In this document: one piece after another, positions 1-64,000 of the stretch
How positions within the stretch are numbered: the stretch's first letter is position 1
Layout of the letters: each line of letters begins with the position of its first letter
From: Christensenella sp. UBA3944
GTDB lineage: Bacteria > Bacillota > Clostridia > Christensenellales > DTU072
Direction: 5' to 3'
Assembly (NCBI GenBank): GCA_002385605.1
Contig: DGDU01000033.1
Coordinates: forward strand, 13,587 to 77,586
DNA: 64,000 nt
Program-made: the position numbers and the translations under genes
Notes under the pieces: generated by a model
What the model was told of the DNA's origin: nothing
What the model saw: the letters and a program-made list of their open reading frames with translations, nothing else
Databases searched by the model: none

Positions 1-263
1 AGCCACTCGATTGCCTCGGGGTACTCCATCCTTTCGTGCTCCATAAGGAATGATACGACATTGCCGCTTACGCCGCAGCCGAAACAATGATAATACTGCT
101 CCCTGTGGTTTACGACAAAGGAAGGCGTCTTTTCGTGGTGAAAAGGGCAGCATGCCCAGTACTTATTGCCCCTTCTCTCCAGGTAAATGAACTGGGAAAT
201 AATCTCGACGATATCGGAATTTGAAAGAAGCTGTTCTTTCCAGCTTTCGGAATATGTAGCGAT
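1..263 (-). CDS. dnaG: DNA primase DnaG, N-terminal zinc-finger part; the gene runs off the window start
   Basis: Manual minus-strand translation gives ...ATYSESWKEQLLSNSDIVEIISQFIYLERRGNKYWACCPFHHEKTPSFVVNHREQYYHCFGCGVSGNVVSFL, the CHC2 primase zinc-finger signature. It is absent from the ORF track because it has no in-frame ATG/GTG/TTG and runs off the edge. The start at 263 (ATC) is tentative. Confidence 0.8.
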   Translation of the reverse strand, partial: MATYSESWKEQLLSNSDIVEIISQFIYLERRGNKYWACCPFHHEKTPSFVVNHREQYYHCFGCGVSGNVVSFLMEHERMEYPEAIEW

Positions 264-349
264 AGTAGTTCTCCGTAACCAAAGTACCTTCTTTACACTA
301 CTTATATACGATATGTTTCCGCGGTTTTCCTTGTGTTACGGAGAAATTT

Positions 350-694
350 TTACAAAACTCCCGGGACAGTCAGAAGTTTTTCCCTCAGAGTCCTGTAAAG
401 GCGGGCGATTTCGAACACATACCTTTCCTGCTCGCTTTCCGATAGCGTTGCCATAAGTTCGGGGTCGACAAGCTTACCGATGGCGAAAGCCGTTTCGTTG
501 TTGGACTCGATTTCGCGTATTTTGTCGCAAAGGCCGCTAAGCTCCTCTTTGGTGAGGCTGTGGCTGTTAAGGACAAAGGATTTGTTGTTCAGCCCCAGCC
601 TGTAAAGCTTTTTGGCTTCCTCGTAGTCGTTTTTCAGCATCCGAGCTTTGGCATTTTTAACAATCAACTTATAATCGCTTGTTTTCTTGGACAT
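350..694 (-). CDS. hypothetical protein, 114 aa, predicted helical
   Basis: ORF 350..760 trimmed to the internal ATG at 694, which follows GAGAGGAGAAGTT (SD-like). No family recognised. Confidence 0.55.
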   Translation of the reverse strand: MSKKTSDYKLIVKNAKARMLKNDYEEAKKLYRLGLNNKSFVLNSHSLTKEELSGLCDKIREIESNNETAFAIGKLVDPELMATLSESEQERYVFEIARLYRTLREKLLTVPGVL

Positions 695-890
695 AACTTC
701 TCCTCTCTTTTGTAACCAAATTATAAGATAAGCCGTTTTTTTTGCCCATAATATCGACAAAATATATCAAATTTACGCATTTTTAGGCCAAAATTTCGGG
801 GCTTGGGAAGGAATACAAACCGGACGAATGCGAATAATCAATAAATGCGCTGTTTTTGCGCGAAAAACCTTTAATTCGCGGCAAAAAGGC

Positions 891-920
891 TTGACATTGG
901 CGAATTTTATGTAATATAAT
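891..920 (+). promoter_or_regulatory. sigma-A type promoter of rpsU
   Basis: TTGACA (891-896), 18-nt spacer, TATAAT (915-920), about 30 nt upstream of the rpsU start. Confidence 0.6.
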
Positions 921-952
921 ATGAGCACTCTGAAGCAAAAGGAGGTGAGATT

Positions 953-1129
953 GTGTCCACAGTGTATGTCAAAGATAACGAGACCCTTGACAGCGCCATC
1001 CGCAGATGGAAGAAAAAGTGCGCCAACGACGGAATAATCGGTGACCTCCGCCGCAAAGAGGCATACGAGAAGCCCAGCGTACGCCGCAAGAAGAAAATTG
1101 AGGCAGCGCGTAAGAGAATGTACAAGTAA
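953..1129 (+). CDS. rpsU: 30S ribosomal protein S21
   Basis: GTG start after GGAGGTGAGATT. Translation: [57 protein letters not shown]. Below the 60-aa cutoff, so not in the ORF track. Confidence 0.93.
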
Positions 1130-1135
1130 GAAATC

Positions 1136-1168
1136 AAAAGCGTCTTGATATCAAGGCGCTTTTTGATT
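1136..1168. terminator. bidirectional rho-independent terminator (rpsU, and probably obg)
   Basis: AGCGTCTTGA/TCAAGGCGCT stem with one G-U pair. T5 on the plus side, and an A-run upstream that gives a T-run on the minus strand. Confidence 0.65.
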
Positions 1169-1186
1169 TATAGCTATTAATTCAAC

Positions 1187-1212
1187 GAGCCCCTTTCGGG
1201 GCCCTTTTGCTT
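1187..1212 (+). terminator. second hairpin plus T-tract downstream of rpsU
   Basis: GCCCC-TTTC-GGGGC followed by CCTTTTGCTTT. Confidence 0.45.
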
Positions 1213-1220
1213 TATACGGT

Positions 1221-2480
1221 TTATGCCGTGTACTCAAACTCTATGTCTTGTATCCTGACAGTATCCCCGTCCTTAATCCCTTTTTCCTTTAGGGCGGCTA
1301 TTACGCCCTTGTCGCGCAGGACTTTCTGGAACCAGCGGAAGCTCTCGGGGTCGCTTAAGACAACTTTTCGGGCGAGGTTTTCTATCATGCTGCCCGAAAC
1401 CCGGAATACGCCTTCGCCTTCCTCGGTTATTATAAATTCTTCGGCAACCTTTTCTTCCAGCGAGAAGGGTTCGAACTCTATCGGCCCGGGCGGCGGGAGT
1501 TCCCTTAATTTTTCTGCCATAAGGGCAATAAGGGCGTCTATGCCCTGCGTGGTCGCCGCGCTTATCTCTACCACCTTTTTGCGGCACTTGTTGCGCAAGG
1601 ACTTCAGGTTTTCGTTATCGGCAAGAAGGTCGCACTTGTTGGCTACAACGATTTCGGGAAGCCCTGCGAGCTTTTCGCTGTACTTTTTAAGCTCCTTTCT
1701 GATAGCGGTGTAGTCCTCCGCGGGCGAGCGCCCCTCGCTGCCGCTTACATCGACTACATGCACAATAAGCCTCACCCTTTCTATATGGCGCAAAAACTCG
1801 TGCCCCAGCCCTACCCCTTCGGCGGCGCCGTCTATAAGCCCCGGGATATCGGCAACGACAAAACTGTCGTCGTGATACCTTACAACGCCGAGGTTTGGGG
1901 TAAGCGTTGTAAAGGGGTAATTGTCTATCTTGGGACGGGCGGCGCTTATCACCGAAAGAAGGGTCGATTTGCCCACATTGGGATAGCCCACAAGCCCGAC
2001 ATCGGCTATGGTTTTTAGCTCTAAGACAAGCTTTCTTTCTTTGGTCTTTTCGCCCAGTTCGGAAAAGCCCGGGCTTCTGCGGGTGGGGGTGGCGAATTTT
2101 GCGTTACCCCTGCCGCCCTTTCCGCCCTTAAGCAAAAGTATCCTTTCGCCCTCGTTATAGACATCGGCCACAATGGCGCCCGATTCATAATCCCTTACGA
2201 TTGTGCCTCTCGGGACTTTTAAAATTATATCTTTACCGCTTTTTCCGTATTTGTTGTTCTTGTCGCCCTTCTCGCCGTCGCCCGCGATAAACCTCTTGGT
2301 GTAGCTGAAGTTTATAAGGGTATTCATCGAAGCGTCCGCCTCGATGTAGACATTGCCTCCGTTGCCCCCGTCGCCGCCGTCGGGCCCGCCCTTGGGGACA
2401 TACTTCTGGCGGTGGAAGGATACCGCACCGTCGCCGCCGTTTCCGGCTTTGCATATAATTACGGCTTTATCTAGAAACAT
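1221..2480 (-). CDS. obg: GTPase Obg/CgtA
   Basis: Gly-rich Obg fold (KAGNGGDGAVSFHR, GGPDGGDGGNGG), G1 GYPNVGKST, G3 DIPGLI, C-terminal TGS-like tail. Confidence 0.97.
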   Translation of the reverse strand: MFLDKAVIICKAGNGGDGAVSFHRQKYVPKGGPDGGDGGNGGNVYIEADASMNTLINFSYTKRFIAGDGEKGDKNNKYGKSGKDIILKVPRGTIVRDYESGAIVADVYNEGERILLLKGGKGGRGNAKFATPTRRSPGFSELGEKTKERKLVLELKTIADVGLVGYPNVGKSTLLSVISAARPKIDNYPFTTLTPNLGVVRYHDDSFVVADIPGLIDGAAEGVGLGHEFLRHIERVRLIVHVVDVSGSEGRSPAEDYTAIRKELKKYSEKLAGLPEIVVANKCDLLADNENLKSLRNKCRKKVVEISAATTQGIDALIALMAEKLRELPPPGPIEFEPFSLEEKVAEEFIITEEGEGVFRVSGSMIENLARKVVLSDPESFRWFQKVLRDKGVIAALKEKGIKDGDTVRIQDIEFEYTA

Positions 2481-3117
2481 TTTTGCCTCGCTTGTTAATA
2501 AATTCTTTGTAAGCGGGGCACTCCTCGGTCAGAAGGCAAGCCCCGCAGTCGGGTTTTTGTGAATGGCAGATGTACCGCCCGTGAAACACGAGAAGGTGAT
2601 GAAGCCTTATCCATTGCTCCTCGGGATAAAGCGCCCTCAGGTCGAACTCCACCTTTTCGGGGGTGTTGCCGCTGCTTAACCCCAGCCTGTTTGAAACCCT
2701 GAAAGCGTGGGTATCGACGGCTATGGCGGGTATCTCAAACGCCGCGGCGAGCACAACCGAAGCAGTTTTTCTGCCTACGCCCGCGAGAGCGGTAAGCTCT
2801 TCCATCGTAGAGGGCACGACTCCGCCGTGCTTTTTTACGATATCCGCCGACATAGCTATTATGTTCTTGCCCTTGTTGTTGTAAAAGCCGCAGCTGAAAA
2901 TATACGGCTTAAGGTCCTCGACGTTAAGTGCGGCGAACTGCTCGGGGGTGTTGTAAACCTTAAAAAGCTCTTTTGTCGCCATATTAACCCTTTTGTCGGT
3001 GCATTGGGCGCTCAAAATTACGGCGACAAGCAGCTCGAAGGGCGTGGAGAAATCCAGCTCGCATTTTGCGTTCGGGTGCATCTCGGATAATTTTTTGAAA
3101 ATCGTTTGAGGGTTCAT
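2467..3117 (-). CDS. nth: endonuclease III
   Basis: HhH-GPD motif LTALAGVGRKTASVVL and C-terminal Fe-S cluster CHSQKPDCGACLLTEEC. Start set at ATG 3117 (MNPQTIF...) rather than the upstream TTG at 3144. Overlaps the obg start by 14 nt. Confidence 0.9.
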   Translation of the reverse strand: MNPQTIFKKLSEMHPNAKCELDFSTPFELLVAVILSAQCTDKRVNMATKELFKVYNTPEQFAALNVEDLKPYIFSCGFYNNKGKNIIAMSADIVKKHGGVVPSTMEELTALAGVGRKTASVVLAAAFEIPAIAVDTHAFRVSNRLGLSSGNTPEKVEFDLRALYPEEQWIRLHHLLVFHGRYICHSQKPDCGACLLTEECPAYKEFINKRGKNVSR

Positions 3118-3227
3118 ATTAGTATTATTGCAAAAAAATGGCAATAATGCAATGAATTTACCGACAGAACCCCTCGGATAAAAATAGTTAAATCCTTGAT
3201 TTTAGAGAATTCGTTATGCTTTATGTA

Positions 3228-3252
3228 TAAAGAACGCCTTTTTAAGGCGCTC
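3228..3252 (-). terminator. weak hairpin terminator after the DUF3343-like gene
   Basis: Minus strand CGCCTT-AAA-AAGGCG followed by TTCTTTAT. Confidence 0.35.
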
Positions 3253-3278
3253 TTATCCCCCTCTTAAATATGTTTGGC

Positions 3279-3497
3279 TTATCTCGGGAAGAATCCCGCG
3301 AAGCTTGCCAGCCTGTATTTATCTATAAGTGATTTGGCGAGAGCCTGGTATTCGTGGGGGAAGGTGACGCTAAGGCCGCAGCTTTGCCCCATATATGAGG
3401 GGGTATTTATTACTGCCGCCGCGACACGGTGTTCTTTAAGTGCCGACTGAAGCCTAAGTGCTTCGCTTCTGGACCTGAACGGCGCGAGCGTATTCAT
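3279..3497 (-). CDS. DUF3343-like small protein (putative Se/S carrier-like)
   Basis: 72 aa with the F-S...A..L......TP....CG..V.F pattern typical of DUF3343. Family call is from memory of the motif only. Confidence 0.6.
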   Translation of the reverse strand: MNTLAPFRSRSEALRLQSALKEHRVAAAVINTPSYMGQSCGLSVTFPHEYQALAKSLIDKYRLASFAGFFPR

Positions 3498-3568
3498 ATT
3501 TTCTCCTTCGATAAACGATTGAGGGCAAAACGGTAATATTGCCGTATGCCCCTATAATACACTATATT

Positions 3569-4696
3569 ATGCGGCTAATAAATTTGTGTAAAGGTTACCT
3601 AGACAACGCGGCGACTTCGAGGTATAAACCCCAGTGTGTAATAAGCGCCGTGAAGAAGGAGCTTAAGCAAAGCTCCAACCCGGGAAGGGGCGCGCATAAG
3701 GGAAGCATCGGCTCCGCCCAGAAGATCGAGGAGTGCCGTTTTGAGGTATGCGAGCTTACGGGAATGCCCTACGCCGTTTTTACCAAAAGCTGCACCGAGG
3801 CAATAAACCTCGCGGTTATGGGTATGAACCTCTCGGGCGAGGTAATAACGACGGTATTCGAGCACAACAGCATTTTAAGAACGCTTAAGCGCCTCGAAGC
3901 GCAGGGCAAAATCGATTTGCGCATAATACGCCCGTCGGGCTTTGCGGTGACGGCAAAGGATATACGCCCCTATTTAAGCGCAAAGGCCTCCCTTCTCGCC
4001 ATATCCGAAATGTCCAATGTCACGGGCGCAAGGCACGAGATTGAGGAAATCTCGGCCGCCGCCAAAGAAAAAGGCATACCCGTGCTGTTAGACTGCGCCC
4101 AGTCTTTGGGGCACACCGAAGCCGACTATAAAGATGTCGATATGATAGCGGCAAGCGGGCATAAGGGCTTATACGGCCCGCAAGGGGTGGGCTTTCTGGC
4201 ATTCAGGGAGATAAAATTCAAGCCCCTTATCTGCGGAGGTACGGGCACCGACAGCTTCAACCTTATGCAACCCGAAAGCTATCCCGAAGGCTTCGAGAGC
4301 GGCACGCAAAATACGCCGTGTATCGCCGGGCTTTGCGAGGCAATAAAGTGGACAAGGAAAAACAAGCAAAAAATAGCCCAAAAAATAAAATACCTCTCCG
4401 CCCGCATGGTCGAAGGTCTTAAATCCTTAAACGGCGTAAAGTTGTATTACGAAAACGAAAACGGCGTGGTTTCCTTCAATGTTCGCGACATCCCCTCGGG
4501 CGAGGCCGCAAATATTTTAGACGCCGAATTCGGCATAGCCGTAAGGAGCGGGCTGCATTGCGCCCCCCTTGCCCACCGGTTTTTGGGCACCGAAAAGCAA
4601 GGCGCCGTAAGGGCAAGCGTGGGATGGGGCAACAGGGAAAACGATATAGATTTGCTTTTAGAGGGAATCGAATATATCCTGAAAAACCCGAAGTAA
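3569..4696 (+). CDS. class-V aminotransferase; group-II (SufS/CsdA-like) cysteine desulfurase or selenocysteine lyase-like
   Basis: YLDNAATS N-terminus, PLP lysine in ASGHKGLYGPQG, C-terminal RSGLHCAP active-site Cys motif. Start is ambiguous (ATG 3569, TTG 3584 or TTG 3539). Confidence 0.85.
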   Translation: MRLINLCKGYLDNAATSRYKPQCVISAVKKELKQSSNPGRGAHKGSIGSAQKIEECRFEVCELTGMPYAVFTKSCTEAINLAVMGMNLSGEVITTVFEHNSILRTLKRLEAQGKIDLRIIRPSGFAVTAKDIRPYLSAKASLLAISEMSNVTGARHEIEEISAAAKEKGIPVLLDCAQSLGHTEADYKDVDMIAASGHKGLYGPQGVGFLAFREIKFKPLICGGTGTDSFNLMQPESYPEGFESGTQNTPCIAGLCEAIKWTRKNKQKIAQKIKYLSARMVEGLKSLNGVKLYYENENGVVSFNVRDIPSGEAANILDAEFGIAVRSGLHCAPLAHRFLGTEKQGAVRASVGWGNRENDIDLLLEGIEYILKNPK

Positions 4697-4710
4697 TACC
4701 TCTCATAAAT

Positions 4711-4745
4711 AAAGCCGCCTTTACGGGCGGCATTTTGTTTATTTT
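4711..4745. terminator. bidirectional rho-independent terminator between convergent genes
   Basis: GCCGCC-TTTACG-GGCGGC with T-rich runs on both strands. Confidence 0.65.
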
Positions 4746-5458
4746 ATTATCGCTATCAGCGTGTCGATATCGAATGCCTTCCACGGCACTTCGTCGGAGG
4801 GCGGGAGGACGCGGAATACCATTATATCCTTTGTTACGGGATGGGGGAAGCGCAGTTCGTAAGACCACAAAGCCAGGTTGGCGGAGGCGGGAGATTTGCC
4901 TTTGCCGTACTTCTGGTCACCGAAAAGCGGGGTGCCTATGTTTGCCATCTGCACTCTGGCCTGATGGCTTCTGCCCGTTACAAGCTTTATGTCCACAAGG
5001 GCGTGCCCCATCTTCTCGGTAAGCGTATGATACTCGAGTATAGCGAGCTTGGCGCCTTCGGTGGCAACGGGCACGACAAAAACCTCGTTCTTGGCAACAT
5101 CTTTGTATAAGGCGTTCTTAAGTATGTTTCTCTTCTGTTTGGGTACCCCAACCGTAACAGCCAGGTATCTTTTTTCCATTTCTCCTTCCACAAGGCTCTT
5201 GCTAAGGCGCGCGGCGGATTTGCTGTTTCGGGCAAAGACCATTACCCCGCCGGTGGGCCTGTCCAGCCTGTGAACAAGCCCCAAAAAGGCTTCGCCGGGC
5301 TTGTTGTACTTGGCAGCCACATACTGCTTGAGAAGGTTAAGAAGGTCGTCGTCGCCCGTTTCGTCCTCGCACACGGGCATATTCTGGGGCTTGACGACAA
5401 CAAGAATCTGGTTGTCCTCGTAGACTATATTGATATCTTCGTAATTGTATTTTTTCAT
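4739..5458 (-). CDS. RluA-family pseudouridine synthase
   Basis: Catalytic motif HRLDRPTGGVMVFA, 239 aa, no S4 domain. Confidence 0.9.
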   Translation of the reverse strand: MKKYNYEDINIVYEDNQILVVVKPQNMPVCEDETGDDDLLNLLKQYVAAKYNKPGEAFLGLVHRLDRPTGGVMVFARNSKSAARLSKSLVEGEMEKRYLAVTVGVPKQKRNILKNALYKDVAKNEVFVVPVATEGAKLAILEYHTLTEKMGHALVDIKLVTGRSHQARVQMANIGTPLFGDQKYGKGKSPASANLALWSYELRFPHPVTKDIMVFRVLPPSDEVPWKAFDIDTLIAIIK

Positions 5459-5470
5459 GGCTTGCTCCGG

Positions 5471-6340
5471 TTACTTAAACGATGTTATGCAGGTGGTGCC
5501 GCAGGGAAGGATTATCCTCGGGTCGCCCGTGGGAAGCCCGAGTTCGAAAGCCTCGGTTTCTCCCGTAAGCCCGTCCAACCCTAAGCTTGCGATATTTTTC
5601 ATTACGGTGGGCTGTAAGCCGGTTGTGTAGCTGTTTATGAGATAAAACAAAGGCTTGTCCGAAAGCACCTGCCTTGTGAGGCAAACAAGGTCGTAAATTT
5701 TGTCCTCCAGCTTCCATGTTTCGCCCTTTGGGCCCCTGCCGTAGCTGGGCGGGTCCATAATTATTGCGTCGTACCGCCTGCCCCTCTTTATCTCCCTTTC
5801 GACGAACTTTACGCAGTCGTCCACGATGTACCTTATAGGAGCGTCCGAAAGCCCGCTTAATCTTGCGTTTACCCCCGCTCTCTCGCACATTGCTTTTGCG
5901 GCGTCAACATGGCATACCGACGCCCCAGCGCTCGCGGCGGCGAGCGTTGCCCCGCCCGTATAAGCGAAAAGGTTAAGGACGCTTATCGGGCGCCCCGCGC
6001 CTTGTATCATAGATATTATTCTTGCCCAGTTGGAGGCCTGCTCGGGGAAAACCCCCGTGTGCTTAAAGCCCATAAGCTTAAGTGAAAACTTAAGGCTTCT
6101 CCAGTTTACAAAAAACTCGTCGGGTACGCGCCTCAGGATTTTCCACGCCCCGCCGCCCGAGGAGCTTCTCTCGTAAACGGCGTGCAGGCCTTCGTACTTT
6201 CGCATATCGAAGGGCGCCCGCCAGATAATCTGCGGGTCGGGGCGGAGAAGTATTATTCCTCCGAAATCCTCTAGCTTATATCCGTCGCCCGTGGCTATAA
6301 CCCTATAGTCACGCCACGACGCATTGGTGTCTGTATTCAT
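5471..6340 (-). CDS. class I SAM-dependent methyltransferase (RlmI/RlmK catalytic-domain-like)
   Basis: LNLFAYTGGATLAAA (SAM motif I) and IIMDPPSYG (DPPxY motif). Confidence 0.8.
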   Translation of the reverse strand: MNTDTNASWRDYRVIATGDGYKLEDFGGIILLRPDPQIIWRAPFDMRKYEGLHAVYERSSSGGGAWKILRRVPDEFFVNWRSLKFSLKLMGFKHTGVFPEQASNWARIISMIQGAGRPISVLNLFAYTGGATLAAASAGASVCHVDAAKAMCERAGVNARLSGLSDAPIRYIVDDCVKFVEREIKRGRRYDAIIMDPPSYGRGPKGETWKLEDKIYDLVCLTRQVLSDKPLFYLINSYTTGLQPTVMKNIASLGLDGLTGETEAFELGLPTGDPRIILPCGTTCITSFK

Positions 6341-6342
6341 AG

Positions 6343-9114
6343 TTATTCCGTGAGGTTAATGCGGCTGTCAAGTTCCGCCATCATGTGGCTGTAATCGGTC
6401 TGCTTGTCTATTATTATGAGGTGCGAGAGGTATCTCTTGGCGTCCATATACTCGCCCTGCATGGCAAGCTGCCTTATGAGGCGCAGCAGCCCGAAAACAA
6501 TCTCCTGCCTTATGCTCTTGCGTTCGTCGGCAAAGTCGTCGTAGGTGATGTCGGCGGCAAATTCGCCCTTGTAAAGCTCGAGAATCTGGTTCATGATTTC
6601 CATCATTTTATAGGTGTTGGTCTCGACCTTGTAGCGCAGCATAAGGGATTTGTAATGCGAGTAGTCGCTCTCGAGGTTGTCGATACGAAGGATGTAGCGG
6701 CTGTTAATGTAGTCCAGCTTATAATCGATATTGTAGGCCGCGAGCGTCTTTCTGATAATATTGTTTGTGGTTTTGAGGTTATTTATAGCCGATTCGTAAA
6801 GATAATCCTTCCAGAGGTAGTCTATTATAACCGAGCGGTCGATGCCCTGCTCGCCGGCAAGTATATAGTGCAGGAAGAGGTCGCGGGATTTGCGGGTCTT
6901 CCATTGCACGACCTCGCCGCCCACGGTGATGCGCACATCGCCGAACATATCGATGTTGATGCTTCCCACCGAGTGCTTTAGCTTTTCTTTCTTCTTGAGG
7001 GCGTCCTCGACTTCCTGAACAAAATCTTCCTCTATCTTGTTCTGCTTGGCGAAGGAGATTATCTTGCTGAATATGTCGTGATAATTATCCACAACAATCA
7101 TCTTCATCCCGTAGGAAGAAGACGACCTGAGTATGTTCTTAACCAGAGTGTGGGCGTCCTTCAAATCGCCTTTGACAAGCATATGAGATGTGGCGATGGC
7201 GACGCCTATCAGCCAGTTGGTGGAACGCGCCTGGCTGGTCTGCACGCATTGGGTGGCGTACTTGTATGCCTTTTCGCTGTCGCCCAGCTTGAGATAGCAA
7301 TAGCTTAGCGCCAGCTGAAGCATAGAAACATACTTGGGAAAGTAGGTTTCGCATTGCTTAAGGTAGATGTGCGCGACTTCCTTGGCGTAGTTGGGGTCGC
7401 CGAAGCGGGCGTAAGCTATGCAGCGCTGCCCTATCACATAAAAACGGGTGGCGTTGTTTTCTTTGCTTAGCTTTACCGCAAGATCGTACTTTGCCAGGGC
7501 CTCCCTTACCTTGCCGTAATAGAGGTCTATCATACCGAGCGTGCTGTAAAGAAGCCCGATGTCGGTTTCGATTTCGTTGGTTATGGCAAAATCAAGCGCT
7601 TCCTTGGCTATCATCTCGGCCTTTTCGACTTCGCCTTCGTAGTAGCGGAAGGCGATCTGCGAATGCGGCACGACATAAGTGGGAAGGTACTCTTTTAGCT
7701 TGTCGGCAATCATAATCGCCCTGCGGTAGTTGCCGATGTTAAAGTAGGCAATCGAGAGGTCCTCGAGGGCCTTTATATAGAAAAGTGTTTTTTCGCACTC
7801 GGGCGAAAGAATCTTGTTTTCGTACTCGGTAATGGGTATGTTGAGCTCCTTGCGGAAAGGCACCGTAAGGCAGTACAGCACATTGAGTATGGCGGGATTT
7901 GCGCGGCTTAACTTTGCCATTATGGGGTTTATTACGCCGGCAATCTCGTCGTTTAGCCCCTGCTTGTCGTAGCTGTTTGCCAGAAGGAAAGCCGCCGTCG
8001 TTTCGGCCAGGTTGTCGCCGAGGTCTGAAAATACCGTTATAAGGTCTTTGAAATATTTATTGGAAACCTCGTATTCGCCTTTGGCGGCGGCGACTATGCC
8101 CATATAAAGCTTGTAGTACGGGTAGCTTTCGTCCACCGGAGGGTATTCCATATTTTTGCGGGAGGCGGCAAAGTCCCAAAGCCTCAGAAGCCTTATTTCG
8201 TCCGAAAGTATGGCCTTTATGCATTTGTCGGCTTCGCTGAGCCTGTTCTGCTTGCAGTTGAAAATAAAAGCCGAATAATGCTCGCCGTTGCGGTAGAGGT
8301 AGTCGGCGTAAAGGGGTATAAGAGGCGCCGAGAACTTTTCGGCTATGATATGCTCGTATTTGTCCCTGTTTTCGGCAAGGTAGTTGCGAAGAAGGGTATT
8401 AATCCTGAAATACCTTACATCCCTGGTAGCCACATAGTACTCTTTGCGGGAGAGCATACGGAGAAGCTCTTCGCCCTCAGGATAAATTTCCCTGACAAAC
8501 ATCGAGTCGAAAACGATAAGCTCGCTTATATATGTCAAAAAGGCGATATGCTCGTCTTCCAGGCCCTCGAGGTAGGTTTTGCAGTCGGGAAGCGGGGTAT
8601 GGTGGGTGAGGATATTTTCGTCTATGAGTTTGGGGTAAATGGGCTCGAAACGGGTGTAGTCGAAATTAATAAAGGTTTCGCTGGAGATTACGATTTTTAG
8701 GTTGGAGGGGCAATGCTTTATCATGCGCTCGAGCAAAGAAAGGTCGAAGTCTTTGGGAAGCCTCTCCATTCTCTCGAATATCATAAGGCAGTTGCCCTTT
8801 ATCTTGGAAATGTAGTCTAATATGGACATCGCCACGACATTGCAGTCGTTAAAGGTCGAGTCGCAGAACAGCAGCTGATACATCTTTAGCTTGAACTGCT
8901 CGTCATTTTTGACAACCTTTCCTACAAGAGTGTGGCAGAACAAATCGAAATCGTCTACGACCGCGTTAAACCAAAAAACCGTGTGATAGCGGTTGGCGAG
9001 CTCGGTAAGAAAATCGGTTTTGCCCGTGCCCGCGGGAGCAAACAACATAACGGCAGAGGTGTTGTTGGCCATTATCTCGTTGATAAGCGTATTGGTGTTG
9101 GTGTCGTACTTCAT
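6343..9114 (-). CDS. large signal-transduction ATPase with TPR-like repeats and a C-terminal SARP module (winged helix plus BTAD)
   Basis: P-loop FAPAGTGKTDF near the N-terminus. TPR-like helices (YFNIGNYRRAIMIADKLKEY, YLKLGDSEKAYKYATQCVQ). C-terminus FGDVRITVGGEVVQWKTRKSRDLFLHYILAG...IIDYLWKD...NNLKTTNNIIRKTL, then ILELYKGEFAADITYDDFADERKSIRQEI...GEYMDAKRYLSHLIIID. Confidence 0.75.
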   Translation of the reverse strand: MKYDTNTNTLINEIMANNTSAVMLFAPAGTGKTDFLTELANRYHTVFWFNAVVDDFDLFCHTLVGKVVKNDEQFKLKMYQLLFCDSTFNDCNVVAMSILDYISKIKGNCLMIFERMERLPKDFDLSLLERMIKHCPSNLKIVISSETFINFDYTRFEPIYPKLIDENILTHHTPLPDCKTYLEGLEDEHIAFLTYISELIVFDSMFVREIYPEGEELLRMLSRKEYYVATRDVRYFRINTLLRNYLAENRDKYEHIIAEKFSAPLIPLYADYLYRNGEHYSAFIFNCKQNRLSEADKCIKAILSDEIRLLRLWDFAASRKNMEYPPVDESYPYYKLYMGIVAAAKGEYEVSNKYFKDLITVFSDLGDNLAETTAAFLLANSYDKQGLNDEIAGVINPIMAKLSRANPAILNVLYCLTVPFRKELNIPITEYENKILSPECEKTLFYIKALEDLSIAYFNIGNYRRAIMIADKLKEYLPTYVVPHSQIAFRYYEGEVEKAEMIAKEALDFAITNEIETDIGLLYSTLGMIDLYYGKVREALAKYDLAVKLSKENNATRFYVIGQRCIAYARFGDPNYAKEVAHIYLKQCETYFPKYVSMLQLALSYCYLKLGDSEKAYKYATQCVQTSQARSTNWLIGVAIATSHMLVKGDLKDAHTLVKNILRSSSSYGMKMIVVDNYHDIFSKIISFAKQNKIEEDFVQEVEDALKKKEKLKHSVGSINIDMFGDVRITVGGEVVQWKTRKSRDLFLHYILAGEQGIDRSVIIDYLWKDYLYESAINNLKTTNNIIRKTLAAYNIDYKLDYINSRYILRIDNLESDYSHYKSLMLRYKVETNTYKMMEIMNQILELYKGEFAADITYDDFADERKSIRQEIVFGLLRLIRQLAMQGEYMDAKRYLSHLIIIDKQTDYSHMMAELDSRINLTE

Positions 9115-9138
9115 GATACTCCTCTTTCTCCGCCAGCT

Positions 9139-9167
9139 GTAAAATGATTGTAAATTATTCGTAAAAT
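9139..9167. promoter_or_regulatory. three direct heptamer repeats GTAAAWT at 11-bp spacing; candidate SARP box
   Basis: GTAAAAT 9139-9145, GTAAATT 9150-9156, GTAAAAT 9161-9167, then CATAAT at 9177-9182. Confidence 0.45.
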
Positions 9168-9175
9168 AAAGTCAA
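9147..9175 (-). promoter_or_regulatory. candidate sigma-A promoter of the regulator gene
   Basis: Minus strand TTGACT (9175-9170), 17 nt, TACAAT (9152-9147). SD GGAG sits 4 nt before ATG 9114. Confidence 0.45.
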
Positions 9176-9266
9176 GCATAATAATGGAATATCGAAAAAA
9201 TTAGTAAATATTCTTGTTCTTTGACAAAGCCCGCCCCGCCCGCATACTATATACGGAGGTGAGGCA

Positions 9267-9536
9267 ATGAGAATAAACGACTACATAAAAAAACGCGCCG
9301 CGGGAAGCCAGCCCGCCCCCGAAAACGGCCAAAACACCCAGGAAATGCTCGATAAATACGGCAAAATGAACGAAGAGCAGCTGATGCAGGAGATGTTCAA
9401 AAACGCCGCCATAAGCCGTGCCAACGGCACATTAAACGATGAAATGCTGGATAATTTTTACAGCAACGCCAAGGCTTTTCTCACTCCCGAGCAGGCCGAG
9501 CGCATGCGCGAACTTATAAGAGAGCTTAAAAAGTAG
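9267..9536 (+). CDS. hypothetical small protein, 89 aa, helical, Glu/Met/Asn-rich
   Basis: GGAGG 7 nt upstream of the ATG. No family recognised. Confidence 0.65.
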   Translation: MRINDYIKKRAAGSQPAPENGQNTQEMLDKYGKMNEEQLMQEMFKNAAISRANGTLNDEMLDNFYSNAKAFLTPEQAERMRELIRELKK

Positions 9537-9541
9537 CGGAG

Positions 9542-9913
9542 GTGGATATGAACAACAATATTATGTCGATGCTTCCGCTTCTCATGATGGGCATGAACGG
9601 CGGAAAGGGCGGAAACAACAATATGGCGGATATGCTAAAGATGTTTTCCGCCATGAGCGGCGGAGGTTCACCCTTAGGCGGGGGTATGCCTTTCGGCGGG
9701 CAACAAGGCGGGTCGCCCGATATGTCCACGCTTATGGGGCTTATGAGTATGATGCAGGGCCAGAACAACAATCCCCAGCCGCCCCCGCAGCAGCAGGCGG
9801 CGCCCAATTACGGGATAAACAAGCAAATGCCCTCGGAAATGTTAAAGCAGATGCTCCCGCCCGAGGCGATCTCGATTCTTGAATATATGATGAGGAAAAA
9901 CAGTCCCGCTTAA
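9542..9913 (+). CDS. hypothetical low-complexity Met/Gly/Gln/Asn/Pro-rich protein, 123 aa
   Basis: GGAGG 5 nt upstream of the ATG and 5 nt after the stop of the preceding ORF. I count 22 Met in 123 residues. Confidence 0.65.
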   Translation: MDMNNNIMSMLPLLMMGMNGGKGGNNNMADMLKMFSAMSGGGSPLGGGMPFGGQQGGSPDMSTLMGLMSMMQGQNNNPQPPPQQQAAPNYGINKQMPSEMLKQMLPPEAISILEYMMRKNSPA

Positions 9914-9975
9914 TCCGCCCCGCACAACGGCTTGTTATTAAATCTGCGGACTGCTTTTAACAGCAAAACGCCGGC

Positions 9976-10317
9976 TTAGCCCATCCTCTCGGAGAGCTTG
10001 TTGCCGCCCAGGATGTGTATGTGCAGGTGGAATACCGATTGGCAGGAGTCGGCGCCTTTGTTGTTTATAATACGGAAGCCGTTGGAAAGCCCCAATTCGT
10101 CGGCGAGCGAGGAAAGCTTCTTCAGCGCTCTTGCCAGCACGGCGGCGTCCTCGTCCGTCATTTGGGTAATGTCGGCGTAGTGGCGCTTGGGGATAAGCAA
10201 ATAGTGCTTGTCGGCTTGGGGGTTAATGTCGGCGATGATGATAAATTCGTCGTCCTCGTAAAACTTCTTAGAGGGGATATCCCCTTTTATTATTTTGCAG
10301 AATACGCAGTCGGTCAT
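9976..10317 (-). CDS. HIT-family (histidine triad) protein
   Basis: HLHIHILGG triad motif, 113 aa. Confidence 0.92.
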   Translation of the reverse strand: MTDCVFCKIIKGDIPSKKFYEDDEFIIIADINPQADKHYLLIPKRHYADITQMTDEDAAVLARALKKLSSLADELGLSNGFRIINNKGADSCQSVFHLHIHILGGNKLSERMG

Positions 10318-11570
10318 ATCGGCATCTCCTTTTCGCTTCCTTTTATTCCGTCCTTATACAGTTCGTCTGGTATAATTATAACACGCTTTTTGGGAGTTTT
10401 TAAAGGGGTATAACAGCGGACATAGTATTGCGAGTAGCCCTCGGCGATACCGTCCTTTGTTTCCTCTATTATGACATTCTGTGCGGCGCCCAGCATCTTT
10501 TTAAGGTATTGTTCGCATAGCCCGTCCCGCACTTCGGCAAGCCGCGCCGCCCTGTCCTTTACGGTTTTCGGGTCTAAAGGCTTAAGCTTTGCTGCCTTTG
10601 TGCCTTCCCTCGCCGAAAACGGGAAAATGTGAATGTCCGAAAACCCTACTTCCTTTACAAAATTCAGGGTATTTTGGAAGCTCTCCTCAGTTTCGGTGGG
10701 GTAGCCCACAATGATGTCGGTGGTGATCGCGGCAAGCGGGTCGTACCGCCTTATAAGTTTCACCTTTTCCTTGTAGTCCGCCGTCGTGTACCGGCGGTTC
10801 ATATCCTTAAGAACGCCGTCGTCGCCGTTTTGTAACGAAAGGTGAAAGTGCGGGCAGAAATCCTTAAGCGAAAACAAAGCGTCCAGAAGCTCGGCGCTTA
10901 TGCCCTCGACATAGAACGAACCCAGCCTTACCCTTACATCGACATCCTTTATCTCGCGCATGAGGGCGGCGAGGCTTTCGCCGTTGTCTTTGCCGTAGAA
11001 GGAAAGGTTGATGCCCGTGATAACGATCTCGTCTAAAGACTTTGAAAGCGCCCTTATTTCTTCCGCCGCGGCGGCAATCTTTTTGGAGCGGGGGGCTCCC
11101 CTCAAATGGGGTATTATACAGTAGGAACAAAAGTTGGAGCAGCCGTCCTGAATTTTAACAAAACCGCGAGTGCGGGATACCGAAGGTAAAAATTCGGTTT
11201 CCTCAAACGCCGAAGGAAGCTCATCGACGGCAGAATGATTTTGCCCCAGATATTCCAGAAGTTTTGTCTTCCCCGCCACGCCCGAAACATACTGCACGCC
11301 GTTTTTAAGAAAGAACTCGGCGTTTTTCTGAGAGGCGCAGCCGCATATCGCAATATAGGCTTGGGGGTTGTGCGCGCGGATGCGGGAGAGGATCTGCCTC
11401 GACTTTCTTTCGGCTTCCGAAGTTACGGCGCAGGTATTTACGATGTAGACATCGGCGTACTCCAGCCTATCCGAAGTTTCGTAGCCCATCGACTTTAGCC
11501 CAGCCGCCAGGACATCGCATTCATACTGGTTGGTCTTGCACCCGAGATTAAAAACTACGGCTTTTTTCAT
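10314..11570 (-). CDS. mtaB: MiaB-like methylthiotransferase, MtaB type
   Basis: N-terminal MTTase domain VVFNLGCKTNQYE, radical-SAM CSNFCSYCIIP, C-terminal TRAM-like region. Start moved to ATG 11570 (MKKAVVF), which overlaps the rsmE stop as ATGA. Confidence 0.9.
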   Translation of the reverse strand: MKKAVVFNLGCKTNQYECDVLAAGLKSMGYETSDRLEYADVYIVNTCAVTSEAERKSRQILSRIRAHNPQAYIAICGCASQKNAEFFLKNGVQYVSGVAGKTKLLEYLGQNHSAVDELPSAFEETEFLPSVSRTRGFVKIQDGCSNFCSYCIIPHLRGAPRSKKIAAAAEEIRALSKSLDEIVITGINLSFYGKDNGESLAALMREIKDVDVRVRLGSFYVEGISAELLDALFSLKDFCPHFHLSLQNGDDGVLKDMNRRYTTADYKEKVKLIRRYDPLAAITTDIIVGYPTETEESFQNTLNFVKEVGFSDIHIFPFSAREGTKAAKLKPLDPKTVKDRAARLAEVRDGLCEQYLKKMLGAAQNVIIEETKDGIAEGYSQYYVRCYTPLKTPKKRVIIIPDELYKDGIKGSEKEMPI

Positions 11571-12274
11571 AGCTCTCCCAAAGCGGCGAGCCCCAGCGTC
11601 ATTGCGGCGACCGCCGCCGTTTCGGCGCGCAGGATACGCTTGCCCAAGGTGACTATCTGTACCCCTTTTTCCTGGGCGTAGGCAACTTCGGTTTCGGTAA
11701 AGCCGCCCTCGGCGCCCACAAACAGAGCAAGCGTGTGCGAGTTTTTCGCAACGGCGTCCTTTATGGTCTTGCCGCGGCAGTTTTCGTAGCAAAGAACCCT
11801 GTTTTCGGCTGCTCTCGAAATCTCTATCGCCTTATCGAAATTAACGGGCTCGCAAATATCGGGAAGCCTCGCCCTGCCGCATTGTTTCGCGGCTTCCCTG
11901 ACGATTTTTTGCAGCCTGTCCTGCTTTATACCGCTGATGTTGGTGTTTATGCTGTAAAACGGCACGATACGGGTGGCGCCCAGTTCGACAGCCTTCTGGA
12001 CTATAAAGTCCAGCTCCTTGCAGACGCCCTGGAAGAATATGAGCGAGCCCGAAACCTCGTTTTTGTTAATCTCTTTGCGGAATATCTTTGCCGTGAGGGA
12101 CTCTTTTTCGACGGATTCTATTTTGGCGTAATAATCGTAGCCGTCGCCAATGCAAACGATTATCGTAAAGCCGGCTTTATGCCTTGTTACCTTTACGCAA
12201 TGGTGGAACTCCTCGCCTGTGAGTATTACCTTGTCGCCATCTATGCGGTCGCAAAAGAATCTCTTAATTTCCAT
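11567..12274 (-). CDS. rsmE: 16S rRNA (uracil1498-N3)-methyltransferase
   Basis: RsmE/YqeU-like; C-terminal LGKRILRAETAA. Confidence 0.92.
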   Translation of the reverse strand: MEIKRFFCDRIDGDKVILTGEEFHHCVKVTRHKAGFTIIVCIGDGYDYYAKIESVEKESLTAKIFRKEINKNEVSGSLIFFQGVCKELDFIVQKAVELGATRIVPFYSINTNISGIKQDRLQKIVREAAKQCGRARLPDICEPVNFDKAIEISRAAENRVLCYENCRGKTIKDAVAKNSHTLALFVGAEGGFTETEVAYAQEKGVQIVTLGKRILRAETAAVAAMTLGLAALGEL

Positions 12275-12312
12275 TTGTCCCTCCGTTTTTCGGATATGCG
12301 CGCAAGCGGGGG

Positions 12313-13233
12313 TTACAGCTTAAGAAGCAGCCCCACCCAATCGCCTTCCCCGCACTCTTTTATAAGGGTCAGCCCCTTGTCCTTCAGGGCTTTTATCACT
12401 TCGCCCTTTCTTTTGTTTATTATGCCCGAACAGACCATAAACCCGCCATCTTTAATGTGGGCGGTCAGCCCCGCCTCGGCAAGCCTCGATATAATGTCGG
12501 CGGTGAGGTTGGCAAGAAGTATATCCGCCTTAAGCCCCGTCTTTGTAAGCAGGTCGCTTTCCTCTATTGTAACACTCTGAATCACATCGTTCAAGCGGGC
12601 GTTGTCGGTTGCCGATTTTACGGCGAGGCTGTCTATGTCGCACATATAGCAATGCCCGGCTTCGGCCTTTATGGCGGCTATGCCTAATACGCCGCTTCCC
12701 GTGCCCACATCTATTACCTGTTTGCCCTTGATATCCAATTCGGACATGAGCTTAAGGCACAGCCTTGTGGATTCGTGCTCGCCCGTGCCGAACGCCATCG
12801 AGGGGTCTATCTTTATGACAATTTCGCCATCCTTAGGCTCATATTCCTCCCACGAGGGGGCGACGACAAACCTTCCCGCTTTTATGGGTTTGAAGTACTT
12901 TTTCCATTCGTCCAGCCAGTCGCAGTCGACATAGTCGGTAACGGTAATATTGAGGCTGCCCATATCGACGCCGCTTATCTCCGCAAGGCGGGATTTTAAT
13001 TCCTCTACCTTGGCTTTCCATTCCTCGCAGGATACAAAACAGCTAACCTTTACTGGCCCGCTTGTGTCCAGCAAAGATTCCTCGACATAGTCCCAATGAG
13101 TCTTTGAGGCAAGGACTTCGTTGATGTCGTTGGGGTCGTCGACGACCACGCCGCCCGCGCCCAAGCCAAAAAAGATGCCGGCTATAAAGTCGGCACCCTG
13201 AGATGTTGTTTCGACGGTTATTTGTTTATACAT
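12313..13233 (-). CDS. prmA: ribosomal protein L11 methyltransferase
   Basis: PrmA layout with VIDVGTGSGVLGIAA SAM motif. Confidence 0.93.
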   Translation of the reverse strand: MYKQITVETTSQGADFIAGIFFGLGAGGVVVDDPNDINEVLASKTHWDYVEESLLDTSGPVKVSCFVSCEEWKAKVEELKSRLAEISGVDMGSLNITVTDYVDCDWLDEWKKYFKPIKAGRFVVAPSWEEYEPKDGEIVIKIDPSMAFGTGEHESTRLCLKLMSELDIKGKQVIDVGTGSGVLGIAAIKAEAGHCYMCDIDSLAVKSATDNARLNDVIQSVTIEESDLLTKTGLKADILLANLTADIISRLAEAGLTAHIKDGGFMVCSGIINKRKGEVIKALKDKGLTLIKECGEGDWVGLLLKL

Positions 13234-13252
13234 AAATCTCCGTTAGGAAGCC

Positions 13253-14386
13253 TTAAAGCTCTTTGATAATCTTGTTGTACTTGTCAAGCTTGTCGTATTT
13301 GCCGCCCGCAAGCACGGTTTCGAGCTCCTTGAGCTGCTTTTTCTGCTTGCCCGAGAGGTTGCGGGGTACATCGACGATAACTTTAACGAACAAATCGCCG
13401 TAGGAGTCGCTGCGAAGGTGCTTTACCCCCTTGCCCTTTACCCTTATTATCGTGCCGTCTTGCGTGCCTTCGGGTATTTCGATCTTTACGGGCGCGCTTA
13501 AGGTTGGTATCTCGATTTCGGCGCCGAGGATGGCCTGCGCTACCGTTATCGGAAGCTCCATGTGCAGGTTGACACCGTCACGTTTGAAAAGCGGGTGCGG
13601 AAGCACATTGAATATGACAATGAGGTTGCCGTTGGGCGCACCGGGGCCGCCCGCATTGCCTTCGTTGCGCATGGTGAGCATCTGCCCGTTGTCTACGCCC
13701 GCCGGAATCTTTATCTTTACAGAGCGCTGGCGGCGCACCTTGCCCTTGCCTTTGCAGTCGGGGCAGGACTCGAGTATTATCTTGCCCGAGCCTCCGCACA
13801 TATCGCAAACCCTTTCGGTCTGCATAATGCCAAGCATTGTGCGCTGGCTTACAGTTATGCGCCCCCTGCCGCCGCACTTGGTGCAGGTCTTGTATCGCGT
13901 GCCGTCTTTTGCGCCCGTGCCCTTGCAGGAGTCGCAACGCTCCACCCTGCTGTACGATACTTCCTTCTCGACGCCGTAGCAGGCTTCCTTGAAGGTTAGG
14001 GTTAGGGGTACTTCTATATCGTCACCCGCGCGGGGGCCGGAGGAAGCCCTGCCGCCCCCCGTAAAGGCGCTGAATATATCGCTGAATATATCAAACCCGC
14101 CGAAGTCCCTGAAGCCGCCAAAGCCCTGGCTGAAGCCTCCGCCGCCCATAGGCCCGTCTTCGCTTCCGTACTGGTCGTAAGCCGCCCTCTTCTGGGGGTC
14201 GGAAAGCACATCGTAGGCGTACTGGACTTCCTTGAACTTTTTTTCGGCTTCCGCCTTCTGGCTTTCGGTCGCGTTTGTGTATAGGTCCGGGTGATATTTT
14301 TTGGCTAACTTGCGATACGCGGACTTTATCTCGTCCGCGCTCGCGTCCTTGCTTACACCCAGTATTTCGTAATAATTAGCCGCCAT
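13253..14386 (-). CDS. dnaJ: molecular chaperone DnaJ
   Basis: J-domain KYHPD, G/F region, four CxxCxGxG zinc motifs. Confidence 0.97.
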
Positions 14387-14401
14387 TTATCTCTCTTTAG
14401 T

Positions 14402-16210
14402 TTATTTTATGTCGTCGGGATTTACATTGATGGTGGTTCCGTCGTCCGTGCCCGCATCGCCGCCCGCGGCGTTCTGCTGGTACAGCTTGGTAAATATCGG
14501 GTTGGATACCTGGCTGAGCTTGTCGGTTATCTCTTTTACTTCCTCGGCTGTTGTCGCCTCGGCGAGTTTTTCCCTGGCTTCCTTAGCCGCGTCCTGAAGC
14601 GTCGCCTTGTCTTCGTCCGAAACCTTGCCGGCGTTTTCGGAGAGGAATTTGTCTATGGCGAATATGAGCTGCTCGGCTGTGTTCTTCATTTCGACAAGCT
14701 CGCGGCGCTTTCTGTCCTCTTCGGCGTATTGCTCGGCTTCTTTTATTGCCCTGTCGATGTCGGCGTCTGTCAGGTTGCTGGAAGCCGTAATCTTGATGTT
14801 GGCGCTCTTATTGGTCGCCTTGTCTACCGCCGTAACCGAAACTATGCCGTTGGCGTCGATATCGAAGGTAACCTCAATCTGCGGCACGCCGCGGGGGGCG
14901 GGAGGTATGCCCGTGAGTTCGAAACGCCCGAGCGTCTTGTTGTCGGCGGCCATTGCGCGCTCGCCCTGCAGGACATGGATATCAACCGAGGTCTGGTTGT
15001 CGGAAGCCGTGGAGAATATCTGCGACTTCTTGGTGGGTATGGTGGTGTTGCGCTCGATGAGTTTTGTGAACACGCCGCCCATCGTTTCGATGCCCAGCGA
15101 AAGCGGGGTTACATCGAGAAGGAGTACATCCTTAACCTCGCCGCTAAGAACGCCGCCCTGTATAGCCGCGCCTATCGCTACGCACTCGTCGGGATTGATG
15201 CCCTTGTAGGGCTCTTTGCCCGTTATGCTCTTTACAAGCTCGAAGATGGCGGGTATGCGGGTGGAGCCGCCCACGAGGACAACCTTGTCGATGTCCTTAT
15301 AGGCGAGCTTGGCGTCCTTCATAGCCTGCTCCATGGGCCCTATGGTGGCCTTAACGAGGCGGGATGTCATATCCTCAAACCTTGCCCTCGTGATGTCCAT
15401 ATCGATGTGCAAAGGCCCGTTGGGCCCTACCGTGATAAAGGGCAGGTTGATGTTGGTCTTGGTTACGCCCGAAAGCTCTATCTTAGCTTTTTCGGCGGCT
15501 TCCTTGATCCTCTGCATCGCCATCTTATCCTTCGAGAGGTCTATGCCCTCGCTCTTTTTGAATTCGTCTACTATCCAATCCATTACGACCTTGTCGAAGT
15601 CGTCGCCGCCAAGGCGGGTGTTGCCGTTGGTCGCGAGAACCTCGAACACGCCGTCGCCCAGCTCGAGTATCGACACATCGAATGTGCCGCCGCCGAGGTC
15701 GTAAATGAGGATCTTCTGGTTCTTGCTGCCTTCTTTATCCAAACCGTAGGCAAGGGACGCCGCCGTAGGCTCGTTTATTATACGAAGGACATCAAGCCCG
15801 GCTATCTTGCCGGCGTCCTTGGTTGCCTGCCTTTGGCTGTCGGAGAAGTACGCGGGCACGGTGATAACCGCCTTGGTTACCTTCTCGCCGAGGTAGGCTT
15901 CGGCGTCGGCCTTAAGCTTGGCAAGAATCATGGCCGAAATTTCGGGCGGGGTGTAGCTCTTGCCGTCTACGGTCACTTTATAGTTGGTGCCCATTTCTCT
16001 CTTTATGGATATAACCGTCCTGTCGGGGTTAACTATTGCCTGCCTCTTTGCGATTTGGCCTACAAGCCTTTCGCCGTTTTTGCTGAAGGCCACAATCGAA
16101 GGGGTAGTGCGCCCGCCCTCGGCGTTGGGGATAACTACGGGCTCGCCGCCTTCCATAACCGCTACACAGCTGTTGGTTGTACCTAAGTCGATTCCTATAA
16201 TCTTAGACAT
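14402..16210 (-). CDS. dnaK: molecular chaperone DnaK (Hsp70)
   Basis: [13 protein letters not shown] and [10 protein letters not shown] signatures. Confidence 0.98.
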
Positions 16211-16273
16211 ATCTGGCTCCTTGTTCTTATAATGATTGTTTTATTATTTGTTTTTTGTGTTTAATTTAGTTAT

Positions 16274-16831
16274 TTATTTCGCTACCTTCACCATAGCGTG
16301 GCGAAGGACTTTGCCTTCCCTGGTGTACCCTTTTTGCAGCACCTCTATTATCTTTCCGCTGTTTTCGGGGTCTTCTTCCTGCATTACGGCGTTGTGAAGC
16401 TCGGGATCGAACATCTGCCCCTCGGCCTCGATTTCCTTTACGCCGTACCTGCCGAATAGGGCTTGTATCTGCCTTAGTATAAGCCCGACGCCCTCACGGG
16501 ACTTTTCGTCGGGTATGACTTTAAGGGCTATATCCACTGCGTCCACAACGGGCAAAAGGTTTAGTATTACCTCGTTGTTCCCTTCGGCGCGGGCCTGCTT
16601 TACGCTTTCGTTGTTTCTTTTGCGGTAGTTGTCGAAGTCCGCCTGAATCCTCTGCGCGAGAGATTTGAACTCCTCGGCCTCGGCAACCGCTTTGGCAATT
16701 ATTTCCTCGCCGCTTATGCCTTTGTTGTCTTGGGCTTCGGCCTCAGCCGCAGCTTCAGTTTCCGCGTTAGTCAAATTCCCTGCCTCGGCGTTTACCGATT
16801 CCTCTGCGGGCCTTTTCTCTTTGTCAGTCAT
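16274..16831 (-). CDS. grpE: nucleotide exchange factor GrpE
   Basis: GrpE core ...FDNYRKR...VLPVVD...FDPELHNAV. Confidence 0.95.
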   Translation of the reverse strand: MTDKEKRPAEESVNAEAGNLTNAETEAAAEAEAQDNKGISGEEIIAKAVAEAEEFKSLAQRIQADFDNYRKRNNESVKQARAEGNNEVILNLLPVVDAVDIALKVIPDEKSREGVGLILRQIQALFGRYGVKEIEAEGQMFDPELHNAVMQEEDPENSGKIIEVLQKGYTREGKVLRHAMVKVAK

Positions 16832-17897
16832 TGTTCTCCTCTTTTTTTATGTCTATTTTTTTGATTCCGCTGTTAAATATGGTGTTAACGGCGCTTCTTA
16901 CATACGAAAGCACCGAAATTACTTTGCCGTAGTCCATGCGCTCGGGCCCTATTACGCCCGCCTTGCCTATCTCTTTGCCGTTTATGGTGTAAGAGGCGGC
17001 TACCACGGCGCATTTGTCCATTCCTTTGGTTTCCTCTTTGCCTATCTTTATCGAGAATTCGATATCGGGCTCTTCCTTCTCGAGAAGCTCCATAATCTTC
17101 GATTTGTCGTCTATGATGGTAAGAAAGCTCTTAGCCGACTCGAGGCTTGCCTCGGGGTACTCGAGAATCTTGCTCTCGCCCTCGACGAATACTTTTGCCT
17201 CGTCCTGCTCGCAGTAGGAAAGAAGAATGGAAAGTACGCTTTCGAAAAGCTCCTTGAAGTCCGAAAGCTCCTTTTGCACCTCGACATCGGCACTCTTTAA
17301 GTCGCCCACCTTCCTGCCGCCGAACACCTTGTTAATAAGAAGCGAGGCGTTGGATAGGAAGTTGTCGTCCAACCTGCTCTCGACGGTTATAACCTTGTCG
17401 CGGATGATGCCGCCGTCGGTTATGATAATCACCAGCGCGCTGTTTTCGTCCAGCCCCACAAGCTTGATTTCTTTAATAACGACATTGGCGATATTTTTTA
17501 TTACAATAACCGAGGTGTAATTTGTTACATCGCTTATTATCTTTGCGGCGGAGCGCACTATCTCCTCTATCTCCTTGAACTTGGCGTTAAAGGTGGCGTC
17601 TATCTTCGCGATATCCTGCCTGCGAAGGGGGCGCTTGTCGAGGAAGTTCTCGACATAATATTTGTACGCCTTGGGCGCGGGCACCCTTCCCGCCGAGGTA
17701 TGCGGCTGCACAAGATACCCCATATCCTCAAGGGTCGATAGCTCCGCGCGGATGGTCGCCGAGCTGATATCGTCAAAATATTTTGCCTTTATCTCGCCCG
17801 AGGACACGGGAGCGGCCTTTCTGATATACTCGTCTACGACCGCCCTTAATATTTTTTGTTTACGAGAAGACAACTTATTCTCTTTCATTTTTGGCAA
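16824..17897 (-). CDS. hrcA: heat-inducible transcription repressor HrcA
   Basis: N-terminal wHTH RKQKILRAVVDEYIRKAAPVSSGEI, HrcA length. Start is either TTG 17897 or ATG 17888. Confidence 0.93.
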   Translation of the reverse strand: MPKMKENKLSSRKQKILRAVVDEYIRKAAPVSSGEIKAKYFDDISSATIRAELSTLEDMGYLVQPHTSAGRVPAPKAYKYYVENFLDKRPLRRQDIAKIDATFNAKFKEIEEIVRSAAKIISDVTNYTSVIVIKNIANVVIKEIKLVGLDENSALVIIITDGGIIRDKVITVESRLDDNFLSNASLLINKVFGGRKVGDLKSADVEVQKELSDFKELFESVLSILLSYCEQDEAKVFVEGESKILEYPEASLESAKSFLTIIDDKSKIMELLEKEEPDIEFSIKIGKEETKGMDKCAVVAASYTINGKEIGKAGVIGPERMDYGKVISVLSYVRSAVNTIFNSGIKKIDIKKEENND

Positions 17898-17912
17898 ACC
17901 CGCATTTGTTTG

Positions 17913-17939
17913 TTAGCACTCTATGGTTTTGAGTGCTAG
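17913..17939. promoter_or_regulatory. CIRCE operator (HrcA binding site)
   Basis: TTAGCACTC-N9-GAGTGCTAG. Matches the consensus TTAGCACTC-N9-GAGTGCTAA at 17 of 18 positions. Confidence 0.9.
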
Positions 17940-17943
17940 CATT

Positions 17944-17971
17944 ATTATAACATTATTATGCCCCATGTCAA
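17944..17971 (-). promoter_or_regulatory. sigma-A promoter of the hrcA-grpE-dnaK-dnaJ operon
   Basis: Minus strand TTGACA (17971-17966), 16 nt, TATAAT (17949-17944), immediately upstream of CIRCE. Confidence 0.7.
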
Positions 17972-18063
17972 GGGAATATTCACACATTTCGCAAAATTAA
18001 TGGGTTAATAAAAATTTTCCTTATAAGAGGAATGTAAAAAATATCAAAATATGATATATTGCG

Positions 18064-18138
18064 ATCAATTTATGTGATAAATTTCAATCAATTTATGTGA
18101 TAAATTACGATCAATTTATGTGATAAATTGCAATCAAT
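18064..18138. repeat. 23-bp tandem repeat, 3 full copies plus a 6-bp partial copy, each with an internal palindrome
   Basis: ATCAATTTATGTGATAAATT at 18064, 18087 and 18110 (identical 20-mers with 3-nt variable linkers), then ATCAAT at 18133. Core inverted repeat AATTTAT-GTG-ATAAATT. Confidence 0.9.
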
Positions 18139-19252
18139 CGGGCAAAAACCTGCGGGCGGCGTAGCTTTCGAGAAGCATTTTGTCCTTTTTCATTTTTACC
18201 CTTCCGCCCGAAACCTCGAGAATACCGCAAAGCGATTTTATCTCCATATCGTACCTCGCAAGAAAATCTATGCCGAAAAGCCCGTTTATTTCGTCTATCG
18301 AAAAGCCGTCTTCGAGGCGCAGCTTCAGCATAATATATTCGAACAAGGCGTCGCCTTTGCTTAGTATTATCGAGTTAGCTTTTCCGTTTCCCAGATGGTT
18401 CCCGCCTAAGTAGGATGTAAGGTCCGAGGGGTTTTCGTAGCGCACTCCTTCTATGAACGAATGGGCGGATGCGCCTATGCCGATATAATCTTCCCTGTTC
18501 CAATATTTAAGGTTGTGCAGGCTGTAATTCTTATCTTTGCAAAAGTTGCTTATTTCGTATCTGGCATAACCGTTTTGCCGCATTATAGAATACCCCGCGT
18601 CGTACATATCCGCAGAGGCGTCGTCGTCCGGAAGCGCAATGCTGCCCCCGTTAACCGCCCGCCCCATAGGGGTATCGTCGGAGAGCTTAAGCATGTACTG
18701 CGAGATATGGTTTACAAAGGGCATTACTTTGTTAAGGGCGCAGCCTACATCCTCTACGTTCTGCCCCGGCAGCCCGAGCATAAGGTCGGCGCTTACATTG
18801 GGATAAATGCCCGCAGCCCTTTCGAGAGCGTCAAGCGCCTGCCCTGGAGTGTGGCTTCTGCCTATTATTTTTAAGATTTGCGGATTAAGGGTCTGGACGC
18901 CGATACTTACACGGTTTACGCCCAAAGATTTATAATATGCAAGATTATCAGAGCTGCAGGGATTAATCTCGATTGTAAATTCTCTTATATTCACAGAGGC
19001 GCATTTGTGAATATGCCCAACTATTCCCTCCAGAATACTTATCGGGAGCACACTGGGCGTGCCGCCCCCGATATAGATAGTGTCTATTACGGTTTGAGGG
19101 TAACGGGATAGGACAAGGGATAATTCTTTCTTTTGCTCTTTTGCGTAACGCTCGACCAAATCGGTATCTATGGCTACCGAATAGAAGTCGCAATAGGCGC
19201 ACTTTATCGAGCAGAAAGGTATGTGTATATATAGCCCTCTGTTAGTTGTCAT
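18134..19252 (-). CDS. hemW: radical-SAM heme chaperone HemW (HemN-like)
   Basis: [10 protein letters not shown] radical-SAM motif near the N-terminus, HemN_C-like tail. Confidence 0.9.
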
Positions 19253-21047
19253 CTAGTTTGAGAATGGACATAAAGGCTTCGGACGGCACTTCGACCGAGC
19301 CGATCTGGCGCATACGCTTCTTGCCTTCCTTTTGCTTCTCGAGAAGTTTCTTCTTACGGGTTATGTCGCCGCCGTAGCACTTGGCAAGAACATCTTTGCG
19401 CACAGCCTTTACCGTTTCGCGGGCGATTACCTTGCCCCCTATCGCAGCCTGAACGGGAATCTCGAATTGCTGGCGGGGGATAATGTCCTTTAGCTTTTCC
19501 GCCATTCTTCTGCCCGTAGCGTAAGCGTGGTCGCGGTGGACGATAACCGAAAGGGCGTCGCAGACATCGCCGTTAAGCAGTATATCGAGTTTTACGAGGT
19601 CGCCCTCGGCGTAGCCGCAGGGCTCGTAGTCTAAGCTGGCGTAGCCCCTCGAGCGGGATTTAAGGGCGTCGAAGAAATCGTAAATTATCTCGGCAAGGGG
19701 TATAATGTATTCTATCTTTACCCTGGTTGACTCGAGGTAAGTGAGGTTTTCGTAAATGCCCCTCTTTTGCTGGCACAGCTCCATAACCGCCCCGACATAC
19801 TCGGGCGGGGTGTAGATGAAGGCCTTTACCATAGGCTCTTCTATTTTTTCTATCAGGGCGGGCGAGGGCAGTTTGGAGGGGTTTTCGACCACCACCATTT
19901 CGCCGTTGGTTTTATATACCTTGTAGCTGACGCTGGGGGCGGTGGTTACGAGGTCGAGGTCGAACTCGCGTTCTAACCGCTCCTCTATTATTTCCATGTG
20001 GAGAAGGCCCAAAAAACCGCAGCGGAAGCCGAAGCCTAAAGCTCCCGAGCTTTCGGGCTCGACCACCAAAGCGGCATCGTTTAAGTTTAGCTTATCCAAA
20101 GCGTCCCTCAGCTCGTTATAGCGCGAACCGTCGGCGGGATAGATACCCGCAAATACCATTGGCTGAACCTTTTTGTAGCCTTGCAAGGGCTCGATTGCGC
20201 CGCCTACGGCGTGGGTTATGGTGTCGCCAACGGCGGTATCCTTTACATTCTTTATGCTGGCGGCGATGTAGCCTACCTCGCCCGCCGAAAGGCTGTCTAC
20301 GGGCTTCATATTGGGCGCAAACACGCCTACCTCGGTTACCTCGAACTCCTTGCCCGTGGACATCATCTTTATGCGCTGCCCCGCCGAAACGCTTCCGTCC
20401 ACTATGCGGATATTGCATATCGCGCCCTTGTAGTTGTCGTAAACGCTGTCGAAGATAAGTGCTTTCAATGGGGCGTTGGGATTGCCGGAGGGCGGGGGTA
20501 TCTTTTCTATTATCTGATTTAAGACTTCCTCTATGTTAAGGCCCTCTTTGGCGCTTATAAGCGGCGCTTCGGAGGCGTCAAGCCCGATTACATCCTCTAT
20601 TTCTTTGCGGGTAGCCTCGGGGTCGGCGGAAGGAAGGTCTATCTTGTTTATAACGGGTAAAATTTCGAGATTGTTGTCTAAGGCAAGGTAAACATTGGTC
20701 AGGGTCTGCGCCTCGATGCCCTGCGTAGCGTCCACGACAAGGAGGGCGCCCTCGCAGGCGGCAAGCGAGCGGCTAACTTCGTAGGTAAAGTCGACATGCC
20801 CCGGGGTGTCGATTAGGTTAAAGGTGTACTCTTTGCCCTCGTATTTGTAAAACATCCTTACGGGCGTCAGCTTTATGGTTATGCCGCGCTCGCGTTCGAT
20901 GTCCATATCGTCAAGTATCTGAGATTTCATCTCGCGCTCGGATACCGCGCCCGTCTTCTCTATGATGCGGTCGGCAAGCGTACTTTTGCCGTGGTCTATG
21001 TGCGCGACGATGCAGAAATTTCGTATAAATTTTTGTCTGTCTTCCAT
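19242..21047 (-). CDS. lepA: translation elongation factor 4 (LepA)
   Basis: [19 protein letters not shown]1 motif, DTPGHVDF, LepA C-terminal domain. Confidence 0.97.
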
Positions 21048-21151
21048 CTAGTTCCCGTATGATTATGTGCTTTTGGGGCGATAATAAGCCGATTTTTACG
21101 CTAAAGGCTTACTCTTTATTACCCCGCGAAAAAATATTTTACTTATAATTG

Positions 21152-21180
21152 ATTATATAAGAAAATCGGAGGTTTAGCAA
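21152..21180 (-). promoter_or_regulatory. candidate sigma-A promoter of lepA
   Basis: Minus strand TTGCTA, 17 nt, TATAAT. Predicts a 5' UTR of roughly 100 nt. Confidence 0.5.
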
Positions 21181-21197
21181 TTAAATTTCGTATTCTG

Positions 21198-21226
21198 TTG
21201 ATTTTTGTAATTCTTTGTAATATAAT
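21198..21226 (+). promoter_or_regulatory. candidate sigma-A promoter of the GDPD gene
   Basis: TTGATT (21198-21203), 17 nt, TATAAT (21221-21226). Confidence 0.6.
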
Positions 21227-21258
21227 TCAATAGTAATTTTTTGGGAGGCTTGTTTGCA

Positions 21259-21996
21259 ATGCGTCTTTTTCAGGTACCTATCGCTCACAGAGGGCTTCAC
21301 GACGAAACTTCACCCGAAAACTCCCTTTCGGCATACAAAAAAGCTGTCGAGCACGGCTACAATATCGAAACCGATGTCCATCTGCTGAAGGACGGAAAGG
21401 TTGTGTGCTTCCACGATTTTTCTGTGGGTAGGATGATAAAGGGCAAGTCGGACAAAATAGAAGACCTTACATACGAAGACCTTTGCAAGGACGAATACCT
21501 GCTGCCTAACGGCGAGAGGATCCCCCTCTTCGAGGAGCTTATCGGGCTTGTAGACGGCAAAGTGGATATCCTTTGCGAGCTTAAGTCCATCAATTTTTAT
21601 AAGTTCGATCTGGAAAGCAAGGTATACGAGCTTATAAAAGGTAAGCCCTGGATAAAGGTTCAGGCCTTCAACCCCTTTACCATCGTATGGTTTGCCAAAA
21701 ACGCTCCCGAGGTATGCAGAGGGCAGCTTGCCACCAACCCGGCGAATTCCATACTAAGGTTTTTGCAGTCTGTCGCCGGGCCTTTCAGAATGCTTAAGCG
21801 CTCCCGCCCCGACTTTCTTGCCTACGACATACTAAAACTGCCCGACCAAAAGATAAACGAAATCGTTAAAAAATACAATATGAAGCTTCTCACTTGGACG
21901 GTAGACACCGACGAAAAAGTCGCAACCGCCCACGGCTCAAACGCCGATAATATCATCTTCGAGAAGATAAGGCCCGTCAGCTTCAAAGAAAACTAA
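21259..21996 (+). CDS. glycerophosphodiester phosphodiesterase family protein
   Basis: IAHRG, ENSL and ETDVH motifs. Start set at ATG 21259, 10 nt after GGAGG; the track start at 21241 is a TTG that overlaps the SD. Confidence 0.88.
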   Translation: MRLFQVPIAHRGLHDETSPENSLSAYKKAVEHGYNIETDVHLLKDGKVVCFHDFSVGRMIKGKSDKIEDLTYEDLCKDEYLLPNGERIPLFEELIGLVDGKVDILCELKSINFYKFDLESKVYELIKGKPWIKVQAFNPFTIVWFAKNAPEVCRGQLATNPANSILRFLQSVAGPFRMLKRSRPDFLAYDILKLPDQKINEIVKKYNMKLLTWTVDTDEKVATAHGSNADNIIFEKIRPVSFKEN

Positions 21997-22065
21997 CCCC
22001 TGTCTCCAAAAATTTACACGGCTACAATCCTCCCGCTGCGCAAACTATAAGCAGGAGGATTTTTT

Positions 22066-22179
22066 ATGCGTATAGGATTTTTGGCAGGTATAGCTATGGG
22101 AGCGGTCGGCTCTATGCTGGTTTTGTCCTCTCCCGTCGCAAAGAAAGCAGTAAAGAAGATGTGGACTAAGGCAACATAA
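22066..22179 (+). CDS. small hydrophobic peptide, 37 aa (MRIGFLAGIAMGAVGSMLVLSSPVAKKAVKKMWTKAT)
   Basis: ATG 6 nt after AGGAGG. One predicted TM helix plus a basic tail. Followed directly by a strong terminator. Below the ORF-track cutoff. Confidence 0.5.
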   Translation: MRIGFLAGIAMGAVGSMLVLSSPVAKKAVKKMWTKAT

Positions 22180-22182
22180 TGC

Positions 22183-22209
22183 AAAAGGGGCGAAAAGCCC
22201 CTTTTTTTA
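22183..22209. terminator. bidirectional rho-independent terminator
   Basis: AAAA-GGGGC-GAAAA-GCCCC-TTTTTTT. Confidence 0.8.
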
Positions 22210-22230
22210 TATATAACCGTTCGGATGGTT

Positions 22231-22249
22231 GCTGTGGTAATACCACAGC
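22231..22249 (+). repeat. 19-bp perfect palindrome GCTGTGGTAATACCACAGC (copy 1)
   Basis: Followed by TATTTTGT on the plus strand. Shares the 17-nt core CTGTGGTAATACCACAG with copy 2. Confidence 0.7.
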
Positions 22250-22268
22250 TATTTTGTAAATTGAGCGC

Positions 22269-22304
22269 AAAAAGACACGCTTCTGTGGTAATACCACAGA
22301 GCGT
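22269..22304 (-). terminator. probable nifU terminator built on palindrome copy 2
   Basis: TCTGTGGTAATACCACAGA (22282-22300) extended by ACGC/GCGT flanks with a 1-nt bulge. The minus strand then reads GTCTTTTTG. Confidence 0.55.
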
Positions 22305-22316
22305 TTATTAATGCCC

Positions 22317-22685
22317 TTACTTTTGCTTGCTTCTGTAATTCTCTATCGCCGCCGCGATGGCTTCCTCGGCGAGAACCGAGCAGTGAATCTTCTGCGGGGG
22401 CAGTCCTTCAAGCTGCTCGACTACATCGGCGTTGCGGATTTTGAGGGCTTCCTCGATGGTCTTGCCCTTTATCATTTCGGTAGCGACGGAGGACGAGGCG
22501 ATAGCGGCGGCGCAGCCGAAGGTTTTGAACTTGGCGTCCACTATCACATCGTTTTCTATCTTGAGGTAAACCTTCATTATGTCACCGCAACTGGCGTTGC
22601 CCACGGTGCCTACGCCGTCGGCGTTTTCGATTTCACCCACATTCCGGGGGTTTGCGAATATTTCCAATACTTTTTCGTTATACAT
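22317..22685 (-). CDS. nifU: Fe-S cluster scaffold protein NifU/IscU
   Basis: GNASCGD, FGCAAAIASSS and KIHCS cysteine motifs. Confidence 0.93.
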   Translation of the reverse strand: MYNEKVLEIFANPRNVGEIENADGVGTVGNASCGDIMKVYLKIENDVIVDAKFKTFGCAAAIASSSVATEMIKGKTIEEALKIRNADVVEQLEGLPPQKIHCSVLAEEAIAAAIENYRSKQK

Positions 22686-23862
22686 AGCTTCCCGTTCTTT
22701 TTTCGATATTGAACAGAGGGGACATTCCCCTAAGCCTGTCCACTATCTCTTTTAGCGTATTTATTGTGTATTCTATTTCCTCTTTGGTTGTGTCCCTGCC
22801 TAAGCTGAAGCGGATGGAGCTGTGGGCGAGTTCTTCCTTTACGCCCAAAGCGAGCAGCACATGCGAGGGCTCGAGGGAGCCCGACGAGCAGGCCGAGCCG
22901 CTGCTTACCGCTATGCCTTTTAGGTCGAGGCTCATGAGGATTGCCTCTCCCTCTATAAAGCCGAAGCTTAAGTTTATGTTGTTGGCGAGCCTTCTCTCGG
23001 TGCCGCCGTTAAGGTAGCAGTAAGGTATCTCGTTGAGCGCGCGCCCGATGAAGTAGTCGCGAAGCTCCGTCATATGCTTTACATTGCGCTCTCTGTCGCG
23101 GACGCTTATCTCTAGAGCCTTTGCCATGCCCACAATAAGCGGGGTGTTGGTCGTGCCCGCCCTTTGCCTTCTCTCCTGATGCCCGCCGTTAATGAGCCTG
23201 TCGAGGCGGACGCCGCTTCTCATATACAGAAGCCCTATGCCCTTCGGCCCGTGGAATTTGTGCGCGGAGAGCGAAAGAAGGTCTACATTGAGGGCGTTTA
23301 CATTCAGGTCCAGAGTGTCGGCCGCCTGCACGGCGTCTGTATGGAACAATACGCCCTCGCCACGCACGATCTCCCCTATCTCGGAAATCGGCTGGATGGC
23401 GCCCATCTCGTTGTTGGCGGTCATTATGGACACGATTACGGTATCGTCGTTCAGCGCCTTTTTGACATCGGCGGGGTCCACAAGCCCTTCTTTGTTGACT
23501 TTAAGATATGTTACCTCTGCCTCGCCGCTTTTTTCCAGAGCCTCGCAGGTTTCCAGAAGCGCGGGATGCTCGATAGCCGAGGTTATAACCTGCCTGCGCT
23601 TGTTTTTGGACGCCCTCACGGCACCTTTTATCGCCCAGTTGTCGCTCTCGGTGCCGCCCGAGGTAAAGTAAATCTCGTTCGGCTTTGCCCCGAGAAGGGC
23701 GGCTATTTTCTGGCGGGATTCGTCCACCGCCTTTAGCGCCTGCCTGCCGAAGGAGTGCAGGGACGAGGGATTGCCGTATATGTCGCTAAAATACGGCAGC
23801 ATCGCCTCGAGAACTTCTTTTTCTACCGCGGTTGTCGCGGAGTTATCAAGATATACTTTCAT
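22678..23862 (-). CDS. nifS: cysteine desulfurase NifS/IscS (group I)
   Basis: SAHKFHGPKG PLP site, SSGSACSSGS active-site loop. Confidence 0.95.
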   Translation of the reverse strand: MKVYLDNSATTAVEKEVLEAMLPYFSDIYGNPSSLHSFGRQALKAVDESRQKIAALLGAKPNEIYFTSGGTESDNWAIKGAVRASKNKRRQVITSAIEHPALLETCEALEKSGEAEVTYLKVNKEGLVDPADVKKALNDDTVIVSIMTANNEMGAIQPISEIGEIVRGEGVLFHTDAVQAADTLDLNVNALNVDLLSLSAHKFHGPKGIGLLYMRSGVRLDRLINGGHQERRQRAGTTNTPLIVGMAKALEISVRDRERNVKHMTELRDYFIGRALNEIPYCYLNGGTERRLANNINLSFGFIEGEAILMSLDLKGIAVSSGSACSSGSLEPSHVLLALGVKEELAHSSIRFSLGRDTTKEEIEYTINTLKEIVDRLRGMSPLFNIEKRTGSYV

Positions 23863-23863
23863 A

Positions 23864-25114
23864 TTACAATATAAATTCCTCTTTGTACAGCGGATATTTC
23901 TCTACCAGCCTCCGGACTTCCGCCCTTACGGCGTCGTACGCATCGTGCTTTTCTCTTATTATTCTCGAAATACTCCTGCCTATAACCGCCATATCCTCTT
24001 CTTTCATGCCCCTTGTTGTTACGCTGGGGGTGCCGAGGCGCAAACCGTTGGGGTTTACGGGCGAGGCGGTGTCGTTGGGTATGGAATTCTTGTTGGTTGT
24101 GATGTTTACTTCGTCCAGCATTACCTCAAGCTCTTTGCCCGTGCAGCCGGTGCCTCTGAGGTCTACCAGCATGAGATGGTTGTCGGTGCCGCCCGAAAAG
24201 AGCTTAAGCCCTTCGCCCATAAGCGCTTTTGCCAGGGCTTTTGCGTTATTTATAACCCGATTTTGGTAGGCTTTGAATTCTTCGCTTTCGGCTTCCTTCA
24301 GGGCAAGCGCTTTTGCAGCTATGATGTGCATGAGCGGGCCGCCCTGCATACCGGGGAACACCGCTTTATCGAGTATTTTGCCGTACTCTTCTTTGGCAAG
24401 TATTATGCCGCCCCTGGGGCCCCTTAGGGTCTTATGTGTTGTTGTGGTTACTACATCGCAGTACGGGAAGGGCGAGGGGTGAAGCCCGGTAGCCACAAGC
24501 CCCGCTATGTGGGCGATATCCGCCATAAGGATTGCCCCGCACTTGTCGGCTATTTCCCTGAACCTCTTGAAATCTATGGTGCGGGGATATGCCGAGGCGC
24601 CCACAACTATCATTTTGGGCTTGCACTCCAATGCCTTGCACTCGGCGGCGTCGTAATCTATGTAACCGCTTTCGTCTACCCCGTAAGGCACGAAGTTATA
24701 ATATTTGCCGCTTACGCTGACCTTGCTGCCGTGGGTGAGGTGCCCGCCGTGCCCGAGGTCCATGCCCATAACGGTGTCGCCGTAATTAAGAAGGGCAAAG
24801 TACACGGTTATGTTGGCGCTGCTTCCCGAATGTGGCTGCACATTGGCGTAATCGGCGCCGAAGATGCGTTTGGCGCGCTCTATGGCGAGGTTTTCCGCCA
24901 TATCGACATACTGGCAACCGCCGTAGTACCTGCGCCCGGGATATCCCTCGGCATATTTATTTGTGAGGTGCGAGCCCGCGATCTCCATTACCATAGGCGA
25001 CACGAAGTTCTCGCTCGCAATAAGCTCTATATTGTCCTGCTGCCTCTTGAGCTCGAGGGCCATTGCCTCGTAAAGTTCGGGGTCCGCCGAACGAAGTTGT
25101 CTTAGGTCTACCAA
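23864..25114 (-). CDS. glyA: serine hydroxymethyltransferase
   Basis: [17 protein letters not shown] motif. TTG start 6 nt after GGAGA. Confidence 0.96.
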
Positions 25115-25154
25115 TTTGCTTCTCCTTATCGGGTCTTACAGGTATATTATACCC

Positions 25155-25589
25155 CTAGTTTTCGATTTCCGTATCGATTTGTTCAGCTTTTATTATCGCG
25201 AACATCCTCGGAGTGAAATTTTTTTTGCCTTTTAGCTTTCTGTCTATTATCATTGTTATGACAAAACCAAGAAGCAAAGCCCCTCCCGCCGCCCCTAACG
25301 ACGCCGCGGGGCTATCGAGCCACGCCGTTGCGCCAAGAGCTATACCCACAAGAATTAAAGGTATTATGTAGGTTATAAGCGAAGCGATTAGCGGCGCCCT
25401 GTCGCCGATCTCCACCGACACCGTATCGCCCTCTTTGGCGGCCAAGGTGTTTCTTAGCTTAAGCTCGACAAACATTTCGTCTTTGGGCTTAAGGCACATA
25501 TGGCAGTTTTCGCAGGCCGTCTTGCGGGGGAAGCGCACCGTACACCAACCGCTTTTGGTTATCTTTTTTACTTCTCCGATTTCTATCAT
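25155..25589 (-). CDS. RseC/MucC-family (SoxR-reducing system) membrane protein
   Basis: N-terminal Cys motif CENCHMC and two C-terminal TM helices. Overlaps the aspS end by 4 nt. Confidence 0.75.
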   Translation of the reverse strand: MIEIGEVKKITKSGWCTVRFPRKTACENCHMCLKPKDEMFVELKLRNTLAAKEGDTVSVEIGDRAPLIASLITYIIPLILVGIALGATAWLDSPAASLGAAGGALLLGFVITMIIDRKLKGKKNFTPRMFAIIKAEQIDTEIEN

Positions 25590-27373
25590 TTTCTGATGTC
25601 TATTGCCAGTTCGTCAAGCTGCTTTTTCTCGACTGTGCTGGGGGCGTCCGACATTAGGCAGACCGCGCTCTGGTTTTTGGGGAAGGCTATAACATCCTTT
25701 ATATTGTCTGTGCCCGAAAGAAGCATAACAAGCCTGTCCAGCCCGAACGCCAGCCCGCCGTGCGGGGGTACGCCGTAGCGGAAAGCTTCGGTAAAGAAGC
25801 CGAAGCGCTCCTTGATATCCTGTTCGGAGAGGTTGATTCTCCTGAACATCTTTTCCTGAAGCTCCCTCGAGTGGATACGGATGGAGCCGCCGCCCGCCTC
25901 TTGGCCGTTTATGACAAAGTCATAAGCCTTGGCGCGCACCTTAAGCGGCTTTTTCTCTATATATTTGATATCCGAGTTTAGCGGGCTCGTGAAGGGGTGG
26001 TGCATGGCCTCGAGGCGCTTTTCCTCCTCGTTGTAGTCGTACAGGGGGAAGTGCGTAACCCACAGCATATCGTAGGTGCCTTCGGGTATAAGGTTCTCTT
26101 TCTTGGCGATGGCAAGCCTCAAAGCTCCCAAAGCGTCAAACACTACCTTGTCTTTGTCGGCGACAAACAGGATGAGGTCGCCCGTCTCGCCGCCGGCGGC
26201 GGCAATAAGCTGCCCGAAAGACTCTTCGTCGAAGAATTTGGCTATCGGCGAGCTTACGCCCTCCGGTTTAAGCGCTATATATGCTAGCCCTTTTGCGCCG
26301 TACTCTTTTACGACATCCTGCAGGGCGTCTATCTCTTTGCGGGTGTAGCGGGCAAGCCCTTTTGCATTTATGGCGCGCACGCTGTAGCCCTTCTTTGTGG
26401 CGTTAGCGAACACCGAGAAGGTTGTCCCTATCTTTTTAACTAACTTTGTAAGATTTATAAGCTCCAAGCCGAAGCGGGTGTCGGGCTTGTCGCTTCCGAA
26501 CCTTTCCATTGCCTCGGCGTACTTTATGCGCTTTATCTTTTTGGGCACATCGTAGCCTATGGCAACCTTGAATATGTTGCGGATTAGCCCCTCGGCGACC
26601 TTCATTACATCCTCGATGTCGTCCACATAGCTCATTTCGATGTCTATCTGCGTAAATTCGGGCTGGCGGTTTGCCCTAAGATCCTCGTCGCGGAAGCACT
26701 TGGCTATCTGATAATAGCGGTCCATACCCGAAATCATAAGCAGCTGCTTATAAAGCTGGGGCGACTGGGGCAGGGCGTAAAACTCCCCGGGATGCACCCT
26801 GGAGGGTACAAGGTAGTCCCTCGCGCCTTCGGGGGTGGATTTGCCGAGCATCGGCGTTTCGATATATACAAAGCCCTTTTTGGACATATAGTCCATTGTG
26901 GCGCGGATAATCTTATCCCTTATAAGAAGGTTTTTCTGCAGGGCGCCCCTTCTTAAGTCCAAGTACCTGTACTTAAGCCTTAATTGCTCGCCCGCCTTTA
27001 CATCCTCCACGATGTTAAATGGGGTTGTTTCGGCCTCCGAAAGTATCTTTAAAGCCGAAGCCTCTATCTCGATTTCGCCTGTGGGAAGGGCGGTGTTTAT
27101 GTTCTTTTCGCCTCTTGCCACAACGGTGCCCTCGACGGCTATAACAAACTCGTTGCGGATAGCCTCCGATTTCGCGTAAACCTCGGGGTAATCCGAAGCC
27201 GAAAACCTTACCTGCACGATTCCCGTGCGGTCCCTCAGGTCGACAAATTGTATGCCGCCCAGGTTGCGGTATTTCGCCACAAAGCCCATGGCGACAACCT
27301 TTTTGCCTATGTCGGACGCGCGGAACTCGCCGCACATCTTTGTTCTCTTAAGACCTTCCAAAAATTCTGCCAT
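25586..27373 (-). CDS. aspS: aspartate--tRNA ligase
   Basis: Class II motifs FRDEDLRANRQPEFTQID, GGGSIRIH, GLDRLVM. Confidence 0.97.
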   Translation of the reverse strand: MAEFLEGLKRTKMCGEFRASDIGKKVVAMGFVAKYRNLGGIQFVDLRDRTGIVQVRFSASDYPEVYAKSEAIRNEFVIAVEGTVVARGEKNINTALPTGEIEIEASALKILSEAETTPFNIVEDVKAGEQLRLKYRYLDLRRGALQKNLLIRDKIIRATMDYMSKKGFVYIETPMLGKSTPEGARDYLVPSRVHPGEFYALPQSPQLYKQLLMISGMDRYYQIAKCFRDEDLRANRQPEFTQIDIEMSYVDDIEDVMKVAEGLIRNIFKVAIGYDVPKKIKRIKYAEAMERFGSDKPDTRFGLELINLTKLVKKIGTTFSVFANATKKGYSVRAINAKGLARYTRKEIDALQDVVKEYGAKGLAYIALKPEGVSSPIAKFFDEESFGQLIAAAGGETGDLILFVADKDKVVFDALGALRLAIAKKENLIPEGTYDMLWVTHFPLYDYNEEEKRLEAMHHPFTSPLNSDIKYIEKKPLKVRAKAYDFVINGQEAGGGSIRIHSRELQEKMFRRINLSEQDIKERFGFFTEAFRYGVPPHGGLAFGLDRLVMLLSGTDNIKDVIAFPKNQSAVCLMSDAPSTVEKKQLDELAIDIRK

Positions 27374-27375
27374 AT

Positions 27376-28626
27376 TTATCTCCCAAGCCTTTCCGTCAGC
27401 TCGCTTATATTGATTTCTTCTTCTGTGCCATTAGCCATATCTTTCAGCTTTATTACGCCCGAAAGCCTTTCGTTTTCGCCCAAAACAGCGACATACCTCG
27501 CGCCCGTCTTGTCGGCGTACTTCATTTGTGCTTTAAGGCTTCTGCCCGTGATGTCCGTTTCGGCGGTAATACCTTTTTGCCTGAGGCCATTTACCAAGCC
27601 GTAAGCGTAAATATACTGCTCGTCGCCTAAGGGGGCTATATATATAAGGGGTTTTTGCCTCTCGCCTAAGTAGAGCCCGGCAGCCTCGGCAACCATAATG
27701 AGGCGCTCCAGCCCCATGCCGAAGCCTACGCCGGGCACCGAAGGCCCGCCTATTTGTTCTACAAGATTGTTGTAGCGCCCGCCGCCGCAAACCGTGCCCT
27801 GGGCGCCGATGGCGTTGGATATAAACTCAAACACGGTCTTTGTGTAATAGTCCAGCCCGCGCACCAGTTTGGGGTTAACCTCGTAATCCACCTTAAGATA
27901 GGACAAAATATCCTTTAGCTTGTCGTGGTGCTGCCTGCAGCCGTCGCAGATGTAATCCAGCGTTACGGGGGCGTCCTTTGCCAGCTCGCCGCACTCGGGC
28001 ACCTTGCAGTCCAGTATCCTCAATGGGTTTTTCTGCAGCCTCTCGCGGCAGGTGGGGCACATTTTATCCGCCCTCTCCGAGAAATACGCCTTAAGCGCCT
28101 CGTTGTAGTTTTTGCGGCACTCGGGGCAGCCTATGCTGTTTATGTTCAGCTTCAAGTCCGTTATTCCCAGCCTGTTTAGAAGGGTTTTTGCCGTCATAAT
28201 TACATCGGCGTCGGCGAAGGGCGTGTCGCTTCCGAACAGCTCGACGCCGAACTGATGGTGCTCCCTGAGCCTTCCCGATTGCGGCTTTTCGTAGCGGAAA
28301 ACGGGGGTAATGTAATACATCTTTGTTGGCTGCGCCTGGCTGACAAGCCCGTTTTCTATAAAGGCCCTCGCCGCGCCCGCCGTGCCCTCGCACTTAAGCG
28401 TTATGCTGCGGTTGCCCTTATCCAGAAAAGTGTACATCTCTTTGTTAACGATGTCGGTGGTCTCGCCGACGCCCCTCAGAAAAAGCTCGGTATGCTCGAA
28501 GGTGGGCGTGCGTATCTCCAGCCAGCCGAAGTCGGAAGCCGTCTTTCTTATGAGGCTCTCGACATAGTGCCATTTATAAACTTCTGAGGGCAATACATCC
28601 TTTGTGCCCTTGGGTATGGATATCAT
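27376..28626 (-). CDS. hisS: histidine--tRNA ligase
   Basis: YYITPVFRYEKPQSGRLREHHQFG and GGGRY motifs. Confidence 0.97.
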   Translation of the reverse strand: MISIPKGTKDVLPSEVYKWHYVESLIRKTASDFGWLEIRTPTFEHTELFLRGVGETTDIVNKEMYTFLDKGNRSITLKCEGTAGAARAFIENGLVSQAQPTKMYYITPVFRYEKPQSGRLREHHQFGVELFGSDTPFADADVIMTAKTLLNRLGITDLKLNINSIGCPECRKNYNEALKAYFSERADKMCPTCRERLQKNPLRILDCKVPECGELAKDAPVTLDYICDGCRQHHDKLKDILSYLKVDYEVNPKLVRGLDYYTKTVFEFISNAIGAQGTVCGGGRYNNLVEQIGGPSVPGVGFGMGLERLIMVAEAAGLYLGERQKPLIYIAPLGDEQYIYAYGLVNGLRQKGITAETDITGRSLKAQMKYADKTGARYVAVLGENERLSGVIKLKDMANGTEEEINISELTERLGR

Positions 28627-28665
28627 TTTTTGTCCTTTATTGTTGTATTGCGGCGCGCCGCTTGA

Positions 28666-29976
28666 TTACAGTATATATTTTTTGAGGTTCATTTCCTTGA
28701 GGGCTTTTTCGAGGTGCTCGTCTACATACTTTTTGTCGATTACGACCTCTACCATCTCGTGCTCGCCGCTGGCGTTAAAGCTGATATCCTCGAGGAGCAT
28801 TTCCATAACGGCGTGCAGCCTGCGCGCGCCGATGTTTTCTTTGTTCTCGTTCTCGTAGTAGGCAATCTTGGCCATCTCCCTTATGGCGTCCTCGGTGAAC
28901 TTCAGGTCTATGTTATCCACCTTAAGGAGCGCGGCGTACTGCATAATAATGGCGTTGTCGGGCTCTTTGAGGATTTTTACGAAGTCCTCTTCGGTGAGGC
29001 TGTTGAGGGTTACCGTGATTGGGAACCTGCCCTGAAGCTCGGGGATAAGGTCGTTAATCTTGGCGATGTGGAAGGCGCCCGCGGCAATAAACAGAATAAA
29101 ATCTGTCTTTATATTGCCGTACTTGGTGCTAACCGTGCAGCCTTCTACCAAAGGAAGGATATCCCTCTGCACGCCCTCGCGGGAGACATCGGGCCCGTGG
29201 CTGTTGCCCTTGGACACAATCTTGTCTATCTCGTCTATGAAGATTATGCCGTCCTGTTCGGCCCTCTTCAGGCCCTCGGAGTTTATGCTGTCGTTGTCTA
29301 TCAGTTTGGAGGCTTCCTCGTTGGTGAAGTACTCGAATGCCTCGGCGACCGTCATTTTGCGGCGTTTGCGGCGCTTGGGCATAATGCTGCCAAGGATATC
29401 GCCCATATTGTTGTCGGACGCGCCTATGGGGCCCAGCTGCAGCGCTTTGGGCTGCTCCTCTACCTCTATCTCGAGGGGCACTTTGTCGTACTTTCCTTCG
29501 CGGAACTCTGCCTCAAGCTGCTCGCGAAGCTCGTTGTCGGGGATATCGGGGTGGGATTTCTTTTTGCCAATGAAGAGCGAATCCAGTATCTTTCTCTCGG
29601 CAACCTGCTTCGCCTTGGGCTCGACTTCCCTTATTTTCTCTTCGCGCACGAGGCGGATGGCGACCTCCACAAGGTCCCTCACCATAGACTCGACATCCCT
29701 GCCGACATAACCTACCTCGGTAAACTTTGTCGCCTCAACCTTAACGAAGGGGGCTTTTACGAGCTTGGCAAGCCTTCTCGCTATCTCGGTCTTGCCCACG
29801 CCTGTCGGGCCCTTCATTATGATGTTTTTGGGCGTTATCTCGTCCCTGACTTCCTGGGGGAGGCGGCTTCTTCTGTAGCGGTTGCGAAGGGCTATCGCCA
29901 CCGCTCTCTTTGCCTCGTATTGCCCGATAATATATCTGTCAAGTTCGTTTACTATCTGTCTGGGTGATAAATCCAT
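28666..29976 (-). CDS. hslU: ATP-dependent protease ATPase subunit HslU
   Basis: [17 protein letters not shown] Walker [10 protein letters not shown] Walker B. Confidence 0.97.
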
Positions 29977-29984
29977 AATGCCTC

Positions 29985-30515
29985 CTATACGATTTCAAGC
30001 ACGAGGTTATGGTTGGTGAAGACGCACACATCGGCGGCTATCTTCATGCTGCGGCGGACGATTTCCTCGGCGGACAAATCGGTGTTTTCGAGGAGCGCCC
30101 TTGCCGCCGAAAGGGCGTAATTGCCGCCGCTTCCGATGGCGCACACGCCGTCCTCGGGATCTATGACATTGCCGTCGCCGCTTACTATAAAGAGGTTTTC
30201 CTTGTCGGCGACAATAAGCATCGCCTCGAGGTTTCTTACCATGGCGCCCTTGCGCCACTCCTCTGCTAGCTCTACGGCGCTTCTCATAAGGTTGCCGCTG
30301 TACTTCTGAAGCATTTCCTCAAACTTTTCGCTTAGGGTAAAGGCGTCGCTCACGGAGCCGGCGAAGCCTACCACCACTTTGTCGTTGTATAGCCTTTTTA
30401 CCTTTTTGGCGTTGCCTTTTAGTATTACGCTTTGGCTCATCGTAACCTGCCCGTCGCCGCCTATGGCGGTAATGCCGTTACGCCTGACGGCGCAGATTGT
30501 CGTTCCCTCAATCAT
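29985..30515 (-). CDS. hslV: ATP-dependent protease subunit HslV
   Basis: N-terminal TTICAV catalytic Thr, GSGGNYA motif. Confidence 0.96.
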
Positions 30516-31828
30516 AAACTCACCTCTATGTCCTGTAAAACGGTATTTTTGTATTCTTTTATGTCCTTAAGCGCCCTGTCTGCGAGGGCCTTCCTGCGCT
30601 CGGCCTTGTCCTTTATTCGCCGCTCTATGGGCGATACAAGCTCGAAACTTACATGCATCGGCGCGAAGCCGCCTTTAGCTGTGGCAATATATTTACATAG
30701 GCTGCCGCACATAGTAGTTTCGGGCGGGGCGACGGGGTCTTTGCCCTTAAGCCTTCTTAGCATATGTATTGCCGCGAGCATGCCCGTCATGGCGCTTTCC
30801 ATATACCCCTCTACCCCCGTTATCTGCCCGGCGAAAAAGATGTCGGGCGAATTTTTGGGGTTTAAGGTTATGGTTAGAGCCTCGGGGCTGTTTATATAGG
30901 TATTGCGATGCATTACCCCGTAGCGCACGAATTCGGCATTCGCAAGCGCGGGTATCAGTCGGAAAACTCTGCGTTGTTCGGGGAAAGTGAGATTTGTCTG
31001 AAACCCTACAAGGTTTAACATGCTGTCGTATCTGTCCTCTTTGCGGAGCTGGACGACGGCGTAAGCCTTCTTGCCGTCGGGGCTTTTGAGCCCCACCGGG
31101 CGCAGAGGTCCGAAACGAAGGCTGTCTTCGCCTCGCGCCGCCAAAACCTCTACGGGCATGCAGCCTTCGAAGACATCGCCTTTCTCAAATGATTTTAGCA
31201 CAACGGTAGCCGCTCCGACAAGTTCTTTTATAAAGTTTTTGTACTCCCCCTCGTCCATGGGGCAGTTGAGGTAGTCGGCAGAGCCCTTGCCGTATCGGGC
31301 GCCGTAATAGGCTTTGGACATATCGACGCTCTCGGCGGTGATGATTGGCGCGACGGCGTCGAAGAAGTGCAGGTATTCCGCCCCTGTAAGCTTTTTTATC
31401 TCTTCGGCCATCGCGTCTGAGGTAAGGGGGCCGGTCGCCACGATAGTATTATTGTCTATCGAGGCGCATTCCTGCCGTATAATGTTTATTTTGCCTGTGG
31501 ATTTTATGATATTTTCCACCGCCTGCGAAAAAAGCGCCCTGTCTACGGCGAGCGCGCCGCCCGCGGGCACCCTCGCTATCTCGGCGGCCTGTAAAATCAC
31601 ACTGTCTAACTCGCGCATTTCGGCCTTAAGAAGCCCCTGCGCGGTGGTTATGTCCTCGCTTTTCAGGCTGTTACTGCAAACAAGCTCGGCAAGCCCGTCC
31701 GTCGTGTGGGCGGGGGTCATTTTGACGGGGCGCATTTCGTACAGGTCTACCTCGATGCCCGCCTTAGCAAGCTTGTAGCAGGCCTCGGCGCCCGCGAGGC
31801 CGCCGCCTATAACCTTAACTCTCGACAT
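30512..31828 (-). CDS. trmFO: methylenetetrahydrofolate--tRNA-(uracil54-C5)-methyltransferase TrmFO
   Basis: [14 protein letters not shown] motif, Gid/TrmFO length and conserved core. Confidence 0.96.
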
Positions 31829-33932
31829 CGCTTTCCTTTTGTGCTTCGTTAGCGGGAATGACTACATTTTTGCAGCTTCTGTTGTTGCAGACATACTGCT
31901 TTTTGCCCTTGTTTTCGACAACCCTCATAGAGCTGCCGCACTTGGGGCAGAGTATGGGGGCGGGGAGCTCCCACGACATAAACTTGCACTCGGGATAGTT
32001 GGAGCAGCCGTAGAACAGCTTGCCCGTCTTGCTGTGCAGCTTGGTTATGTTGCCCGTGCAGATGGGGCATTTGCCCACCGATTCGACTATGCTCTTTACA
32101 TTTTTGCAGCGTGGGTAGTTGGGGCAGGCCAAAAACTTGCCGAACCTTCCTTCCTTTACCACCATGTTGGCGCCGCACTTTTCGCATATAACATCGCTTA
32201 CCACCTCGGGCAGGGCAAGCTTCTTTTCGTCCTTCGCAGCCTTCATAATGTCTTTTAAGAAGGCGGGGTAGAAATCGGCTATTATCTTTTGCCACTCGAC
32301 CCCGTGCTCTATTTCGTCAAGCTGCTTTTCCATATCGGCGGTAAACTTGCAGTCGACAATCTTTTTGAAGAAGGTTTCCATAAACTCGGTAACCGTTTCG
32401 CCCAGCTGGGTGGGCTTAAGGAACTTCTGCTCCTTTACGGTGTACTCGCGCTTGGCAAGCACGCTTATAACCGACGCGTAAGTCGAGGGGCGCCCTATGC
32501 CGTTTTCTTCCATAGCCTTGATGAGCCCCGCCTCGGTGTATCTTGTGGGCGGCTTGGTGAATTTCTGCTCGGATTTGATATCCTTAAGCGAAAGCTCTTC
32601 GCCTTCGGTGAGGTTGGGAAGGTTGGCTCCCGTTTCCTCTTCCTCGCTCTTTTCTGCCTCGTAGGCAATCGTGTAGCCCTTAAATACAAGGGTCTTGCCC
32701 GAAAAGCTGAAGCCGTACTTTGCCCCGCTCTTTGCCCCGGCCTCTATCCTTACCGCGAGGGTGTTGTACTCGGCGTCGGTCATCTGGCTGGCTATAAACC
32801 TGTCGTATATAAGCTTATAAAGCCTGTACTGGTTGCGCTGAAGCTTATCCTTTACGCTCTCGGGAGTGCGGTCTAAAGAAATGGGGCGGATACACTCGTG
32901 GGCGTCCTGGGCGTTTTGCGTCTTTGTGGCAAAAATGTTGGGTTTTTGCGGGGCGTACTCGGGCCCGAATTTGTCTTTAATAAAGCCCAAAGTAGCCTGC
33001 TGGATATCCGCCGAAACCCTCACGCTGTCGGTACGAATATAGGTGATAAAAGCCGTCTGCCCTTCGCCCTCTATCTCGATACCCTCGTAAAGCTGCTGGG
33101 CTATCTGCATAACCTGCGGGGCCGAAAGGCCCAGCTTTTGCGAAGCGTCCTGCTGAAGGGTGGATGTCATAAACGGAGCGGGCGGGTGGGATTTGGATAC
33201 ACCCCTTTTTACGCTTTCTATCTTCCACGCGCCGCCGCGGATGTCGTCCAGGACGGCGTTAGCCTCGGCCTCGGTGGAGATTTTTATCTTTTTGCCGTCT
33301 TTATCGTGCAGGGCGGCCTTAATTACAGGCGCCTTTGTGCCCGCCTTAAGAAGGCTTGCGTTTATGTTCCAGTATTCCTCGGGCACGAAGGCGTTAATCT
33401 CGCGCTCCCTGTCCACAAGCATTTTTAGGGCGGCAGACTGCACCCTTCCGCCCGAAAGCCCTGTCTTAATCTTGCGGCTTAGTATGGGGCTTATCTTGTA
33501 GCCTACAAGGCGGTCAAGAACCCTTCTCGCCTGCTGGGCGTCCACAAGGTGAAGGTTTATTTTGCGGGGCCTGCTTATCGCCTGCAGGACGGCCTTGCTG
33601 CTAATTTCGTTAAACTCAATCCTGTTTTCGGCGTCGGGAAGCCCCAAAGTATTGGCAAGATGCCAGCTTATAGCCTCGCCCTCCCTGTCAGGGTCGGTGG
33701 CGAGGTAGACTTCTTCGCTTTCCTTTACTGTTTGCTTAAGTTTCTTGATTAATTCCTTTTTTGTGGGGTTAATCACATACTCGGGCTTAAAATTGTTTTC
33801 GATATCGACGCCCAGTGTTTTTTCGGGAAGGTCGCAGATATGCCCTCCCGATGCCATAACCCTGTAGCTTCCGCCCAAATACTTTTGGATCGTCTTTGCC
33901 TTGGAAGGCGACTCTACTATAACAAGCTTCAT
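31815..33932 (-). CDS. topA: DNA topoisomerase I
   Basis: TOPRIM IVESPSKAKTI, active-site region YIRTDS, C-terminal CxxC zinc ribbons. Confidence 0.97.
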   Translation of the reverse strand: MKLVIVESPSKAKTIQKYLGGSYRVMASGGHICDLPEKTLGVDIENNFKPEYVINPTKKELIKKLKQTVKESEEVYLATDPDREGEAISWHLANTLGLPDAENRIEFNEISSKAVLQAISRPRKINLHLVDAQQARRVLDRLVGYKISPILSRKIKTGLSGGRVQSAALKMLVDREREINAFVPEEYWNINASLLKAGTKAPVIKAALHDKDGKKIKISTEAEANAVLDDIRGGAWKIESVKRGVSKSHPPAPFMTSTLQQDASQKLGLSAPQVMQIAQQLYEGIEIEGEGQTAFITYIRTDSVRVSADIQQATLGFIKDKFGPEYAPQKPNIFATKTQNAQDAHECIRPISLDRTPESVKDKLQRNQYRLYKLIYDRFIASQMTDAEYNTLAVRIEAGAKSGAKYGFSFSGKTLVFKGYTIAYEAEKSEEEETGANLPNLTEGEELSLKDIKSEQKFTKPPTRYTEAGLIKAMEENGIGRPSTYASVISVLAKREYTVKEQKFLKPTQLGETVTEFMETFFKKIVDCKFTADMEKQLDEIEHGVEWQKIIADFYPAFLKDIMKAAKDEKKLALPEVVSDVICEKCGANMVVKEGRFGKFLACPNYPRCKNVKSIVESVGKCPICTGNITKLHSKTGKLFYGCSNYPECKFMSWELPAPILCPKCGSSMRVVENKGKKQYVCNNRSCKNVVIPANEAQKESDVES

Positions 33933-33939
33933 TGTGTTT

Positions 33940-35019
33940 TCAGACTCCGTAGTAGTTATTATCTAGTTTTTTTATTATTCCCAATAATTCGAGCTTTGTC
34001 AATACGGCATTGAGATCTGATATCCCCAATCCGCTGATTTGTATAAGCTCCTCGAAGTTTAACTCGGTGAAACCTAACGCTTCCACGAGCTTTTCCTCTA
34101 TGAAATCAAGCTGCATAACCGACGCCGGCTGCGTGTGCCCGGAAATCCTCAGCCTTTCGGCAATGTCGTCGGGCGAGAAAACCGCGCAATGCGGGTATTC
34201 CCTTATTAGTTTGTTTGTCCCCATACCTCTGACAGAAGTTATATTGGAGGGGATTGCGAACAGCTCCCTGTTTTGGCTGATAGCGTCGTTTGCCGTAAGG
34301 AGCGAGCCGCTTTTTAGCCCCGCCTCGGTGACAAGCACCCCTTCCGAAAGCCCGCTTATTATGCGGTTTCTTTCGGGGAACTGGAAGCTGTTGGGGGGCA
34401 CCCCCAGCCCATACTCGGATATTATAAGCCCTTCGTCCTCTATCCTTTTATATAATGCCGAATTGTCGGCGGGATATACCCTGTCTATGCCGCAGCCCAG
34501 AACTGCAATCGTCTTGCCGCTTACATCCAGCACCGCCCTGTGCGCCTGGCTGTCTATGCCTCTTGCCAAACCGCTTACGACTGTTAGCCCGCATTGCGAG
34601 AGCGCGGCGGCGAATGTTGTCGTGACATCCAGCCCGTAGCGGCTTGGGCTTCTGCTCCCGACAATTCCTATACATCTTGTCTTAAGAAGCCCGATATCCC
34701 CTTTGCAGTAAAGAAGAAGCGGCGGGCAGGCTATTTCCTTAAGAAGGTCGGGATACTCGGCGTTGTATATCGATACGAGCTTTATTTTGGCGCGCTCCAA
34801 AGCCTCTATTTCCCTGTTGAGAAGCCCTTCGTCGTCATAGGTATCGGCCATTACGGCGGCGGTATCCGCACCGAATCTATCCGTTATCTCCCTGCGCAGG
34901 TTGGGGAAGGCCTTTCTTAAGTCCTGCTCCCCGCAAAGCGAGAGTATCCTGTGCATTCTTGGCGTAACGAAGCCGCATATTCTGTTAAGCCATATCAGGG
35001 TTTTTACTTGCGCATTCAT
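33940..35019 (-). CDS. dprA: DNA-processing protein DprA/Smf
   Basis: GSRSPSRYG and SGLARGIDS motifs. Confidence 0.93.
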   Translation of the reverse strand: MNAQVKTLIWLNRICGFVTPRMHRILSLCGEQDLRKAFPNLRREITDRFGADTAAVMADTYDDEGLLNREIEALERAKIKLVSIYNAEYPDLLKEIACPPLLLYCKGDIGLLKTRCIGIVGSRSPSRYGLDVTTTFAAALSQCGLTVVSGLARGIDSQAHRAVLDVSGKTIAVLGCGIDRVYPADNSALYKRIEDEGLIISEYGLGVPPNSFQFPERNRIISGLSEGVLVTEAGLKSGSLLTANDAISQNRELFAIPSNITSVRGMGTNKLIREYPHCAVFSPDDIAERLRISGHTQPASVMQLDFIEEKLVEALGFTELNFEELIQISGLGISDLNAVLTKLELLGIIKKLDNNYYGV

Positions 35020-36542
35020 GACTCGACGCCCCTCACCCTGTACTGAATGGCCTCGGCTATGTCGTTAGCCTGTATGTCGATCGCGCCCCGTAAGTCGGCT
35101 ATCGTCCTTGCCGTCTTTATTATGCGGGTCAGCCCCCTCGCGCTTAGCTTAAACCTCGTAAACGCGGTCTCCAGCAGCTTTTCGCTGGCGGCGTCCAAGG
35201 CGCAATACTTTTTTATCTGCGCGTTGGTCATACGGGAATTGGTATAAAAGCCTTTGCCCTTGAACCTCTCACGCTGAATCTCCCTTGCCGCCTCTACCCT
35301 CTTTTTGATGTCGGCGCTTGTTTCGGCGGGAGCCGAAACGCGCAGCTCGCTGTAATCCACGCCGTCTACATCGACATAAATATCTATCCTGTCCAGCAGC
35401 GGGCCGGATATCCTTGCCTTGTACTTCATCTTGGCGATGGGCGAGCAGGTGCATTCCTTAAACCTGCTTCCGTCGTGCCCGCAGGGGCAGGGGTTCATGC
35501 TGGCTACAAGCATAAAGCTTGCGGGGTACTCTACCGTACGGGTCACCCTCGTTACAGTCACCGTGCCGTCCTCTAAGGGCTGGCGCAGAGTTTCGAGGGT
35601 CTTTTTGTTGTATTCCGGCATTTCGTCTAGGAACAGCACCCCGTTGTGGGCAAGGCTGACCTCGCCCGGCTTGCTGTGCGCCCCTCCGCCTATCAGGCTG
35701 AACAGGCTTGCCGTATGGTGGGGCGCCCTGAACGGCCTTGAGGTAATCATACCCCTCTCGCCGTCCGTCCTGCCCGCCACGCTGTGAATCTTTGTGGTTT
35801 CGATGGCCTCCCCGAAGGTCATATCGGGCATAATTGTGGGCACGCACTTGGCAAGCATCGTTTTGCCAGCCCCGGGCGGGCCGCAAAGAAGTATGTTGTG
35901 CCCTCCCGCGACGGCAATCTCCAGTGCCCTTTTGGCCGCCGACTGCCCTTTTATATCCGCCATATCGATGCCGTATTTATCCGCCGCCGGGGAGGACTCA
36001 TATTTGGAGTACTCGACGGGCTTGGCGTCCATTATCCCCGAAAGGAAGGAGCAGACATCGCACAGGGTTTTCATGGCGAACACTTTCGCGCCCACTATGT
36101 AGCTTGCCTCTTTTGCGTTGTCGTAAGGCACAATAAACCGCTTATACCCTCTCTGAAGGGCGCTTATAAGCAGAGGAAGTATGCCGTTTACCCTTCGTAT
36201 GCCGCCGTCCAGCGACAGCTCGCCTATTATTATGTAATCTGTTAGCCCCTCTGAGGGGATTTGCTCGGTCGCCGCGAGAAACCCGACAGCAATCGGAAGG
36301 TCGAAGGCCGAACCTTCCTTTTCGGTATCGGCGGGAGCGAGGTTAACCGTCACTTTGCGCGGCATAAAGTCGTAACTGGAGTTCTTTATCGCCGAGCGCA
36401 CCCTGTTTCTTGCCTCTTTTACCGATGTGCCCGCCAGCCCCACTATGTCGAAGCCCGGCACGCCGCCCTGGACATCCACCTCTATGTCGATGGGATATCC
36501 GTCTATACCTTCAAGCCCGTAAGATTTAATTACCGCAAGCAT
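35016..36542 (-). CDS. comM: YifB/ComM-family Mg-chelatase-like ATPase
   Basis: Lon-like N-domain, GPPGAGKTMLA Walker A, VLFLDEMPE Walker B. Confidence 0.93.
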   Translation of the reverse strand: MLAVIKSYGLEGIDGYPIDIEVDVQGGVPGFDIVGLAGTSVKEARNRVRSAIKNSSYDFMPRKVTVNLAPADTEKEGSAFDLPIAVGFLAATEQIPSEGLTDYIIIGELSLDGGIRRVNGILPLLISALQRGYKRFIVPYDNAKEASYIVGAKVFAMKTLCDVCSFLSGIMDAKPVEYSKYESSPAADKYGIDMADIKGQSAAKRALEIAVAGGHNILLCGPPGAGKTMLAKCVPTIMPDMTFGEAIETTKIHSVAGRTDGERGMITSRPFRAPHHTASLFSLIGGGAHSKPGEVSLAHNGVLFLDEMPEYNKKTLETLRQPLEDGTVTVTRVTRTVEYPASFMLVASMNPCPCGHDGSRFKECTCSPIAKMKYKARISGPLLDRIDIYVDVDGVDYSELRVSAPAETSADIKKRVEAAREIQRERFKGKGFYTNSRMTNAQIKKYCALDAASEKLLETAFTRFKLSARGLTRIIKTARTIADLRGAIDIQANDIAEAIQYRVRGVES

Positions 36543-36609
36543 TTTCTCCTCTCATCATCATAGGTTTCTTAAGCTATTGATAATTACTTTCTTTAGAAAA
36601 TTATCCGAC

Positions 36610-36650
36610 AAAAGAAGGGCTGTTTTTTTGTAAACAGCCCCTTTTTTTCT
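36610..36650 (-). terminator. rho-independent terminator after the 757-aa membrane protein gene
   Basis: Minus strand GGGGCTGTTT-ACAAAAA-AACAGCCC followed by TTCTTTTGT. Confidence 0.7.
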
Positions 36651-36657
36651 TTTGATA

Positions 36658-38931
36658 TTAATCTTTGTTTTGGGAGTCTTTGTTTTCGGCTTCCTTGGCT
36701 TGCTTTGTTAGCCTTCTCTTTTCTTTGCGCTCGGCAATTTCTTCCTTGAGCGCCTTTACCACTTGCCGGGTGAAGGCCGAAACTTTTGCGCCGAAGTTTC
36801 TTGTTGTTATCATCGCGTTTGCGGCGACGCTCGAAACATAGGTCAGATACGGCACGCGAAGCACCAGAAATTCGCTTGTCTTATTGTTTACAATCGAGTC
36901 GTAAGCGACAACTATAAAGTAAATAACAAGCAGCAGGTTGAGGGCGCCGAAGGTGTACATAAGTGCTCCCTTGGGTATGGCGGCGATGCCGGCGGCGTCG
37001 TAGCTTACTACCATATTTACATAGCCGATGTTCACAAACATCATAGCGGCAAACAGCACCAGGGCAAGGTACAGCCTCTTGTCTTTTACAAGGGCGGTAT
37101 AGATGAACATCAGGGGCAGAGCTATAAACAGCGAAGCCGGGTTGAGGTTGTTGGTAAAGTACCAATAAACTACGGCGAACGCCGAGGCAAGCATAACGAG
37201 CTGCAGCCTGCTTCTGCTCTTGAAGTACGCCGCGCCCCACAAACCAAGTATGAACAGCACAAAGAAGATGGTGATGGCTGTAGACTCGGTGGTGACGGGC
37301 TTGAAGTTGTTGCCGAGAAGCCCCTGGAAGTTGAAAGCGTTTGCGGTGTAGACATTGGCGCCCTTGACGGTTTCGATATACTTGTCGAAAGCAAAGAAGG
37401 CTTCGCCCTTGCCTATCTCGTTTACGGCAAACGGCAGGGTTATGAGGTAGAAGAGAATGAGCCCGCCGACAACTGCGATGGTGGGTGTCAGCCAGCCCCA
37501 AAGCTTCTTTTCCTTGATGCCCCTGTAAATGAGAAGGCCTGTGTAGAACAGCACGAAGGGGCAGACAAGAAGCATAGCGGGCGAGGTAAGCGCGGCTACG
37601 AAGTAGGCGCACGCCATGCCGATGTAGTTTTTGTTAAGCAGGAAGTAGAACGAAAGCACGGCAAAGAACACGGCTATGGATACCATCGAGCCCCAAGCGG
37701 CGCTTAGCGCGAGGGTGACGGGAAGCAGCGTGTACAGGCCGGCGAGAAGTGTCGCGGCAACCTTGCCCTGCTTGTCGGCTATAAGCTTGTAGATTATAAC
37801 CGCCGTGCCGATATCGGCAGCCACGGCAAACATCTTAAGTGTGGCCGCGGCGGTGAGGATTATGGTGGCGTCGGACGCTTTTGCGGCCTCGCCTATGCGG
37901 GCGATAAGCCCGGCGATAGTATCGAAGTACAGCGCGAACGGCATGAATGTGGCGTCGGGATTATATTGGAAGAAATACGGCATGCCGTATTTGCCGAGCC
38001 ATACGCCGTAAAATGCGTGATTACCGAGGTCGAAGCCGTGGTATATAGACTGAATGAGGCTTCCGCCGGCGATTAAGGATTCGGAAAGGACTATTATAAA
38101 CCTTACGAGGAACCCTACGCCGATAACAAGAAGCAGGCCGAGGTATTTGTGTTCCGAAATAAGCTTCCAGAACCTGTTCTGCCCCTCTCCCTTCTCGATG
38201 GCGGCCGAGCGGGCGCGCAGCATATAGAAAGCGTAGGCGATTATGAGGGTCATTATGCCGCCCACTATAACATAGGCGTTGTTGAAGGCGGTGGGCCTGC
38301 CGTAAGTAGTCCTGTTGAGGTCGTACAAAGCGACGCCCTCTTGTGTTGCCTCGTCCTTTTCTACCCTGGTGAGCGAGATGTCCGAAATAACAAGGCTTGA
38401 TACACTTACCTGTCTTTCTTCGGAGCCGATATAGATGGCGAGAGTCGCTTCCCGCACATTGCCCGTTTTAAAGTAAAAAGACTGGGTCTTTCTGTCGGTC
38501 GCTCCCTTGTGGAAAACGGCTTTATCTATGCCGCGGTTAAAGTTTTTGTCCTCGAGGAAGCCCACCCAAAGCCCGTCGTAGTCTTTGGTGATATCCTTAG
38601 CGGACATCGAGCCGGACGAGAAGGTGTAGCTTACCTTGTAGTACGAATTGGGCTTTAGGTTTACCTTTTGGGAAACGGTTGCCCAGCCCGCCGAAGATGT
38701 GTTTATTGTAAGATTGTTGGACGCGTTGGAAAAGGTATCCGTTACCGTGCCGCCCGAGGTCAGCGTCCAGTCTTTTCTGAGCTCGCTGAGGCTGCCGTTG
38801 TAATTAAAAATGCCGCTTTCGCCGCCTTTAAGGATATTAACCCCGTATTTGGATTCGGCTTTGGGTACGCACCCCAGCAGTAATACCGCGCATAATACTA
38901 TTATGCAAGCTGCCCAAAATCTCTTTTTCAT
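36658..38931 (-). CDS. large polytopic membrane lipoprotein; possible GT-C-fold glycosyltransferase with an N-terminal extracytoplasmic beta-rich domain
   Basis: Lipobox VLLLGC, a polar N-domain of about 190 aa, then at least 12 hydrophobic segments. First loop HGFDLGNHAFYGVW. Lys/Glu-rich C-tail. The functional call is inference. Confidence 0.6.
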   Translation of the reverse strand: MKKRFWAACIIVLCAVLLLGCVPKAESKYGVNILKGGESGIFNYNGSLSELRKDWTLTSGGTVTDTFSNASNNLTINTSSAGWATVSQKVNLKPNSYYKVSYTFSSGSMSAKDITKDYDGLWVGFLEDKNFNRGIDKAVFHKGATDRKTQSFYFKTGNVREATLAIYIGSEERQVSVSSLVISDISLTRVEKDEATQEGVALYDLNRTTYGRPTAFNNAYVIVGGIMTLIIAYAFYMLRARSAAIEKGEGQNRFWKLISEHKYLGLLLVIGVGFLVRFIIVLSESLIAGGSLIQSIYHGFDLGNHAFYGVWLGKYGMPYFFQYNPDATFMPFALYFDTIAGLIARIGEAAKASDATIILTAAATLKMFAVAADIGTAVIIYKLIADKQGKVAATLLAGLYTLLPVTLALSAAWGSMVSIAVFFAVLSFYFLLNKNYIGMACAYFVAALTSPAMLLVCPFVLFYTGLLIYRGIKEKKLWGWLTPTIAVVGGLILFYLITLPFAVNEIGKGEAFFAFDKYIETVKGANVYTANAFNFQGLLGNNFKPVTTESTAITIFFVLFILGLWGAAYFKSRSRLQLVMLASAFAVVYWYFTNNLNPASLFIALPLMFIYTALVKDKRLYLALVLFAAMMFVNIGYVNMVVSYDAAGIAAIPKGALMYTFGALNLLLVIYFIVVAYDSIVNNKTSEFLVLRVPYLTYVSSVAANAMITTRNFGAKVSAFTRQVVKALKEEIAERKEKRRLTKQAKEAENKDSQNKD

Positions 38932-38964
38932 AGACGCTCCTAAACAATATTATAATCAAAGATA

Positions 38965-38997
38965 AGATATCCCGGCTCCGAAAACCGAAACCGGGAA
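38965..38997 (-). terminator. hairpin downstream of rplS
   Basis: Minus strand CCCGGTTTCGG-TTTT-CGGAGCCGGG (two G-U pairs), then ATATCTTATCTTT. Confidence 0.45.
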
Positions 38998-39010
38998 TAG
39001 GCGCAATTTC

Positions 39011-39361
39011 TTACTTGTTGATGTCGGCTTGCTTTGTTCTGGCGGCCTTGCCGGTGCGCTCTCTGAGGTAGTTGAGCTTGGCCCTTCTTACCTTACCGCG
39101 GCGAACGATTTCGATGCGGTCGATTTTGGGGGAATGGAGCGGGAATGTTCTCTCGACGCCGATGCCGAAGGATATGCGGCGAACGGTGAAGGTTTCGCGG
39201 ATGCTGCCGCCGCGGCGGGCTATAACGGTGCCTTCATACGCCTGAATCCTTTCGCGGTTTCCTTCGATAATCTTGTAGTAAACCCTGATGTCGTCGCCGA
39301 TGTTAAAATCGGGAATGTCGGACCTGAGGCCCTCTTTTTCGATGATGTCGATAATGTTCAT
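39011..39361 (-). CDS. rplS: 50S ribosomal protein L19
   Basis: Typical L19 sequence ([33 protein letters not shown]...), SD GGAGG. Confidence 0.96.
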
Positions 39362-39383
39362 GACTTACCTCCGTGTATACACA

Positions 39384-39441
39384 TGGCGTACATACCGATT
39401 TGGAATTTCGCTTTTATAAAAGCATCGGCATAGGTCCGCCA
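39384..39441 (-). promoter_or_regulatory. structured 5' leader of rplS; possible L19-leader-type autoregulatory RNA
   Basis: Nested pairings on the minus-strand RNA: UGGCG/CGCCA, CCGAU/AUCGG, and inner hairpin GCUUUUAUAAAAGC. A GUGUAUACAC palindrome abuts the SD. Confidence 0.4.
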
Positions 39442-39454
39442 CAAAGTCTTTTAT

Positions 39455-39483
39455 ATGTTAACAAATAAATAAATAATTATCAA
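39455..39483 (-). promoter_or_regulatory. candidate promoter of rplS
   Basis: Minus strand TTGATA, 17 nt, TAACAT. Confidence 0.45.
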
Positions 39484-39559
39484 GCATTTGTCGGCAATAA
39501 AATCCGCATTTTTTATGAAGATTTGCCGAACTTTTTGAACAAATATCCCGCCTGTTTCG

Positions 39560-39919
39560 CTATATGAAATCGCCGTAGAAAGCGTTTTCGATGTGCCCGA
39601 TGCCGAGGTCTGTTACGCTCACGACATCGAAGCGGGCGGGCATGTCCTCCAGCCTGTTGCCGGCAAGATACATGCTTGCGGCTTTTATCAGTTTTCTCAT
39701 TTTGGGTTTCGTAATGCTCTCCAGCGGATCCCCTAACTCTTTGTCCTTGCGATATCTCACTTCGACAAAGACAATTGTCCCTCTGTCCTCGCACACTATA
39801 TCCAGCTCGCCTATCCTCGGATAATTCACATTCTTACCGAGGATCCTGTATCCCTTTTGCTCGAGATATTCGGCGGCTTTGCGCTCGGCGAGTATGCCAT
39901 CGGCGGGGGAGTGAGGCAT
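39560..39919 (-). CDS. yraN: YraN-family (UPF0102) endonuclease-like protein
   Basis: GELDIV...VFVEVRYR motifs. Start moved to ATG 39919, overlapping the rnhB stop (TAATG). Confidence 0.85.
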   Translation of the reverse strand: MPHSPADGILAERKAAEYLEQKGYRILGKNVNYPRIGELDIVCEDRGTIVFVEVRYRKDKELGDPLESITKPKMRKLIKAASMYLAGNRLEDMPARFDVVSVTDLGIGHIENAFYGDFI

Positions 39920-40539
39920 TATTCCCTTCCCTCCAGTATCTTTCGTATAAAGGTTTTGCGGTGTATGGGGCAAGGGCCGTACTTTTTTATCATCTCGATA
40001 TGATGCCTGGTGCCGTAGCCCTTGTGGTCCTCGAAGCCGTACTCGGGGTACAGCTCGGCATACTTTATCATAAGGTTGTCCCTTTCGACTTTGGCAAGCA
40101 CCGACGCCATACCGATGGAATAACTTAAGGCGTCGCCGTGTATGATGCTAACCTCCGCCATGCCCGTATCCAGCTTCAACGCGTCTATAAAAAGCACTTC
40201 GGGTTGGGTGGGAAGAGAGAAAACGGCGGACTTCATAGCCTGTTTGGTGGCGTTAAGTATATTTATTTCGTCTATTACATCGTGGCCGACTGTCGCCGTC
40301 GCGGCGGCAACCGCCGTAGCCTTTATCTCGGGATAAATCTCCCTTCTGAATTTGTCGGTAAGCATCTTGCTGTCGGTAACGCCCTTTATCATTTTTTTGA
40401 AGTTGGGAATCACCGCGCCAGCCATAACGGGCCCCGCTAGCGGGCCCCTGCCTACCTCGTCCACCCCGCAAATGAGGTATTTACCAAGGGCAAAATAATC
40501 CTTTTCGTAAAATAAATTGTCCATAGGTGTGTTATCCAT
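39919..40539 (-). CDS. rnhB: ribonuclease HII
   Basis: GVDEVGRGPLAGPV catalytic motif. Confidence 0.95.
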   Translation of the reverse strand: MDNTPMDNLFYEKDYFALGKYLICGVDEVGRGPLAGPVMAGAVIPNFKKMIKGVTDSKMLTDKFRREIYPEIKATAVAAATATVGHDVIDEINILNATKQAMKSAVFSLPTQPEVLFIDALKLDTGMAEVSIIHGDALSYSIGMASVLAKVERDNLMIKYAELYPEYGFEDHKGYGTRHHIEMIKKYGPCPIHRKTFIRKILEGRE

Positions 40540-41380
40540 CGGTCACCCTTTCCAAGACTATTTTGCCCAAATATCCCTTGCGTATATCCATTATTATCGC
40601 CCTGCCCGTCTTGTCGTAGTCGGGCGAGCCGTCTTTCATCATAAGCCCTCTCTTTAGGGCAACCTCGCCCAAAACCGCTAACGGAGCTGTTTCGGCGGGG
40701 TTTTCGATTCCGTACCTTTCTTTTACGCGGTCGGGATAGCTGTTTTGCAGAAACTTTACCGCTTCCAGCCCAAGTTCGGCGATATCGACGATATCGTCCT
40801 TAATGCTCCCTATTATGGCAAGTTTTACGGCCTTCTTTTGGTCGCGGAAGTCGGGGTACAGCACGCCGGGGCTGTCAAGAAGGTCGATATACCTGTCTAT
40901 GCTGACCCATTGCTTGCCGCGGGTCACGCCGGGGCGGTTGCCCGTCGCCGCTTTCTTGCCGCCGGTCAGGCTGTTTATTAGTGTAGACTTGCCCGAATTG
41001 GGCACGCCCAGCACCATCGCCCTTATCGTGCGGGCAACGCCCTTCGCCCTATATTTTTCAATGAGGGGGGCGTTTATCTCTATAAGCCCCTCGATAAGCT
41101 TCCGGGCGTCCGCCCTCGAAAGGCTGTCGGTGGCAATGCAGGGCGCGAAAGAGCTAAGGTATTTTACCCATTCCTCCACCGCCTCGGGCTCGGCGAGGTC
41201 GGCTTTGTTCAATACATATATTCGGGGTTTATTCCCTATCACATCGTTGAAGGCCTCGTTTATGCAGGCAAGCGGGGCCCTGGCGTCCAGCACATAAATG
41301 ACGCTGTCGATAACCGCCATCTCCTCTCTCATCATGCGTATGGCCTTTGTCATGTGGCCGGGAAACCAATGTATAAACAT
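40532..41380 (-). CDS. rbgA: ribosome biogenesis GTPase A (YlqF/RbgA)
   Basis: Circularly permuted GTPase: FPGHMTKA, NKADL (G4) before GVPNSGKSTLIN (G1). Start at ATG 41380 (MFIHWFPGHM). Confidence 0.93.
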   Translation of the reverse strand: MFIHWFPGHMTKAIRMMREEMAVIDSVIYVLDARAPLACINEAFNDVIGNKPRIYVLNKADLAEPEAVEEWVKYLSSFAPCIATDSLSRADARKLIEGLIEINAPLIEKYRAKGVARTIRAMVLGVPNSGKSTLINSLTGGKKAATGNRPGVTRGKQWVSIDRYIDLLDSPGVLYPDFRDQKKAVKLAIIGSIKDDIVDIAELGLEAVKFLQNSYPDRVKERYGIENPAETAPLAVLGEVALKRGLMMKDGSPDYDKTGRAIIMDIRKGYLGKIVLERVTDG

Positions 41381-42048
41381 TACTCTTCCTTTCTCCTGCG
41401 CTCGGCGGTAAGCTTTTCGCTCTGGGCCTTGCGCCACTCCTTAATCTTCTGATGGTTTCCCGAAATCAAAACTTCGGGAACCTTAAGCCCCATAAACTCC
41501 TGCGGGCGGGTATAGTGTGGATACTCTAAGGTTTCGCCGTCGGAGAAGCTTTCTTCCTCGGTAGAGCTCTCGCTGCCGAGAACCCCCGGTATGTATCTTG
41601 CCACGGCGTTTATCACCACCAGAGAGGCAAGGTCGCCCGAGGTAAGCACATAATCGCCAATCGAAAGCTCGGCGTCTATGTCCAGCTCTATTATCCTCTG
41701 GTCGATGCCCTCGTAGCTTCCGTTAACAAGCACGATGTGGTCGAGCTTGGACAGCTCCACCACTTTCTTCTGGGTAAGCTTTTCGCCTTTGGGGCTTAGG
41801 TATATCCTTAGCGCCTTATGCCCGGGGTCGGCGGCCGTTATGCAGTCGTGCAGGGGCTGAGGGGTCATTACCATGCCCGCGCCGCCGCCGAAGGGGTAAT
41901 CGTCACACTTTTTGTGCTTATCCTTCGAGTAGTCCCTTATGTTAAGAATCTCCACCTCGAAAACGCCCTTCTGAAGCGCTTTGCCTATGATGCTTTCGTT
42001 AAGGGCGTTATACATTTCGGGAAAGAGGGTTAGGACGCTAATCTTCAT
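41380..42048 (-). CDS. trmD: tRNA (guanine37-N1)-methyltransferase
   Basis: VLTLFPEM N-terminus and GGGAGMVM SAM-binding knot region. Confidence 0.96.
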   Translation of the reverse strand: MKISVLTLFPEMYNALNESIIGKALQKGVFEVEILNIRDYSKDKHKKCDDYPFGGGAGMVMTPQPLHDCITAADPGHKALRIYLSPKGEKLTQKKVVELSKLDHIVLVNGSYEGIDQRIIELDIDAELSIGDYVLTSGDLASLVVINAVARYIPGVLGSESSTEEESFSDGETLEYPHYTRPQEFMGLKVPEVLISGNHQKIKEWRKAQSEKLTAERRRKEE

Positions 42049-42535
42049 ACACCGCCACCTTCTTAAGCTCGGACGGGTCTACCGTTATGGTCTTGTTAGT
42101 AATATCGAAGCTTGTTACGACATTTCCCGCCAAAGCGAACATAAAGGGCTTTCTGCCCGCCACGATGTAGACATCGGCGCTGCCGTGCTGCAAAATCTCT
42201 TTTACGAAACCCAGTTCGTCGCCGCCCTCGGTTACAACCTTGCACCCTATTATGTCGGCGACATAATACCTTCCCTCGGCGAGGGGCGGGCGGTTGCTGT
42301 TATCCACATAAACGCTTGCGCCGCGCAATGCTTCGGCGGCGTTTCGGTCGTCTACGCCCTTAATTTTCACATAGGCAAACTGCCCGTCGCCTCTCATCTT
42401 TTCGACGGCGGCGGGCTTGCCGTTAATTATTATCTCTTTTATGCGCGCGAGGTCGGCGTAGCTGTCAAGGAAGTTTCTTACCTTGACCTCACCCTTTATC
42501 CCCTGCGGCTTCAGGACTTCGGCTATAAGCAGCAT
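42038..42535 (-). CDS. rimM: 16S rRNA processing protein RimM
   Basis: GIKGEVKV motif plus PRC-barrel-like C-terminus. Confidence 0.92.
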   Translation of the reverse strand: MLLIAEVLKPQGIKGEVKVRNFLDSYADLARIKEIIINGKPAAVEKMRGDGQFAYVKIKGVDDRNAAEALRGASVYVDNSNRPPLAEGRYYVADIIGCKVVTEGGDELGFVKEILQHGSADVYIVAGRKPFMFALAGNVVTSFDITNKTITVDPSELKKVAVYED

Positions 42536-42589
42536 TGCGATCCCTTATAATAAGGATATATTTTGGCAAAAAAGCATAACCTTATCCGC

Positions 42590-42620
42590 CAAAAACGGCG
42601 CTTATTGTTGGTAGCGCCGT
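42590..42620 (-). terminator. hairpin plus T-run between the KH-protein gene and rimM; possible attenuator
   Basis: Minus strand GGCGCT-ACCAACAATA-AGCGCC followed by GTTTTTGG. Confidence 0.4.
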
Positions 42621-42636
42621 TCGTTTGAGGTTTGGC

Positions 42637-42870
42637 TTACTTTTTTTCCTCTATGGATACCTCGTAATGCTTGTCGCTGTTTTGGGCGGCGGCCTTTACC
42701 AATATCCTTATCGCCTTGGCTGTCCTTCCGAACTTGCCTATAAGCTTGGCGATTTTGTCTTTGTCCACAAAGACTTTTATCTCGACATTGGTATCGTCCT
42801 CAAGCATGACGATCTCGTAGCTTTCCTCGTCGATTATTTGCTTTACCAGATAATCTACCAAATCGCGCAT
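42637..42870 (-). CDS. KH-domain RNA-binding protein (YlqC/UPF0109)
   Basis: 77 aa; GKLIGKFGRTAKAIR is a KH GxxG-type motif. Conserved position after rpsP. Confidence 0.88.
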   Translation of the reverse strand: MRDLVDYLVKQIIDEESYEIVMLEDDTNVEIKVFVDKDKIAKLIGKFGRTAKAIRILVKAAAQNSDKHYEVSIEEKK

Positions 42871-42873
42871 GGT

Positions 42874-43173
42874 TTATTCCTCACTGGGGGCTTCGGCTGC
42901 TTCGGCCTTCTTCTTGTAGGCCTTAGAAGACTCGATGATGCCCGCGTTGTATAAAAGGTCACGCACGGTGTCGGTGGGTTGAGCGCCGCGGGCGAGCCAC
43001 TTCCTGGCGGTTTCCTCGTCGATTTTGATTTCGGCGGGTTCTTTAACGGGATTATAGTAACCGATTTGCTCGATGTACTGCCCGTCGCGAGCCTTGCGGG
43101 AGTCGACCGCTACGATACGATAGAAAGGAGACTTCTTAGCGCCCATTCTTGTAAGCCTTAGTTTTACTGCCAT
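42874..43173 (-). CDS. rpsP: 30S ribosomal protein S16
   Basis: [21 protein letters not shown]. Start moved to ATG 43173; the track start is a TTG inside the SD GGAGG. Confidence 0.95.
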
Positions 43174-43218
43174 TTGTTTTTGTTCCTCCAAAGAATTTTG
43201 TTATTTTTTTTGTTTATT

Positions 43219-44535
43219 CTAGAACGGGAAACGCCGTTTCCCGCTGCTGAATTGCTTCATCATGGCTTTGGTCTGCTCGAATTGGTTAAGCAGCCTGTTT
43301 ACATCCTGCACGGTGGTGCCGCTGCCCGCGGCAATCCTCTTGCGGCGGGAACCTTTTATTATTTCGGGGTTTGCCCTCTCCTCGGGCGTCATCGAAAGGA
43401 TTATTGCCTTTACCTTTTCGATTTGCTTTTCGTCCACATTTAGGTCGGCGCCCTTTAGCTTGCTCGAAAGCCCGGGAATCATATTCATGATATCGGCAAG
43501 GTTGCCCATCTTTTTCATATTGGAAATCTGCTCGAGGTAGTCCTCGAGGTCGAAGGTGCGCTCCTTAAGCTTTTTGGCAAGCTTTAGCGCGTCCTGCTCG
43601 GATATGGCGCTTTGTGCCTTTTCGATAAGGGTGAGAACATCGCCCATGCCCAATATACGGCTTGCCATGCGGTCGGGGTGGAAGGGCTCGATGTCGCCCA
43701 TTTTTTCGCCGATGCCCACATATTTGATTGGCTTGCCGCAGATAGCCTTAATAGAGAGCGCGGCGCCGCCCCTTGTGTCGCCGTCAAGCTTTGTAAGGAT
43801 AACGCCCGTTATGTCTATCTCTTTATTGAAGGTGTCGGCAACATTTACGCTGTCTTGCCCCAGCATGGCGTCCACGACAAGCAAGACTTCTTTAGGCTTT
43901 ACCTTATCCTTTATTGCGCGAAGCTCCGCCATAAGCTCCTCGTCTATGTGCAGCCTGCCCGCTGTGTCTATAATAACCGTGTCGAAGGCGTTCTTTGTGG
44001 CGTATTCCACGGCCTCGGCGGCTGTCTTTACGGGGTTTGCCTGCCCTCTCTCGAACACCTCGGCCTTTACCTTCTCGCCCACCACCTGAAGCTGCTTTAT
44101 AGCTGCGGGACGATAGATGTCGCAGGCCACGAGAAGCACCTTTTTGCCCTCTTTTTGCAAGAGGTTGGAAATCTTGCCGCACATCGTCGTTTTGCCGCTT
44201 CCCTGAAGCCCGCACATCATATAAACCGTGGGCGGCTTGTCGGATACCTCAAGTTTGGCGTGCTTGCTGCCCATTAGGCGGATAAGCTCTTCGTTTACTA
44301 TTTTTATAACCTGCTGCGAGGCGTCCAAACCTTTAAGGATGTTTTCGCCCACGGCCTTTTCGGATACCGCTTTTATAAACTCCTTTACGACAACGAAGTT
44401 TACATCGGCTTCAAGCAGGGCAATACGCACCTCGCGCATGGCCTCTTTAATCTCCAGCTCGGTAAGCGCTCCCCTATTCTTCAGCTTGGAGAAAGCATGG
44501 TTTAGTTTTTCCGAAAGATTGCCAAATATCGCCAT
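43219..44535 (-). CDS. ffh: signal recognition particle protein Ffh
   Basis: GLQGSGKTT and DTAGR motifs, Met-rich M domain. Confidence 0.97.
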   Translation of the reverse strand: MAIFGNLSEKLNHAFSKLKNRGALTELEIKEAMREVRIALLEADVNFVVVKEFIKAVSEKAVGENILKGLDASQQVIKIVNEELIRLMGSKHAKLEVSDKPPTVYMMCGLQGSGKTTMCGKISNLLQKEGKKVLLVACDIYRPAAIKQLQVVGEKVKAEVFERGQANPVKTAAEAVEYATKNAFDTVIIDTAGRLHIDEELMAELRAIKDKVKPKEVLLVVDAMLGQDSVNVADTFNKEIDITGVILTKLDGDTRGGAALSIKAICGKPIKYVGIGEKMGDIEPFHPDRMASRILGMGDVLTLIEKAQSAISEQDALKLAKKLKERTFDLEDYLEQISNMKKMGNLADIMNMIPGLSSKLKGADLNVDEKQIEKVKAIILSMTPEERANPEIIKGSRRKRIAAGSGTTVQDVNRLLNQFEQTKAMMKQFSSGKRRFPF

Positions 44536-44864
44536 CAGATATCCTTAACCTTATTTATTATTTTGTTAAGTCTGCCTTTTATCTCGCCGTCGCTTATATC
44601 GGCGGAGAGGTTTTCGAGGTCTAAGGCAAGTTCGGTTATCTTTGCCACAAGCCCCAGCTTTTTTTCGTATTCCTTAAGCTTTTGCTCGGAGCGTACGATT
44701 ACATCCCTTACGCCCTGGCGGCTTATGCCCAAACGCTCGGCTATCTCGGCAAGGGAGTAATCCTCGTCATAATAAAGCGAAACTATCCGGGATTGATAAT
44801 CTGTAAGCAGCGAGCCGTAATAATCGTTAAGCAGCCCAACGCTTAAGCATTTTCTTGTTTCCAT
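44535..44864 (-). CDS. ylxM: YlxM/UPF0122 putative DNA-binding protein
   Basis: Sigma-70 region-4-like HTH SLAEIAERLGISRQGV. Conserved position upstream of ffh. Start set at ATG 44864. Confidence 0.88.
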   Translation of the reverse strand: METRKCLSVGLLNDYYGSLLTDYQSRIVSLYYDEDYSLAEIAERLGISRQGVRDVIVRSEQKLKEYEKKLGLVAKITELALDLENLSADISDGEIKGRLNKIINKVKDI

Positions 44865-44896
44865 AAGCCCTGTCAAGTATTTTATCTTTACACCAC

Positions 44897-44925
44897 ATTA
44901 TAAAGTATAGACAAAATCTTGTCAA
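44897..44925 (-). promoter_or_regulatory. consensus sigma-A promoter of ylxM-ffh
   Basis: Minus strand TTGACA, 17 nt, TATAAT (exact consensus). Confidence 0.7.
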
Positions 44926-45009
44926 ATAATTTATTCAAATATATAGAGTTTCCCGCCGGTTTTAATTTCGCTGCCGCAAAACGCGGATACGATTAAAATC
45001 CCTCGCTCC

Positions 45010-45906
45010 TTATGAAAAAATAGCGTCGATAAACTCCTCTGCGTTAAAAGGTATAATGTCGTCTATTTTTTCGCCTATTCCCGCGTACACGACGGGAATC
45101 TCGAGTTCGGCGGAGATGGCAAGCACCACGCCGCCCTTTGCCGTGCCGTCCATTTTTGTCAGGATAATGCCGTCGATGTCGATTGCCTCATTGAATATAT
45201 CCACCTGGCTTACGGCGTTTTGACCCGTTGTGGCGTCCAGCACTATATAATTTCTCTGGTCGGCGTCCGGAAGCTCCCTTTGGATAACCCTGTTTATCTT
45301 TTTAAGCTCTTCCATTAGGTTCTTTTTGTTATGGAGCCTTCCCGCCGTATCCACGAGTATTACCTCGGTATTGTGCGCCTTTGCCGAGCTTATGGCGTCA
45401 AACACCACCGCGGCGGGGTCGCTGCCCTCGCCGTGCTTTACAAGCCTTACGCCCGCGCGCTGCGCCCAAATCTCCAACTGCTCCGAAGCCGCCGCCCTGA
45501 AGGTATCCGCCGCCGCCACTATAACCGATTTTCCTTCGCTGACAAACAGCTTGGCTAGCTTTCCAATCGCGGTTGTCTTGCCCACTCCGTTAACCCCCGC
45601 TACCAAAATAACAAGGGGGTAATCGTAGGGGGGTATCTCGTAGTCTATGCTTTCAAGCATTATCCTTTTTAATTCTTTCTTTGCTTGCTCGGGCGAGGTA
45701 ATCTTTTTGCGGTAGATGGCATCCTTAAGCTCCTCGATGATGTTTTCGGTGGCGGTCACTCCGACATCGGCCGATATAAGCGCCGCCTCAAGCTCCTCAT
45801 AAAACTCATCGTCCAAAGCCTTTGCCTTGAATACCTCAAAAATCTTTCTGCCCAGATTGTCGCGGGTCTTGCCCAAAAAGTTCTTTATGCTGGCGAAAAT
45901 GCCCAT
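45010..45906 (-). CDS. ftsY: signal recognition particle receptor FtsY (short form, no A domain)
   Basis: GVNGVGKTT and DTAGR motifs. Confidence 0.96.
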   Translation of the reverse strand: MGIFASIKNFLGKTRDNLGRKIFEVFKAKALDDEFYEELEAALISADVGVTATENIIEELKDAIYRKKITSPEQAKKELKRIMLESIDYEIPPYDYPLVILVAGVNGVGKTTAIGKLAKLFVSEGKSVIVAAADTFRAAASEQLEIWAQRAGVRLVKHGEGSDPAAVVFDAISSAKAHNTEVILVDTAGRLHNKKNLMEELKKINRVIQRELPDADQRNYIVLDATTGQNAVSQVDIFNEAIDIDGIILTKMDGTAKGGVVLAISAELEIPVVYAGIGEKIDDIIPFNAEEFIDAIFS

Positions 45907-45933
45907 ATGCCTATTCTCCGATATTATTAATCA

Positions 45934-48900
45934 TTAACCCGCCTTGTTGTCGATGGTCTTTAAGGCGTCGTCCAGCTTGGCGGATACCAGCTTGGATACG
46001 CCCTTCTCCTGCATCGTTATGCCGTAGAGAACATCGGCAAGCTCCATTATCGGCTTGCGGTGGGTTACGACGATAAACTGCGTAGAGCTGGAAAACTTCC
46101 TTAAGTACTGCGCGAACAGGCTGGCGTTGGCCTCGTCCAAAGCCGCCTCTATCTCGTCCAGAATGCTGAATGGCATTGGCTTAAGCTTTATTATTGCGAA
46201 CAATATTGCTATCGCCGTTAGCGCCCTCTCGCCGCCCGACATAAGGCTAATGCGGGTGAGTTTCTTGCCGGGTGGCTCCGCCATAATCTCTATGCCGGCG
46301 TCCAGAACCGAAAGGTTTTCGCCCTTCTCGAGTTCCAGCCTCGCCGTGCCGCCGCCGAACAGCTCCTTAAACACTTCCTGGAAGTTCTGGTTAACCTGAT
46401 TGAAGCTCTTTGTAAACTTCTCCACCATCTCGGTGGTAAGCTCTTCTATCATTTTAACCAAATCGGCCTCGGCCTTAACAAGGTCGTCGTATTGCTTCTT
46501 AAGTTCGGCGTATCTCGTGGTTTCGGATGCGAATTTCTCCTCGGCTAGCTCGTTTACGGGGCCCATCCTCTCTATCTTTCTTCTTAACGCCGACGCTTCC
46601 TGAGGCGATTTTACGGGGTCGAACTCGCAATCCTTCGCGTACTCCTCGGCGTATTTCTTTGCCGAGTCGAAATCGAGGCCGTAGTCCTCGCTTATCCTTG
46701 TCGAAAGGTTTGCGATGTCTATGTCTATCCTTTCGAGGGCTGCCTCTTCCCTTATGCGCCTTTCGTTTATGTCGGATAGCTGCCTGTTAAGCTCCGTTTT
46801 AAGCCCGTCCAGCTCGGTAATCCTGTCCTTAAGGCGCTTCTTGTGTTCGTCAAGCTCCTCTACCTCTTTACGGAGGGAGGCAATCTGCGCGCTGTTGTCC
46901 TCGGTGAGCGCGGATTTCTCGATTCTCGCTTCGAGATCGGCAAGCTCTTTGTCGTTGGTCGCCTTGCGCGCCCTCAGATCGAGTAAAGCCCTGTTTATGA
47001 GGTCAACTTCCGCCTTAATCGAGGCAAGTTCCTTGTTGATATTGTCTATCTCGTTCTGAAGCCCGCTTACCTCGACATAAGCGTCGGTCACCCTCTTGCT
47101 GAGGGCGTCGAGGTTTTGCTTTGCCGTAAACAGCTTGTCCTTTGCCTCGTTTACAAAGTCCGAAGCCCCCATCTTCTCGGCGGCCATATCGTCCTTATTC
47201 TTTTCGGACTGTTTGATTAAAACGGCAAGTTCGTCGAGGCGGGCGGTATTCGTGGCGATGGAGGTTTCCAGCTTTTCTATCGCGGCTTTGCAGGCGGATA
47301 CTTCGCTGTCGGCGGCCGATACCCTGCTCTCGAGGCTTCCTATATCGATATCCAGCTTATGGATTCTCGCGCCTATTATGCCCGCGGCTTTTTCTAGCTC
47401 GGCGCTCTCGGCGGCGTAGTCCTGAATGCTGTCCCTTAGCATTTCGATTTTCTTTTTAGTGGAGGCAAGCTTTTTCTTAAGCTCTTCAAGCTCGCTCTCC
47501 CTGGACAAAATCCTGTTTGACCTGTTGGCGTTGCTTCCGCCGCTAACCGAGCCGCTCTGGCTTACTATATCGCCGTTGAAATCTACGATTCGGAAGCCGA
47601 ATTTATACTTTTTGGCTATCCTAAATGCCGTTTCGCGGTCTTCGACGACAACAGTCTTGCCCAGAAGGCTGGAGATTACATTGTCGAATCTGGGCTCGTT
47701 TCTTATGATGTCGGAGGCTATGCCGATAACGCCTTCCTCGTCCAGAACCCTGTCGTATTCCCTCGCGAGGGGGTTGGCCCTAACCGTTGTAAGCGGCAGG
47801 AATGTGGCCCTGCCGTAGCCCTTTTGACGCAATAAATCGATGAGGTCGCCGGCGTCGCTCTCGTTGGGGGTAATGATATTCTGTATCGCCGCGCCCAAAG
47901 CGGACTCTATGGCTATCTGCAGATCCTCGGGAACGGTAATTACATCGCCCACCGTGCCCAGTATCTTGCGCTTTATCTCGGGGTTATTGTTTGCCTCCGC
48001 CATAAGTCGGCGGACGGATTCCTGGTAGCCCGTGTAGTCGTTTATGAACTCCTCGACCATCCTTATTTTTGCGTCTAGGGCGGCGTAATACTGCTCTGCC
48101 GCTCCCAAATCCTTTTGCGCGGCTTTCAGGTCGGCGAGGCAGTCGGCGAGGTTTTTGTCGGCAAGCGCCTTCTCACGCTGTTTCTCGTCCTTTTCGTTCA
48201 AAAGGACATTGAGGCTTGCGGAAAGCTCGTCCCTCGTCTTGGCAAGCGTTGTGTATGCCGCTTTTTTATCCTTAAGCTCTTCTTTTGCCTCGCGGATGGA
48301 ATCGATAAGCAAATCCCTTTCGATTTCGAGCTTTGCCTTATTTTTGTCTATCTCGGAGAGCTTATCCATGCTCTCCATCATAAGGCGGTTGGTCTTTTCT
48401 ATCTCCTTCTCCTGTTGGGCGACGGACTCGGCCAGCTCGGACTGGTTTCTGGCCAGAAGCTCGTAGGTCTGGCGTTTTTCTTTAAGAAGAAATGTTTTTT
48501 CGTTATACGCCACAACCTTTTCTTCCCGCTCGCGGTGCCTTTCGGCAAGGCGCGACTCCAGCTGTACGGTTTCGGTCGCTATGTTTTGCGCTTCCCTGCG
48601 GAGGTTAGCAAGCCTTTCGTTAAGAAGCCTGTACTCGCCCGCCGCCTTTTCGTTGCTGACAAGAAGTTCTGTAATCTGGTCGCGAAGCCTTGCCCCGTAA
48701 ATGTCGCTGTTCATCGAGTCGTTCATAGCGGCGTTATAGTCGGCGTTTACGCTTCTTAACTCTTCCTCTTTGGCGGCAAGCTCGGCGGCGATTTTCTCGA
48801 GATGCTTTCTTGCCTTATCCCTTTGCGCCGAGGCGGTTTCGGTCTGGTGCAGGAAATACAAAACCTCAAGCTGCTTAAGCTTATTCTTAAGTTCCCTTAC

Positions 48901-49542
48901 CTTTGCGGCGTCCTTGGCTTCCTGCTCGAGGGGGCCTAAATTGGATGAAATCTCGTGCAAAATGTCGTTAAGGCGGGAGAGGTTGTCGCGGGTTTTTTCC
49001 AGCTTCTTTTCGGTTTCGATTTTGCGCGCCTTGTGGCGGCTTATGCCCGCCGCTTCCTCGAATATCTGGCGGCGCGCCTCGGGCTTGGCCGAAAGGATTT
49101 CCTCAATTTTGCCCTGCCCTATTATGCTGTAGCCCTCGCGCCCGATACCGCTGTCGCGGAAGAGGTCAATGATATCCCTCCAGCGGCAGAGGTTTCGGTT
49201 TATAAAATACTCGCTTTCGCCGCTTCTATACATCTTGCGGGTTACGACAACCTCATCATAATCGACGGGGTAGCGCCTGTCCTCGTTGTCCAAGAAGAGG
49301 GATACCTCGCAGTACGACATCGATTTACGGTTTGCCGTGCCGCCGAAGATAATTTCGGGCATCTTTTTGCAGCGCAAAACCGAGGGGCTTTGCTCGCCCA
49401 ATACCCACCTGACGGCGTCGGCCACATTGGACTTTCCGCAGCCGTTGGGGCCTACTATACCTGTGATGTTGGACTTGAATTCTATCTCGGTTCTGTCCGC
49501 AAAGGATTTAAAGCCATAAAGTTCAATCTTTTTCAGGTTCAT
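45934..49542 (-). CDS. smc: chromosome segregation protein SMC
   Basis: GPNGCGKSN Walker A, long coiled coils, hinge, LSGGE-type signature MSGGERALTAIA, Walker B ILDEIEAALD. Confidence 0.97.
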   Translation of the reverse strand: MNLKKIELYGFKSFADRTEIEFKSNITGIVGPNGCGKSNVADAVRWVLGEQSPSVLRCKKMPEIIFGGTANRKSMSYCEVSLFLDNEDRRYPVDYDEVVVTRKMYRSGESEYFINRNLCRWRDIIDLFRDSGIGREGYSIIGQGKIEEILSAKPEARRQIFEEAAGISRHKARKIETEKKLEKTRDNLSRLNDILHEISSNLGPLEQEAKDAAKVRELKNKLKQLEVLYFLHQTETASAQRDKARKHLEKIAAELAAKEEELRSVNADYNAAMNDSMNSDIYGARLRDQITELLVSNEKAAGEYRLLNERLANLRREAQNIATETVQLESRLAERHREREEKVVAYNEKTFLLKEKRQTYELLARNQSELAESVAQQEKEIEKTNRLMMESMDKLSEIDKNKAKLEIERDLLIDSIREAKEELKDKKAAYTTLAKTRDELSASLNVLLNEKDEKQREKALADKNLADCLADLKAAQKDLGAAEQYYAALDAKIRMVEEFINDYTGYQESVRRLMAEANNNPEIKRKILGTVGDVITVPEDLQIAIESALGAAIQNIITPNESDAGDLIDLLRQKGYGRATFLPLTTVRANPLAREYDRVLDEEGVIGIASDIIRNEPRFDNVISSLLGKTVVVEDRETAFRIAKKYKFGFRIVDFNGDIVSQSGSVSGGSNANRSNRILSRESELEELKKKLASTKKKIEMLRDSIQDYAAESAELEKAAGIIGARIHKLDIDIGSLESRVSAADSEVSACKAAIEKLETSIATNTARLDELAVLIKQSEKNKDDMAAEKMGASDFVNEAKDKLFTAKQNLDALSKRVTDAYVEVSGLQNEIDNINKELASIKAEVDLINRALLDLRARKATNDKELADLEARIEKSALTEDNSAQIASLRKEVEELDEHKKRLKDRITELDGLKTELNRQLSDINERRIREEAALERIDIDIANLSTRISEDYGLDFDSAKKYAEEYAKDCEFDPVKSPQEASALRRKIERMGPVNELAEEKFASETTRYAELKKQYDDLVKAEADLVKMIEELTTEMVEKFTKSFNQVNQNFQEVFKELFGGGTARLELEKGENLSVLDAGIEIMAEPPGKKLTRISLMSGGERALTAIAILFAIIKLKPMPFSILDEIEAALDEANASLFAQYLRKFSSSTQFIVVTHRKPIMELADVLYGITMQEKGVSKLVSAKLDDALKTIDNKAG

Positions 49543-49577
49543 TTTACTGCAGCTACTCAGCCGGTCTCCTTTTTAGA

Positions 49578-52500
49578 TTATTCAGCTATTCCGCTGTCCG
49601 CGAAGGCGTCTTTGCCAATATTTGAAGCGCCCCGGGGAAGGTTTACATAATTTAAGCTTGCGCAGCCCGCAAAGGCGCGCTCTCCTATAACAATGTTAAC
49701 GGGGGCTTCGGACAAATCCAGCCCGAGGAAGGAGCGGCAGTCGAGGAAGGCCCCTTCTTCTATTCTTGCGAGTTCGCTGAAGTCGCCGTAAAGCATCGAA
49801 AGCGACGAGGCGTCGGCAAAAGCGTACTTGCCTATCGCCGTAATCCTTCTGGAAAGCGTTACGGTGGCAATGCCCATGCAGCCCGCGAAAGAGTACTCTT
49901 TAATCTCTGTCGCCTTGGTGAGCGTAACATAACGGAGGGTGAAGGGTATGTTATACAGCGTTTCGGTAAGCGTTCCGCCTGCCATTATATGCTGTTTTAC
50001 CACATTGGCGGCGTATTCGCCCGCCGTGCCGAATATGTAGCCGAACTGCGACTGCGCGCCTGTCGCGCTAAGCGACCTTCCCGCGAAAGGTATCGAGAGC
50101 GACACAAGCGAGTTGGTGCCCTCAAGCGATCCGCCCTCTATGATATTCACCGAATACGGTATCGTAAGGGATGTTATCGAACGGCAGTTGTAGAAGGCTT
50201 TAGCTGGTATCTCTGTTATGCCCTCGTTTATAGTTATCGAGGTTACCGCCGTAAGGTTATAGAAAGCGCCGTACCCTATCGCCGAGGCGGAGGTTATTGC
50301 TATCGACCTTAAGGCCTCGGGTATGTAGAAGGTTCTTGAGCCAGACGTGCTGAAGTATTGCGTCGTCGCGCCTATAGTGCCCTCGGTTGCCTCGCCGAAT
50401 ATGTATCCGAACAAGGCGGCAGCGCCGCTTGCCGAACGGTTGGAACCGACAAACGGCAAGGTGACGCTCTCTAAAGCCGAGCAGCCCGCGAAGGCGCCCG
50501 AGGCAATCGATGTCACGCTGTCGGGAATCACAATAGAGGTAAGCCCTTTGCAGTTGGCGAATGCCGAGGCGCCGATGCTCACTATGCCGCTGTTAAGGTA
50601 AAGCTCGGTTATCTCGTCGCAGTTATAGAAGGCGCCGCTTGCTATATTGGTTGCGTTGGTAACCGTCACGCTGTAAAGGTTATTGGGAAGCCTGGTGTAT
50701 ACGGTTGTGCCTTCGCCGTAAACCTGCGCAGTCGTGTTCATGCCCTGCGACACAAAGTTGAAGAAGTAGCCGAGCAAGGCGTTCTGGCCTGCGGCCGAGG
50801 GTGAAGCTCCGATAAACGGCACCGTCAGCCTTTCGAGCCCCGTTACGCCCTCGAATATGCCTATGCCTATGCTTTCGACGCCTGCGGGAATGGCGATCTG
50901 GGTAAGCGCGGTATTCTTAAACGCCGCCGCCCCTATTACCTGCAGCTGCGAGCCCGCCGCGAATATTATTTCGTTAAGCTGCGCGCAGCCCTCGAAGGCG
51001 TTGGCGCCTATCGAAGTCACGCTCGCGGGTATGGTTATGCTCCTTAAAGCCGTCAGGCCCGAGAACGCCCCGCTCTCGATGGCGACTAGCCCCGCGGGAA
51101 GCGTAATCGTAGTGATTCTGGTGTTATAAGAGAAGGAATTTGTCCTTATCCTCGCGGCGTCGGTGATGTTTACAACGGTCAGATTGCTTGGCGCGCCTCC
51201 GAACACATAATTTATGGTCGCGGCCTCGCCCGTAGCCGAGCGGGAAGCGCCCACAAACGGCACCGTAAGCGTCTGTATTCCGCTGTCCTTAAAGGCGCTC
51301 TTGCCCACGCTCGTGACTTCCTTATTTATTGTAAGCGTTGTCAGGTTAGAAAGCCCCGAAAGCGCGCCGTAGCCAATGCCCGAAGCGTTGGTAACAGTAA
51401 TATTTCTGATGTTTTGGGGTATCCTGGCATAGGCTATCTGCCCGGCGCCGTCGCCGTAGTGTTGCCCTACCGCGCCGCTCGCGCCCGCCGCTACCTGCTC
51501 GAACCAGTAGCCCAGCAGAGCTTCCTGCCCGTCGGCAACGCTTCTCGCGCCGATGTAAGGAACGGTAAGGTTTTCGAGGTTGAGGCAGCCCGAGAACGCT
51601 CCCCGGTGTATCGATGTCACATTGTTAAGGGTGAGGTTCACAAGCCCCGTCATGCCAAGCAAAGCGTTTTCGGCGATGGTAACGGCCGAGGTAATCACGA
51701 GGGTTTGCACGCTCGAGATTCCGCTTTCGGACTCTGTGCCGAACACATGCCTCATCGTCGCCCTGGCGTCCACGGAGTTTGTGCGCTCTCCTACAAACGG
51801 CACCGTCAGGGTTTCTAGCGACACGCAGCCCTCGAAGGCAAGCGCGCCTATCGTTGCAACGCCGCTGTTGATGGATATGCTTGTTATGAAGTGGCAGCCC
51901 GAGAACGCCCCGTAATTGATGGCGGTAGCCGAGGTCACGGTGACATTCTTAAGCGTGGTCGGGATTTCAAAAGATATCGGCGAGGTCTGCTGGGCGTATT
52001 TTTGGGAAATTCCGCCGCTCTCCGCCCGCCCGAAGAAGTACCCGAGTACGGCGTTTGCGCCCGTTGCGTCCCTGGCCGAGCCAATAAACGGCACCGAGAA
52101 CCTCTGGCTTAACGGGCAGCCGTTAAAGACCGCGCTACCTATGAATGTAACGCTGTCGGGTATGACGATATCCGCGAGAGATGCGCAGCCCTTGAATGCG
52201 GCTTCGTTGATGGTCGAAAGCTTGGATCCCGAAGCGAACACTACCGACCTTAAAGCCGAATTCTCGAAGGCGTGCCCTTCTATGGCAAGCACGCTTGCGG
52301 GTATGGTTATATTCTCCAATGCGGTATTATACGCGGCGTAAGCGCCTATCTGCGTAATACCCTCGTTGAGGTAAAGGGCGGTAATCCGCGTGTCCCTTAT
52401 GGCGTCGCTCGCCAGGAAGGCAGCCGCGGTAACGGTTAAGGTCTTAAGGGCTATAGGCACATTCGCGTTGTCCGCAGCGTGCCCGAAAAGATATCCCAGC

Positions 52501-55500
52501 TTGTGCTCGTCGGTTGTGGGCACATTCTTGTCCTTGTCCTTGCCTACAAAGGGCAGGGTTAGCGAAACAAGGTTTACGCAGCCCTCAAAAGCAGCCTCGC
52601 CCATTGTAAGGACGGTTTGCGGTATTACGGCTTCCTCCAAAGAGGCGCAATCCTTAAAGGCCTCGTAGCCTATCTCGCGCACGCCGTCGGGAAGGGTAAT
52701 CTGCCTTAAGACATCGCAGCCCGAGAAGGCGCCCTCGCCCACGGATATGAGGCGGGAGCCGCTCTCGAAGTTCACCGAAATAAGGTTATGGCAGTTAGCG
52801 AAGGCGTAAGCGCCTATCGTCCCGACATCGGCCGATATTGTAATCGTTTCGAACGCCGCGCCGTAGAAGGCGTAATCGCCTATGCTTAGTATCCTGGCGT
52901 TGCCGCCGATATCTATAAGCTGCAGAGAGGGACACTCTATAAACGCCCTGTCGCCTATGCTCACCTTGCCGAGCGCCCTGAAGGTTCTCAGGTTAGCCAT
53001 ACCCGAGAAAGCGCCGTCGGAAACCACCGAATCTCCCGTGACCGTCACGGATACGAGGCTTGCTGGAATCTCGCTGTAGAAGTAATTGCCCGCTTCGAAA
53101 TACTGCCTTACGGCGCCCGATGCCGATTGGTCTGTAAAGCCGAACAGGTACCCCAACAGCCCCTCCCTGCCGGAGGCCGATGCGCTCTCGCCCACGAAGG
53201 GCAGCACTACGCTTTCAAGCGCCTTGCAGTTGGCGAACACGCCCTCGGGTATAGAAGCGATATCTCCGCTTATTTCTATCGATTTAAGGTTAAAGCCCGC
53301 GGGGAAGGCCGATGTCGTCAGCTTTGTGACAGATGTCAACTTAATATTATTAAGGTTTGTTAGCGGCTCTCCGGTAAGGTACATAAGAGAGCTCTCGGCG
53401 CCCTCGGCGTCCGCGCCGGCGCCTGCAAACGGCAGCTCAAGCGACACAAGCCCTGTGCAGCCCACTATAAGGTTTTTGCCCAGCGCGCCGCCGTCCCTTA
53501 CCGTAAGGTTCTGCAGCGAGGCTATATTGGAGAACGCGCCGTACCCGCCCGCGCGGTTCACGATAACCGTCTTTAAGGTGGCGGGTATAAAGGCGTAAAC
53601 GCTTTCGGTTTCGCTTATAAACTGCTCGGTTACGCCGGCATCCGTCGCCTCGCCGAAGCCGAATATGCTGCCCAAAACGGCGTTTGCCCCGACAGCGTCG
53701 GCAGAGGTGCCCGCGAAGGGCAAATCTAGGCTTTCGATTATAAGGTTGCCGCGCAGCGAGCCTTCTTCTATGGACACAATGCCCGCTCCCAGCGTAAGCG
53801 ACCTGAGGGCGGTTATGCCCCTGAAAGTCTTATTGGTTATGGCGATTTCGAGGGTGTCGTTGGCAATCGTGATATTCTCTATCGCCGCCGAGCCGCCGAA
53901 CACCTCGTCAAGGGCGGGGTCGGAATCCGAGGGGCTCTTGCCCACAAACGGGACAGTTATATTCTTAAGCGAGGCGTTATTTCCGAACGCGAGATCGCCC
54001 ATCGATTCCAGCGACCTGGGAAGCGCTATGGTTGCAATCGCTGTGTTATAGAATGCCTTATCGCCTATCGACGAAAGCGTTTGATTGAGGCTTACCTGAA
54101 CAAGGCTTACGCAGTCCATAAACGCCGCTTCGCCGATGGTTCGTACGGACGCAGGCAGGACGGCGCCAGTCAGGCTGTTGGCGCCCGCGAAGGCTTCTTT
54201 GGCGATATAGCCAAGTGCGGTATCTGCGAGGTTTACGCTCGCGAGGTTGTAAGCGCCTTTGAAAGCGCCCTCTCCCATCTCAATAAGCGAGGCGGGCAGG
54301 CGGGCAAAGGCTATGCCCGAATTTTCGAAGGCGTAATCGCCTATGTATGTAAGCTCTTCGCAACCCTCAAGGTTTAGGGCTATAAGCCTGTCTGTTTCGG
54401 CGAAGGCCTTTTCCTCTATACGTGTAAGCGTCGAGGGAATATCGAATATCCTTAAGTTTGCGCAATTATAGAATGCCTCGTATTCGATGACAAGCAGGCT
54501 GGGTCCTCCCCTGAAGCTTACCGTATCCAGGTTAGCGCAATCCTTAAATGCCGCGAAGCCTATGCTCAGAAGCCCCGAAGGCAGGGATACCGTTTGCAGA
54601 TAGGTATTGGAAGCGAAGGCGTACGCGTCTATTCTCACAACGCCGTCGGGCACGGTGTAGCTCGCCGCGTTAAGCGACTTGGGATAGGAAATAAGCACCG
54701 AGCCGTCCTTCGAGAACAGCACGCCCGACACCACCTTGTAGCCCGAGCGGTAGCCCGAGAGGTTGAGGCCCGAAACAGGCGTCTCGTAGAAGGGGTTTAC
54801 GCCCATATAAGTTACGCCCGAAGGAATGGCAAATGTTGCGAGGTTGGAATGAGCGAAGGCGTAGCTTCCTACACGGGCAAGGGCGCTGTTTGTCCCGAAG
54901 CTAATCGAAGAGAGCAAGGTATGGGCAAAGGCGTAATCGCCTATCTCCAACGCGGACGCCGGCAGAGCGACCGTCGATACCTTGGTATGGGCAAAGGCGT
55001 AATCGCCCAAAGTTTCTAGGGCGCTGCCCGCGGCAAAGGTTATGCCCGCGAGGTTTTCGCAACCCTCGAAGGCGTAATCGCCTATATACCTAAGAGAAGC
55101 CGGGAAGGTTATAGCCGTTATGGCGGTGTTGCCGCGGAATGCGCTATCCCCTATGTTTACAAGCTGTGCTGCCACGGCGAAGGTAACCGAGGCAAGGCTC
55201 AGGTTGTTCGCGAAAGCGTAATCGCCGATGGCGAGCACGCCCGCGGGCACGCTCACCGATGTTATCGCCGTGCCGAAAAAGGCTTTGGCGTTGATGTAAG
55301 CCAGCCTGCTTCCTATAACCTCGAAGGTTATGGTTTGCAGGGCGCTTCCCTCAAACGCCGATTCGTCTATTGTCACGACGGATGCGGGAATATTAACCGC
55401 CGCGATTTGCGCCATGTAGAAGGCCTTTTTGTTTATGGATGCCAGATTCTCGTTGAGGGTGACATTCAGCGCAGGTATGCCGCTAAGAGCCCCCTCCCCG

Positions 55501-58500
55501 ATGTGCAGGGCGTTTGTTATAATGATGTTTTTTAAGGAAGAAGGAATATAATATGTGAATTCCTCATCCGCCCCGTATTGGGTGATTTCGGCGAAGCCCG
55601 CCGCGGTCTCTGCGCCGAAGATATACCCTAGCATGGCGTCCGCCCCGCCCGTAGCCTCACGGTTTGCCCCGATATAGGGCAGGCTTATCGTTTCAAGCGA
55701 CAGGCAGCCCCTGAACAGGCCCTGCCCTATATGGGTAAGGGCGTTGGGCAGGTAAACCGTGCGCAGGTTGACGCTGTTTTCGAAGGCGTAATCGCCTATA
55801 TACGCAAGGTTGCTGTTGGGTACGCTAAGCACCACAGATACCAGGTTGGGCATATTCGAGAAGGCGCCCTCGCCTATCGAAATTACGCTGTTCGGGATAT
55901 TCAAATCCTGTATTACGGTAGCCCTGAAAGCGTAATCGCCTATCGTGCGAACCCTGTTAAGGTTAATTAAGGATAGGTTGTTCGCGCCGTCAAAAGCGTA
56001 ATCGCCTATGGCAGTAATCGAGTTGGGAAGCACAATCCTTTCGATTCCCGTATTGCCGGCAAAAGCCCTTTCGCCAATCTCCTCTGCGCCGTCGTTAATG
56101 GCGACTTCCTCAATCGAGGTATTCATGAACGCGCCGTAGGGTATGCGGTCGGCGCTGGTTATCGCCACGCTCGCGAGCGTGCCAGGTATGAAGTAATAAG
56201 CAAAGCCGCTGTCGGAGTAATACTGCTGAACGGCGCCCGCGGAGGGCTCGTCCGAATACCCGAAGATGTATCCGAACACGGCGTCGGGAGTGCCCTCGAC
56301 ATCCCTCGCCGAGCCCACAAAGGGTATAGTAAGCGCCTCGAGGGCGTTAAGCCCGTACAAAGCGTTAGCCTCTATCGTTATAATATTGGCGTTAAGCTTT
56401 ACCTCAACAAGGCTTGCCACATTGTAAAGCGCGCCGTAGCCTATCACGGAAGCGTTGGTTACTTCCAGGTATGCAAGCCCCGAAGGAATTATGTAATGGC
56501 CTTGCTGCCCTTCGGCGTATTGCTGCGTAACTCCGCTTTCATCTTCCGCGGGAGCGAACAGGTAACCGAGGATAGCCTCGGCGCCCTCGGCGTTACGGCT
56601 TTTGCCGATAAAGGGTATAGTGAGGGCTTGAAGGTTTTGGCAGCCCTCTAACGCCTTAGCGCTCATTTCGGTTACGGTGTCGGAGATTACGATTTCCTCA
56701 AGCGAAGCTATATTGGAGAAAGCCCCGTAAGGTATGCGGGTGGCTTTTGTCACATTTACATACTTTAGCCCCGCGGGTATATGGTAATAAGCGAAGCCGC
56801 CTTCGGAATAATCCTGCCTTATCGCGCCCGCCGTTTCGCCGTCGGAGTAATTAAACAAATACCCGAGCACGGCGTCGTCGGTGCCGTTGGCGTAACGGGC
56901 GGAGCCTATGAAGGGTATCGTGAGGGCTTCCAATGCCCCGCACCCCTCAAACATAAGGGCGGACATCCTGGCAAGCTCGGAAGAAATCTTTGCCTCGGTT
57001 AGCGAAACGCAGCCCGCGAAGGCCTTATGCCCTATCGCCTTTACGCCGTCGGACATCGTCACTTTAATAAGGCTTTCGCAGCCCTCGAAGGCCGAAGCGC
57101 CTATCCTCACCAAAGAGGAAGGCAGATACGCCTCGAGGATTGCCTCGCAGCCCATAAACGCCTTAGAGCCTATGGTTGTAAGCCTGTTAAAGGCGCGCAG
57201 GTCAAGACCCTCAATCCTGTTAAACTCGGCAAGGTTTACGCAGCCCTCAAAGGCCGAGTCGCCTATCGAGGTTATCGTTGCGGGAAAGCTCATTGCCCTC
57301 AGGTTCACACAGCCATAGAAAGCCTTTTCGGCTATCGCCGCAATATGGGTTATATCCAAGTTGATAATATCCCTGAGCGCCGCGCTGCCCATAAAGGCGC
57401 CCGCCTCGATGGCTGCGAACTGCTCGGCGGTGAAGGTTACTCTCTCGAGCGCCGAATACGCGAACGCCATCGAAGCTATCGAAGTCACATTCGCGGGTAT
57501 GGAGAAAGCGGTTATCACACTTCCGCCGTCGTTCCTGTTTGCGGGGTATTGGATAAGTTTGGTGCCTTCATAGTTATAAAGGACGCCGTCTACGGACCTG
57601 AAATACATTCCGCCCATAACATCGATGCTCTCGAGGGCGGGGCAGCCTATAAAAGCGCCCGACGCGATTTGCTTTACGCTCGAGGGTATGGTTATTCTCT
57701 TTATGTAAGAATTGCCCGAGAAAGCATACTTGCCTATGGCGGTAACGGGTATTTCGCTGCCGTAATACTGTATGGTGTCAGGGACATTTACTTCATCGAC
57801 AGAAGAGTCGCCGAAATATTTGGTAAGTATAGCCTCGTTATTTTTAATATAAAACCTGAAGTCGCCTACCGCCACGATTTCCATTTCCGCGCCTTCCTTC
57901 CAGTAGATGGCGGGATCGTCCCATCTGTCCTTCCAATCGGCGGGCTTTGCCGCTCCCGTGGCGTAAACCACAATTAAGCCGCTTCCCGCGAAGGCGTTCC
58001 TGTCCACGGAAGTAATGCTTTGGGGCAGGGTTATGGTCTTTATTCCCGTCTTATTTACGAAGGCGCTGCCTATGGACACGACTTCGTCATTGCCGAAGAT
58101 GCTGCCGGGAACGGTGATTTCTTCGCTGCTTCCGGTGTAGGAAGTGATATATACCGAACTGACGCGGTCGTTGTCGTTATACTCGACAAGCACATAAGCG
58201 TATTTTATATTTTCTTCCGTATTCTCATACTCGTCGGTATACGCCTCATAATTTACCGTAAGGAGGGGGCAATTATGGAAGGCGAGGGCGCCGATGTAAG
58301 TAAGCGACGCGGGCAGCTCTATGCTGCTAAGGGCTTTGCAGCCGTTGAAAGCCTCATTGGCAATGCTGATAAGCGTGCGGGGCAGGCTTACATTCATCAA
58401 GGAAGCGCAGCCCATAAACGCCTTTTCGCCGACATATACGGTGTTCTCGAGAGTTATCTGCCTTATTTCGCCGCAACCCGAGAACGCCCCATATGGGATC

Positions 58501-60944
58501 GAGCGGCTGTCCGTGATGATAACGCTCTTAAGCGACACGGGCAGATAATATCTTATGTAATTGATGTCGTCGTACCACTGATACGCCGCCGAGCTACCCG
58601 TGAAATAGCTGTTGCCGAAGATATACCCGAAAACGCTTTCGGAAGACCCCGCTTCCCCTCTCGCGCTTCCCACGAAGGGTATGGTGAGCTCTTCTAGCAG
58701 GACACAGCGGTCGAAAGCGTTGCTGCCTATCCATGTTACGCTGTCGGGTATAATCATCTCGGTAACGGATGTGCCCGCGAACACATAGCAGCCGATGGAT
58801 TTTAAGGTATCGGAAAGCGTGATTTCTATTAGCGAGGTGCAGTCATAAAATGCGTAGTTTCCTAAAGTTTCGACACTGCCCGGCACTGTGAAATTGTTAA
58901 ATGTTTTGCCCTGCGGGTATTGGATGAGGCTCTTTGCGTCCGAGCTGTATAACACGCCGCCGTTTGACATGTAAACACTGTTGCCCGGGGCTACAAGAAT
59001 CTCCTCTAGCGACACGCAGCCGCGGAAGGGCCCGTTTCCGATGTTGCTTACGCCCGCGGGAATGGTAAAGCTGGTAAGAGAAACACAGCCGTTAAAGGTT
59101 TCGGCGTCTATGTTCTTTATCGAGGCGGGAAGGTTAACCGTCATTAGCGCGGTGCAGTTTTTGAAGGATTCGGTGCCAAGGCGGCTCACGCCGTTATGCA
59201 GGGTAACCATCGTTATGTAGGAATTGCCGCGGAAGGCGTCGTTGGAAATAGCCGTCACGGCTACGCCCTTATAGGTAGAGGGCACAAAGACTTCCGCCTC
59301 CAGCCCGCTGTAGCCCGTAACGATGTAAGTGCCGTCGCCCGCCAGCGTAAACTTAAGCCCCTGGGTTTGCTTTTCTTTCCACGAAGCTATAACGGCCATA
59401 TCCTGTGTGTATTCCCACTTGGCGGGGGCAAAAGCCTGCCCGTTAAGTGTCCAGCCGGCGAAGTCGTAGGCGAACCTCTCGCCCTTAACCTCGGTAAGCC
59501 TGTAAATAAAGTTTTCGTCGTATCTTACCTCTATGTACTTGCCGTTTTCGTCCGAAAGCGTGGCGCCGCTAACCGTCGCGCCCTCTTCCAAAGCGGTAAA
59601 GTACAGCTTGTATACATTGGGCCTCAGCGAGCCGAACACCTCGAGGTCGGTCGCGGGCATCTTTTCGGGAAGCTCTCTCCAGCCCGTAAAGGTGTAGCCC
59701 GTCCTCTGCGGGTCTTCTATGGCCTCGACATCGTCATTCGCCCTGTAGGTTTTTATCAGGTATACTTCGCCGTCAAGATAATAAATTAGCGAGAATGTAT
59801 ATGTGAAATACCCGCTTACTATAATATCCCTCGCGGGCATCGTGGCGGGAATCTCGCCGCCTTCATAAGCCCAGCCCGAGAACATGGCGTTGGGCTGGGT
59901 GGGGTAATCTATGAGGACTATTGGCTCGCCGCAAAGCACGTCCTGCGTCCAGTAATGGCTGTCGCCAACGAGATATCTTATGTAGAAAGTCTGCGGGGAG
60001 AATGTGCCGTAAATATCAAGGTCGTAAGCGGGCATGGTAAGAGGCACGGGGGCGCCGCCCTCGACAGACCAGCCCATAAAGTTAAAGCCGTCCTTCCTGG
60101 GGTCGGAGGGCTTGAAGGTGATGGATTGGTTATATTCGTATTCTATCTCGAGGGGCTTGCCGTCCACTATGTAGGGAACGCCCTCGATGAAGTACCTGAC
60201 TTTATATTTGTTAACCTGCCATTTTGCAAAAACTATAAGGTTTCCCGTTGTGCCCTTTTCTATCCTGGTAACCTCGGTGTCGTTCTCGTCAAACCACCCG
60301 AGGAAGGTGTAGCCTTGCCTCTGGGCGGGGCTGAGGGTTATGGTCGAAGTTTCTATTGTGTATTTTGCGGGGTTTGCCTGGGGATTGGTGCCGTCCTCGA
60401 TGTTGTTGTATGTAATCGAATAATCAATAAGACTCCATTTGGCGCGAAGGGTTATGTTTCTTGTGGGCTTATAGGGAGATGTAACAGGGTTTTTATCGTT
60501 TACATTTTCAAACCAGCCCAAGAACCTGTAGCCCGTTTTTGTCGGCCTGGGAAGGTCGTCTATTTCCTCTACGCCCTCCTGCCTGGCGACCGCCGAGCCG
60601 CCGTCCGAGTCAAACTCGACATCATACTTTGGTTTTTCAACCGGGGGCGTAACCTTTTCTTTCCATTTGGCGTAAACCGTAACATTGCCGCCGTAGCGAA
60701 GCAACTCATCTTTGGTTACATGCTTGGAATAAATATCCTTGTCGAAGAACCAGCCCTCAAAGGTATAACCTTCCCTCACGGGGTCGGCGGGCAAATCGAA
60801 GTCTTCGCCGTTAAGCTCGATAGGCGGGATTTCGTTACCTCCCTGCGTATCGAAGGTTACGGTGTAAGTTTGGGGCTTGTCGTTACAGGCCGCTATACCG
60901 ACTATAAGACAAAGAGCCAAAAGAGCCAAAAGGACTTTTTTCAT
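49578..60944 (-). CDS. giant (3788 aa) surface lipoprotein with N-terminal Listeria-Bacteroides (Flg_new) repeats followed by BspA-type leucine-rich repeats
   Basis: Signal peptide with lipobox LIVGIAAC (Cys20). About 7 repeats with GYTFxGW...AKW (aa 26-525). Then roughly 3200 aa of IPxSVxxIGxxAFxxCxxLxxI units. SD GGAGG 7 nt before the ATG. Confidence 0.9.
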   Translation of the reverse strand: MKKVLLALLALCLIVGIAACNDKPQTYTVTFDTQGGNEIPPIELNGEDFDLPADPVREGYTFEGWFFDKDIYSKHVTKDELLRYGGNVTVYAKWKEKVTPPVEKPKYDVEFDSDGGSAVARQEGVEEIDDLPRPTKTGYRFLGWFENVNDKNPVTSPYKPTRNITLRAKWSLIDYSITYNNIEDGTNPQANPAKYTIETSTITLSPAQRQGYTFLGWFDENDTEVTRIEKGTTGNLIVFAKWQVNKYKVRYFIEGVPYIVDGKPLEIEYEYNQSITFKPSDPRKDGFNFMGWSVEGGAPVPLTMPAYDLDIYGTFSPQTFYIRYLVGDSHYWTQDVLCGEPIVLIDYPTQPNAMFSGWAYEGGEIPATMPARDIIVSGYFTYTFSLIYYLDGEVYLIKTYRANDDVEAIEDPQRTGYTFTGWRELPEKMPATDLEVFGSLRPNVYKLYFTALEEGATVSGATLSDENGKYIEVRYDENFIYRLTEVKGERFAYDFAGWTLNGQAFAPAKWEYTQDMAVIASWKEKQTQGLKFTLAGDGTYIVTGYSGLEAEVFVPSTYKGVAVTAISNDAFRGNSYITMVTLHNGVSRLGTESFKNCTALMTVNLPASIKNIDAETFNGCVSLTSFTIPAGVSNIGNGPFRGCVSLEEILVAPGNSVYMSNGGVLYSSDAKSLIQYPQGKTFNNFTVPGSVETLGNYAFYDCTSLIEITLSDTLKSIGCYVFAGTSVTEMIIPDSVTWIGSNAFDRCVLLEELTIPFVGSARGEAGSSESVFGYIFGNSYFTGSSAAYQWYDDINYIRYYLPVSLKSVIITDSRSIPYGAFSGCGEIRQITLENTVYVGEKAFMGCASLMNVSLPRTLISIANEAFNGCKALSSIELPASLTYIGALAFHNCPLLTVNYEAYTDEYENTEENIKYAYVLVEYNDNDRVSSVYITSYTGSSEEITVPGSIFGNDEVVSIGSAFVNKTGIKTITLPQSITSVDRNAFAGSGLIVVYATGAAKPADWKDRWDDPAIYWKEGAEMEIVAVGDFRFYIKNNEAILTKYFGDSSVDEVNVPDTIQYYGSEIPVTAIGKYAFSGNSYIKRITIPSSVKQIASGAFIGCPALESIDVMGGMYFRSVDGVLYNYEGTKLIQYPANRNDGGSVITAFSIPANVTSIASMAFAYSALERVTFTAEQFAAIEAGAFMGSAALRDIINLDITHIAAIAEKAFYGCVNLRAMSFPATITSIGDSAFEGCVNLAEFNRIEGLDLRAFNRLTTIGSKAFMGCEAILEAYLPSSLVRIGASAFEGCESLIKVTMSDGVKAIGHKAFAGCVSLTEAKISSELARMSALMFEGCGALEALTIPFIGSARYANGTDDAVLGYLFNYSDGETAGAIRQDYSEGGFAYYHIPAGLKYVNVTKATRIPYGAFSNIASLEEIVISDTVTEMSAKALEGCQNLQALTIPFIGKSRNAEGAEAILGYLFAPAEDESGVTQQYAEGQQGHYIIPSGLAYLEVTNASVIGYGALYNVASLVEVKLNANIITIEANALYGLNALEALTIPFVGSARDVEGTPDAVFGYIFGYSDEPSAGAVQQYYSDSGFAYYFIPGTLASVAITSADRIPYGAFMNTSIEEVAINDGAEEIGERAFAGNTGIERIVLPNSITAIGDYAFDGANNLSLINLNRVRTIGDYAFRATVIQDLNIPNSVISIGEGAFSNMPNLVSVVLSVPNSNLAYIGDYAFENSVNLRTVYLPNALTHIGQGLFRGCLSLETISLPYIGANREATGGADAMLGYIFGAETAAGFAEITQYGADEEFTYYIPSSLKNIIITNALHIGEGALSGIPALNVTLNENLASINKKAFYMAQIAAVNIPASVVTIDESAFEGSALQTITFEVIGSRLAYINAKAFFGTAITSVSVPAGVLAIGDYAFANNLSLASVTFAVAAQLVNIGDSAFRGNTAITAITFPASLRYIGDYAFEGCENLAGITFAAGSALETLGDYAFAHTKVSTVALPASALEIGDYAFAHTLLSSISFGTNSALARVGSYAFAHSNLATFAIPSGVTYMGVNPFYETPVSGLNLSGYRSGYKVVSGVLFSKDGSVLISYPKSLNAASYTVPDGVVRIDAYAFASNTYLQTVSLPSGLLSIGFAAFKDCANLDTVSFRGGPSLLVIEYEAFYNCANLRIFDIPSTLTRIEEKAFAETDRLIALNLEGCEELTYIGDYAFENSGIAFARLPASLIEMGEGAFKGAYNLASVNLADTALGYIAKEAFAGANSLTGAVLPASVRTIGEAAFMDCVSLVQVSLNQTLSSIGDKAFYNTAIATIALPRSLESMGDLAFGNNASLKNITVPFVGKSPSDSDPALDEVFGGSAAIENITIANDTLEIAITNKTFRGITALRSLTLGAGIVSIEEGSLRGNLIIESLDLPFAGTSADAVGANAVLGSIFGFGEATDAGVTEQFISETESVYAFIPATLKTVIVNRAGGYGAFSNIASLQNLTVRDGGALGKNLIVGCTGLVSLELPFAGAGADAEGAESSLMYLTGEPLTNLNNIKLTSVTKLTTSAFPAGFNLKSIEISGDIASIPEGVFANCKALESVVLPFVGESASASGREGLLGYLFGFTDQSASGAVRQYFEAGNYFYSEIPASLVSVTVTGDSVVSDGAFSGMANLRTFRALGKVSIGDRAFIECPSLQLIDIGGNARILSIGDYAFYGAAFETITISADVGTIGAYAFANCHNLISVNFESGSRLISVGEGAFSGCDVLRQITLPDGVREIGYEAFKDCASLEEAVIPQTVLTMGEAAFEGCVNLVSLTLPFVGKDKDKNVPTTDEHKLGYLFGHAADNANVPIALKTLTVTAAAFLASDAIRDTRITALYLNEGITQIGAYAAYNTALENITIPASVLAIEGHAFENSALRSVVFASGSKLSTINEAAFKGCASLADIVIPDSVTFIGSAVFNGCPLSQRFSVPFIGSARDATGANAVLGYFFGRAESGGISQKYAQQTSPISFEIPTTLKNVTVTSATAINYGAFSGCHFITSISINSGVATIGALAFEGCVSLETLTVPFVGERTNSVDARATMRHVFGTESESGISSVQTLVITSAVTIAENALLGMTGLVNLTLNNVTSIHRGAFSGCLNLENLTVPYIGARSVADGQEALLGYWFEQVAAGASGAVGQHYGDGAGQIAYARIPQNIRNITVTNASGIGYGALSGLSNLTTLTINKEVTSVGKSAFKDSGIQTLTVPFVGASRSATGEAATINYVFGGAPSNLTVVNITDAARIRTNSFSYNTRITTITLPAGLVAIESGAFSGLTALRSITIPASVTSIGANAFEGCAQLNEIIFAAGSQLQVIGAAAFKNTALTQIAIPAGVESIGIGIFEGVTGLERLTVPFIGASPSAAGQNALLGYFFNFVSQGMNTTAQVYGEGTTVYTRLPNNLYSVTVTNATNIASGAFYNCDEITELYLNSGIVSIGASAFANCKGLTSIVIPDSVTSIASGAFAGCSALESVTLPFVGSNRSASGAAALFGYIFGEATEGTIGATTQYFSTSGSRTFYIPEALRSIAITSASAIGYGAFYNLTAVTSITINEGITEIPAKAFYNCRSITSLTIPYSVNIIEGGSLEGTNSLVSLSIPFAGRSLSATGAQSQFGYIFGTAGEYAANVVKQHIMAGGTLTETLYNIPFTLRYVTLTKATEIKEYSFAGCMGIATVTLSRRITAIGKYAFADASSLSMLYGDFSELARIEEGAFLDCRSFLGLDLSEAPVNIVIGERAFAGCASLNYVNLPRGASNIGKDAFADSGIAE

Positions 60945-61017
60945 CTAACTACCTCCGGCAGCACACACTCGGGTCTTAGGCATATTTATAAAAATAATAT
61001 ATAAATATACATAATAC

Positions 61018-61046
61018 ATTCTACAATCATAAGCATATTATGTCAA
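61018..61046 (-). promoter_or_regulatory. candidate sigma-A promoter of the giant lipoprotein gene
   Basis: Minus strand TTGACA (61046-61041), 17 nt, TAGAAT (61023-61018). AT-rich 5' UTR of roughly 65 nt. Confidence 0.6.
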
Positions 61047-61127
61047 TAGCAAACAGAGCGAATCGCGTCCTGATTGAAGGGCAAAATGAACGGGCAAAAA
61101 CGGATTTATTAATTATTGACAAAAAAA

Positions 61128-61160
61128 TAACCGCGGTAAAAATCAATCTCCCGCGGCAAA
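61128..61160 (-). terminator. weak hairpin plus T-run after rnc
   Basis: Minus strand CCGCGG, 14-nt loop, CCGCGG, then TTATTTTTTT. Confidence 0.4.
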
Positions 61161-61175
61161 TATGTTTTTTATGTT

Positions 61176-61850
61176 TTATTCGTCCTGGAGGCCGCTGAAA
61201 TATCCCTCGGCGGCGTCCTGCTCGGCCCTCTTTTTGGACGAGCCCGCCCCGCGGCAGACGACATTTCCGTCTATCGAAACAACGGATACAAACCCGCCTT
61301 CGGGCGCAGGCTTTGTGTCGAATTCCAGCTTTTTGCCGCACCTTGCGCAGGTTTCGTACAGCAAGGATTTATAATCGCCGTTTTTTGCCGCGTACTCGCT
61401 GTGTATGAAGTCGGCAAGCGACTCGAGCACAAACTTTTTGCAGGCGTCAATGCCCCCGCCGTCCACCATAATGGCGCCGGTTATCGCCTCAAAGAGGTCG
61501 GCTTTTACGGCCTGGCTCTTTCTCACTTCGTCCTGTATCGTCCCGCCCGAGGTCTTAAGATATTTTATGAGGTCCAGTCTGTCGATGGCGGCGCTAAGCG
61601 TCCTTGTCGATACAAGGTTAGCCCTCATTTTTGTGAGGTAGCCCTCGGATTCTGTCCTGTACGCGTCAAAGAGATATTCGGCGACAATAAAATTAATAAT
61701 GCTGTCGCCCAGAAATTCCAGCCTTTCGTAGGATTGCACGCCCTGCTCGTTGGCGTAAGAGCTGTGCGTGAAGGCCGTAAACAGCAATTCCCAGTCCTTG
61801 AAGAAATAGCCTATTTTCTTTTGTACTTCGACGATATCGAAGTTTCTCAT
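61176..61850 (-). CDS. rnc: ribonuclease III
   Basis: ERLEFLGDS signature plus C-terminal dsRBD. Confidence 0.96.
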   Translation of the reverse strand: MRNFDIVEVQKKIGYFFKDWELLFTAFTHSSYANEQGVQSYERLEFLGDSIINFIVAEYLFDAYRTESEGYLTKMRANLVSTRTLSAAIDRLDLIKYLKTSGGTIQDEVRKSQAVKADLFEAITGAIMVDGGGIDACKKFVLESLADFIHSEYAAKNGDYKSLLYETCARCGKKLEFDTKPAPEGGFVSVVSIDGNVVCRGAGSSKKRAEQDAAEGYFSGLQDE

Positions 61851-62857
61851 TGCTCCTTAGGTGTCAGATATGCCGCGATTTCGCCCGTTACGCCCTTTTC
61901 GGCAAGCTCTTTAGCCTGCAGCACCGAGGCCGCAACAGATTTCGCTTTAGAGCTCCCGTGGGACTTTACCACTATCTTGTTAAGGCCCAACAACACGGCG
62001 CCGCCGTTGTCGTTGTAGTCCATAGTTTTCTTTATGTTTTTGAATACGGGCTTAAGCAAAAGGTATCCAATCTTTGCCCTTATTCCACCGCCCATAATGC
62101 CGTTTTTGATAAGCGTAAACATCGAAAGCGCCGTGCCCTCGCAGGCCTTAAGCGCGATGTTGCCCGAAAACCCGTCGGCGACTATTACATCGTAGCCGCC
62201 CGAGAGTATCTCTCTGGCCTCTATGTTCCCCGCGAAATTGAGCGCGGTGTCCCCTTTAAGCAAGGGGAAAACTTCCTTGTTTAGCTCGCTGCCCTTTGTA
62301 TCCTCTGTACCGTTGGAAAGAAGCCCGATCCTGGGGTTTTTGATACCCAAAACGGCCTTTGCGTACGCCGCGCCCATATAGGCGAACTGGTGCAGGTAAA
62401 CGGGCTTGCACTCGGAGTTTGCGCCGCAGTCAATAAGGATTACATTGCCGCCCTTTACCGTGGGGAGAATGGGCGCTAAGGCGGGGCGCACAATGCCTTG
62501 TATCCTTCTCACGAGAAGCGCGGCGGCGGTCAGTACCGCGCCCGTGCTTCCAGCCGACACAAAAGCGGCGGCCTCGCCGTCCTGCTCCAGCTTTCTGAGG
62601 CCCATAACAATGGAGGAATTTTTCTTCTTGCGCACGGCTTCGGTGGGCTGGTCTTCGTTGGTGATAATCTCGGGAGCGTCCAGAATCTCAACCCTGTTCG
62701 GGTCGTATCGGAGCCCCTCGAGCTCTTTTCTTATCGCGCCCTCCGCGCCCGCCAGGACAAGGCAAAAGCCCTCCGCCATTTTGAGGGCCTCTATCCCGCC
62801 TTTTATAATTTCGGACGGGGCGTTGTCGCCGCCGAAAGCGTCAAGGATTATTTTCAT
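61847..62857 (-). CDS. plsX: phosphate acyltransferase PlsX
   Basis: Full-length PlsX-like sequence (DAFGGDNAP..., VKSHGSS). Confidence 0.96.
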   Translation of the reverse strand: MKIILDAFGGDNAPSEIIKGGIEALKMAEGFCLVLAGAEGAIRKELEGLRYDPNRVEILDAPEIITNEDQPTEAVRKKKNSSIVMGLRKLEQDGEAAAFVSAGSTGAVLTAAALLVRRIQGIVRPALAPILPTVKGGNVILIDCGANSECKPVYLHQFAYMGAAYAKAVLGIKNPRIGLLSNGTEDTKGSELNKEVFPLLKGDTALNFAGNIEAREILSGGYDVIVADGFSGNIALKACEGTALSMFTLIKNGIMGGGIRAKIGYLLLKPVFKNIKKTMDYNDNGGAVLLGLNKIVVKSHGSSKAKSVAASVLQAKELAEKGVTGEIAAYLTPKEQ

Positions 62858-62905
62858 AAGTCCTCCTTATAAAAATAACGGGAGGTGGCGTGCCTCCCTT
62901 GTGCG

Positions 62906-63097
62906 TTATTTTTCCTCTTTGACTTTCTTGGTTACGACCTGTACGCCTTTATAATATCCGCATGCGGGACAGACTTCGTGACTGTTGATAAGTTCGTGGC
63001 ACTGCGGGCATTCTACCAGATTGGGTGCTGTAATTTTCCAGTTCGCGAATCTGGAGTTGGTCTTAGCCTTAGATACTTTTCTTTTTGGTACAGCCAT
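62906..63097 (-). CDS. rpmF: 50S ribosomal protein L32
   Basis: MAVPKRKVSKAK and the CPQC...CPAC zinc ribbon. ATG 63097 lies 8 nt after GGAGG. Confidence 0.95.
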   Translation of the reverse strand: MAVPKRKVSKAKTNSRFANWKITAPNLVECPQCHELINSHEVCPACGYYKGVQVVTKKVKEEK

Positions 63098-63128
63098 GTT
63101 GCGCACCTCCTCGATGTTTAGCTAGATA

Positions 63129-63157
63129 ATTATATCCAATAAGCGCGTTTATGTCAA
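63129..63157 (-). promoter_or_regulatory. consensus sigma-A promoter of rpmF-plsX-rnc
   Basis: Minus strand TTGACA, 17 nt, TATAAT (exact consensus). Confidence 0.7.
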
Positions 63158-63188
63158 ACTTTTTTGCGCCGATATCCTAAATTATGGC

Positions 63189-64000
63189 TTATTTGCAGCT
63201 TTCGACGATCTCTTTGGACTCGCGGGCTATCATAAGCTCTTCATTGGTGGGTATGACTACGACTTTTACCTTGGATTCGGGCTTGGTCAGCACCGAGAAT
63301 TTGCCTCTCGGGGCCTTTTCGTTGAAGTCGAAGTCGAAGTCTATGCCGAGGTGCTCAAGCCCCTGCATAATCAGTTTTCTGGCGTAGGCGGCGTTTTCGC
63401 CTATGCCGCCCGTAAACACTACGCAGTCCAGCCCGCCCATGGCGGCAAAGTAACCGCCGATATACTTCTTTATGCGATAGGCAAACAGGTTGGCGGCAAG
63501 CTGCGCCCTCTCGTCCCCCGCTTCGCAGCGTGCGGTTATGTCCCTGAAATCGGTTACGCCGGCAAGCCCGAGAAAGCCGCAACACTTGTTAAGGTACGAA
63601 ACGACATCTGCGGCCGATATGTTCTTTTGTTCGGCAAGAAAGCCTACAACGGCGGCGTCGATATCGCCGCTTCTTGTGCCCATAACCATGCCCTCAAGCG
63701 GGGTAAAGCCCATGGAAGTATCCACGCATTTGCCGTCCACCACGGCGGCAAGCGAGCTGCCGTTGCCCAGGTGGCAGGTTATAACCTTGCTCTTGTCCTG
63801 TCCCAGGAACTTTATGGCCTCCTGCGAAACATACTTGTGAGAGGTGCCGTGGAAGCCGTACTTCCTCACTTTATACTTCTTGTAGTCCTCGTAGTCGATG
63901 GCGTACATATATGCGTAATCGGGCATCGTCGAGTGGAAAACCGTATCGAACACAGCCACATTGGGTACGCCGGGCATCAGCTTGCGGCAGCTGTCTATGC
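63189..64000 (-). CDS. ackA: acetate kinase, C-terminal two-thirds; the gene continues past the window end
   Basis: VAVFDTVFHSTMP and YGFHGTSH motifs. The frame stays open to position 64000. Confidence 0.95.
   Translation of the reverse strand, partial: IDSCRKLMPGVPNVAVFDTVFHSTMPDYAYMYAIDYEDYKKYKVRKYGFHGTSHKYVSQEAIKFLGQDKSKVITCHLGNGSSLAAVVDGKCVDTSMGFTPLEGMVMGTRSGDIDAAVVGFLAEQKNISAADVVSYLNKCCGFLGLAGVTDFRDITARCEAGDERAQLAANLFAYRIKKYIGGYFAAMGGLDCVVFTGGIGENAAYARKLIMQGLEHLGIDFDFDFNEKAPRGKFSVLTKPESKVKVVVIPTNEELMIARESKEIVESCK

Follow-up and report, generated by a model that had tools for sequence, protein, structure and literature searches.

The window, that is, the whole 64-kb stretch of DNA that was analysed, carries on its minus strand a regulator gene (6343..9114) whose 923-aa product combines a STAND/AAA NTPase, a TPR array and a C-terminal SARP domain. 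A gene for an RlmI/RlmK-like SAM-dependent rRNA methyltransferase (5471..6340, minus strand) starts 2 nt past the regulator stop codon, and because only these 2 nt separate them the two genes probably form one operon transcribed from a shared promoter. The methyltransferase gene also lies downstream of the regulator in nearly all of the 63 related loci described below. On the plus strand, divergent from the regulator, are two small genes, sm1 (9267-9536) and sm2 (9548-9913), the product of the second having a high content of Gly, Met, Gln and Pro. Neither has a Pfam or NCBIfam match, and all sm1 homologues are unnamed hypothetical proteins. The gene order around the locus, obg-nth-iscS-rluD-like-rlmI-like on one side and hit-mtaB-prmA-dnaJ-dnaK-grpE-hrcA-hemW-lepA on the other, is that of a housekeeping region.

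The regulator is organized as a STAND NTPase (residues ~1-250), a TPR region (~260-710) and a SARP domain (~715-920), the last being formed by an OmpR-type winged helix and a BTAD, the combination that characterizes the SARP family. Pfam and NCBIfam profiles give weak AAA_16 and MalT matches at the N terminus, TPR matches in the middle of the protein and a weak match to NCBIfam AfsR (E=1.8e-4), in which regulator residues 708-877 align with the N-terminal SARP region of AfsR. The SARP domain was identified only by comparing folds and by a transitive profile search. For the last 232 residues (691-923), the AlphaFold model (pLDDT 90.7) has as its top Foldseek matches in the PDB the AfsR SARP domain (8hvr_I, E=1.1e-6; 8k60) and EmbR (2ff4), followed by OmpR-family DNA-binding domains. 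The full-length model (pLDDT 88.5) is most similar to the STAND-TPR protein 6mfv, with MalT (8bob) also among the top matches. When a profile of the C-terminal domain was searched against 1.84 billion representatives, it retrieved ~34 clusters of its own ~920-aa family and, next, receiver-SARP (~370 aa) and STAND-TPR-SARP (~1000 aa) proteins in which Pfam Trans_reg_C and BTAD score above threshold. Direct Pfam detection is poor among members of the family (BTAD in 3 of 26, Trans_reg_C in 1 of 26), and nothing relevant turned up among PDB sequences when the C-terminal domain was used as query, either as a single sequence or as a profile. Because of the fold matches and the reach of the profile to Trans_reg_C/BTAD proteins, the regulator is, as judged from its modelled structure, a very divergent SARP-domain protein with the order NTPase-TPR-SARP, in agreement with the SARP assignment made in the original prediction.

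This order differs from the 'large SARP' layout, in which the SARP domain is N-terminal and the NOD and TPR regions come after it. The protein also falls outside the usual picture of an actinobacterial, pathway-linked activator of secondary-metabolite genes, being found in Christensenellales/Clostridia and in a housekeeping context, and a literature search on SARP or BTAD regulators in Firmicutes found nothing relevant. The nearest relatives of the C-terminal domain outside the family are Firmicute receiver-SARP response regulators and other STAND-TPR-SARP proteins (COG3947-type; P0067, P0068 and P0095 among others; E 1e-13 to 1e-22), and several members of the regulator family bear JGI names of this same type. 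In these relatives, as here, Trans_reg_C and BTAD are C-terminal and follow a sensor module; they differ in that the sensor is another module (a CheY-like receiver) or the proteins are distant paralogues, and no characterized binding site for them was found in the literature. Across the regulator family, the putative recognition helix SAINNLKTTNNIIRKTL (stretch SAINNLKTTNN) is essentially invariant.

Reading of the interval 8700-9700 confirms three direct-repeat heptamers upstream of the regulator, starting at 9139, 9150 and 9161 and therefore spaced start to start by exactly 11 bp; they and a CATAAT at 9177-9182 are as first described. A consensus scan also recovers the minus-strand promoter that had been proposed for the regulator, with a TTGACT -35 hexamer (9170..9175) and a TACAAT -10 hexamer (9147..9152) separated by a 17-bp spacer, and with the repeats placed in the spacer, over the -10 and at the predicted transcription start. 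If TACAAT is set at -12..-7, the +1 of the regulator transcript is predicted to lie near 9140, which gives a leader of ~26 nt with the Shine-Dalgarno sequence GGAGAAAGAGGAG. Read in the sense of the regulator, the promoter is TTGACT-N4-TTTAC-N6-TTTAC-AAT-N3-TTTAC. Repeat #1 (9161..9167, plus strand GTAAAAT) provides the minus-strand TTTAC at -25..-21, within the promoter spacer; repeat #2 (9150..9156, plus strand GTAAATT) provides that at -14..-10, which runs into TACAAT; and repeat #3 (9139..9145, plus strand GTAAAAT) provides that at -3..+2, over the predicted start. The first two are universal among motif-bearing orthologues and the third is clade-specific. The TTGAC of the -35 precedes repeat #1 by 10 bp and looks like a degenerate fourth repeat. 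With five of six consensus positions in both hexamers and a 17-bp spacer, TTGACT-17-TACAAT is a near-consensus promoter of the housekeeping-sigma (sigma-70/sigma-A) type, its start being predicted. On the plus strand, the scan pairs TTGACA at 9221 with either CATACT or TACTAT. An Rfam scan of 8900-10000 matched no RNA family, so that the conserved block is not a known RNA element. Other identities for the repeats were considered and rejected: as plus-strand -10 elements, since TAAAAT is not kept as TANNNT; as overlapping alternative -35 elements, since no conserved -10 follows 17 bp downstream; and as Spo0A, Rex, CodY, Fur or LexA boxes in their familiar forms, none of which suits a direct TTTAC repeat.

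Within the window, the GTAAAWT heptamer is not enriched (21 copies against 22.8 expected), and its pairs, counted with up to two mismatches, show no significant enrichment either (5 against 2.3 expected). The original prediction had raised the question of how often such an array would arise by chance. The array is the sole period-11 triple of any 7-mer (at most one variable column) in the 64 kb, and no comparable 7-mer triples occur there at periods 10, 12 or 13; a Markov null of local composition produces a period-11 triple in 7% of simulated windows, with a mean of 0.12. TTTAC-N6-TTTAC has two overlapping matches in the window, both of them here, where 0.16 would be expected, and at least two were obtained in 0 of 100 shuffles. 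By themselves these window statistics are suggestive and not decisive; the array is not attributed to chance because it is conserved across species.

A search of one genome per species gave 63 loci with relatives of the regulator, all from Christensenellales/Clostridia MAGs and with regulator identities from 83% down to about 25%; 57 of these loci include sequence upstream of the regulator. In the comparison of orthologous upstream regions that the original prediction had called for, the repeats prove to be retained with the regulator, so that the prediction passes this test of its own. An exact TTTAC-N6-TTTAC in the sense orientation precedes the orthologous regulator at 52 of these 57 loci, at identities as low as about 25-30%, against three other matches in 719 kb searched on both strands (1.44 Mb). 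The extended pattern TTGAC-N5/6-TTTAC-N6-TTTAC (at most one mismatch) is found at 50 loci, and elsewhere in the 719 kb, both strands being scanned, it matches only once. Direct repeats 11 (or 22) bp apart, as expected of a SARP box, are thus present, in a register that is kept in 52 loci. Repeat #3 follows repeat #2 at exactly +11 in the window as well as in 27 of the 52 motif-bearing loci. A subclade carries an extra TTCAC-N6-TTCAC pair, centred near -43.

Repeat #1 reads TTTAC in each of the 51 distinct promoters that were aligned, a set chosen because its members carry the pattern. TTGAC (TTGAT in two loci) lies 10-11 nt upstream of repeat #1 in 51 loci, and the -10 of the orthologous promoters is kept as TAC(A/C/T)AT. 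The C at -10 and the T at -13/-14 are conserved beyond the needs of a -10 hexamer. Spacer columns that sigma does not read are invariant in the 51-promoter alignment and flanking columns hold 0-0.4 bit; outside the pentamers, the nearly invariant positions are T-17 (49/51), the -35 and A-8/T-7. The sm1 promoter served as a control, and in the same taxa its spacer shows no conservation. At the 17 loci with a divergent sm1, the block GTAAATATATT-GTAAATTATTC-GTAAATnnAA-GTCAAG is strikingly conserved and the remaining intergenic sequence is not. On this comparative sequence evidence, the repeats are a real element that is conserved across the order. The promoter lies 37-60 nt from the ATG of the regulator in most of the ~50 loci. 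At three loci (L012, L014 and L033) the conserved promoter is found 585, 448 and 231 nt upstream of the start codon, respectively, and no ORFs lie between promoter and start codon in L012 and L014, the two examined. Searches of the window and all loci for further copies of the operator (GTAAAWT pairs, GTAAA triples, TTTAC pairs and the full promoter) gave only chance-level matches. Neither the 64-kb window nor the sequence up to 6 kb from each orthologue contained a second site, and no regulon could therefore be defined.

The original prediction had viewed the array as a SARP box that replaces the -35 of a plus-strand promoter and activates sm1-sm2 through CATAAT (9177..9182) as the -10. In the window the last heptamer does end 9 nt before this good -10-like hexamer, sm1 is the divergent upstream neighbour of the regulator in 17 of the 63 loci, and there is a precedent in PimR, where three heptamers occupy a divergent regulator-target intergenic region (PMC3367932). 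The array nonetheless persists where the neighbours are unrelated or absent: beside tRNA-Gly, co-directional or divergent; with a divergent asd-like gene, a co-directional folA-like gene or a membrane-protein gene upstream; and where sm1-sm2 is co-directional (L023), at a distance of 5 kb (L044) or separated from the regulator (L051). CATAAT itself is specific to the window. In columns -37..-42 of the alignment in regulator sense, where CATAAT falls, the orthologous sequence is GTGAAT or CGAATT; both lack the essential A2, and CATAAT is probably no part of the element. In addition, the distance from array to sm1 varies between ~80 and 190 nt, and the repeats are oriented opposite to the expectation from AfsR (PMC11301090). 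Finally, sm1 has a conserved element of its own in the very region of the 9221/9245 promoter that had been judged less convincing. This proximal promoter (9224..9250, plus strand) consists of AC at 9224-9225, 17 nt and CATACTAT at 9243-9250, the latter directly preceded by a conserved G at 9242, so that 9242-9250 reads GCATACTAT. The element AC-N17-CATAnnnT lies 14-20 nt upstream of the ATG in 19 of 20 sm1 loci, unlinked ones included; its A is kept in 17/19 and its C in 19/19, at a fixed distance from G(C/A)ATAnnnT, also in L023, L044 and L051. Its form is one that we take to match the sigma-K/sigma-E mother-cell sporulation type. From this pattern of conservation, sm1 and sm2 appear to have their own promoter of mother-cell sporulation-sigma type and not to be conserved targets of the array, which, on the same comparison, is independent of the sm1 promoter and belongs with the regulator. 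Activation of the small-gene pair from the repeats is consequently the least supported of the readings considered and a very improbable one.

The other half of the SARP-box idea, auto-regulation, fits the conserved repeats on the promoter of the regulator. We propose that the repeats are an autoregulatory operator, probably repressive, within the core promoter of the regulator-methyltransferase operon, and give this reading a probability of about 45%. We infer the regulator as the binding protein, the binding itself and repression as its outcome. Autoregulation is favoured because the invariant pentamers lie beside a gene that encodes a DNA-binding domain of the appropriate kind, with an essentially invariant recognition helix; the likeliest reader would be the C-terminal SARP domain of the regulator itself. 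Winged helices of the OmpR and SARP types occupy direct repeats next to one another, one protomer to each 11-bp unit (PMC10936776, PMC11301090), and the SARP domain of PimR footprints three heptamers with 4-bp spacers in a divergent intergenic region by its own gene (PMC3367932). The three pentamers share one 11-bp register and thus all fall on one face of the helix, where winged helices could be arranged head to tail, with one protomer per turn. Bound at -25..-21, -14..-10 and -3..+2, they would overlap DNA that is contacted by sigma and RNA polymerase or melted, and their occupancy would shut off the promoter, a negative feedback that would steady the levels of regulator and methyltransferase. 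Repression may also respond to the state of the STAND ATPase/TPR sensor. Repression is favoured as the sign because the promoter is already near consensus and because two or three sites extend over the -10 and the start point, which binding would occlude.

Motif loss and change of the recognition helix coincide in a few lineages. In one clade only, that of L040 and L045, both TTTACs are lost while TTGACT-17-TAACAT is kept, and the recognition helix there has NNNMR; L009 has no motif and a helix with NNVIR. However, L041 and L042 have the usual recognition helix and yet no motif upstream, and motif-bearing lineages show small helix changes (NS in L033, IL in L046, LI in L062/L063). Owing to these exceptions, the covariation amounts to essentially one or two events.

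The repeats could instead be the operator of a different DNA-binding protein, for example an OmpR-family response regulator of the WalR or PhoP type, with the SARP regulator not binding its own promoter. OmpR-family proteins all use direct repeats of 10-11 bp, so geometry alone cannot identify the reader, and some other winged-helix protein could read the same repeats. The WalR consensus is TGTWAH-N5-TGTWAH, and PhoP boxes of B. subtilis are TT(A/T/C)ACA with an 11-bp period. On the plus strand, TGTAAA-ATGAT-TGTAAA in the window is a perfect match to the former, and the minus-strand TTTACA resembles the latter. The window thus fits such boxes, but the orthologues do not. Only GTAAA/TTTAC is kept among them, the base at -20 that would complete the WalR/PhoP hexamer at universal repeat #1 is T in 35, G in 12, C in 4 and A in 0 of 51 promoters, and at repeats #1 and #3 the T of TGT varies. 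The motif is, moreover, absent elsewhere in the window and nearly absent from 1.44 Mb of related sequence, unlike the box of a global regulon, and the adjacent regulator, with its invariant recognition helix, would be a simpler explanation. A foreign reader is accordingly unlikely. A dedicated reader might also be dispensed with altogether, if conservation reflected curvature from phased A/T tracts or what the housekeeping RNA polymerase of this order favours in spacer and discriminator. A/T-rich, helically phased repeats can bend DNA, and T-17 and A-16 partly fit the TRTG of the Gram-positive -16 region. Against this, the invariant C at -21 and -10 and the strict identity of the pentamers exceed what curvature needs, the sm1 promoter in the same taxa has no such spacer conservation, and L040 and L045 keep a working-looking -35 and -10 without the pentamers. 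Since the promoter of these two loci is otherwise intact, the pentamers are not needed for a promoter as such, and an array without a dedicated reader is improbable.

The sign of the proposed autoregulation is best discussed by comparison with AfsR at the afs box of the afsS promoter in Streptomyces coelicolor (8hvr, 8k60; PMC10936776, PMC11301090). AfsR is the best structural match to the SARP fold of the regulator, and both proteins combine SARP, STAND NTPase and TPR regions. In both cases 11-bp direct repeats lie in the core promoter, one of them ending 8 bp upstream of the -10, and the pentamers here are on the non-template strand, as is the TCA of AfsR. The differences are nevertheless substantial. 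The order is SARP-NOD-TPR in AfsR and NTPase-TPR-SARP here, and sequence similarity is very weak, with no PDB match by profile and Pfam mostly below threshold. The AfsR site is G/C-rich, with a poor -35 and a 20-bp spacer, whereas here A/T-rich TTTAC repeats are combined with a consensus-like -35 and a 17-bp spacer. The context is that of a Christensenellales Firmicute and housekeeping genes, not of an antibiotic cluster. Unlike those of the afs box, the repeats here also cover the -10 and +1, which points to repression.

These likenesses lend themselves to an account in which autoregulation is positive or dual. Protomers on TTGAC (-35..-31) and repeat #1 would form an afs-box-like pair and act by sigma adaptation, the sites at -10 and +1 would come into play only at high regulator concentration, and the TTCAC-N6-TTCAC pair of the subclade would be an activating site. 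From the end of repeat #1 to the -10 the distance is exactly the 8 bp of the SARP rule (PMC10936776, PMC11301090), the sense of the pentamers is that of the TCA contacted by AfsR (PMC11301090), and the TTGAC of the -35 is repeat-like and 10 bp from repeat #1. TTCAC pairs adjoin the -35 in L018-L026, L030-32, L038, L044, L049 and L056, and longer TTCAC arrays occur in L026 and L034. Every characterized SARP is an activator, and we know of no SARP repressor. Because of the canonical activating geometry of repeat #1, the sign could be positive or mixed, above all in the subclade with the TTCAC pair. Yet promoters that depend on SARPs have a poor -35 and a long spacer of 20 bp, their box spanning -40..-19 and its 3' site lying 8 bp from the -10 (PMC10936776, PMC11301090), whereas in the promoter studied here both hexamers already match consensus at 5/6 positions and the 17-bp spacer is optimal. 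Repeat #2, which is universal, sits directly over the -10, so that a winged helix bound to it would collide with sigma region 2, and the window has no TTCAC pair. Positive or dual control in this form is therefore quite unlikely, and an autoregulatory, probably repressive operator is retained as the preferred reading.

Two other systems share features with this putative operator. Like the regulator studied here, PimR of Streptomyces natalensis is a large multidomain SARP with three heptamers of 11-bp period by its own gene (PMC3367932). Its CGGCAAG repeats, however, lie upstream of both promoters and overlap neither -35, whereas those described here are inside the core promoter of the regulator; and PimR activates the divergent pimM, whereas the divergent gene is not a conserved partner of the array. 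STAND regulators of the MalT/LAL type (8bob; 6mfv) have the same layout, with a STAND NTPase, a TPR-like sensor and a C-terminal DNA-binding domain, and MalT reads arrays of short direct repeats. Their DNA-binding domain is a LuxR-type helix-turn-helix in place of the SARP winged helix and BTAD, and MalT boxes, unlike the repeats described here, are located upstream of the -35 and have an activating role.

Work on SARP regulators has been confined almost entirely to actinomycetes, whose antibiotic clusters they activate. The present analysis points to a deeply conserved SARP relative in the Christensenellales, which are prominent and largely uncultured gut bacteria, and the TTTAC-N6-TTTAC array supplies a testable candidate binding motif for a family without a known target. 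What is new is a putative SARP/OmpR-type direct-repeat operator that is A/T-rich, is embedded in a consensus core promoter and accompanies a STAND-SARP regulator of reversed domain order in a Firmicute order. The fuller proposal, that a SARP winged helix, of a type known to date only from actinobacterial activators, serves as a Firmicute auto-repressor on TTTAC pentamers and couples a signal sensed by the STAND/TPR module to expression of the co-transcribed rRNA methyltransferase throughout the Christensenellales, is possible though doubtful. If true, the rule of one protomer per helical turn would extend to an A/T-rich core-promoter site, and SARP/OmpR domains would be able to repress as well as activate.

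Among the 63 Christensenellales and Clostridia loci that carry relatives of the STAND-TPR-SARP regulator (one genome per species), a few lack the TTTAC repeats in the regulator promoter. In L040 and L045, a TTGACT-17-TAACAT promoter is retained and both TTTAC pentamers are gone; the putative recognition helix of these two regulators reads NNNMR, as against the usual NNIIR. The helix of L009 is NNVIR, and a recognisable promoter motif was not found upstream of its regulator. L041 and L042 retain the usual helix, yet are without the promoter motif.

Other loci carry repeats in addition to the TTTAC pair. In one subclade, a further TTCAC-N6-TTCAC direct repeat abuts the regulator -35 element (about -51 to -36), the loci with this arrangement being L018–L026, L030–L032, L038, L044, L049 and L056, and in L026 and L034 four or five copies of (A/C)TTTCAC lie further upstream at a spacing of 16–24 nt. 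These TTCAC and (A/C)TTTCAC copies may be extra binding sites, possibly with an activating role; the window contains none of them. The position of the conserved TTGAC-TTTAC-TTTAC promoter also varies, lying 585 nt upstream of the regulator start codon in L012 (5413–5998), 448 nt in L014 (5550–5998) and 231 nt in L033 (5767–5998). No convincing open reading frame separates promoter and start codon in L012 or L014, the two loci examined, and the gap in the three loci could represent a long leader or an insertion.

Downstream of the regulator, a minus-strand gene for an RlmI/RlmK-like SAM-dependent methyltransferase (5471–6340) begins 2 nt past the regulator stop codon and occupies the same place in nearly all 63 species; the STAND-SARP regulator and this putative rRNA-modification enzyme are tightly paired across the order. 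Two very large minus-strand open reading frames of 1,202 (45934–49542) and 3,788 residues (49578–60944) adjoin each other, distant from the repeat array.

On the divergent side, the small gene sm1 (9267–9536) is preceded by a promoter-like element (9224–9250) of the form AC-N17-CATAnnnT, with a conserved G preceding the C, a form that matches sigma-K/sigma-E mother-cell sporulation promoters. The element recurs in 19 of 20 loci, including sm1 copies unlinked to the regulator, and lies 14–20 nt ahead of the sm1 ATG; the predicted leader would span only about 7–13 nt, with transcription starting inside or adjoining the Shine-Dalgarno sequence. In many loci sm1 is followed by sm2 (9548–9913, plus strand), which encodes a 121-residue low-complexity protein for which a family match was not found. 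Gly, Met, Gln and Pro are abundant in this protein; combined with a promoter of the sporulation type, this suggests that sm2 may encode a putative spore-coat-like or structural protein.

Follow-up and report, generated by a model that had tools for sequence, protein, structure and literature searches.

The spacer between hemW and hrcA in an uncultured Clostridia MAG from anaerobic digesters contains a tandem array of 23-bp units. The array is restricted to a single species and is fixed in the strains sampled, and the DNA that we searched held neither further copies of the unit nor partner genes for it. The explanation that we favour, and to which we give about even credence, is that the array is a lineage-specific minisatellite born of slippage, with a structural side effect at most. 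It is favoured by the absence of the array from all other species recovered, the slippage-type edges, the lack of any other copy in ~82 kb, the surroundings of housekeeping genes only and the lack of a fitting operator consensus. Throughout, the window is the whole 64-kb stretch of DNA that was analysed, and coordinates refer to it unless a locus of a relative is named.

Anatomy of the array and its locus

Direct reading of the plus strand located the 20-mer ATCAATTTATGTGATAAATT in three zero-mismatch copies starting at 18064, 18087 and 18110, where an earlier, sequence-only reading had placed them. A search of the window with up to three mismatches returned these three array sites only, and none of 100 shuffles gave three matches; the three-copy array of this 20-mer is far beyond chance. 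In the 64-kb window, TRF reported a tandem array at 18052-18138 (period 23, 3.8 copies, score 139). The remaining TRF repeats in the window all score 50 or less, which makes the array the sole strong tandem repeat there.

Inside each unit lies the dyad AATTTAT-GTG-ATAAATT, again as first read, which is a perfect palindrome of 17 bp with a 7-3-7 layout (as search motif: AATTTATSWSATAAATT). The dyads are spaced 23 bp from centre to centre, and the centres of their half-sites are 10 bp apart. From hemW towards the promoter, the perfect 20-bp units occupy 18110-18129 (dyad 18113-18129), 18087-18106 (dyad 18090-18106) and 18064-18083 (dyad 18067-18083), with no strand assigned to units or linkers. 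The 3-nt linkers had been described as variable, and we recovered the three that were named, TCA (18084-18086), ACG (18107-18109) and GCA (18130-18132), together with a further one, GCG, at 18061-18063. The middle base, however, is the same in all four linkers, so that 21 of the 23 unit columns are invariant.

At one edge the array ends in a partial unit of 6 nt on the minus strand (18133-18138; ATCAAT on the plus strand, ATTGAT in gene sense). It does overlap the hemW stop codon, as had been claimed, the stop TGA being the reverse complement of 18134-18136. This ATTGAT copy supplies microhomology at the array border. At the other edge lies a degenerate fourth unit (18043-18060, no strand assigned; ATCAAAATATGATATATT, or AATATATCA--TATTTTGAT in gene sense), which differs from a perfect unit by about four substitutions and a 2-nt deletion and extends the array promoter-ward. 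The period had been taken as about two helical turns, with all sites on the same face. The 23 bp correspond to 2.19 turns, or a rotation of about 69 degrees per unit, and the sites face one side of the DNA only roughly, not strictly.

All genes of the locus are on the minus strand, in the order lepA (19242-21047), hemW (18134-19252), array, hrcA (16824-17888), grpE, dnaK and dnaJ; the identities of hemW (TIGR00539), hrcA (TIGR00331), lepA, grpE and dnaK were confirmed. In GenBank, the HrcA is listed under "Clostridia bacterium"; the closest relatives that have a name are Christensenellaceae/Christensenellales MAGs. The sigma-A promoter of hrcA (17944-17971, minus strand) reads TTGACA-16-TATAAT, a 12/12 match, with an upstream TG extension. 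The array lies 93-167 bp upstream of its -35, in agreement with the 95-170 bp first estimated. A CIRCE operator, the known HrcA site, is found separately from the array at 17913-17939 (minus strand; TTAGCACTC-N9-GAGTGCTAG on the plus strand). The left arm of CIRCE (17939) reads CTAGCACTC in the window and in most strains and has the consensus TTAGCACTC in one strain (L042, ERR14964767), which is a natural operator polymorphism.

Apart from a giant LRR surface protein, the window and 17.7 kb of added flank encode housekeeping functions only (obg, rpsU, dnaG, sigA, prmA, aspS, hisS, hslUV, smc, plsX, ackA and others). We found in this DNA no gene for a Rep or Par protein, an integrase, a transposase or a further regulator, and the neighbourhood encodes no helix-turn-helix regulator besides HrcA. 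Elsewhere in the window, the product of a giant minus-strand ORF (49578-60944; 3788 aa) is probably a surface adhesin; it has Listeria-Bacteroides repeats at its N-terminus and 21 BspA-type LRR_5 stretches. Just past the window end, L111 encodes another protein of similar size (~3790 aa), this one with an MBG_3 domain.

The sole terminator-like signal past hemW is a weak hairpin at 18006-18032 on the minus strand (UUCCU-CUUAUA-AGGAA, −3.8 kcal/mol), which is followed by a U-rich run; no terminator was called on the minus strand. As no other terminator-like signal precedes this hairpin, the array is probably transcribed as hemW 3' UTR. Its position between the hemW stop and the hairpin would suit a role at the RNA level, either as a terminator or stabiliser made up of three hairpins in the 3' UTR or as the source of a small RNA. 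However, each unit hairpin is all A-U (−3.7 kcal/mol), the region does not differ significantly from shuffled controls (z=−1.43) and there was no Rfam match even at E≤1, so that we find such a role scarcely credible. A coding function is excluded by the 23-nt period.

Another alternative is a structural cis element. Phased AATTT/AAATT tracts (~11.5-bp spacing) and the adjacent AT-rich stretch would form intrinsically curved DNA upstream of the hrcA promoter and either tune the recruitment of RNA polymerase or serve for non-specific binding by a nucleoid protein. In a wedge-model path calculation with manually entered parameters, 90-bp segments starting at 18000-18120 ranked in the top 0.1-0.8% for curvature across the 64 kb, and at or beyond the 5th percentile of segments with at least 68% AT. 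The predicted curvature is moderate, however, with an end-to-end ratio of 0.81-0.88 compared with 0.52 for ideally phased A-tracts, and tracts phased at 11.5 bp gradually lose their register. The relatives do without the array, and curvature would not need identical cores. We regard this alternative as improbable. The top predicted curvature in the window falls at ~700-790, upstream of the promoter (TTGACA...TATAAT, ~891-920) of rpsU (S21, 953-1129, plus strand).

Further copies, known motifs and mobile elements

No extra copy of the unit was found, with up to 3-5 mismatches, in the 64-kb window and its flanks of 8.8 and 8.9 kb (~82 kb). The exact 20-mer had no match in the GTDB representative genomes, among which the source species is not included. 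In metagenome contigs it had five distinct single matches, in unrelated AT-rich DNA and with no array. A two-unit pattern had no match in the IMG/VR viral contigs, where the 17-mer had 60 isolated matches, many of them in giant-virus bins. Comparison of the array with PLSDB plasmids and INPHARED phages by blastn gave noise only (PLSDB E≥0.2), and nothing relevant on tandem repeats upstream of hrcA was found in the literature.

The earlier statement that no heat-shock operator matches the array was borne out: the best matches have 8/18 mismatches for CIRCE, 7/14 for HAIR and 5/15 for CtsR. Nor did the array fit the consensus of DnaA (best match 3/9 mismatches), CodY, Fur, PerR, Rex, ARG box, Spo0A, cre, LexA, CRP or parS. 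An IHF site with one mismatch was rejected, as it lies in the degenerate flank only; IHF is not expected in Clostridia.

Direct 20-bp repeats with a 22-23-bp period and variable linkers occur in iteron origins and transposase-binding ends, and the array lies immediately past a stop codon, like REPs and att sites. It might be the relic of a mobile or replicative element: plasmid iterons or a centromere, a multi-site transposon end (Tn7/Mu-like), integrase arm sites or low-copy REP-like palindromes. The C-terminus of HemW, which reads …FLPD* here and …FLK* or …FLR* in relatives, is in keeping with such an origin. However, neither genes for Rep, Par, a transposase or an integrase nor a second, inverted end occur in the 82 kb; a Tn7/Mu-like transposon end was rejected on these grounds. 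The best DnaA-box match is the poor one given above, there is no similarity to plasmids or phages and no array in viral contigs, and the repeat is not dispersed in the 82 kb. The spacer is comparable in length to that of relatives and thus has no element body. The iteron (replication) label that had been attached to the array is contradicted by the lack of a rep gene, of DnaA boxes and of a replicon context. The mobile-element reading is already largely refuted, and we give it very little weight.

Variation among strains, species and units

Loci of the same species (L001-L006, L038-L044 and L105-L109) were collected by exact-protein look-ups (HemW, HrcA and cluster variants) and come from many independent digester metagenomes and from two NCBI MAGs. 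Wherever a contig covers the whole spacer, the three units, the linkers and the degenerate unit are those of the window. Complete spacers showed no copy-number polymorphism, a comparison of low power because the identity of these strains to the window, over 1-7 kb, is 99.67-100%. At this identity, the array would be expected to differ by ~0.1-0.3 substitutions. The lack of variation in such near-clonal strains therefore says little on point mutation and mildly opposes rapid copy-number change. Three contigs (L006, L041 and L108) break in or at the array, with the same units and linkers, and the breaks could reflect assembly trouble or hidden heterogeneity. The locus could be used as a strain or species marker for the organism.

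The next HrcA relatives are 76-80% identical, and no relative lies between 80% and 99%. The other-species loci that we compared (n=15) have HrcA identities of 76-80% (L007/L009, L010, L011, L020, L022), 70% (L023) and 46-68% (L027-L035). The array is absent from the orthologous hemW-hrcA site in all 15 (HrcA identity ≤80%). The -35, the -10, CIRCE and the leader are kept in every one of them, and the distal spacer is unalignable. The sequence-only reading had named absence from close relatives among the results that would count against it, and the absence of the array in every other species recovered partly does so. The difference at the C-terminus of HemW is consistent with a stop region remodelled by the repeat.

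Among the relatives, the sole site similar to the dyad is AATTTATGTGATAATTT in L010, which has one mismatch and abuts the -35 of that locus. We rejected it as a conserved operator, as its close relative L007 differs at the homologous position and the site lies within a generally conserved AT-rich, UP-like T(G/A)(T/C)ATAAA element. The resemblance is probably due to chance. The T(G/A)(T/C)ATAAA-like element itself is found in almost all Christensenellales-like relatives at a fixed distance of ~4-6 nt from the hrcA -35, on its upstream side (window ~17976-17990), and could be a UP element or an unrecognised second site.

Two further spacers differ in content. The spacer of L035 (MAG Clostridia bacterium CGS5Y2-bin52) has an unrelated CA-only array at 2821-2988 (24 bp × 7.3, AAAACACACAACAAAACGCATAC), which fills the hrcA 5' UTR from CIRCE (~2755) to the RBS/ATG (~3002) and may act as an unstructured leader or translational enhancer. 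Its presence in the hrcA leader demonstrates that such spacers do spawn lineage-specific tandem repeats. In L007 (Clostridiales bacterium Firm_09, the nearest named relative), a GAF-GGDEF diguanylate cyclase gene (920-2269) is placed between hemW and hrcA, which identifies the junction as a site of gene-order change in the clade.

Differences among the units of the array sit in two linker columns, and none occurs at the 63 core positions. The parsimony minimum is three substitutions. Under uniform placement, the probability that all three avoid the 17-bp dyad is p=0.018, and that of three substitutions inside any 3-column window is p=0.036; for four substitutions both values are ~0.005. We conclude that the linker-confined differences are a genuine sign, if a modest one, that rates differ between columns. 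They could stem from selection on the cores, from homogenisation of the cores with one another or from a special pressure on the linkers. The sequence-only reading had argued from perfect cores and drifting linkers to selection on the cores. Our p-values (~0.02-0.04) lend this some support, but the signal is modest and 21 of 23 columns are invariant anyway, so that the argument is much weaker than it appears by eye. Such complete agreement of the cores, down to the dyad centre and the flank, typifies recent duplication or homogenisation more than it does long-term selection on a transcription factor site.

The linkers at 18061-18063 and 18107-18109 create GATC, a tetramer that occurs in the genome at 0.22 of expectation, and the GATC-to-GATT linker changes may have been driven by restriction avoidance. 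The clustering of GATC (a pair 46 bp apart) was not significant, with about one such pair expected among 39 sites and two seen, and GATT/AATC, which showed no special enrichment, gave no sign of a deamination hotspot. Across the 64 kb, 4-base palindromes are extremely rare relative to a second-order Markov expectation: the ratios are 0.04 for ACGT (12 vs 288, both strands), 0.22 for GATC, 0.31 for CCGG, 0.36 for GGCC, 0.36 for CTAG and 0.55 for CATG. This avoidance suggests pressure from several restriction systems.

Operator, minisatellite and known systems

The dyads could also form an operator array, with three 17-bp sites bound cooperatively by dimers of a putative helix-turn-helix (or ribbon-helix-helix) protein encoded elsewhere. 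Such an array would shield the HrcA-controlled promoter from lepA-hemW read-through, as a roadblock or insulator, or would be a distal site that loops to the promoter. Lambda-type tripartite operators consist of three 17-bp dyad sites, 23-24 bp from centre to centre, which are bound by cooperative repressor dimers, and the geometry of our array equals theirs. The restriction of substitutions to linker columns and the invariance in all sampled strains also fit an operator. Moreover, a weak terminator alone stands between hemW and hrcA, and a roadblock would thus have something to block.

Against an operator, the 82 kb contain no partner gene and no second site, the array is missing from all relatives recovered and no known consensus fits it. 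With a position of -93 to -167 from the -35 and no overlap with the promoter, the array is poorly placed for direct repression or class I/II activation. Promoter-like matches within it reach 9/12, which is not above shuffles. Selection alone does not typically keep sites identical over 21 positions, the dyad centre among them. The sequence-only reading had preferred cooperative binding of a dimer to slippage. The 7-3-7 dyads and their 23-bp spacing are indeed operator-like in anatomy, but we found nothing positive for a protein partner or for a role at the hrcA promoter. We consider an operator array rather unlikely, yet it is the main and a live rival of the minisatellite explanation. Slightly more doubtful is the fuller proposal, in which a putative cooperative DNA-binding protein would use the three dyads as high-affinity landing sites. 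By roadblock or looping, it would superimpose on HrcA/CIRCE at hrcA-grpE-dnaK-dnaJ a second tier of control or insulation that is specific to this species. A true operator would point to a new regulator on the central chaperone operon of an abundant uncultured anaerobic-digester bacterium.

Under the minisatellite explanation, a 23-bp segment of the fast-evolving hemW-hrcA spacer, flanked by ATTGAT microhomology with one copy in the last hemW codons, would have been duplicated head to tail. Duplication by replication slippage or unequal exchange would have led to about four units. The unit at the promoter-side edge would since have decayed, and a few substitutions would have gathered at two linker columns. 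The three interior cores would be identical because they are young and/or were homogenised between copies, and no dedicated binding protein would be required. Consequences of the duplication would be a remodelled hemW stop region, a hemW 3' UTR longer by ~95 nt and a ~100-bp AT-rich stretch of predicted intrinsic curvature that now lies upstream of the hrcA promoter. We infer both the slippage origin and the near-neutrality of the array, and its effect on expression would be small.

Several findings count against a minisatellite. These are the linker-confined differences (p=0.018-0.036; ~0.005 for four substitutions), the contrast of a decayed fourth unit with three perfect cores, the lack of another strong tandem repeat in the 64 kb, and the constancy of copy number and linkers across independent metagenomes and MAGs, whose strains are near-clonal and give this last point little power. 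As the evidence stands, the main value of the case is methodological: duplication within one lineage, in a spacer that evolves fast, can produce an anatomy that looks like a textbook iteron or operator.

Among known systems, the operators OR1-3 and OL1-3 of lambda share with the array three 17-bp dyads at a spacing that suits cooperative dimers. In contrast to the array, the lambda sites overlap promoters, adjoin the repressor gene and differ in sequence, whereas the sites here are identical, lie ~100-170 bp from the nearest promoter and have no repressor gene nearby. CIRCE/HrcA, the CtsR box and HAIR resemble the array in their dyad symmetry and their association with the control region of the hrcA-dnaK operon. 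However, their sequences do not match it (8, 5 and 7 mismatches, respectively), and the genuine CIRCE is a separate element at 17913-17939.

The iterons of plasmids such as RK2, R6K and pSC101 are likewise direct repeats of ~17-22 bp with a 22-23-bp period, conserved cores and variable spacers. Unlike them, the array has no rep gene, DnaA boxes, plasmid context or PLSDB similarity, and it is situated in a conserved chromosomal housekeeping locus. REP/BIME elements are also short palindromic units in tandem clusters with variable linkers just after a stop codon. REPs, however, number tens to hundreds of scattered copies with a GT[AG]G head for RAYT transposases, whereas the array occupies one locus in 82 kb and has no GT[AG]G head.

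Minisatellites of the VNTR/MIRU type differ from the array in that it shows no copy-number polymorphism in the sampled strains, is confined to a single locus, has a core that is a perfect palindrome and varies in two linker columns only. They resemble it in their head-to-tail units of tens of bp, their intergenic position in an operon-like string of genes, a partial unit over the upstream stop codon, a degenerate edge copy and restriction to a lineage.

Follow-up and report, generated by a model that had tools for sequence, protein, structure and literature searches.

A giant gene for a probable BspA-type surface lipoprotein at the rnc-smc junction, inherited within a small clade of uncultured Clostridia

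A 3,788-codon gene between rnc and smc

On its minus strand, the window (the whole 64,000-nt stretch of DNA analysed here) carries a gene of 3,788 codons between rnc and smc. It reads as a single ATG-to-stop frame with no other ORF inside its interval, and a stop-free run of this length has, from the base composition, a chance probability of about 1e-67. Upstream of the rnc-giant-smc-ftsY block lies plsX, and downstream of it ylxM-ffh-rpsP-rimM. The genes of the block and the coding features of the giant gene are as follows.

45010..45906 (-): ftsY (298 aa), Pfam SRP54 and SRP54_N, 27 nt after smc
45934..49542 (-): smc (1,202 aa), Pfam SMC_N and SMC_hinge
49578..60944 (-): giant ORF, 3,788 aa, signal peptide followed by Flg_new and LRR_5 repeats
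49581..59270 (-): BspA-type LRR_5 region, aa 559-3788, from Pfam LRR_5, a home-made unit HMM and motif counts
52536..52544 (-): in-frame 6-nt indel between same-species assemblies, within a KDKDK run at aa 2801-2803
59346..60866 (-): seven Flg_new repeats (Listeria-Bacteroides / InlB B-repeat type), aa 27-533, boundaries by eye
60885..60944 (-): signal peptide with lipobox, aa 1-20, MKKVLLALLALCLIVGIAA followed by C, read from the translation
61176-61850 (-): rnc (RNase III, 224 aa), with a 4-nt overlap with the end of plsX

The encoded protein begins with MKKVLLALLALCLIVGIAAC, which consists of MKK, a hydrophobic core and the lipobox I-A-A-C ending at Cys20, in agreement with the lipobox pattern [LVI][ASTVI][GAS]C; in the orthologs described below the lipobox is kept as L-A-A-C (...AGLAAC or ...VGLAAC). 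Lipidation and cleavage of the protein are accordingly predicted from this motif. The seven repeats that follow score 160.9 bits against Flg_new (PF09479; cut-off 27) and 106 bits against the TIGR02543 repeat (cut-off 20.95), with Flg_new_2 of Pfam matching as well. The remainder, about 3,230 aa in total, belongs to LRR_5 (PF13306), with 1355.8 bits over 25 stretches against a gathering cut-off of 27.7. Within it, the unit HMM recognizes at least 88 canonical LRR units of about 23 aa (consensus ITIPTSVTSIGEGAFAGCASL), and about 20 longer segments break up the array; of these, 12 fit the strict pattern P[FY][IVA]G...GY.F. Sequence matches in the PDB comprise 4fs7, 4gt6, 4h09, TpLRR (6mlx) and PcpA (4cp6). 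The preliminary description of this DNA had reported just such a single ORF, with a lipobox, about seven Flg_new-type repeats and a long BspA-type LRR region, and had seen no C-terminal anchor; indeed, motif and domain searches of the protein returned no LPXTG, no hydrophobic C-terminus and no match to an SLH or choline-binding domain. An exact-sequence database look-up of the protein returned no record.

A single-sequence AF2 model of aa 1290-1720 reached a pLDDT of 64, with regular beta strands at 70-85 and inserts below 50, the insert modules (about 53 aa each) being poorly modelled. Foldseek matched this low-confidence model to LRR proteins, including 4gt6 and 4fs7, at TM-scores of only 0.2-0.4, which suggests at most a generic LRR fold. 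Because the model is weak and the inserts are poorly modelled, that the array forms one continuous fibril is an assumption.

Considering that the protein is highly repetitive and that the source is probably a metagenome-assembled genome, the ORF might be thought an artefact of a wrongly joined repeat region, a concern also raised in the preliminary description. We regard this as having next to no chance of being correct, since six independent same-species assemblies from different projects and assemblers (Logan, ENA, JGI, NCBI) encode a protein of 3,786-3,788 aa, and their differences across the final 6.3 kb of the gene come to 1-16 nt, plus small in-frame indels. Furthermore, no tandem repeats were found within the gene at the DNA level, the internal protein repeats are only about 26% identical, and orthologs from other species share its length and repeat order. 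None of the same-species assemblies read lacks the gene, and its within-species diversity, measured on a gapped alignment, is low.

Age and inheritance of the insertion

In three outgroup lineages (L095, L094 and L016/L017), plsX-rnc-smc-ftsY are adjacent, with an rnc-smc gap of only 106-321 nt, and at least 15 flanking genes keep otherwise the same order; in L095, rnc and smc are 57% and 64% identical to those of the window. This adjacency identifies the giant gene as an insertion relative to the ancestral state, as had been proposed from the window alone. Thus, the contiguity of rnc, smc and ftsY of the Bacillus subtilis type is found in outgroups L016, L094 and L095, whereas in the window 11.4 kb are interposed.

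The insertion is shared by relatives. Collinear orthologs, 48-51% identical to the window protein, occupy the same place in at least four other species-level lineages, whose rnc is only 60-67% identical to that of the window. The complete orthologs measure 3,776-3,787 aa: 3,786 aa in L001+L011, 3,787 aa in L002/L003 and 3,776 aa in L018 and L020 (Firm_09), while that of L093 runs for at least 1,481 aa to a contig end. In L001+L011 the gene order is rnc-[opposite-strand gene]-giant-smc-ftsY, and the full-length alignment to the window protein has 49.8% identity with 104 gap columns of 3,839. The identity of 48-51% holds for orthologs aligned in register, against about 26% out of register. Synonymous sites between orthologs are saturated (pS approximately 0.69-0.76), and dN/dS is approximately 0.13-0.15 for the giant gene, compared with 0.04 for smc and 0.06-0.08 for plsX. 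The gene was found in all members of the clade that were read; this clade includes the species of the window (matching NCBI MAG GCA_035359315.1) and 'Clostridiales bacterium Firm_09'.

The preliminary description read the gene as an accessory, adhesin-like one inserted into a housekeeping operon, and named a relative with the same gene at the rnc-smc junction as the observation that would speak against this. Comparison of that junction produced exactly this observation. Recent horizontal acquisition would agree with the absence of the gene from three outgroup lineages of otherwise identical synteny, with the frequent accessory nature of genes for adhesin-like repeat proteins, and with an overall GC content (0.544) slightly above that of the other genes (0.525). 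However, the GC excess resides in codon position 2, GC3 is 0.661 against 0.663 in the other genes, and the RSCU of the giant gene correlates with theirs at r = 0.93; its codon usage, which the preliminary description had proposed to compare with that of the neighbours, is native. As that description had also noted for integrases, transposases and flanking repeats, the locus has no integrase or mobile-element signature, and we found no tRNA in the interval and no junction repeats of at least 10 nt at its borders. Hence the marks of a genomic island or mobile cargo (integrase/transposase, tRNA or direct-repeat borders, atypical codon usage, patchiness among close relatives) are lacking here. Together with the presence of the gene in the same place in lineages with such divergent rnc, with the saturated synonymous sites and with its occurrence in every same-species assembly read, these results leave a recent acquisition very unlikely, and the label 'accessory' is not borne out. 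Instead, the comparison of these sequences indicates a single entry of the gene into the rnc-smc gap, in the ancestor of this small clade of uncultured Clostridia, followed by vertical inheritance under purifying selection with almost unchanged length and repeat order.

The donor of the inserted gene was not found in a scan of GTDB representatives, which returned one ortholog (Firm_09) and 69 other matches at most 33% identical over substantial segments. A metagenome scan with a mid-gene alignment gave only distant LRR proteins of 22-27% identity; both pattern-based scans were incomplete, as they missed known gene-bearing contigs. A protein search with the N-terminal 700 aa returned only proteins of up to 1,221 aa at no more than 40% identity and did not recover the known orthologs either. 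A contig scan with a single rnc protein yielded 80 pattern matches, none of them confirmed, and a literature search for 'Firm_09' or LVAO found nothing.

Transcription of the giant gene, smc and ftsY

The intergenic regions on both sides of the giant gene contain the following elements.

49543..49577 (-): giant-smc spacer, 35 nt, with no terminator (z -1.15) and no promoter-like site
60951..60956 (-): RBS GGAGGT, 6 nt before the ATG
61005..61025 (-): 21-nt motif TGTAGAATGTATTATGTATAT of three TGTAnAA-like heptads, in overlap with the -10 and with the presumed start site
61018..61046 (-): TTGACA-17-TAGAAT ahead of the giant gene, a promoter-like site matching the consensus at 11/12
61121..61157 (-): terminator-like hairpin (GC stem) with U-run directly 3' of rnc, folding at -16.6 kcal/mol

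All promoter and terminator assignments are consensus matches from scans. The hairpin after rnc has a z of -3.2, none of 200 shuffles folding as well, and outgroup L016 has a comparable hairpin with U9 in the same place; in B. subtilis, too, a terminator directly follows rnc (PMC4838370). In L001, L003 and L020 the -35 of the giant gene is TTGACT, against TTGACA in the window and in L093; the -10 is identical in all five. An extended -10 element was considered and rejected, as the TG abuts TAGAAT directly and so does not fit TGnTATAAT. The 21-nt motif occurs once in the window against 0 expected by chance, and exact matches to its degenerate pattern lie upstream of the ortholog only in L001, L002, L003, L020 and L093. 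The RBS region GGAGGTAG is invariant in all five lineages. Promoter and RBS are thus conserved across five lineages despite the saturation of coding synonymous sites. Homology of the giant promoter to the smc promoters of the outgroups was also considered, and the similarity is too weak to claim. The earlier view of the gene as lying inside a housekeeping operon therefore stands as far as its position between rnc and smc-ftsY is concerned, but a terminator-like hairpin separates it from rnc and it has its own conserved promoter.

Towards smc the picture differs. The spacing of 35 nt is identical in six same-species assemblies, while in the relatives the spacer measures 58-64 nt and forms a GC hairpin without a U-run. 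Whereas the other two intergenic gaps of the region contain 12/12 consensus promoters, the smc gap contains none; the nearest outgroup has TTGATT-17-TATAAT directly before smc. With no recognisable promoter or terminator between the giant gene and smc, giant-smc-ftsY probably form one transcription unit, which suggests that smc is read from the promoter of the giant gene.

If smc had a separate promoter, either in the 35-nt spacer or within the 3' part of the giant ORF, the giant gene would be transcriptionally independent of smc-ftsY. Essential genes usually keep promoters of their own, the GC-rich giant-smc hairpin of the relatives could attenuate read-through, and consensus scans miss weak and alternative-sigma promoters, with one weak same-strand 9/12 site indeed lying about 650 nt upstream of smc in L020. 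We therefore treat such a promoter as a real possibility, short of probable. Against it, the consensus scan, which weak or non-sigma-70 promoters can escape, found no sigma-70-like site within the final 2.7 kb of the giant gene in the window, nor in about 2 kb upstream of smc in L011, and an alignment of the last 300 nt of the gene shows no conspicuous non-coding conservation. In addition, the hairpins lack a U-run and the window has lost the hairpin altogether, while the other operon starts of the region use near-perfect consensus promoters.

Starting from the single transcription unit, one can go further and propose that the insertion interposed 11.4 kb between the essential pair smc-ftsY and the only recognisable promoter, that expression of the chromosome-condensation protein SMC and of the SRP receptor now depends on read-through of this length, and that the 21-nt TGTA-heptad element regulates all three genes. 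We put this forward tentatively, as a somewhat unlikely extension. If true, such a dependence would go some way towards accounting for a position, length and repeat order that have been frozen since before synonymous saturation.

A probable lipid-anchored LRR surface protein

Taken together, we consider the giant ORF to encode a cell-surface lipoprotein of BspA/TpLRR (LRR_5) type and of very great length, an old and vertically inherited gene that probably forms one unit with smc and ftsY (probability about 0.75). As far as its domains allow, the protein would be exported in a Sec-dependent manner, lipidated by Lgt at Cys20 and cut by signal peptidase II, so that its N-terminus would be held in the membrane. 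The seven Flg_new repeats might then serve as a stalk spanning the wall, from which the LRR solenoid of about 3,230 aa, with roughly 110 turns or more, would extend away from the cell as a fibril with a length of tens of nanometres, its LRR faces binding partner cells, particles or polymers. The protein is therefore best read, from its sequence, as a long lipid-anchored LRR adhesin or fibril.

Alternatively, the protein might be a structural component of the envelope or coat, S-layer-like or sheath-like, that covers or shapes the cell surface rather than binding ligands. This would suit an apparent core gene of the clade with strict length and repeat order, a perfect RBS, a promoter that is strong, conserved and close to consensus, and a within-species diversity lower than that of many contingency adhesins. 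Nevertheless, we found no known S-layer or SLH domain in the protein, the predicted anchoring is by one lipid only, and the dN/dS of its gene is three- to fourfold that of smc. Moreover, the characterised LRR_5 proteins BspA, LrrG/HupY and PcpA are adhesins, as is established and as NCBIfam and PDB names also indicate. We hence consider an envelope role unlikely and retain the adhesin-like reading.

The closest known systems are the BspA/TpLRR proteins (Tannerella forsythia BspA, Treponema TpLRR 6mlx and the structural-genomics entries 4fs7, 4gt6 and 4h09), which belong to the same LRR_5 family, with PDB matches at 1e-34 to 1e-38. Like them, the giant protein would be a secreted surface protein presumed to bind ligands via its LRR faces. 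However, it exceeds the solved examples about tenfold in length, adds an N-terminal lipid anchor and a Flg_new stalk, has about 20 longer segments interrupting its array, and is encoded, in one clade, at a constant chromosomal locus between rnc and smc. Streptococcus HupY/LrrG (NF047961) and pneumococcal PcpA (4cp6) are likewise Gram-positive surface adhesins of the LRR_5 type, to which the match is partial (118.6 and 74 bits, respectively); they differ from the giant protein in size about fourfold or more, and PcpA is anchored by choline binding instead of a lipobox. With 118.6 bits against a cut-off of 1250 for HupY/LrrG and 92.2 against 1750 for Gli349 (NF045861), the similarity to these families is at the level of repeats only. 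The Listeria internalins InlA, InlB and InlH, too, are surface proteins in which an LRR domain is joined to Flg_new / B-repeat modules. Yet their LRRs are of the 22-residue type with a cap and an IR domain, in contrast to LRR_5, their domain order is the reverse (the giant protein has its B-repeats before the LRRs), and they carry an LPXTG or GW anchor, of which the giant protein has neither. Lacking LPXTG and scoring 77.6 bits against a cut-off of 1600 for NF033189 (InlA) and 51.3 against 1050 for NF033188 (InlH), it falls outside the class 1 internalins. As regards the locus, the acpA-rnc-smc-ftsY operon of B. subtilis has rnc, smc and ftsY in the same order on one strand (PMC4838370), but in the window plsX, not acpA, precedes rnc, and an 11.4-kb gene with its own promoter stands between the terminator-like hairpin of rnc and smc.

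What looked like an accessory insertion in one genome is thus an old, stably inherited feature of a clade, two situations that the reading of a single genome could not separate. The protein is otherwise ordinary, being one more giant BspA-like surface protein of uncultured anaerobes. Orthologs that are about 50% identical and still keep the number and order of roughly 110 repeats provide a useful case in which to study the escape of repeat arrays from recombination and slippage. Finally, if giant, smc and ftsY are indeed one transcript, essential genes of these bacteria would now depend on transcription through the gene of a giant surface protein.

Architecture and integrity of the giant gene

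On the minus strand, the window reads ackA, plsX, rnc, the giant gene, smc, ftsY, ylxM, ffh, rpsP and rimM, in agreement with the neighbours named in the preliminary description, which had placed one uninterrupted ORF between rnc and smc.

49578..60944, minus strand: giant ORF of 3,788 aa, one ATG-to-stop frame in the ORF list

Given its base composition, a stop-free frame of this length has a probability of ~1e-67. In Pfam searches the protein matches LRR_5, the BspA-type leucine-rich repeat (LRR), with 1355.8 bits in 25 stretches, and Flg_new with 160.9 bits. Its N-terminus, MKKVLLALLALCLIVGIAAC, is a signal peptide with the lipobox at its end and Cys20; seven Flg_new-type repeats are readable at aa 27–533, and from aa 559 to the C-terminus a unit HMM derived from the protein itself counts at least 88 canonical ~23-aa LRR units (consensus ITIPTSVTSIGEGAFAGCASL), broken up by ~20 longer segments, 12 of which match P[FY][IVA]G...GY.F. 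The protein was also searched for LPXTG, a C-terminal hydrophobic stretch, SLH and a choline-binding domain, and none was found. A single-sequence AlphaFold model of aa 1290–1720 has a regular solenoid strand pattern (pLDDT 70–85) and three insert modules with pLDDT <50; Foldseek returned LRR proteins for this model, with low TM-scores.

Tandem Repeats Finder reported nothing within the gene, and out-of-register matches in the comparison of the protein are only ~26% identical, so an assembler would find little in it to confuse. In the public collection, 86 blocks contain a sequence identical to the window's FtsY, and six contigs carrying it were read, from Logan, ENA, JGI and NCBI (GCA_035359315.1, 'MAG TPA: Clostridia bacterium'). 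The single ORF and its length are confirmed in all six, where a giant gene of 3,786–3,788 aa is followed by 35 nt and then smc. In the aligned same-species contigs, its last 6.3 kb differ from the window by 1–16 nt, and the flanking genes diverge by ≤0.2%. Two in-frame indels segregate within the species, one of 3 nt at aa 3070 and one of 6 nt:

52536–52544, minus strand: 6-nt in-frame indel in a KDKDK run, aa 2801–2803, from the alignment to the window

The remaining window is dense in housekeeping genes, e.g. obg, prmA-dnaJ-dnaK-grpE-hrcA, lepA, aspS and hisS, and also encodes two further proteins:

36658–38931, minus strand: 757-aa protein between rplS and a comM-like gene, without family match; position and size (757–763 aa) are kept in relatives and in outgroup L094
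6343–9114, minus strand: 923-aa protein with weak TPR matches only, all below gathering scores

Orthologs, outgroups and the age of the gene

By identity, the RNase III homologs separate into a small set at 55–67% and a remainder at ≤49%. Among the relatives' loci, rnc identity to the window is 63% in L001, 60% in L002/L003 and 67% in L093. L001 and L002/L003 share the order pta-ackA-rpmF-plsX-rnc, an opposite-strand gene of 703–707 aa, and then a giant gene (3,786 or 3,787 aa) whose Pfam architecture is that of the window version; L011, which continues the L001 contig, carries the giant gene, then smc and ftsY. A 3,776-aa version lies between rnc and smc in L018 and L020 (GTDB representative 'Clostridiales bacterium Firm_09'), and in L093 the ortholog directly follows rnc, as in the window. 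In register, the giant proteins are 48–51% identical, against ~26% in shifted alignments; over the full length, the window and L001+L011 proteins share 49.8% identity, evenly along the alignment, with 104 gap columns in 3,839, and their neighbouring proteins are 55–86% identical. By sequence and placement, these genes are positional orthologs of the window gene. The preliminary description had taken it for an accessory gene and proposed comparing the rnc–smc junction across relatives; that comparison finds conserved orthologs at the same place, and by the description's own terms the accessory reading does not stand.

Two further genes were observed in the relatives. The opposite-strand gene, 703–756 aa long and without Pfam or NCBIfam match, is missing from the window and L093, which means that either one subclade acquired it or the other lost it. 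A second giant gene, of 3,738–3,746 aa, lies ~9 kb upstream of rnc and is expected beyond the window's right end in the window species.

L001:5794–7905, L003:10766–12889 and L020:3020–5290, all minus strand: opposite-strand gene between rnc and the giant gene
L002:1–1533, L003:1–1536 and L004:1–1153, relatives' contigs: second giant gene, with MBG_3 domain

Outgroup L095 (rnc 57%, smc 64%) reads plsX-rnc-106 nt-smc, without the giant gene, and outgroups L094 (smc 50%) and L016/L017 (smc 51%) read pta-ackA-rpmF-plsX-rnc-smc-ftsY-ylxM-ffh-rpsP-...-rnhB, the window's order minus the giant gene. The L012–L015 lineage (smc 56%), with smc-ftsY relocated beside lepA-hrcA-dnaK, is uninformative on rnc. 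Its smc-ftsY pair stands between ftsK-miaB-cinA-recA-rny and GDPD-lepA-hemN-hrcA-grpE-dnaK-dnaJ-prmA, a rearrangement that splits both rnc-smc and ftsY-ylxM; the adjoining genes correspond to window 12313–21996, ~23 kb further on there. Together, the three outgroups lacking the gene and the positional orthologs in relatives indicate that rnc–smc adjacency is the ancestral state and that the giant gene arrived in a single gain, later than the split of the L095 lineage and earlier than the divergence of the giant-bearing lineages.

A check of codon usage and GC3 against the neighbours brought out nothing foreign: GC3 is 0.661 versus 0.663 in the 34 other window genes, the RSCU correlation with these genes is 0.93, in the range of long native genes, and its small excess in overall GC arises at codon position 2, from a composition rich in Ala/Gly/Ser/Thr. 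The gene was examined for an integrase, a transposase, a tRNA and junction repeats, and none was found. Between species, synonymous sites are saturated in all genes (pS 0.69–0.80), and the giant gene shows a non-synonymous divergence of 0.25–0.49; its dN/dS of ~0.13–0.15 (an upper estimate), compared with 0.04 for smc and 0.06–0.08 for plsX, places it under purifying selection, weaker than that on its neighbours. The interpretation in the preliminary description is thus partly supported: the insertion holds in relation to the ancestor, given the three outgroups, and as an ancient event only, and the gene is old and conserved rather than accessory.

Likely role of the protein

The LRR region resembles, by sequence, the structural-genomics LRR_5 surface proteins 4fs7, 4gt6 and 4h09, Treponema TpLRR (6mlx) and the pneumococcal adhesin PcpA (4cp6). 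Likeness to the streptococcal adhesin HupY/LrrG, Mycoplasma Gli349 and internalins is at the repeat level, all of them sub-threshold in the NCBIfam search. The protein is a very large addition to the known BspA-like LRR_5 surface lipoproteins. Considering these likenesses, the model and lipoprotein processing as established in Bacillota, its N-terminus would be membrane-anchored, the Flg_new repeats would serve as a stalk, and the very long LRR array may bind particles or partner cells. A structural role in a surface coat is a further possibility, since length and repeat order are strictly conserved and diversity within the species is low.

Transcription units around the gene

Directly after rnc, the window has a GC hairpin with a U-run (−16.6 kcal/mol, z −3.2), as does outgroup L016; the position matches that of the terminator described after rnc in the B. 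subtilis acpA-rnc-smc-ftsY operon (PMC4838370). Consensus scans and inspection of the region gave the following sites:

61046..61018, minus strand: promoter-like TTGACA-17-TAGAAT (11/12) upstream of the giant gene
61005–61025, minus strand: 21-nt element TGTAGAATGTATTATGTATAT, three TGTAnAA-like heptads, overlapping the −10 of this promoter
63129–63157, minus strand: perfect 12/12 TTGACA-17-TATAAT before rpmF-plsX-rnc
44897–44925, minus strand: perfect 12/12 TTGACA-17-TATAAT before ylxM-ffh

The giant gene's promoter, the heptad element and a GGAGGT ribosome-binding site downstream are conserved in the window, L093, L001, L003 and L020, despite the saturation of coding synonymous sites. The element, nearly invariant across these five lineages and without further occurrence in the remaining window and other loci, may be an operator or leader element. 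The two 12/12 promoters occupy the region's two other large gaps. In this organism, consensus scans seem to be a good guide to operon starts.

The 35-nt spacer between the giant gene and smc contains neither a terminator nor significant structure (z −1.15). Scans of the window gene's final 2.7 kb, and of ~2 kb ahead of smc in L011, found no sigma-70-like site. In L020, one weak 9/12 site on the same strand precedes smc by ~650 nt, and the nearest outgroup carries TTGATT-17-TATAAT directly before smc. In relatives, a GC-rich hairpin of 9 bp that lacks a U-run lies within the spacer (L011:6282–6339; L018:6256–6319); it could be an attenuator or RNase processing site and is deleted in the window species.

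The simplest reading of the consensus scans would be three transcription units, rpmF-plsX-rnc, giant-smc-ftsY and ylxM-ffh-.... Across a small clade of uncultured Clostridia, the giant gene is fixed at one chromosomal position, unusual but stable, and the most interesting point is whether smc-ftsY may now depend on read-through from its putative promoter.
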